DNA of 24,292 nt from Bacteroidia bacterium (GTDB lineage Bacteria; Bacteroidota; Bacteroidia; Bacteroidales; VadinHA17): positions 1 through 24,292 of the forward strand of contig JAPLDX010000009.1 of NCBI GenBank assembly GCA_026391215.1. Direction: 5' to 3'. Position numbers and translations under genes: made by a program. Of this stretch, positions 1-24,292 are shown piece after piece. The notes under the pieces were generated by a model that saw nothing but the letters and a program-made list of their open reading frames with translations, had not been told where the DNA came from and did not search any database. Each line of letters opens with the position of its first letter. Position 1 is the first letter of the stretch.

Positions 1-246
1 ATAATTTTCATTGAAATGTTCTTCCAGAAGAGCTTTATCGAAATGGAACGATTTGATAAGAACCTGAAAAACCATATCTCCGGTTGAAATATCAAGGACA
101 CTGGCAACCTGGTTGTTATCTCCTTTGATATCCTCCATGGCGGTATGGGAATAGAAACCGATATAACCGTTTTTAGTCATGTACTTCTGTGCATTGGCTG
201 CAAAGAACAGAAATGAAAGAAGGAAAATTAATGATAATCGTTTCAT
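1..246 (-). CDS. YceI-family lipid/polyisoprenoid-binding protein, runs off the window start (3' end missing)
   Basis: Not in the ORF track. Manual translation from ATG at 246: MKRLSLIFLLSFLFFAANAQKYMTKNGYIGFYSHTAMEDIKGDNNQVASVLDISTGDMVFQVLIKSFHFDKALLEEHFNENY. Signal peptide plus the F-x-F-x-x-x-L-x-E-E-H-F-N-E-N-Y motif typical of Bacteroidetes YceI proteins. Confidence 0.85.
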   Translation of the reverse strand, partial: MKRLSLIFLLSFLFFAANAQKYMTKNGYIGFYSHTAMEDIKGDNNQVASVLDISTGDMVFQVLIKSFHFDKALLEEHFNENY

Positions 247-300
247 ATTGTTTGTATTGTTTAATATTAAACAAACAACGGATAAAAAAGTTTATGGACT

Positions 301-1182
301 CTATTTTTTCAATGTAAATACCCTTGAAATATTAAAACCAAAATGGATATCACCCTTTAACCAGCTGCCCGTAGTTTCACCTATGAATCCTTTTTCTATC
401 ATTGCCAGCGAATTCGTAAAGATCAGCTGAAAAACGTGTCCGCCGGTCTCTATATCTATACCAAGCGAGAGAGGATTAAAAACATCCTGGCTCATATACG
501 ATTTCGAATTCAGCAAATAAAAATACTCTGCATTAAAGCTTATTCGTTTTGTGATTTTCATTCTTCCCCCTGCACCAATAGCAAAAAGATCATTGGGATC
601 GAGCTCCGTAGCAACAAGATTGCGGTGCACAAAAACAGGTGAGAGCTGGACAGAAAAAGACTGATTGATTTTCCGTGCTATAAGTAGTTGATGTACATAA
701 GAAAATCTTGATGATAAATAATTGGTTCTGCTTGCATCTGCCCATTTGACCGATGTTACAGCGACAGATGATAATACCGAAACAGAAACAGGCATAACTC
801 TTACGCCGGACGACTGCCTCAAAATTGTGAATTTGGCAAATCCATCATAAGTCTTTTCATATGTTCCTCTGCCAACTCCAATCATGATCCAGTTTAATAT
901 CCCATATTCAAGACCGAAATGTACGCTTGACTGGTCAAGACCGAATAATTCATAAGAGCCAGAGTTTAGAGTTCCAAAACGGTGAGAAATCCTTACATCG
1001 AGCTGTCCGGGAGGCATTCTTTCAACTGAATGGCCATTCATAACCCTTGTAGATTTGAAAGTGGCTGTAGTATAATTTATTTCAGGAGGTGTGTTTTCGT
1101 CCAGCAGACCCATCAAATCATCCTGCGCAAAAAGAGCGGAGGAAGACAATAATAACAGAATTATAATATAGAATAGTCTCAT
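301..1182 (-). CDS. DUF5777-like outer-membrane beta-barrel protein
   Basis: Signal peptide; ATFKSTR..NGHSVE, ISHRFG, FGLD, GIDIETGGHVFQL and a C-terminal HFGFNISRVF beta-signal; sits next to YceI and cytochrome c genes. Confidence 0.75.
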   Translation of the reverse strand: MRLFYIIILLLLSSSALFAQDDLMGLLDENTPPEINYTTATFKSTRVMNGHSVERMPPGQLDVRISHRFGTLNSGSYELFGLDQSSVHFGLEYGILNWIMIGVGRGTYEKTYDGFAKFTILRQSSGVRVMPVSVSVLSSVAVTSVKWADASRTNYLSSRFSYVHQLLIARKINQSFSVQLSPVFVHRNLVATELDPNDLFAIGAGGRMKITKRISFNAEYFYLLNSKSYMSQDVFNPLSLGIDIETGGHVFQLIFTNSLAMIEKGFIGETTGSWLKGDIHFGFNISRVFTLKK

Positions 1183-1203
1183 ATTAAAGATTTAAGCTTT
1201 TAA

Positions 1204-1584
1204 TCAGTTATCAGGAGCTCCATTTTTCATCCAGATATCAAATTGCGTGATCGGGCATGAATTCAGCTTCCCACCGTTTTTGGGCATAGGAGAATAAGTG
1301 CCGGTATGTTTAATAGATCCGATAATAGCTGTCGTTCTTGGTTTTACGTCTGTATAATCTTCAAGTCGAATGTTGTTACCTGCGGCAGCAGCAGTTGCAT
1401 TCGAGTGGCACGAAAGACAATTGTTTGCCAGAATAGGTGTAATTGTTCCGCTGAAAGAGACAGAGATTGTATCGCATGATGAATTCAAAGAGGGATACAA
1501 AGCTTCCTCATTATCATAATAGCATGATAAGGAGATTAATAAGATTGTAGCAAATGTCACGAATACCGGAAGCAACCGTTTCAT
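1204..1584 (-). CDS. Mono-heme cytochrome c domain lipoprotein
   Basis: Lipobox-like SLSC, heme motif CLSCH, distal MPK motif. Start taken at MKRLL (1584); alternative ATG at 1593. Confidence 0.75.
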   Translation of the reverse strand: MKRLLPVFVTFATILLISLSCYYDNEEALYPSLNSSCDTISVSFSGTITPILANNCLSCHSNATAAAAGNNIRLEDYTDVKPRTTAIIGSIKHTGTYSPMPKNGGKLNSCPITQFDIWMKNGAPDN

Positions 1585-1585
1585 A

Positions 1586-2566
1586 CTAGTCATTTAAATA
1601 TCCATTTTTTATCCAAATCTCAAACTGTCTGATCCTGCAGGTTGAAAGGGAACCACCAGGCGGCATTTTAGTCACGCCAATTCCTTTTAATGAGTTAATG
1701 AGACTTCCGTTTGAAGCAGCAACAGCAACATTATTATAGTATGCCAGGGCAACGCCACCGGATGGTGATGACCCGCTGTGACATCCTGTGCATGAGCTTT
1801 GAATTACAGGCCAGATGATTGCTGTGAAAGTAACCGGATTAATTGTATCACAGGTCTCACCGCAAAACGAATTGAGAGCGCCATAACTGATCCAGGCTGC
1901 TATTGAGTCTATCTCTGCTATTGTAAGCTGGGCTTTTCCTGTTGGAGGCATTTTTTCTTCACCGCCAGATAGTTTTATTACTTTATACAATTTACTGTTG
2001 CCGGGATTTCCCGGAGTAACTGCGGTCATTGTAGTGCTGTAACTTGAAAAAACATATCCTTCTTTATGGGTAATAGCATCGTGACAAGTGGTTGTTGCAC
2101 ATCGCGATGTAAGCACCGGGAGGATATCACGGGAAAAACAAGCCAATGGGTTATAACTTTCTGAATCTTGTCCTGATGTTTCAGAACAAGTGGTAAGTAG
2201 GGCACCCTGTTCAATCCATACTCTGATTATTGTCCTGTTATCCATGGACAAAAACTGATCCGGCGGCATTTTATTTTCACCGGATTTGGCAATAATTGCT
2301 TTGTAGACTTTACTTGAATATGGCTTGCCTGGTTCAACAGCATGACTTATCGGCACATAACTGGTAAGGTTTAAGTCCGATTCCCCCGTACCATTGTGGC
2401 ACCCTGAAAAAGCACAATTATTCTGAAAAACAGGAAGTACATCCCTTTCGAAACATATTTCCAGGATATTACTGATATCAGCATTATGCGTACATGAAGA
2501 GATCCATGAAAAGACCGTGATGAAAAGGATCATTCCCAACAAAAGAAAAATTCTGTCATTTTTCAT
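1586..2566 (-). CDS. Lipoprotein with three tandem cytochrome c-like (Planctomycete-type) domains
   Basis: Lipobox ISSC; three repeats of F..D(V/I)LP / CxxCH-like / MPP / W, with motifs CAFSGCH, CATTTCH and CTGCH. Start taken at MKNDRIF (2566). Confidence 0.75.
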   Translation of the reverse strand: MKNDRIFLLLGMILFITVFSWISSCTHNADISNILEICFERDVLPVFQNNCAFSGCHNGTGESDLNLTSYVPISHAVEPGKPYSSKVYKAIIAKSGENKMPPDQFLSMDNRTIIRVWIEQGALLTTCSETSGQDSESYNPLACFSRDILPVLTSRCATTTCHDAITHKEGYVFSSYSTTMTAVTPGNPGNSKLYKVIKLSGGEEKMPPTGKAQLTIAEIDSIAAWISYGALNSFCGETCDTINPVTFTAIIWPVIQSSCTGCHSGSSPSGGVALAYYNNVAVAASNGSLINSLKGIGVTKMPPGGSLSTCRIRQFEIWIKNGYLND

Positions 2567-2597
2567 GCAAACAGATTTATAAACACTCAACTATAGG

Positions 2598-2605
2598 CAA
2601 AGATA
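2598..2605 (-). promoter_or_regulatory. Bacteroidetes -7 promoter box (TATCTTTG) for the cytochrome c/barrel/YceI operon
   Basis: Matches TAnnTTTG about 30 bp upstream of the 2566 start. Confidence 0.55.
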
Positions 2606-2661
2606 CAACTCATAAGTATTAATGATGATATATAGCATGTTGATATTTAGCATATCACGGA

Positions 2662-3156
2662 CTACACCATCATCCTGAATTCGTATTCAAAATTAGGTGT
2701 AAATATCTCTTTCCCGATATTTTCTTTTATCTCTTGAATTGTCCAATATCTTCCATCATCAATTTCCTCCGGATTAACAACAGGGATTTCTTCAGAATTG
2801 CCCGTGAATGAATATACAAGCTCTCTTTCCCTGGGCGATTCCCAGATATATTTTCGTTTAAGCAGATATCTGAAATTCTTCAATCCAAGCTCCTCCAGTG
2901 TTTCCCTTTTCAGTGCTTCTTCAACACTCTCTCCCGGTCTAATATGTCCGCCAACCGATGTATCCCACCTCCCGGGGAATAGATCTTTTGTCATCGCCCG
3001 TTTTTGTAAATAAAGATCTCCTGCCTTGTTAAAAAGATGAAGATGAACGACAGGGTGTAGTAATTTACTTTTTCCATTGTGGCAAAGGCTACGTGCTGCT
3101 ACGGAAATCTCATTGCCCTCTTCATCAACAATGGGAAAAAGCTCATCAGGGATCAT
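2662..3156 (-). CDS. NUDIX hydrolase (IPP-isomerase/YfcD-like)
   Basis: LHPVVHLHLFN, LYLQKR and Nudix box GGHIRPGESVEEALKRETLEELG. Start taken at MIPDEL (3156), right after the pbpC stop. Confidence 0.85.
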   Translation of the reverse strand: MIPDELFPIVDEEGNEISVAARSLCHNGKSKLLHPVVHLHLFNKAGDLYLQKRAMTKDLFPGRWDTSVGGHIRPGESVEEALKRETLEELGLKNFRYLLKRKYIWESPRERELVYSFTGNSEEIPVVNPEEIDDGRYWTIQEIKENIGKEIFTPNFEYEFRMMV

Positions 3157-3157
3157 T

Positions 3158-5506
3158 TTATTCATCAGATTTACCAATAATAGTAAAAATACACTTAATA
3201 GTGTTCCCATCCTCATCTACAACAGTCAGAACATGATCCCCTGAACCAGCCATGATCTCGATCTGGTGCATAAACCTTGTTGTCGCGACATAATCCTTAT
3301 CAAGATGCCAGAAGATCTTTTTTGAGGGATTACGATGGGCCACTTCAGGAATTATCCTGGTTTGCAGGCCGGACTGGTCGCGCGGGATGAATATCTTTAT
3401 TCCCTGAGTGGGATACAGAAACTCCATGACAGGAATACTTTTATCGGATGAACATCCCGGCGCATAAGGAGGCAATACTTTATATTCAGGATGTTTTTGT
3501 CTGTAAAAATATTCCATTGCAGGAGGCAGAATGAACCACGATTCATTAGTAATCTCAGATGATGGTACACAATCTGCATTAACCTGCAGAATTCTGTTAT
3601 TATCGAGATGAATGATCTTGTGATAAGGACAGGCTTCGCTTCTTAATCCATTTACACAGGCATAAATCTCTTCTGTTTCAGGACAATCGGGGCCGGCCCT
3701 GAAGCCGCTCTGCTGGCATACTTTTATCATTGTCATTTCCTCTGCGGGTTCAGCAAACCATCCACGGGTTCCCATCATATTGACAAGGTCAAAAAGTATT
3801 GGAGCTGCAGCCGAAATACCCGTCAGGCCTGGTCTTCCTTCCCCATCTGCATTGCCGGCCCAGACTCCTATAACATAGTCCGGAGTTGTTCCGACAGCCC
3901 AGGCATCACGAAAACCGAAGCTGGTACCTGTTTTCCAGGCAATATTCTGGGAGGATGAAAAATATTGCCATCCGGCTTCTCCTTCCGGTCTGTTCACTTT
4001 CCTGAGAGCCTCATAAGTAAGCCAGATCGATGAGGCAGAAAGAGGAGGATCAGTATCTTCAATTTTTTCGGAGAGAACTGTTTCCTGTGATATCAAAACC
4101 GGTGGATGATAATCCTCCCGGAAGTATTTCTTTTCATTGTTGTAATTGCACAAAATTCTTGAAAGTGAGGCATATACTCCTGTCAGCTCCCATAATGAAG
4201 TTTCTCCGCCGCCAAGGATCAGGGACAATCCATAATGATCTGCAGGTTTTTCAAAAGTTGAGAATCCTGTTTCTGCCAGGAGATTAAGAAAACGTTCTGC
4301 ACTGTATTCCTGGAGCATCTTAACTGCAGGAATGTTAAGTGATTGTGAAAGAGCGTATGAGGCAGGGACAGCACCATTAAAGCTAAGGTCAAAATTCCTG
4401 GGTGAGAAACCCGGGAACCTTGTTGGGACATCCGCAATCAGAGTATTGGGAAGGATCTCTCCCGATTTCTGCATAGCTGCATAAAGAAGAGGTTTCAGAA
4501 TACTTCCTGTGCTCCGGTATGATTTAATGATATCGACATCATTGCCATGTTCTTCAGGATTCTCCGGGGAGCTGTTCCCAATATATGCGAGGACTTCTCC
4601 CGTTTCGACTTTTATAATTATGCAGGCTGAATTATTAATGAAATTCCCGGAAAGATCTTTCTGATGAGCACTAATTATCTCCTTCGCTCTCTCTTGTATT
4701 TCAGGAACTATTGTCGTTTTTATCCTTTCACCCCTGTTATTCATGTAGAAATAATCTGTAAGATGCGGTGCCCTGGCAGGCAGGGATCTGGGTTCTCCCG
4801 GGACAGGCTCATCAAGTGCGAGTATCAGGGTTATAGAATCGAAACATTCTTTTTCAAAAAGCTTTTTCAGGAGATCATCGCGGTGCATTTTAAGCATCTC
4901 CTGGTTCCTGCCGGGAAAAACGAGCGAAGGCGAATTCGGGAGTACTGCAAGAGCTGCAGCTTCCGCCCACGTCAGATCCTCTGATGATTTCCCTAGGTAA
5001 CGCCAGGTTGCAGCTTCCAGTCCTACAATATTACCACCAAAAGGCGCATTGGCAGCATACATATTAAGGATGACCTTTTTAGACCGGAACAGCTCAAGCT
5101 TCAGGGCGGAAAGTATCTCGATAAATTTTTGAGAATATGTACGCGGCCTGTTGCCCTGTGAGATACGCGCCACCTGCATGGTGATTGTGCTTCCTCCGCT
5201 GACGATCTTCCCTGCTTTAATATTCATGGCCAAAGCCCTTACAAGAGAAACGGGATTAATACCCGGATGCCAGTAGAAATATTTATCCTCAAAAGCCAGC
5301 AAAGCCTTTTCGAATTTTTCAGGGACATGATCGAAACCAGGGAATCTCCACTGACCATCATCTGCAATACGAGCTCCGAGGAGAGTCCCGTTATTTCCCT
5401 CAATAATAGTAGATAACGGTACGCGGAACCGCGGGTAAGGTGAAAGCAAAACCGGAGTAATTAATACTCCGGCGGCTATCAGTACTATTTTCAGTTTTCT
5501 GTTCAA
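3158..5506 (-). CDS. pbpC: Penicillin-binding protein 1C
   Basis: Transglycosylase motifs EDKYFYWHPG and GGSTITMQVAR; transpeptidase motifs SILK, SLN and KTGT; directly downstream of alpha-2-macroglobulin; TTG start. Confidence 0.93.
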   Translation of the reverse strand: MNRKLKIVLIAAGVLITPVLLSPYPRFRVPLSTIIEGNNGTLLGARIADDGQWRFPGFDHVPEKFEKALLAFEDKYFYWHPGINPVSLVRALAMNIKAGKIVSGGSTITMQVARISQGNRPRTYSQKFIEILSALKLELFRSKKVILNMYAANAPFGGNIVGLEAATWRYLGKSSEDLTWAEAAALAVLPNSPSLVFPGRNQEMLKMHRDDLLKKLFEKECFDSITLILALDEPVPGEPRSLPARAPHLTDYFYMNNRGERIKTTIVPEIQERAKEIISAHQKDLSGNFINNSACIIIKVETGEVLAYIGNSSPENPEEHGNDVDIIKSYRSTGSILKPLLYAAMQKSGEILPNTLIADVPTRFPGFSPRNFDLSFNGAVPASYALSQSLNIPAVKMLQEYSAERFLNLLAETGFSTFEKPADHYGLSLILGGGETSLWELTGVYASLSRILCNYNNEKKYFREDYHPPVLISQETVLSEKIEDTDPPLSASSIWLTYEALRKVNRPEGEAGWQYFSSSQNIAWKTGTSFGFRDAWAVGTTPDYVIGVWAGNADGEGRPGLTGISAAAPILFDLVNMMGTRGWFAEPAEEMTMIKVCQQSGFRAGPDCPETEEIYACVNGLRSEACPYHKIIHLDNNRILQVNADCVPSSEITNESWFILPPAMEYFYRQKHPEYKVLPPYAPGCSSDKSIPVMEFLYPTQGIKIFIPRDQSGLQTRIIPEVAHRNPSKKIFWHLDKDYVATTRFMHQIEIMAGSGDHVLTVVDEDGNTIKCIFTIIGKSDE

Positions 5507-5507
5507 T

Positions 5508-8500
5508 CTATTCTCCGGTTACCGTCACCTGTGTTCCGGGGATCCTTGCATAACAGTTTTCGGTGTACATTGCCTCGCACCATACCGACGGCTGGAAATA
5601 CGATCCTTTATAGGCGGCATTAAGGATAAGGACAAACGTTTTTGTTTCTCCCTGATTAAGTGTGAAGTACGTGTTAACCCTGTCATCCCTGAAATCGCGG
5701 TAATCAAAGGAGCTTTCCTTTATGCCCCAATCTGCTTCAAACAGTCGGGTGTTCTGTATCTCCCATCCCGAAGGAACCATTTTGGTAAGTGCAATATTAT
5801 CCACCCTTGAAAAAGTATTATTGGAAATCCTGACAACCATCATGAAGTCAGTGCCCTGAACCAGGTTCTTATGGTCAATAGGTTTCAGGTTCATATTCAG
5901 GTAATCAATTTTCATGCTTAATCCTTTTTCTACCCTTGTAGCATCAGAATAGAGAGGAATTCCTTTCCTTATCAGTGTTGCATAGAGAGGCCTTTCAGAA
6001 CTATTTTCGACTGAAAGAGAATTAACATCATCCTTCATTTTAAGGTCCTTTTTCCATAATAACTTTTGCCGGATAGTCTGATCAGATTTTTCTCCGTTAT
6101 AGCTGATCCTGACTTTTGCCTGGCTATCTGCATCTCCGGGAAGCATATTTACCCATTTCATATATGAGAAAAGGCCCCAGGCAAGAGATTGAGTGCTGTA
6201 CCAGGATTCATTACTGATATTATCACAGATCTCTTTAAGGACAACAAGAGCCTGTTCCTCGTTTTTCAGAAGGGTAAGCGTATAAAGGATAATTGCTTTA
6301 TCACGAATAGGGCTTCCATAATAATAGTATTGATATTCAGGTTCAGTTTCAATGCTCCTCATATCAAGCAAATCGCCGGCTACTTCGGCTCTGCCTGTTG
6401 TTGCATATGCTGCCGCCAGGAACCATCTGGATAATTGCGGAATCTCAGCAGACTCTCTTAACCTGTTCATTGCTCCTTTCTCTGGCTCTCCGGCCAAAGC
6501 AAGGGTAAAGAGACGGTAAGCCTGATCATTTGCAGATTGTTTGTATCGTGTATCATAACGCCATTCCTGTGCTGCTTTCTTCTGGTAACTGATCCATTTC
6601 TGTCTGAATCCTGAAGTGAAATTATAACCCTGACGTTCCGCTTCAATCATAAAATGTCCGGCATATGAAGTTATCCAGTTATCAGCCTGGTATGAGCCCG
6701 GCCACATGGCAATACCTCCATTGACCATTTGTCTTTCTATCAGCTTATTGATTGCTTCTTTTATGTTGTCAGAGGTTTTTTGTGCAATGCCCGGATCATT
6801 ATCTGCCAGATCTTTCAGAAATAGCTGAGGGAATGCGCAGGAAGTTACCTGTTCAGAGCATCCGTGAGGATAATTGACCAGGTAATCCATCCTTTTTTCA
6901 AGATTGATTGAAGGCAGGGCCGATATTTCCAGTTGAGCCGAACCGGAGCCTTCTATTCCGAATTGCTTGAATGTTGTCTCCCATTTTTCTCCGGGCCTGA
7001 GGACCTTAAGTTCAGCACGAACCTCAGGAGGATTCGGGCTCCTGATCTCAATCTCCATATCATAAACAGCTGTCTCTCCGCCCCCCGATGCTGTCACTTT
7101 AATTTTCGCCACCCCGGTCTTTTCTCCTGCAATAAATGTAAATTCTGTATCTTTTTCTCCCGGACCCGAAGCTGTAATACTTTTTGTATTCTCCTTGAAA
7201 CTGATAAGGTCATTTCCTTCTGCTTTCACTGAAATGTCCCTGATGTTATCTTTCTGGATGAATAATGTCACAGGTAGTGCAGCTTCCTCACCCGGGCTTA
7301 TAACCCTTGGTGCAGTGACAAGGACCATCAGCGGATCTTTTACGGGAACCGCTTTTTCAGAAGCGCCGAAAGCCCTGTTGCTGCCTGCAATAACCATTGT
7401 TCTCACTGATCCTGTGTACTGTGGAAGTGTAATTGTGTGGGTATTGGTTTTTCCAGCTCCCAGGGTGTATGATCCGAGGAATTTGACTACAGGAACAAAT
7501 CTCTGTGCTTTATTTGCAGTTTTATCAGCTATAGCCTCATCACCTCCAATGGCAAAGATCCTTTCGAGCGTGCCACCGAAAGAACCCAGGACAAAGTCAT
7601 AGATATCCCATGTTTGAACTCCAAGCGCTTCGCGGGCATAGAAATAATTCCATGGATCCGGGGTCCTGAAGCCGGTGATATCAAGCAATCCTTCATCAAC
7701 CACAGCCACAGTATAAGTCATCGCATTGCGGTTTGCTTCTGATACCCTAATTTCAAAAGGTCTTTGCGATCGTAATTCATCAGCCATGTCGATTTGTGGT
7801 GAAAGCCGGGTTCCAGGATCCTCAACCATAACAGGGACAATACCGTAGAGCCTGACCGGCATATCGTTAATTGTCTGGCTGTGAGGCTGGATCACTGATA
7901 CAAAAGCATATACATTTGGCGCCATTTCAGGAGTCGCCTTGAATTTCACTTCGGTATTTCCCTTTAAGGCAGGAACCCTTATCTCATCAATAACTCCAGT
8001 AGAATTTTCAAGAGTGACTATCACTCTAGAATTTTCAGGGGAGGGGAATGAGAGCTTGATCTCATCTCCCGGATTATATTTCTCTTTATCGGTGCTTATG
8101 GTAAGAAGAGTGGCTCCCTCGGCATTGCCTTTCATGCCATATTCCCATGGCCAGTCTATGAGCAGCATCTTCCCAGTGGAATGCCCTTCAGGAGTGGTGG
8201 CCCTTACAAGATAACGTCCCCATTCCTTCTTATCAATCTTAAAGGAGAAACTGCCTTCCCCACCGGATGTAGTTATTGTGTTTTTGATCACAGGCTTATA
8301 GATCTGGTTCGAGATATAATAAGCAAGATTTTCTTCATCTGATTCCCACCACCATCTGTATGAAAGCTTATAAACTGTCAGTTCAACCTGCGACCTGACG
8401 GGCTTCCCTTTATCATCCACAGTGACCACATTTACATCGATATCTTCATCTGTAAACAGCATCCTGTTTTTACCTTTGAGTCCGGGCAAATTGATTCCGG

Positions 8501-11078
8501 CAAAAACTGGATACGGGGCATATTTATATGTTGCCTGGGTAATGCTTTCATCACCGCCCTGTTCCTGAACTTTAACAGTAAAGACAGCTTTCAGCATGCC
8601 GGGGGCATTAAGATCGTCGCCCGGATCGAATCTTATTACTGCATTTCCGTTCTCATCAATAGTATTATTGAAGATATTTACCGATTCGGACCAGAATTCA
8701 CTTACCGGATCATCAAAAACATACTGACTGTATTTTTCAAATTCCGTTTTTGCAGGCTTCAGTATATAATCGACAGATGTCCTGAGGTTCCTGGCAGCTG
8801 ATCCGTTAAGCCATTTGACATTCAGGGTCCCTGTGGTCCCGCTTACAGAACCTCCAAGAATATCCTTCGGAAATTTCAGATCAAGCTTAAGCCTGTTTGG
8901 TTTTATAGTTTCAATCCTGATGCGTTTTGTAAATGATGCTCCGCCTATACTGAAACGGGCAGTATAATTTCCTGTGACAGCATCAGATGATGTTTTTGTG
9001 ATGAAAACGAGCAAGTTGTTACCTTCCTGTTTATGTATCTGGTTATCAACTTTTTGTTCAAGAGGATTTATAAGCTCGAATTGTACCGGATGATCCTGGG
9101 GAAGATCATTTTTCATGTCCTTGATGAAAAGAGAAAGAAAAATTGAATCACCGGGTCTCCATACATCCCTTTCCCCGTAAATGAAAGCCTTAATACCGTT
9201 TTCGGGTTTTGTCCCTGAAACATCAAATGAACTGAGCGATAGCGAGGAACCGTCATTTACCTTAAGATAATTACGATCCTTATCTTTTTTAGCGATCACA
9301 AGGAATGGTTTTCTTCCGCAATAAAGAGAGGCAGAGCCATCCTGGTCGGAGTTTCCAGATACTATAATCTGCATCTGGTAATCATATACCTCAATTGCAG
9401 CCTCACTCACAGGCAGGGCTGTAATGAGATCATTTACCATAATATGCAAGACATTATCCACTCCTTTTTTTGCTATCAATCCGAGATTTGAAGCAAGGAT
9501 ATTACGTGATATGTTTTTATCCGGACTATAGAATGCGTCCTTGCATGGATCATCGCGATCCTCCCATTGAAAACCATATGAATAATACAGGTAATTCTCA
9601 TTGTCTTCATAATAATCATCGCCGCCGTCCCAGGTTTCACGGCTCAGATCCTGCGACTGCTGAAGGAGCTCCTCATACCTGGTATCGGCTTCCTGTGAAG
9701 CGCATGGATAGAGTGAATATGAACGTCTCATTGAAAGCTGAACTCTATAGAGAATGCCCGGTTCAACATCAATATAATCAGCGAGGTCTATCGTATATAG
9801 GTTCCAGTTGCCTGTACCGGTCCCCGTTCCTGTTATAAGGTCCACCCTGCCGGCATAAACAGGGCGGCCGAAACGTTTGATATAATAACCGGTATTGATA
9901 TCACTTTCCTGGAGGAAGTATGGCAGGTTATTTTCAAATATCTTGATTATTTTAAGGTCAACAGCCTTGAGATTGGCTGCCTTAAACGGGAAAATAAGAT
10001 TTTGTGACGAAGGAAGAATTACACCATCGCCGGTGAACATGATTCCCGGCATTACTGCCGTAAAATCAATTTTAGTTGAAAAATCTGATATGAGAGAGTT
10101 TCCACGTGTATTTTTTACCGATGCCTGAACATTAAGATTGACTTCGCGTCCCGTTACATTTGATGGGAGCAGGGTGACTACATTCGAGCTGACATTAATG
10201 GTAGTCAAAGGGGAAAGATCGACATAAATGATGCCGTCAAGTTCCTGCGATGCATCCACAGGGTCAGAAAATATTACATCAATTCTGGGATTTTCTCCTC
10301 CTGAGGATTTTACATCCAGCACGCTGAATTCTGCTGACGATGGGATCATAATGACTGAAGAACCTTTTTGCTTTACCCCGGAAGCTGTTCCGTCCCATGA
10401 TAAAATTAGCTCCTGCGCTTTATCAGAACGGGATATATCTTTTACGGTGAACTTATGGGTGAAACCGCCGGAATGATCCCAGGTTATTTCCATTTTCTTC
10501 TTTCCAAGTTTAGCCTCAACATACGATTCCACTTCTGCTTCCTCAATAAAATCAGAAGCTGTCAGTTCGCTATTCAGGATATATTTGTTTTCTTCTGAAG
10601 AAGGGCATTCAAGAAAACCTGTACTGATGCTGAAATCCTTTTTAAGGGTCTGTATTCTGATTGGAAATACCTTCAGCCGTTCATTTACTTTTCCCAGCTT
10701 GTCCAGGTTCAGTTCTCCGGAATATGTTTTACCGGGATCCAACAGTTTCGCAGGAGTAAATACAAGTGTTGTTTCGTCAGTCCACTCCGTTTTTCCCTTT
10801 ATGAAAGGATCAAAAATAAAGAGTCCTCCAGGAGTCTGCCTATTGGCTTTTTGTGCAAATTCCGGAGCAAAACGGATCTCTATTACAGAGTTGGCGGGTA
10901 CGATGCCTGATGTATATCCGATAATATATTCGCTGAAGCCTTTATCAAGCGGAAGAATTATTTCAGATACTTCAGGAGCTTTACCCGGAAGCTGCTGCAA
11001 CAAAGGCTTATCCTTTGGTTTGCAAGAAGTTGCGAGAAGGATAATAAAAAACAGCAGAAATAGTTTCACGGCTTTCAT
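5508..11078 (-). CDS. Bacterial alpha-2-macroglobulin lipoprotein (YfhM-like)
   Basis: Lipobox LATSC, YGERDVWRPGD, AVVDEG, thioester motif YPHGCSEQ, RDFRDDR; paired with pbpC. Confidence 0.93.
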   Translation of the reverse strand: MKAVKLFLLFFIILLATSCKPKDKPLLQQLPGKAPEVSEIILPLDKGFSEYIIGYTSGIVPANSVIEIRFAPEFAQKANRQTPGGLFIFDPFIKGKTEWTDETTLVFTPAKLLDPGKTYSGELNLDKLGKVNERLKVFPIRIQTLKKDFSISTGFLECPSSEENKYILNSELTASDFIEEAEVESYVEAKLGKKKMEITWDHSGGFTHKFTVKDISRSDKAQELILSWDGTASGVKQKGSSVIMIPSSAEFSVLDVKSSGGENPRIDVIFSDPVDASQELDGIIYVDLSPLTTINVSSNVVTLLPSNVTGREVNLNVQASVKNTRGNSLISDFSTKIDFTAVMPGIMFTGDGVILPSSQNLIFPFKAANLKAVDLKIIKIFENNLPYFLQESDINTGYYIKRFGRPVYAGRVDLITGTGTGTGNWNLYTIDLADYIDVEPGILYRVQLSMRRSYSLYPCASQEADTRYEELLQQSQDLSRETWDGGDDYYEDNENYLYYSYGFQWEDRDDPCKDAFYSPDKNISRNILASNLGLIAKKGVDNVLHIMVNDLITALPVSEAAIEVYDYQMQIIVSGNSDQDGSASLYCGRKPFLVIAKKDKDRNYLKVNDGSSLSLSSFDVSGTKPENGIKAFIYGERDVWRPGDSIFLSLFIKDMKNDLPQDHPVQFELINPLEQKVDNQIHKQEGNNLLVFITKTSSDAVTGNYTARFSIGGASFTKRIRIETIKPNRLKLDLKFPKDILGGSVSGTTGTLNVKWLNGSAARNLRTSVDYILKPAKTEFEKYSQYVFDDPVSEFWSESVNIFNNTIDENGNAVIRFDPGDDLNAPGMLKAVFTVKVQEQGGDESITQATYKYAPYPVFAGINLPGLKGKNRMLFTDEDIDVNVVTVDDKGKPVRSQVELTVYKLSYRWWWESDEENLAYYISNQIYKPVIKNTITTSGGEGSFSFKIDKKEWGRYLVRATTPEGHSTGKMLLIDWPWEYGMKGNAEGATLLTISTDKEKYNPGDEIKLSFPSPENSRVIVTLENSTGVIDEIRVPALKGNTEVKFKATPEMAPNVYAFVSVIQPHSQTINDMPVRLYGIVPVMVEDPGTRLSPQIDMADELRSQRPFEIRVSEANRNAMTYTVAVVDEGLLDITGFRTPDPWNYFYAREALGVQTWDIYDFVLGSFGGTLERIFAIGGDEAIADKTANKAQRFVPVVKFLGSYTLGAGKTNTHTITLPQYTGSVRTMVIAGSNRAFGASEKAVPVKDPLMVLVTAPRVISPGEEAALPVTLFIQKDNIRDISVKAEGNDLISFKENTKSITASGPGEKDTEFTFIAGEKTGVAKIKVTASGGGETAVYDMEIEIRSPNPPEVRAELKVLRPGEKWETTFKQFGIEGSGSAQLEISALPSINLEKRMDYLVNYPHGCSEQVTSCAFPQLFLKDLADNDPGIAQKTSDNIKEAINKLIERQMVNGGIAMWPGSYQADNWITSYAGHFMIEAERQGYNFTSGFRQKWISYQKKAAQEWRYDTRYKQSANDQAYRLFTLALAGEPEKGAMNRLRESAEIPQLSRWFLAAAYATTGRAEVAGDLLDMRSIETEPEYQYYYYGSPIRDKAIILYTLTLLKNEEQALVVLKEICDNISNESWYSTQSLAWGLFSYMKWVNMLPGDADSQAKVRISYNGEKSDQTIRQKLLWKKDLKMKDDVNSLSVENSSERPLYATLIRKGIPLYSDATRVEKGLSMKIDYLNMNLKPIDHKNLVQGTDFMMVVRISNNTFSRVDNIALTKMVPSGWEIQNTRLFEADWGIKESSFDYRDFRDDRVNTYFTLNQGETKTFVLILNAAYKGSYFQPSVWCEAMYTENCYARIPGTQVTVTGE

Positions 11079-11159
11079 GGTAGAACAGGTTAAGTTGGAA
11101 TGTCTAAATTACGAAAAAAACGGGGATAGTGGATACTGCCCATTTTACTCACCAGCCAC

Positions 11160-11235
11160 CATTCGCCTGTTTTAATCCCAGAACTTCATTCGCCTTTTAT
11201 ACCCCCCACCCATTCCGTCTTTTATACCCCCCACC
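11160..11235. repeat. Degenerate ~24-27-bp tandem repeat leading into the family A left arm
   Basis: CATTCGCCTGTTTTAATCCCA (11160), CATTCGCCTTTTATACCCCCCACC (11187), CATTCCGTCTTTTATACCCCCCACC (11211). Confidence 0.6.
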
Positions 11236-11253
11236 CCCCCGGAAGGGGGGCTA
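11226..11253. repeat. Family A left arm (A1-L)
   Basis: ACCCCCCACCCCCCCGGAAGGGGGGCTA; same layout as the arms at 14924, 17238 and 23390. Confidence 0.85.
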
Positions 11254-11334
11254 TAAACCTATACATAATAATTATAGCTAGTATAAGATTTAAGAAATAA
11301 GGATTTAAACATTTACTAACTAAAAGAAATTCAG

Positions 11335-11342
11335 TATATTTG
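11335..11342 (+). promoter_or_regulatory. Bacteroidetes -7 promoter box (TATATTTG) for the DUF559 gene
   Basis: TAnnTTTG match 23 bp upstream of ATG 11366, inside the repeat-bounded segment. Confidence 0.5.
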
Positions 11343-11365
11343 AATAGTTCGCTGCATGTTATATA

Positions 11366-11764
11366 ATGAGATCAAGAGTTATAGAAAGAAATATGTTCTA
11401 TGGTGCTAATCGTAATATTTTTGATAAAGCCCATGAATTAAGGAATAATATGACTTATGCAGAAAAAATCATGTGGGATGAGTTGAAAAACAAAAGAATT
11501 TTTAAAGTCAGATTTCGAAGACAACATCCAATTGATATTTTTATAGTTGATTTCTATTGTCATGAAATTAAACTTGCTATTGAAATAGATGGTGAAGTTC
11601 ATCTAAAAAAGGAAGTGATTGAATATGATGATGGCAGAGCTCATGATATTGAGAAATTTGGAATTAAAATACTCAGGTTTACTAATGATCAGGTATTTAA
11701 TCATCGCTCAGGAATTATTAAAGAAATCCTAATAACCATTAATCAACTGATTTCTAGTAAATAA
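11366..11764 (+). CDS. DUF559 / Vsr-like PD-(D/E)XK endonuclease domain protein
   Basis: A.ELRNNMT.AE..MW, FRRQHPI..FIVDFYC, LAIEIDG.VH, D..R, G..ILRFTN; visibly more AT-rich than its neighbours. Confidence 0.9.
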   Translation: MRSRVIERNMFYGANRNIFDKAHELRNNMTYAEKIMWDELKNKRIFKVRFRRQHPIDIFIVDFYCHEIKLAIEIDGEVHLKKEVIEYDDGRAHDIEKFGIKILRFTNDQVFNHRSGIIKEILITINQLISSK

Positions 11765-11800
11765 TGTCACAAAATCTTATTAAATCATGGATTGGGTTTC

Positions 11801-11828
11801 AACCCCCCTTTAGGGGGGCTTGGGGGGT
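11801..11828. repeat. Family A right arm (A1-R), inverted relative to A1-L
   Basis: AACCCCCCTTTAGGGGGGCTTGGGGGGT; reverse complement ACCCCCCAAGCCCCCCTAAAGGGGGG resembles the left arms. Confidence 0.85.
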
Positions 11829-11857
11829 CATAAATCACGCAGGAATCTAAATCTTCT

Positions 11858-12760
11858 TTACGGTGTAACCATCTCCGTTCTGAGCTTGGCTACATAATCT
11901 CTGATAGTGTTCAGTGTTTCGACAGTAACTGTCATCTTTGCTCCCGAGGAGCGCAGTACCTGCCTGGTTGTGTCTATTTCGAGATCGCCCTTTTCAAAAT
12001 AAATATCGAAAGTGTCGAAATAATTTTTCAGGAACTTCAGTTTTTTGGTATAGTAAACCACGACAGGATCGTCATAATAATTTTTCATGAAGCTCAGGAG
12101 GGAAGTAAGAGTATATTTTTGTTCAGCAATCTTCTGAACCACTTCCGCGTCGGGATTGACAGGATTATAGACAAGCTGGGTGGCAATGAACATTGCCTCA
12201 ACCCATCCTCCCATTACCATTAATCCCGCAGTGCTCTCCCTGCCACCCTCCCTCAGGTGATTTTCAATATCATAATAGGCATTTTTCATAAGGGCAGTAA
12301 TTGTATCCGGATCGGCCAGATCATTCTGTACTCTCCTGATAGGCTCGGTCAGCATATTATCCGGGATGCCAAGCTTATTGCTCATCTCCCTGATCGTTAC
12401 CATATAGTCAATAACCTCCTGGCCAAAACCGAACATCTTCAGATATCCGAAGTCGACTCCATAAACCCCCGTGTTGATTGCTGCCTTTGAATTACTGAGA
12501 TACAGATCCCTGTTTGATACAGGATTAAGGGTTGCATCATTATATGGTACTGCAAGTCTGTTGAAAATCACGCATATCTCCATTGGCGTAAGAAGACCAT
12601 AGTAAGTTTCATCTTTTGCTACCGGCTCAATAGTGCCGGTCGAATCAATTTTATATGTAGAAAAACTTGGTGTAAATGTGTCTTTCTCAGGAGTTTTGGG
12701 TTTACAGGATGCGATCACCAGTAATAGAGATATAAGCAGAAGGGGAAGAGGACTTTTCAT
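11858..12760 (-). CDS. Conserved hypothetical lipoprotein
   Basis: Lipobox IASC; AINTGVYGVDFGY, GGWVEAM and IAEQKY motifs; start taken at MKSPLP (12760); TAATTTTG box at 12779-12786. Confidence 0.7.
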   Translation of the reverse strand: MKSPLPLLLISLLLVIASCKPKTPEKDTFTPSFSTYKIDSTGTIEPVAKDETYYGLLTPMEICVIFNRLAVPYNDATLNPVSNRDLYLSNSKAAINTGVYGVDFGYLKMFGFGQEVIDYMVTIREMSNKLGIPDNMLTEPIRRVQNDLADPDTITALMKNAYYDIENHLREGGRESTAGLMVMGGWVEAMFIATQLVYNPVNPDAEVVQKIAEQKYTLTSLLSFMKNYYDDPVVVYYTKKLKFLKNYFDTFDIYFEKGDLEIDTTRQVLRSSGAKMTVTVETLNTIRDYVAKLRTEMVTP

Positions 12761-12827
12761 ATAAGCAGGTTTATTAATCAAAATTAGTAATATATATGAA
12801 TAATCAGATTTATTTTGATCCTCATGT

Positions 12828-12938
12828 ACTCACCCCCTTCTTTTCCCCCTCTCTACTTCGTAAAGAGGGGGAATGTATTCATTTACGGTACTTTAACCCC
12901 CCTCTTTGCTTCAGCAGAGAGGGGGTTGGGGGGTGAGT
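12828..12938. repeat. Family A-related 111-bp palindromic doublet (A2)
   Basis: Outer inverted repeat ACTCACCCCC / GGGGGTGAGT enclosing two hairpins, CCCCCTCTCTAC-TTC-GTAAAGAGGGGG and CCCCCTCTTTGC-TTCA-GCAGAGAGGGGG. Confidence 0.8.
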
Positions 12939-12955
12939 GCGTGAGTCCCTATAGA

Positions 12956-14902
12956 TCATAATACTATCCTGTTCCCGAGCTTCTCCGATATCATCCTCAT
13001 CGCAGCCTTCAGGTTCTGGTCCTTTTTCTGAAGAGCAAGGATTCTCTCTGTATCCCCTTTTTTTGCAGCATCCTCAAGCTGAATCATATTTTCCTTGAGC
13101 CGGACTTTAATCTTGTCGCTTTTGAACTTTAACACAACATCCGGGACAATATCTTTGAGCTTCATATCCTCCGTTTCAACAAAAGTCTGTTTATCTCTCC
13201 ATATCCTGCTAAGTTCATGGGAGTAGGAAAGAAGGTCGGCAGACAACTGTGAAATAGCCGGATCCTCATGTTTTATGAATTGCTTGTCGCCTGGGAAAAT
13301 GCCCTGCTGGCAGAAAAACCTGAATTCCTCAAAGATCTTTGCACAGGTTTCGTCATTAAAAAGAAGATCATCAGAAGTGATCTCCCTGACAATATAATCA
13401 GATACCATGGTCACCTCTTCCTTGCCGTCCTCGCTGCGTATCTTTCTTTCAAATTCTGTGCTTCCGAATTTCAGAAGCAGCCTGATAATCTCTTTTTCGG
13501 AATAATATGTTATGATTTCTTGTTTTACCTGTTTTTGTATTACCTGTGGCGGAACAGGAAGATCCTCGATCCCGGGATATTTATTCCTGTCCTGGAATGA
13601 TCTCTGCTGGCGAAGCTTATTGACTTCATGATAAAGGACAGCTTCCGTAATATCAAGATGAGTGCTGCATTCCTTTATATAAACAGTTCTGTTGATCGTT
13701 TCAGGAATAACGGCAATGGACCTTACAATATCGCGGATAAGATTTGCCTTACGGACCGGATCATTACTGGCTTCTTCAAGGAGCAGGTCGGTTTTGAAGC
13801 GGATAAAATCGGTTTCCTTTTCCCTGAGATATTTTATGAATTCTTCATTGCTGACCTTCTTTGAATATGAATCAGGATCCTCCCCGTCGGGAAGAAGGAC
13901 AATCCTGACATTCATCCCCTCTTCCAGTACAATGTCAATACCCCTGATAGACGCTTTTATTCCGGCAGAATCACCATCATAGAGGATCGTGATATTTGGT
14001 GTGAACCGCTTTATAAGCCTGACCTGCTCCTGGGTGAGAGATGTACCTGATGATGCGACAACATTCTCAATACCAGCCTCATGCAGCGACATAACATCTG
14101 TGTAGCCTTCAACAAGATAGCACCTGTCATCCTGTGTTATGGCCTTCCGTGCCTGGAAAATACCATAAACGATCCGGCTTTTGTGATATATCTCCGATTC
14201 AGGGGAGTTTAAATATTTTGCTGTTTTAACGTCTGATTTAAGGATCCTTCCGCCAAAACCGAGAACTTGTCCGGATAATGAATGGATTGGGAACATCACC
14301 CTTCCGCTGAACCTGTCGAAGACATGATCTTCATGCTGGATCGATAACCCTGTCTTAAGCAAAAAATCCTGCTTATAGCCATCATCCAGTGCCTGCCTGG
14401 TAAAGGCATCCCGTTTTTCGAAACTATAACCTACCTCGAATTTCTTAAGTGTATTCTGCTGGAATCCCCTCTCTTTGAAATAAGAAAGACCAACTGTAAT
14501 CCCCTCGTCGGTTTGAAAAAGATTTTCTGTAAACTTTCTTGCGGCATATGCTGTAACGACCAGAAGACTTTCACGTTCATTCTGTTTTTCAAGCTCTTCG
14601 GGAGTCAGCTCTTTTTCGACAACTTCAATATGATATTTTCTGGCAAGGTATTTAAGGGCTTCAGGATAGGAAAGATGTTCATGCTCCATGATGAAGTTAA
14701 CCGAGTTACCGACCTTGCCGCATCCGAAGCATTTAAATATCTCTTTAGAAGGCGAAACAGTAAATGACGGTGTTTTTTCATTATGGAAAGGACAGAGGCC
14801 CAGATAATTAACACCGCGTTTCTTCAGGGGCACAAACTCCTGGATCACATCAACGATCTGCGCTGCATCAAGTATTCTCTCTATTGTGGGGCGGTCAATC
14901 AT
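12956..14902 (-). CDS. dnaG: DNA primase
   Basis: Zinc finger CPFHNEKTPSF..CFGC, KYLNSPES, TOPRIM motifs VEGYTDV and YDGDSAG, DPD. Confidence 0.97.
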   Translation of the reverse strand: MIDRPTIERILDAAQIVDVIQEFVPLKKRGVNYLGLCPFHNEKTPSFTVSPSKEIFKCFGCGKVGNSVNFIMEHEHLSYPEALKYLARKYHIEVVEKELTPEELEKQNERESLLVVTAYAARKFTENLFQTDEGITVGLSYFKERGFQQNTLKKFEVGYSFEKRDAFTRQALDDGYKQDFLLKTGLSIQHEDHVFDRFSGRVMFPIHSLSGQVLGFGGRILKSDVKTAKYLNSPESEIYHKSRIVYGIFQARKAITQDDRCYLVEGYTDVMSLHEAGIENVVASSGTSLTQEQVRLIKRFTPNITILYDGDSAGIKASIRGIDIVLEEGMNVRIVLLPDGEDPDSYSKKVSNEEFIKYLREKETDFIRFKTDLLLEEASNDPVRKANLIRDIVRSIAVIPETINRTVYIKECSTHLDITEAVLYHEVNKLRQQRSFQDRNKYPGIEDLPVPPQVIQKQVKQEIITYYSEKEIIRLLLKFGSTEFERKIRSEDGKEEVTMVSDYIVREITSDDLLFNDETCAKIFEEFRFFCQQGIFPGDKQFIKHEDPAISQLSADLLSYSHELSRIWRDKQTFVETEDMKLKDIVPDVVLKFKSDKIKVRLKENMIQLEDAAKKGDTERILALQKKDQNLKAAMRMISEKLGNRIVL

Positions 14903-14923
14903 GGCATAAAGATATTTAAAAAT

Positions 14924-15032
14924 ACCCCCCGACCCCCCTGAAGGGGAGCTAATTCCAGTATTTATTTTTAATTTGTATTAACTGAGTATTAGGCACCTTT
15001 AGGGGGCAGGCCAGCTTCAGCTGGACGGGGGT
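14924..15032. repeat. Family A 109-bp doublet (A3)
   Basis: ACCCCCCGACCCCCCTGAAGGGGAGCTAATT, AT-rich spacer, then ATTAGGCACCTTTAGGGGGCAGGCCAGCTTCAGCTGGACGGGGGT. Confidence 0.85.
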
Positions 15033-15077
15033 AAATAGTCAAACTTTCACTAAATTTATTCCCTAAATTCATTCTGT

Positions 15078-15767
15078 ATGAAGAAACTTGTAATCCTCAC
15101 GGGAGCCGGAATGAGCTCTGAAAGCGGTATCCGTACTTTCAGGGAAGCAGGCGGATTATGGGAGGAATATGATGTTACTGAAGTTGCCTCTCCAATGGGC
15201 TGGTGGAAGAACAGGGATCTTGTTTTAAGGTTTTATAATGAGAGAAGAGCACAGCTTGCAAGCTGCAAACCAAATGAAGGACATTTAGGTGTAGCGGCAC
15301 TTGAGAAATATTTTAATGTTCAGGTAATCACCCAGAATATTGATAATCTTCATGAACGGGCAGGAAGCACAAAAGTGCTTCATCTGCATGGAGAGCTAAC
15401 CAAAGCAAGAAGCACTGTTGATCCATTGCTGATCTATGATATTGGTTATAAAGAGATAAATCCGGGAGACAAATGTGAAAAAGGAAGTCAGCTGCGGCCA
15501 CACATTGTATGGTTCGGAGAAGCCGTACCCATGATGGATGAGGCGATAAAAATAACTGAAACAGCAGATATTTTTGTTGTAATCGGCTCATCATTGAATG
15601 TATATCCTGCAGCCGGATTGATTGAATATGCTCCCCGGGATGCATCAATTTGGCTTATTGATCCAAACGAAGTTATTATTCCTGTATACAGGAAGGTGGA
15701 GGTCATAAAAACAAAGGCTTCAGAGGGGATCGTAATCTTGACTAAAAGGTTATTATCTGATAATTAA
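15078..15767 (+). CDS. cobB: Sir2-family NAD-dependent deacylase
   Basis: LTGAGMSSESGIRTFR, FYNERR, ITQNIDNLHERAG, HLHGEL, LRPHIVWFGE, GSSLNVYPAAGL. Confidence 0.93.
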   Translation: MKKLVILTGAGMSSESGIRTFREAGGLWEEYDVTEVASPMGWWKNRDLVLRFYNERRAQLASCKPNEGHLGVAALEKYFNVQVITQNIDNLHERAGSTKVLHLHGELTKARSTVDPLLIYDIGYKEINPGDKCEKGSQLRPHIVWFGEAVPMMDEAIKITETADIFVVIGSSLNVYPAAGLIEYAPRDASIWLIDPNEVIIPVYRKVEVIKTKASEGIVILTKRLLSDN

Positions 15768-15779
15768 TTAGATGTTGTA

Positions 15780-16073
15780 ATGAAAGGATTTGTGTACATA
15801 TTAACAAATGTCACTAATTCGGTGTTATATACAGGTGTAACAAGTGATATCAAAAACAGGTTAAGACAACACAAATCAAGAAAACACATTAATAGTTTCA
15901 CAGCCAGATATAATTTAACAAAACTTGTGTATGTAGAAGAGTTTAATTCTATAGGGGAGGCAATAAAAAGAGAGAAACAAATTAAAGCAGGAAGCAGAAA
16001 GAAAAAAGTCAATCTCGTTACCGGGATGAATCCGGACTGGGATGACTTGATCAGGATAGTTGAAGATCAATGA
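15780..16073 (+). CDS. Stand-alone GIY-YIG nuclease (YhbQ/UPF0213-like)
   Basis: FVYILTN..NSVLYTGVTSD...RL.QH, FTARYN..KLVYVE, AIKREKQIK, NP.W.DL; the TGA stop overlaps repeat B1. Confidence 0.9.
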   Translation: MKGFVYILTNVTNSVLYTGVTSDIKNRLRQHKSRKHINSFTARYNLTKLVYVEEFNSIGEAIKREKQIKAGSRKKKVNLVTGMNPDWDDLIRIVEDQ

Positions 16074-16213
16074 GATTGCTTCGTCTTCCGCTTCGCGGAA
16101 TCCTCGCAATGACGGTACTTTCTATTAAGCTTGTTATAAGATAAGGGACAATATTATATAGAATGCACCGTCATTGCGAGGAGTCCCGCTCCGAAGGGAC
16201 GACGAAGCAATCT
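16073..16213. repeat. Family B 141-bp inverted doublet (B1)
   Basis: AGATTGCTTCGTC-[TTCCGCTTCGCGGAA]-TCCTCGCAATGACGGT ... ACCGTCATTGCGAGGA-[GTCCCGCTCCGAAGGGAC]-GACGAAGCAATCT. Confidence 0.9.
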
Positions 16214-16253
16214 TCCGGAATTTGTAGTATTTTTATAAATTAAACTTTCATAA

Positions 16254-16829
16254 ATGCAACAAAAATCCAGAAAGATTATTCTCGCAGTCACCGGTGCCAG
16301 CGGATCAATTTATGCTAAGAACCTGCTTGACAGATTAGGGAGTCTGAAAAATCCGCCTGCAGAGATCGCTGTTGTCTTTTCGGAAACAGCAAAAGAGATA
16401 TGGGAATACGAAATCGGAGAAAAATACAAAGAAATTCTGCCTGCGAAGGAATATAAAAACAATTCGTTTTTTGTGCCATTCGCATCAGGATCATCTGATT
16501 ATGACATCATGATTATATGTCCGGCATCGATGGGTATTCTTGGAAGAATTGCCAATGGCATATCTGATGATCTGATAGCCAGAGCCGCCGATGTTATGCT
16601 TAAGGAGAGAAGGAAGCTGATACTTGTCCCGCGTGAGACTCCCTATAACCTGATCCATATAAGAAACATGGAAACGCTTTCGCTGGCGGGAGCGATTGTT
16701 TGTCCTGCGACGCCGTCATTTTACAACAGGCCAAAGACAATTGATGATCTTGTAAATACAGTTATTGAAAGGATTATATCCCTGGCAGGATTTGAGTCAG
16801 ACACTTACAGGTGGATGGAAAATGATTGA
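16254..16829 (+). CDS. ubiX: Flavin prenyltransferase UbiX
   Basis: AVTGASG, ASGS, PASMG, RAADVMLKERR, PRETP, P.FY..P. Confidence 0.92.
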   Translation: MQQKSRKIILAVTGASGSIYAKNLLDRLGSLKNPPAEIAVVFSETAKEIWEYEIGEKYKEILPAKEYKNNSFFVPFASGSSDYDIMIICPASMGILGRIANGISDDLIARAADVMLKERRKLILVPRETPYNLIHIRNMETLSLAGAIVCPATPSFYNRPKTIDDLVNTVIERIISLAGFESDTYRWMEND

Positions 16830-17265
16830 CAGGAGAATAATAAAATTTATCAGGAAACATCGTGTTCTTACCGTGGCAACCTCAGTTGAAAATGAGCCAT
16901 GGTGCGCCAATTGCTTTTATGTTTATCTTGAAGAAGAAAATGCTATAGTATTTACAACAGATCCAACAACCCGGCACGGACAGGAGTTTCTTAAGAATGC
17001 ACAGATCGCCGGTTCCATTGTACTCGAGACTAAGATCATCGGTAAAATACAGGGTATTCAATTTCAGGGGATTGTTTCAGAACCCGAAGGTGAAATGATT
17101 GACAAATCTCAAAAAGCTTATATCAGACAATTTCCTGTTGCGATGCTGATGGATACTCATCTGTGGGTAGTCACTCTCACACATATAAAATATACAGATA
17201 ACAGGCTGGGTTTCGGAAAGAAGCTTATTTGGGAAAAACCCCCCACCCCCCTGAAGGGTGGCTAA
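16822..17265 (+). CDS. Pyridoxamine 5'-phosphate oxidase-like FMN-binding protein (YhbP-like)
   Basis: PWCANCFY, TRHG, IQGIQF.G, KYTDNRLGFGKKL.W; start MIDRRII (16822) overlaps the ubiX end; the last residues PPTPLKGG* are encoded by repeat A4. Confidence 0.8.
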   Translation: MIDRRIIKFIRKHRVLTVATSVENEPWCANCFYVYLEEENAIVFTTDPTTRHGQEFLKNAQIAGSIVLETKIIGKIQGIQFQGIVSEPEGEMIDKSQKAYIRQFPVAMLMDTHLWVVTLTHIKYTDNRLGFGKKLIWEKPPTPLKGG

Positions 17266-17347
17266 AATGAGGAATTAAAATAGTTTTTTTATAAACCAGA
17301 AATTAGGCCCCCTTCAGGGGGCAGGCCAGCTTTATCTGGTCGGGGGT
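17238..17347. repeat. Family A 110-bp doublet (A4)
   Basis: ACCCCCCACCCCCCTGAAGGGTGGCTAA ... AATTAGGCCCCCTTCAGGGGGCAGGCCAGCTTTATCTGGTCGGGGGT, between convergent genes. Confidence 0.85.
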
Positions 17348-17946
17348 TATTTCCTCAGCTGTTGCTTCACGATCTTTGCTATATACTTCCCCAGAATATC
17401 AAACTCAATATTTACTACAGATCCTTTTTTGATCTGGTGGAAATTAGTAACCTCATAAGTAAAGGGAATAATAGCCACCTGGAAAGATTTCGGCTGTGAA
17501 TTTACAACCGTCAGACTGACACCGTTTACTGATACAGATCCCTTTTCCACAGTTAAATAATCATCCTGAAGCGGCTCATATTCAAAGGTATAATACCAGC
17601 TTCCTCCTGCTTCTTTCACATCAGTGCAAACAGCAGTCTGATCAACATGTCCCTGCACCATGTGCCCGTCCAGACGTCCATCAAGCCTGGCGCTGCGTTC
17701 AAGATTCACCTTATCGCCAACCTTCAGCAATCCGAGATTCGATTTTTCAAGTGTTTCCCTTATGGCAGTGACAGTATAGTTGTCTTTATCCTTCTTTACC
17801 ACCGTAAGACATACCCCATTATGGGAAATGCTCTGATCTACCTTAAGCTCCCTGGTAAAAGAACATTTCATGGTGATATGAATATTGTCTTTCTCTTTTT
17901 CAATTTTCACCACAGGTGCAGCTTCTTCTACTATTCCTGAAAACAT
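17347..17946 (-). CDS. ribE: Riboflavin synthase (alpha chain)
   Basis: N-terminal MFSGIVEE, SISHNGVCLTV, VNLER, GHMVQGHVD, KGSVSVNGVSLTV, VNIEFDILGKY (called ribC in E. coli). Confidence 0.95.
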   Translation of the reverse strand: MFSGIVEEAAPVVKIEKEKDNIHITMKCSFTRELKVDQSISHNGVCLTVVKKDKDNYTVTAIRETLEKSNLGLLKVGDKVNLERSARLDGRLDGHMVQGHVDQTAVCTDVKEAGGSWYYTFEYEPLQDDYLTVEKGSVSVNGVSLTVVNSQPKSFQVAIIPFTYEVTNFHQIKKGSVVNIEFDILGKYIAKIVKQQLRK

Positions 17947-18002
17947 AACTATCTCATTTAAGAATACGATTCAAATTTAATAAAATTAAGGATGTGATTA
18001 AG

Positions 18003-18081
18003 AAGTCTTGCAGGTCTTGCAAGTCTTGCCGGTCATGCAGGTCATTTTGTGATATAATGACTTGCACGACTTGCATGACCT
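18003..18081. repeat. Inverted pair of 9-bp tandem arrays
   Basis: Five forward units (AAGTCTTGC AGGTCTTGC AAGTCTTGC CGGTCATGC AGGTCATTT), then about three reverse units (AATGACTTGC ACGACTTGC ATGACCT). Confidence 0.75.
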
Positions 18082-18082
18082 A

Positions 18083-18499
18083 TTATTTATTTCTTCTAAT
18101 TTTCTTCTTATCGACCCGAAACCCATCCTTCTTCCAGGCTGTAATCCCTCCATCAAGGTTGTAGAGTTTCCGGAAACCTTTATCATAGAAAAAGAGCAGG
18201 GCTTTTGTGCTTCTCCCTCCGGAATAACAATAACAGAAAAGAGATAATCTCTTGTCAAGAGTATCTGCAGCGATATCAAAACCTTCAGATGAAGGAAGAA
18301 AAAGCGCTCCCTTGATTCTCGATTTCCGGTACTCGAAAAACTCCCGGACATCAATCAGCAATGCAGAGTCTTCCCTTAAAAATTGCATTTGAAAATCATA
18401 AGGATCAAGAGACTGATATTTAACACTATCGGTAGACTGGGATAGTGTTGCAGTACAAAATGTTAAAAGTATAGTAGTAATAATTAGACTCTTTCTCAT
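18083..18499 (-). CDS. Secreted rhodanese-like domain protein
   Basis: Signal peptide, LIDVRE..EY...RIKGA, CYSGGRS active loop, YNLDGGITAW; start taken at MRKSLII (18499). Confidence 0.85.
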   Translation of the reverse strand: MRKSLIITTILLTFCTATLSQSTDSVKYQSLDPYDFQMQFLREDSALLIDVREFFEYRKSRIKGALFLPSSEGFDIAADTLDKRLSLFCYCYSGGRSTKALLFFYDKGFRKLYNLDGGITAWKKDGFRVDKKKIRRNK

Positions 18500-18576
18500 G
18501 CGGTTCAAGAATGGTGTAAATTACGTAAAAAAAGACATACGGAGTAATACAATATTTATACTTGTTTTGAACAGAG

Positions 18577-18717
18577 AGATTGCTTCGTCTTCCGCTTCGC
18601 GGAATCCTCGTAATGACAGTGCATTCTATTTAGTACTCTTCCTGATCCTATAACAAACTTAATCGAAAGTACAGTCATTGCGAGGAGTCCCGAGTACTCG
18701 GGACGACGAAGCAATCT
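18577..18717. repeat. Family B 141-bp inverted doublet (B2)
   Basis: AGATTGCTTCGTC-[TTCCGCTTCGCGGAA]-TCCTCGTAATGAC ... GTCATTGCGAGGA-[GTCCCGAGTACTCGGGAC]-GACGAAGCAATCT. Confidence 0.9.
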
Positions 18718-18748
18718 TCATGCCCTAAATATAATATTATCGTTAATT

Positions 18749-18776
18749 AACCCCCCTTTAGGGGGGAGAGGGGGGT
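18749..18776. repeat. Solo family A right arm (A5)
   Basis: AACCCCCCTTTAGGGGGGAGAGGGGGGT; identical to 11801-11828 except for a 3-nt linker. Confidence 0.8.
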
Positions 18777-18785
18777 CTTTTTTAT

Positions 18786-18793
18786 TATCTTTG
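18786..18793 (+). promoter_or_regulatory. Bacteroidetes -7 promoter box (TATCTTTG) for ileS
   Basis: TAnnTTTG match about 32 bp upstream of ATG 18826. Confidence 0.55.
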
Positions 18794-18825
18794 TCCGTTT
18801 TTAACGACAATAACTACCTGATATA

Positions 18826-21800
18826 ATGGGGAAAAGGTTTCCAGAATACAAAACTCTTGATCTTTCGAAGATAAACAAGGACATCCTGAAGATATGGGAT
18901 GAGAATGATACCTTCCGGAAAAGTGTACGCGAAATTGACGGCAAAGGTGAATTTGTTTTTTATGAAGGCCCTCCTTCAGCAAACGGGATCCCGGGTATTC
19001 ATCATGTGATGGCACGTACTATAAAGGATACAATATGCCGTTATAAGACACAGTGCGGTTATGAAGTAAAACGCAAGGCTGGATGGGATACTCATGGACT
19101 GCCGATTGAACTGGGGGTTGAAAAAGCTCTTGGCATTACCAAGGAAGACATCGGAACTGAAAAAATATCAATAATAGATTTTAATAAAGCATGCCGCAGA
19201 GATGTTATGCGGTATACCGATCAGTGGGAGGACCTGACGCGTAAAATGGGCTACTGGCTCAATATGGACCATCCTTATTTAACTTATGATAACAGGTATA
19301 TTGAAACTCTGTGGTGGCTCCTGAAACAGCTGTATACAAAGGGTTTTCTGTATCAGGGTTACACAATACAGCCATACTCACCGGCAGCAGGTACCGGGCT
19401 CAGCTCACATGAACTTAACCTCCCGGGATGCTATAAGGATGTAAAGGACACTACATGTATAGCTCTTTTTCAGCTAATCAGGGATGAGAAATCGGAATTC
19501 CTCTTTAACCATAATGATACTCCTTCTGTCCATATAATGGCCTGGACCACAACCCCATGGACACTTCCCTCAAATACAGCTCTGGCAGTAGGCAAAGAGA
19601 TAAAATATATCAAGGTAAGAAGCTTCAATCCCTATTCAGGAGAACCCATAACAGTGATTCTGGCAAAGGATCTTCTTCATTCATTGTTCCCTGAGGCAAA
19701 CGGGGGCATTCACTTTTCGGAATACAAACCTGGAGACAAAAAGGTCCCTTATAAAGTTATTGATGAATTCCCCGGAAGTAAGCTGGAAGGTATTAATTAT
19801 GAACAGCTTATCGATTGGGTGAAACCGGATAAAGGTGCTTTCCGGGTTCTTACAGGCGATTTTGTAACAACAGAGGACGGCACAGGTATTGTTCATATTG
19901 CTCCTACCTTCGGCGCCGACGACTACAAAATAGCAAAGGAATATAATGTTCCTCCCATGATCCTTAAAAGGAAAGACGGCTCAATGGGACCGATGGTCGA
20001 CAAGAAAGGATACATGATACCCATATCTGATCTTGACGATAAATTTGTAAAAGAAAGAGTCAATTTTAATACATATTCAGTTTTTGCCGGACGTCCGGTT
20101 AAAAATGAATATGATGAAAGTCTTTCAGAGAATACTGATACTCTTGATGTTGATATTGCCGTGATGCTGAAACTGAGCGGTAAGGCGTTCAGGATTGAAA
20201 AACAGGTTCACAGCTATCCTCATTGCTGGCGTACCGACAAACCTGTGCTTTATTATCCGCTTGACGCATGGTTTATCCGAACAACAGCATTCCGTGAAAG
20301 ACTGATCGAGCTCAATAATACAATTAACTGGAAACCTCAGTCAACAGGATCCGGCAGATTCGGCAAATGGCTGGAGAACCTGGTGGACTGGAACCTCTCC
20401 AGATCGCGTTTCTGGGGAACACCCTTGCCTATATGGATAACTGAGGACAGGAAAGAAGAAAAATGTATCGGATCAGCTGAAGAGCTTAAAGCTGAAATAG
20501 AAAAATCCATCAAGGCAGGATTCATGAAAAAGAATCCGCTGGCAGCTTTCATTCCCGGTGATAACACTCAGGAAAACTATGAAAAATTTGACCTTCACCG
20601 TCCTTTTGTTGATGAGATAATACTTATAAGTCCTTCAGGTAAGAAGATGTTCCGCGAACCGGATCTCATTGATGTGTGGTTTGACTCAGGCGCTATGCCC
20701 TATGCTCAGGCACACTATCCTTTTGAGAACAAGGAGAACTTCAGCGATAAGTTCCCGGCCGACTTTATAGCCGAAGGTGTTGACCAGACAAGAGGCTGGT
20801 TTTTCACTCTCCATACAATAGCCGTTATGACGTCTGATTCTGTTGCATTTAAAAATATCATATCGAACGGACTTGTACTGGATAAGAACGGAAACAAAAT
20901 GTCGAAGCGCCTTAAAAACGCTGTCGACCCGTTTTCAACTATTGAAGAGTACGGCTCAGATCCCCTGCGCTGGTACATGTTAACCAATGCGCAGCCCTGG
21001 GATAACCTCAAATTCGATTTTGCCGGAGTGGATGAGGTAAAACGCAAGTTCTTCGGTACGCTTTACAACACCTATTCCTTCTTTGCATTATACGCAAATG
21101 TTGATAATTTCAGGTACAACGAAAAAGATATTCCAATAAATGAAAGACCGGAAATTGACCGCTGGATAATCTCTCTTCTTAATTCTCTTGTAAAAGAGGT
21201 TGGCAACTGCTATGAAGACTATGATCTGACCAGGGCAGGGCGCGCAATCCAGGATTTTGTTACTGAAAACCTCAGCAACTGGTACGTACGGCTTAACAGG
21301 AAACGTTACTGGGGAGGCGATTATGATCAGGATAAAATAGCAGCATACCAGGCTCTTTATACCTGCCTGGAGACAATCAGCATGCTTACGGCTCCGATTG
21401 CCCCCTTCTATATGGATATGCTCTTCCGCGACCTTAGCATAACCACCGGGAAATACAAGGAAGAATCGGTACATCTGACAAGATTCCCGAATTACGATGA
21501 GAAGCTAATTGATAAAGATCTTGAAGAGAGGATGGATATTGCACAGAAAATATCTTCAATGATCCTTGGCTTAAGGAGAAAAGTAAGCATTAAAGTAAGG
21601 CAGCCTCTTGCAAAAATAATGATCCCGCTTCCTGACAAGACCTTTAAAAAGAAATTTGAGGCCGTTAAGGATCTGGTGCTTACGGAGGTTAATGTCAAGG
21701 AGGTTGAATATATTGATGACACTGCTGCCATTCTTGTTAAAAAAATTAAGCCCAACTTCAAAACGCTAGGGCCAAAATATGGCAAGCTGATGAAGGAAAT

Positions 21801-22266
21801 AAGCAGTGTTGTTTCCGGACTTTCTCAGCAGGAAATAGTCTCATTTGAAGCAAATAAATCGCATTCGTTCAGTATAAATGAACAGCAGATAACACTTACC
21901 ATTGAAGATGTCGAGATCATTTCCGAAGACATCCCGGGATGGCAGGTAGCCAATGAAGGCAGACTAACAGTTGCCCTCGATATTACAGTTACTGATGAGC
22001 TTCGTTATGAAGGCATTGCAAGGGAGTTCGTTAACCGTATTCAGAACATCCGCAAGGAGAACGGTTATGACGTAACTGATAAAATAACAGTTCAGATTGA
22101 GGATCACGAATTTGTCCATGAAGCGATAAAAAGGCATGCAGCTTATATTGGTTCGCAAACCCTGGCGACCTCGGTCTCTTTGGCGGCATTAGTAAAAAGT
22201 TCTGGCTCCAGGGAGGTTGAAATTGATGAAGTCGTTATAAAAATACTTGTTAATAAGGCTGGTTGA
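18826..22266 (+). CDS. ileS: Isoleucine--tRNA ligase (long, type 2-like)
   Basis: EGPPSANG.PGIHH, GWDTHGLP, AWTTTPWTLPSN, GTGIVH, DWNLSRSRFWGTP, DVWFDSG, EGVDQTRGWF, KMSKR. Confidence 0.97.
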   Translation: MGKRFPEYKTLDLSKINKDILKIWDENDTFRKSVREIDGKGEFVFYEGPPSANGIPGIHHVMARTIKDTICRYKTQCGYEVKRKAGWDTHGLPIELGVEKALGITKEDIGTEKISIIDFNKACRRDVMRYTDQWEDLTRKMGYWLNMDHPYLTYDNRYIETLWWLLKQLYTKGFLYQGYTIQPYSPAAGTGLSSHELNLPGCYKDVKDTTCIALFQLIRDEKSEFLFNHNDTPSVHIMAWTTTPWTLPSNTALAVGKEIKYIKVRSFNPYSGEPITVILAKDLLHSLFPEANGGIHFSEYKPGDKKVPYKVIDEFPGSKLEGINYEQLIDWVKPDKGAFRVLTGDFVTTEDGTGIVHIAPTFGADDYKIAKEYNVPPMILKRKDGSMGPMVDKKGYMIPISDLDDKFVKERVNFNTYSVFAGRPVKNEYDESLSENTDTLDVDIAVMLKLSGKAFRIEKQVHSYPHCWRTDKPVLYYPLDAWFIRTTAFRERLIELNNTINWKPQSTGSGRFGKWLENLVDWNLSRSRFWGTPLPIWITEDRKEEKCIGSAEELKAEIEKSIKAGFMKKNPLAAFIPGDNTQENYEKFDLHRPFVDEIILISPSGKKMFREPDLIDVWFDSGAMPYAQAHYPFENKENFSDKFPADFIAEGVDQTRGWFFTLHTIAVMTSDSVAFKNIISNGLVLDKNGNKMSKRLKNAVDPFSTIEEYGSDPLRWYMLTNAQPWDNLKFDFAGVDEVKRKFFGTLYNTYSFFALYANVDNFRYNEKDIPINERPEIDRWIISLLNSLVKEVGNCYEDYDLTRAGRAIQDFVTENLSNWYVRLNRKRYWGGDYDQDKIAAYQALYTCLETISMLTAPIAPFYMDMLFRDLSITTGKYKEESVHLTRFPNYDEKLIDKDLEERMDIAQKISSMILGLRRKVSIKVRQPLAKIMIPLPDKTFKKKFEAVKDLVLTEVNVKEVEYIDDTAAILVKKIKPNFKTLGPKYGKLMKEISSVVSGLSQQEIVSFEANKSHSFSINEQQITLTIEDVEIISEDIPGWQVANEGRLTVALDITVTDELRYEGIAREFVNRIQNIRKENGYDVTDKITVQIEDHEFVHEAIKRHAAYIGSQTLATSVSLAALVKSSGSREVEIDEVVIKILVNKAG

Positions 22267-22275
22267 AACCGAAAG

Positions 22276-22409
22276 GGATTGCTTCGTCTTCCCGAGTACT
22301 CGGGAATCCTCGCAATGACGGTATACGCATTTAGTTTGGGCTCAGTTCAACTGTAACAGCATTGAATGTACCGTCATTGCGAACCCGACGAAGGAGGGAG
22401 AAGCAATCT
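22276..22409. repeat. Family B 134-bp inverted doublet (B3)
   Basis: GGATTGCTTCGTC-[TTCCCGAGTACTCGGGAA]-TCCTCGCAATGACGGTA ... TACCGTCATTGCGAA-[CCCGACGAAGGAGGG]-AGAAGCAATCT, 9 bp after the ileS stop. Confidence 0.88.
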
Positions 22410-22460
22410 CACCGACTTTGTACCAATTTTGGTACATTTGTATTAAAATAAGCCTCAGAA

Positions 22461-23390
22461 ATGAAACATATATTAGTTACCGGCGGTGCCGGCTTTATCG
22501 GATCACATCTTTGCGAAAAACTGCTGACTCAGGGCAATGAAGTTATCTGTCTCGACAATTATTTCACCGGTTCAAAAGAGAACATTATACATCTTCTTGA
22601 TGATCATCATTTTGAGGTAATCCGTCACGATATAACTATGCCGGTATTTATTGAAGTTGATGAGATATATAATCTTGCCTGTCCCGCATCGCCTGTGCAC
22701 TACCAGTACAACGGCATCAAGACAATAAAAACCTCAGTGATGGGGGCGATAAATACTCTCGGACTGGCAAAAAGGACTAAAGCCAGGGTACTGCAGGCCT
22801 CAACCAGCGAGATCTATGGTGATCCTTCGGTTCATCCCCAGACTGAAGATTACTGGGGAAATGTCAATACCCTGGGACCGCGGGCATGTTATGATGAAGG
22901 AAAACGGTGTGCCGAAACGCTCTTTATGAATTATCATGTGCAAAACAAAGTCCGGGTAAAGATCGCCAGGATTTTTAATACCTATGGCCCCAGGATGAAT
23001 TCAAATGACGGCAGGGTTGTATCGAATTTCATCGTTCAGGCACTGAAAGGGGAGGATATAACGATCTTTGGCGACGGTACCCACACACGGAGCTTTCAGT
23101 ACATAGATGACCTGGTTGATGGCCTGATAAAGCTCATGAACACCCCCGATAACTTCACCGGACCGGTCAATCTGGGAAATCCTGGAGAAATATCAATCAG
23201 TGAACTGGCAAAGTTGGTCATCCGGATGACAGGTTCAAAGTCAGAAATCACCTATATGCCTCTTCCTGAAGATGATCCGAGGCAGAGGAAGCCGGATATA
23301 AGTCTGGCAATGAGGGAATTGAAATGGCAACCGGTGATAACCCTGGAGAATGGATTGGAAAAGACTATAAAGTACTTTCGGTCTCTTTGA
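22461..23390 (+). CDS. UDP-glucuronate decarboxylase (UDP-xylose synthase) family SDR
   Basis: [64 protein letters not shown]; TACATTTG box at 22433-22440. Confidence 0.93.
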
Positions 23391-23500
23391 CCCCCCAACC
23401 CCCCTAAAGGGGGGCTAATTCCAAATTGTTTACAAGACTATTATATATTTGGGATTTAGGCCCCCTTTAGGGGGCAGGACAGCTTTAGCTGGCCGGGGGT
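23390..23500. repeat. Family A 111-bp doublet (A6)
   Basis: ACCCCCCAACCCCCCTAAAGGGGGGCTAATTCCAAAT ... ATTTGGGATTTAGGCCCCCTTTAGGGGGCAGGACAGCTTTAGCTGGCCGGGGGT; the first base is the A of the upstream TGA stop. Confidence 0.87.
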
Positions 23501-23507
23501 GAATAAT

Positions 23508-23537
23508 AAAAAAAGCCGCCCCATCTCTGAAGCGGCT
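23508..23537 (-). terminator. Rho-independent terminator downstream of dksA
   Basis: Minus strand AGCCGCTTCA-GAGA-TGGGGCGGCT-TTTTTT: a 10-bp stem with two G-U pairs, a GNRA loop and a U-tract. Confidence 0.7.
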
Positions 23538-23556
23538 ACTATCTAAAGTATAATTA

Positions 23557-23604
23557 ACGCCATCATGCCGTTACGCCTTTACGCCCCTGCGCCGTTGTGC
23601 CTTT
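23557..23604. repeat. Six-copy degenerate 8-bp tandem array
   Basis: ACGCCATC ATGCCGTT ACGCCTTT ACGCCCCT GCGCCGTT GTGCCTTT, overlapping the dksA stop. Confidence 0.7.
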
Positions 23605-23980
23605 ATTTCTGTTTCATTTTCGCATCTATGCACAGCGTCGCATGAGGAACTGCACGTAATCTTTCTTTAGAGATCAGTTTGCCCGTCTCCCGGCAGATAC
23701 CATAGGTTTTATTCTCAATCCTTACAAGTGCAGCCTGAAGATGTTGTATGAATTTAAGCTGACGCTGTGCCAGTCTGCCGGCTTCTTCTTTTGATAAAGT
23801 AGTAGCTCCCTCCTCCAGGACTTTGAAAGTGGGAGAAGTATCCATGGTGTCGTTGCTCTCTTCGTGAGTTATGCTGGATTTGAGTATTTCATAATCTTTC
23901 TTGGCCTTATCCAGCTTCGCAAGGATGATCTGCCTGAATTCCTCAAGCTCCTCATCCGAATATCTTGTTTTCTCAGCCAT
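23603..23980 (-). CDS. dksA: TraR/DksA family transcription regulator
   Basis: RYSDEELEEFR, coiled coil, AALVRIENKTYGICRETGKLI.KERLRAVPHATLC; TACCTTTG box at 24005-24012. Confidence 0.88.
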   Translation of the reverse strand: MAEKTRYSDEELEEFRQIILAKLDKAKKDYEILKSSITHEESNDTMDTSPTFKVLEEGATTLSKEEAGRLAQRQLKFIQHLQAALVRIENKTYGICRETGKLISKERLRAVPHATLCIDAKMKQK

Positions 23981-24129
23981 CGCAAAACGGTATTAAATTA
24001 TGGGCAAAGGTAGAGTTTTTTAATTAATATTAAAATATAGGGAATTTCCCCTGAATCCACTTTTTCTGTTTGATATTTCTACATTAATTATTTATAAAAC
24101 AATAGGTTAAAGCATTTAATATTATTCTT

Positions 24130-24266
24130 GTTCATTTCTTTTGCTCCTCCAAAAGAAATGAACCAAAGAAAAGGAGGCCGGAAATGACAACCACAGCCTG
24201 TTTGTCCACCCGCTACACCAAGCCTTTACCCGCCACCAAACAGGCTGCGGTTCGCACCATTTCCGG
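24130..24266. other. Structured non-coding element: hairpin with potential pseudoknot plus a long second stem
   Basis: Perfect 14-bp stem GTTCATTTCTTTTG/CAAAAGAAATGAAC; loop CTCCT complementary to AGGAG (24172-24176); stems CCGGAAATG/CATTTCCGG and AACCACAGCCTGTTTG/CAAACAGGCTGCGGTT. Confidence 0.6.
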
Positions 24267-24292
24267 TTTGCCACCGCACATTTAACTAATAA

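Follow-up and report, generated by a model that had tools for sequence, protein, structure and literature searches.

A DUF559 nuclease gene enclosed by inverted triplex-motif arms in a Bacteroidia genome: a candidate selfish nuclease-plus-repeat element

Short arms built of runs of C and G occur in several arrangements in a 24,292-nucleotide stretch of contig JAPLDX010000009.1 from a Bacteroidia bacterium (assembly GCA_026391215.1); we refer to the whole of this stretch as the window. They are found as closely spaced doublets without a gene, as a solo arm and, at one place, as an inverted pair enclosing a small gene of the DUF559 family. An earlier note on this DNA proposed that the gene-carrying unit is related to the empty doublets as an insertion sequence (IS) is to its MITEs, with the unit as the autonomous parent. 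The locus thus raises the question of whether the gene and the arms belong together and, if so, as what kind of element.

Direct reading of the letters bore out that the DUF559 gene is enclosed by inverted arms (Table 1). The left arm proper (11226-11253) reads A-C6-A-C7-GGAA-G6-CTA, and its inverted counterpart, the right arm proper (11801-11828), reads AA-C6-TTTA-G6-CTT-G6-T. Both arms are extended inward by an inverted repeat of 9 to 10 nt (CTATAAACC at 11251-11259 and TGGGTTTCAA at 11793-11802), and the terminal inverted repeats of the unit are approximately 35 nt each. This inner repeat was absent from the listing in the earlier note. The window contains the pattern C6-N4-G6 four times, whereas 100 shuffles gave an expectation of 0.01. 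As single-stranded DNA, the left arm was predicted to form a hairpin of -9.7 kcal/mol, a value equalled in 3 of 200 shuffles, with a folding tool that models hairpins only. At the left end of the unit, a stretch of flank plus outer C-run is present as two direct copies of 18 nt, the second of which continues into the left arm; a comparable pile-up was found outside the arms in L073, L080, L068 and L064.

The left-arm G6 and the right-arm C6 are separated by 552 nt, with a GC content of 26.6% compared with 41.2% for the whole genome, in agreement with the AT-rich spacer of about 550 bp described before. The claims that this spacer holds an intact DUF559 open reading frame (ORF), oriented opposite to both neighbours, and a TAnnTTTG box of its own were likewise confirmed, the latter motif being one that we take to be the -7 box of Bacteroidota promoters. 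The arrangement TTTG-N5-6-(T)CGCTGC also precedes the ATG in L062, L064, L065, L079 and others. A search of positions 11000 to 12000 against Rfam gave no family at threshold and no intron RNA. The only two matches, a LasI thermometer (25 bits against a gathering score of 76) and CRISPR-DR10 (18 against 39), were rejected as far below the Rfam gathering scores.

Table 1. Positions of the unit, its parts, its neighbours and the related repeats in the window
Feature	Positions	Strand	Remarks
Alpha-2-macroglobulin gene	5508-11078	-	Neighbour of the unit
Direct 18-nt copies, flank plus outer C-run	11194-11211, 11219-11236		25 nt apart; direct reading
603-bp unit	11226-11828		Inverted arms enclosing one intact DUF559 nuclease gene
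Left terminal arm plus inner repeat	11226-11259	+	A-C6-A-C7-GGAA-G6, block order C-C-G, then CTATAAACC
Promoter-like TATATTTG	11335-11342	+	Fits TAnnTTTG
Conserved CGCTGC	11350-11355	+	Ahead of the DUF559 start codon
DUF559 endonuclease gene	11366-11764	+	132 aa, intact
Right terminal arm	11793-11828	+	TGGGTTTCAA, then C6-TTTA-G6-CTT-G6-T, block order C-G-G
307-aa ORF, lipoprotein-like N-terminus	11858-12781	-	Other neighbour of the unit
Gene-less doublet, variant right arm	14925-15036		Predicted long hairpin, z -3.8
Gene-less doublet, variant right arm	17237-17347		Shares the unit's left arm
Solo right-type arm	18751-18775	+	90% identical to the unit's right arm
Gene-less doublet, variant right arm	23391-23500		Predicted long hairpin, z -6.0

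The encoded protein matched Pfam DUF559 (PF04480) over residues 19 to 125 with an E value of 2.2e-30 and 105.2 bits (cut-off, 20.6). The only other Pfam match was a subthreshold one to MTES_1575, and NCBIfam PRK09767 matched below its cut-off (E value, 4e-18). By sequence, the closest solved structure was 3HRL (E value, 9.1e-15), that of NGO0050 from Neisseria gonorrhoeae; NGO0050 and YcjD of Escherichia coli belong to the same DUF559 family as the unit's protein and are without known function. An AlphaFold2 model (pLDDT, 83.5) predicts that the protein adopts a restriction-endonuclease-like fold as in 3HRL, to which Foldseek aligned it with a TM score of 0.91 and an rmsd of 1.6 A over 100 columns. 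Foldseek also matched the model to the catalytic domain of I-Bth0305I (3R3P; probability 1.00, TM score of 0.79 on the target, 20 to 21% identity) and, distantly, to 1VSR/1CW0. Residues Q53, D62, F63, E73, D75 and H79 were invariant across 109 homologues. The D ... E-x-D-G-x-x-H set of the Vsr-like core is present as D62, E73, D75 and H79, which, by family membership, are probably the catalytic residues. DUF559 and Vsr stand in the same superfamily group in a table of Steczkiewicz et al. (2012). Unlike the Vsr repair endonuclease, the protein is not matched by the Pfam model for Vsr, and the unit has no cytosine methyltransferase gene as a neighbour. No known transposase family was found for the protein in Pfam, NCBIfam or PADLOC, which returned DUF559-type or weak restriction-enzyme matches only; PADLOC matches at the unit were weak (E values, 6.6e-4 and 3.8e-3), and no defence system was assigned.

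We asked how often arms and gene occur together in the source genome, which holds 62 strict arms. A generic finder for three-block motifs (block order C-C-G or C-G-G, blocks of at least 6 nt and loops of 1 to 6 nt) recovered 149 motifs from the genome compared with 1 from a block-shuffled genome. The intergenic position of the arms was verified for the window copies and the inspected loci. Left-type arms were followed by the next arm of right type at less than 100 nt in 52 cases, at 100 to 3,000 nt in 7 and at more than 3,000 nt in 10. All 52 closely spaced pairs were gene-less, and six of the seven pairs of intermediate spacing enclosed a DUF559 ORF. Under the strict pattern, left-type and right-type arms lay on either side of 6 of 10 DUF559 loci but of only 3 of 2,545 other ORFs. 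DUF559 is essentially the only cargo between such arms in the source genome, and no other gene able to move the arms was found between its arm pairs. The motif family to which the unit's arms belong (family A) comprises 49 copies in the genome and a single DUF559 gene. Alignments of the paralogue pairs C109/C64 and C111/C16 were confined between the outer ends of both arms. The gene-carrying paralogous units of the genome are 72 to 90% identical in nucleotide sequence, which indicates that none is a recent copy. Arm geometry deviates in some lineages, as in C38 of the source genome, L162 and L170.

The earlier note had described the arms of the unit as having the same configuration as those of the doublets in the window. 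This was correct for the left arm, which is shared, but not for the right arm, which in all three doublets is a variant with a C5/G5 hairpin and, ahead of the last G-run, an additional CCAGC-N4-GCTGG hairpin. The doublet at 23391-23500 starts directly after the stop codon of an ORF at 22461-23390. True gene-less counterparts of the unit were found on other contigs as 11 doublets of 88 to 113 bp with both arms and the inner repeat, the extended termini being common to the unit and these gene-less doublets. Doublet spacers were unrelated to one another and to the interior of the unit, suggesting that the doublets are not recent deletion derivatives of the unit in the window. Flanks of the 11 doublets and of the units, inspected by eye, share nothing consistent except A before and T after the arms; no target-site duplication was seen at family-A units or doublets in this inspection by eye. 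Type-a units, located where FtsX-like permease genes have their conserved 3' ends, carry a direct repeat of approximately 55 nt that is specific to the locus and consists of the permease gene's end. The intergenic regions here are also hot spots for several unrelated repeat families.

The pairing extends to other genomes. We analyzed 117 DUF559 units, 109 from other Bacteroidota genomes and 8 from the source genome, with the strict pattern. A left-type arm was present upstream of 69, a right-type arm downstream of 67 and both at 55, whereas only 1 of 131 neighbouring ORFs was bracketed by both arm types. With the generic finder, motifs were present on both sides of 13 of 25 and 39 of 72 units, compared with 0 of 12 and 1 of 104 controls. 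Stand-alone DUF559 genes of a second phylum sample had a motif on at least one side in 14 of 15 cases and on both sides in 8 of 15, while none of 7 controls did. DUF559 homologues in other genomes are generally bracketed by arms; the general lack of arms that the earlier note had named as the contrary outcome was not what we found. Protein identity and arm identity were correlated (Spearman, 0.478; 0 of 999 Mantel permutations as high), and by hand tally at least 12 family-A arms were present in 12 of 14 genus genomes with a homologue of at least 59% identity compared with 17 of 62 without one, where both thresholds were picked after the data were seen and shared ancestry inflates the co-occurrence and the Mantel figures alike. 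Many family-A arms were also found without a close homologue in G007 (99% complete, 55 arms) and G060 (97% complete, 41 arms). Across many genomes, arms and DUF559 are paired nearly exclusively, and arms and protein diverge together.

We compared the junction between the lipoprotein-like and macroglobulin genes in relatives. The unit was absent in all 21 related genomes that keep this junction within the locus, and a DUF559 gene conserved there without arms, which the earlier note had set against its proposal, was not encountered. Other arm families were present at 6 of the 21 junctions, 2 of them as clear gene-less doublets. The intergenic DNA of the junction is so diverged in relatives that the insertion point is not placeable to the base. 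Units lie at differing sites in related genomes; in L101, a DUF559 unit occupies the intergenic region in which the window has the last of its empty doublets. These data demonstrate that the presence of a unit at a given site differs between related genomes. Homologous units are located beside the macroglobulin gene in L067, L068, L073 and L075, and their divergence is like that of the flanking genes, which fits vertical descent rather than movement. Because a few other genomes do carry such a unit next to the macroglobulin gene, prolonged residence at a single site, combined with loss in other genomes, is no less likely than recent insertion.

The arms resemble a class of repeats already described. 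According to the main text of Holder et al. (PMC4666352), which cites Bergler 1992 and Hoyne/Maher 2000 as earlier work, BoxC/PIT/TM repeats have been known since the 1990s in E. coli and other bacteria and form triplexes in vitro. The window arms have the same three consecutive G/C blocks (C-C-G or C-G-G) with short loops, and both arms of the unit have the blocks of at least 6 nt and loops of 1 to 6 nt that serve as search criteria for BoxC/PIT/TM motifs. In common with these repeats, they are intergenic and multi-copy, often stand in inverted pairs and vary greatly in number between related genomes. By their letters, the window arms are putative intrastrand triplex motifs of the published architecture. 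This architecture is shared, but the TMECO consensus, CCCTCNCCC-N3-6-GGGNGAGGG-N3-GGGNGAGGG, does not fit them: TMECO blocks are 9 nt long (CCCTCNCCC), whereas those of the window family are homopolymers of 6 nt (C6/G6). Arms of other DUF559 clades (C109/C64 of the source genome, L162, L154 and L167) closely resemble the published pattern. A further difference is that the publication on these repeats describes no mobility gene, whereas in the window a DUF559 gene lies between the arms. The main text of this survey from 2015 reports that neither a transposase nor an integrase had ever turned up in the vicinity of TM repeats (PMC4666352), and it makes no mention of ycjD, DUF559 or an endonuclease. 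No published link between DUF559 and intrastrand-triplex repeats was found in the open-access literature and the main text of Holder et al.

E. coli K-12, for which that main text catalogues 23 TMECO repeats (PMC4666352), has a single DUF559 gene, ycjD; a BoxC/TMECO repeat, listed by Holder et al. as TMECO no. 9, lies at a distance of 168 nt. The 3' end of ycjD is overlapped by a degenerate copy of the motif in inverted orientation, and a recognisable motif is present beside the gene on the 3' side only. In E. coli, phylogroups A, B1 and C all retain ycjD, and about 38% of complete genomes lack the region. A hand tally of repeat places gave 2 to 6 in 20 genomes with ycjD and 1 to 4 in 10 genomes without it, a comparison that is confounded by phylogroup, covers near-identical repeats only and counts only as a hint.

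REPIN/RAYT systems pair every clade of the gene with a repeat family of its own and keep the gene at low copy. The DUF559 units share both of these features and also consist of a small gene between inverted hairpin repeats, accompanied by many gene-less inverted doublets with predicted long hairpins. However, the RAYT enzyme is an HUH/Y1 transposase, whereas that of the unit is a PD-(D/E)xK Vsr-like nuclease with no Y1_Tnp match, and the arms have an extra third block and lack the GTAG/CGTC tag. The source genome encodes seven Y1 transposases (RAYT-like), none of which is bracketed by arms; a C/G-run arm lies approximately 270 nt beyond a truncated Y1 copy on C93. A RAYT as mover of the arms was rejected because all seven Y1 genes carry other, unrelated hairpin repeats at their flanks. 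Like IS/MITE pairs, the unit has one ORF between terminal inverted repeats, is accompanied by shorter copies that keep these ends but lack the gene, and shows homology between copies that ends at the terminal repeats; it differs in having no known transposase family, no family-A target-site duplication that could be seen and no near-identical copies. The structural part of the proposed IS-to-MITE relation thus stood, given the shared extended termini, the DUF559 cargo of six of seven pairs, the bracketed homologues and the absence at 21 of 21 junctions. The evidence does not establish its "autonomous parent" part: the enzyme is a Vsr-like nuclease of hydrolytic type and not a known transposase, no target-site duplication was seen, the paralogues are old, and at least 12 arms of the family are present in 17 of the 62 related genomes that lack a close homologue. 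A REPIN/RAYT-like relation or a homing-type gene inside doublets fits equally well as the IS/MITE reading.

On balance, we favour the interpretation that the 603-bp unit represents a selfish system of nuclease and repeats, comparable to REPIN/RAYT or IS/MITE pairs. The segment would be one complete copy of a compact selfish element with a single DUF559 gene and its own promoter-like box, and the gene-less doublets and solo motifs would be the same termini without the gene. The nuclease may recognise the arms of its own family, either folded or as duplex, and nick or cut at these sites; the tandem partial copies suggest that the cut may lie where the second block borders the loop. As such breaks are repaired, through copying from one dispersed arm to another or through a released segment being joined again, the arms and, less often, the gene would spread. 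The joining step would have to be performed by host repair, since a hydrolytic nuclease alone cannot join DNA. In this view, the doublets would stand to the unit as REPINs to RAYTs, or as MITEs to an insertion sequence, being partners that are not autonomous. Against the selfish-element interpretation, the strict pattern brackets both sides of only 55 of the 117 units. We also compared public contigs from four sequencing runs with positions 9000 to 24292. Contigs broke at the arms, and joints connected 11256/11263 to 11793. Excision was rejected as the source of these joints, as their sides are at most 34 nt and the inserted letters are the spacer of doublet C94; they reflect repeats instead. 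All contig joints across 9000 to 24292 were other doublets, and no cleavage, excision or new insertion was observed.

An unlikely alternative is that the gene is a homing passenger. The doublets would spread by other means, for instance through a different enzyme or through errors of replication at the structure, and DUF559 would cut the centres of empty cognate doublets and be copied in by repair. The fold match to the I-Bth0305I catalytic domain (probability 1.00) is consistent with this. The EDxHD homing endonucleases (3R3P) combine a Vsr-like catalytic fold with selfish nuclease genes. I-Bth0305I-type enzymes are described as having several domains and being encoded in group I introns or inteins, whereas the protein of the unit is a single 132-aa domain, free-standing and intergenic between inverted repeats. 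Also consistent with homing are the constant placement of the gene in mid-frame at fairly fixed distances (among the units, medians of 68 nt from upstream arm to ATG and 24 nt from stop codon to downstream arm), the persistence of arms in genomes without the gene, and the occurrence of filled (L101) and empty (window) doublets in the same intergenic region; the location of type-a units at permease 3' ends is a site preference typical of homing. However, usually only one or two doublets are filled per family and genome and many are empty (one gene for 49 copies here), which argues against an efficient homing nuclease, as this should fill more. No other arm-moving gene was found between the arms, and arms of about 35 nt are short as repair homology.

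We regard as quite improbable a caretaker role, in which DUF559 would be a domesticated, vertically inherited, structure-specific nuclease that processes repeat hairpins or triplexes, for example at stalled forks, and the position between arms would be a relic of its origin. Such a role could account for the homologous macroglobulin-adjacent units that diverge similarly to their flanking genes, for the invariance of the conserved acidic and histidine residues and for the conservation of ycjD in three E. coli phylogroups. It also accords with the main text of Holder et al., which reports that polymerases are blocked by the TM motif in vitro and that rearrangement is more frequent at TM loci (PMC4666352). 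A caretaker gene is difficult to reconcile with patchy presence (15 of 41 relatives are without a DUF559 match, and about 38% of complete E. coli genomes are without the ycjD region), with several copies plus degenerate copies per genome, with an ORF GC content below that of its flanks in 76 of 79 DUF559 loci, or with units at differing sites in related genomes. That arms and gene have no functional link at all, the arms being regulatory or terminator-like hairpins or insertion-prone DNA beside DUF559 by chance or through shared hot spots, is very improbable: the local hot spots for unrelated repeats and the T-run after the solo arm at 18751-18775 would suit it, but most arms have no T-run and PIT elements are quoted in the main text of Holder et al. 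as without promoter or terminator activity (PMC4666352), a terminator or insulator reading being rejected; arms and protein clades vary together, and the enrichment was large in independent samples (6/10 versus 3/2,545, 55/117 versus 1/131 and 14/15 versus 0/7).

The selfish nuclease-plus-repeat interpretation can be widened, and we do so tentatively, as a possibility that is open to considerable doubt: DUF559 proteins may be the missing partner enzymes of BoxC/PIT/TM repeats across phyla, including YcjD and BoxC. The unit would then represent a new class of element, with triplex-forming ends and, as its sole protein, a Vsr-like nuclease that reads non-B DNA. The cross-phylum pairing offers a candidate explanation both for DUF559, a large family with a solved structure but no known function, and for the repeats, and it suggests this family as the missing partner of a long-known, unexplained bacterial repeat class. 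The pairing is directly testable in E. coli K-12, with its one DUF559 gene and its catalogued repeats. Should folded arms prove to be its substrate, the nuclease would be a new kind of structure-reading enzyme, and the REPIN/RAYT way of life would gain a second, independent example.

The source assembly comprises 3.39 Mb in 135 contigs with a GC content of 41.2%, and the window is its contig C88. Sequence and Pfam analysis bore out the earlier observation of two inverted arms enclosing AT-rich DNA and a DUF559 open reading frame (ORF); the 552 nt separating the arms have a GC content of 26.6%. The arms are longer than first listed, extending inward through CTATAAACC after the left G-run and TGGGTTTCAA before the right C-run. 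The window contains four matches to the pattern C6-N4-G6, whereas shuffled sequence gave an expectation of 0.01. No Pfam match was found for the 307-aa neighboring ORF.

Features of the DUF559 unit in the window (window coordinates)
Feature	Position	Strand	Description	Basis
Left arm	11226-11253		A-C6-A-C7-GGAA-G6-CTA	sequence read directly
Promoter-like string	11335-11342		TATATTTG, between the arms	
DUF559 ORF	11366-11764	+	132 aa	Pfam DUF559 match, E 2.2e-30
Right arm	11801-11828		AA-C6-TTTA-G6-CTT-G6-T, inverted counterpart of the left arm	sequence read directly
Neighbors of the unit		both opposite to the DUF559 ORF	1856-aa bacterial alpha-2-macroglobulin; 307-aa ORF	

Outside the arms, partial copies of the flank and outer C-run are piled up in tandem (11194-11211 and 11219-11236), and far longer arrays of this kind were found in three fetched loci (L068, L073, and L080). 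The local array in L068 is much larger than that of the window, with about 850 nt of tandem left arms, whole and partial, upstream of DUF559 and repeated right arms downstream (L068:1480-2500 and 2885-3360). Recurrent breakage at the arms followed by repair, or slippage of a polymerase on the structure, may account for such copies. The string TTTG, followed after 5 to 6 nt by (T)CGCTG(C/T)A, directly precedes DUF559 start codons in the window (11340-11356) and in L062, L064, L065, and L079, and also Y1-transposase starts on source-genome contigs C57, C100, and C101; it may be a leader or promoter feature common to these small selfish genes. An unrelated second repeat family, palindromic and about 190 bp long, has three window copies (16047-16234, 18551-18738, and 22250-22430) with palindrome arms that are 90% complementary (e.g., 16097-16125 and 16158-16186), and one copy abuts a solo arm at 18751. 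Summed contig depth in all four sequencing runs was several-fold above the rest at 12570-13079, 17670-18179, and 23280-24292, which suggests that these stretches are shared with other organisms or are repeats.

The earlier note had proposed that the unit relates to short, gene-less arm pairs (doublets) as an insertion sequence relates to its MITEs, and the structural part of this proposal, that unit and doublets are related, generalizes far beyond the window. A strict arm pattern detected 62 arms in the genome, including 11 left-right pairs that form doublets of 88 to 113 bp. These begin with A-C6-N2-C6-TGAA/TAAA-G6-(C/T)TATAAACCCA and, after about 25 unrelated nucleotides, end with TGGGTTT(A/C)A-C6-TTCA/TTTA-G6-N2-G6-T, and these extended ends are identical in layout to those of the window unit. 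The presumed identity of arms held in part for the three doublets in the window: their left arm is that of the unit, but their right arm is a variant with an additional small hairpin. As single-stranded DNA, two window doublets were predicted to fold into a single long hairpin (z-scores of -6.0 and -3.8). Counting against the insertion-sequence analogy, the spacers of different doublets are unrelated to one another, we saw no target duplication for this arm family (family A), and no excision junction was found in public sequencing contigs.

Nine DUF559 matches above the Pfam cutoff and one degenerate copy were identified in the source genome, and C-run/G-run arms surround nearly all of them. 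The arm sequence is specific to each DUF559 protein subgroup, while the three-block layout is common to all. When a looser pattern was used, the distances between a left-type arm and the right-type arm that follows it formed two groups, with 52 pairs below 100 nt, 7 at 100 to 3000 nt, and 10 farther apart; six of the seven intermediate pairs have a DUF559 ORF between them, and the remaining one is a doublet whose spacer measures 124 nt. A strict two-sided test was passed by 6/10 DUF559 loci versus 3/2545 other ORFs, the misses being a copy truncated at the end of its contig (C3), two whose arms escape the pattern (C109 and C111), and one with a different arrangement (C38). In two paralogue pairs, C109/C64 (80% identical in nucleotides) and C111/C16 (72%), the alignment is confined to the unit, beginning at the outer edge of the left arm and stopping at that of the right arm; the flanks are unrelated. 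DUF559 units of another arm family (type a) lie at the 3' ends of FtsX-like permease genes (C125:15943-16144 and 18671-19042, L013, and L016), with about 55 nt of the permease gene's end, differing by locus, duplicated on both sides; no standard mechanism explains this duplication. In L016, the whole type-a block is repeated in tandem.

DUF559 (PF04480) was detected in 26 of 41 genomes (the source genome and 40 relatives), among them 19 of the 24 relatives from the genus. When one genome was scanned for each species, 80 loci with homologues were recovered, mostly from Bacteroidales MAGs, with named records from Marinifilum, Roseimarinus, Dysgonomonas, and Salegentibacter. The expectation that homologues elsewhere would be bracketed by arms was upheld: among 117 units (109 from other Bacteroidota genomes and 8 from the source genome), 69 had a left-type arm upstream at a distance of at most 250 nt, 67 had a right-type arm downstream, and 55 had both, versus arms on both sides of 1/131 other ORFs in the same loci. 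Close homologues (64 to 77% identity) carry family-A arms as in the window. ORF GC content was below that of the flanks in 76/79 loci. Protein identity correlated with left-arm identity (Spearman 0.478; 0/999 permutations as high), which shows that the gene and its arms evolve together as a single unit; the correlation alone does not show recognition, because gene and arms are physically linked. At least 12 family-A arms were counted in 12/14 genus genomes with a homologue of at least 59% identity, but also in 17/62 without one, in a tally made by hand among nonindependent relatives with thresholds set after the data were seen. Within a 151-genome sample from the phylum of the genome carrying L130, 73 genomes had DUF559. 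The 30 loci fetched from it comprised 15 fusions of more than 650 aa and 15 stand-alone genes, and of the latter, 14/15 had a three-block motif no more than 200 nt away on one side or both and 8/15 had it on both sides (neighboring-ORF control, 0/7). DUF559 forms the C-terminal part of 650- to 1100-aa proteins in many genomes; these fusions (L151, L152, L155-L159, L161, L163, L164, L168, L169, L174, and L179; also L009 and L011) were excluded from the flank counts. The family is strongly expanded in one genome of the genus, G078, with 32 matches, several head to tail about 573 nt apart (e.g., C11:139084-141123).

An orthologue of the neighboring lipoprotein gene (the 307-aa ORF) was present in each of the 60 genus genomes sampled, and 29 loci were fetched for comparison. 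The macroglobulin gene follows within the locus in 21, and the remaining 8 are rearranged or too short. Comparison of this junction, as the earlier note advised, revealed no DUF559 gene in any of the 21 intergenic regions (34 to 551 nt); arms belonging to other families occur in six, of which L045 and L051 contain clear gene-less doublets. In L048 (genome G018), one of the remaining 8, a family-A unit, visible in the overlapping locus L067, lies 2 kb further on and adjoins the macroglobulin gene in reverse orientation. Homologous units also lie beside the macroglobulin gene start in L068, L073, and L075, bordered on the other side in L068 and L073 by a primase gene rather than the lipoprotein gene; L065/L072, L069, and L101 have units at other intergenic sites of the neighborhood. 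In L101, the unit comes directly after the ORF 22461-23390 orthologue, a position taken in the window by an empty doublet (23391-23500). The unfilled junctions and varying sites together indicate that the window unit is not fixed at the lipoprotein-macroglobulin junction. Two histories would account equally well for this pattern: long residence followed by many losses, or recurrent insertion at a hot spot.

The nearest solved structure by sequence was 3HRL, a DUF559 protein of N. gonorrhoeae (E 9.1e-15). An AlphaFold2 model of the 132-aa protein, built from 46 sequences (pLDDT 83.5), also retrieved 3HRL first in Foldseek (TM 0.91 on target), followed by the catalytic domain of the homing endonuclease I-Bth0305I (probability 1.00), with E. 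coli Vsr ranked lower. Q53, D62, F63, E73, D75, and H79 are invariant in 109 full-length homologues, and D88, R91, and N107 are 99% conserved; the nuclease core is under strong constraint. The protein matched no transposase, integrase, or defense family. Seven Y1-transposase (RAYT/IS200-like) matches occur in the source genome (C31, C101, C119, C100, C93, C57, and C62; L141-L147), most flanked by their own, ordinary REP-like hairpin families, and thus canonical REP/RAYT and DUF559 systems coexist and are distinct.

The arms fit the class of intrastrand triplex motifs (TM) described by Holder et al. (2015, PMC4666352), in which three blocks follow one another and read C-G-G on one strand and C-C-G on its complement. 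That study treats TMECO, the form found in E. coli, as the same element as BoxC and as the PIT elements named by earlier authors, states that no transposase or integrase was found near the motifs, and reports 23 copies in MG1655 (five times as inverted pairs), triplex formation in vitro, more frequent rearrangement at TM loci, and copy numbers that vary widely among close relatives; the words endonuclease, DUF, and ycjD are absent from its main text. The window arms satisfy the structural criteria (6-nt blocks and loops of 1 to 4 nt) but do not match the TMECO consensus, to which arms of other DUF559 clades come near (e.g., C109/C64, L162, L154, L167, and L170). The single DUF559 gene of E. 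coli K-12 is ycjD, and TMECO no. 9 (1,351,204-1,351,239) lies 168 nt past its stop codon (L148, NC_000913.3 1351204-1351760). An inverted, degenerate motif copy overlaps the last codons of ycjD, and a second copy of approximately the last 40 nt of the gene lies between the two motifs. By our own arithmetic, with 23 motifs spread over 4.64 Mb, a given gene of 354 nt would have one within 200 nt with a probability of about 0.004. The ycjD region is present in 3347 to 3377 of 5426 complete E. coli genomes, and the fabI-ycjD-sapF arrangement in 3347; in two ycjD-less genomes examined (strain EcN and an O157:H7), the site is occupied by a TetR/RND/MFS efflux cluster. A 2026 paper names the efflux genes at this site the eef operon and concludes that replacement happened independently at least twice. 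In a spread sample, near-identical BoxC copies numbered 1 to 4 without ycjD versus 2 to 6 with it, a comparison confounded by phylogroup.

Taken together, the DUF559 units and doublets most likely constitute a selfish system of a nuclease and repeats, with triplex-type motifs as its ends. In its way of life this system is similar to REPIN/RAYT or IS/MITE pairs, and in its enzyme to homing endonucleases, but the defining features of each exclude it. Our literature search found no printed link between DUF559 and the BoxC/PIT/TM repeats, and this link is testable in E. coli K-12.
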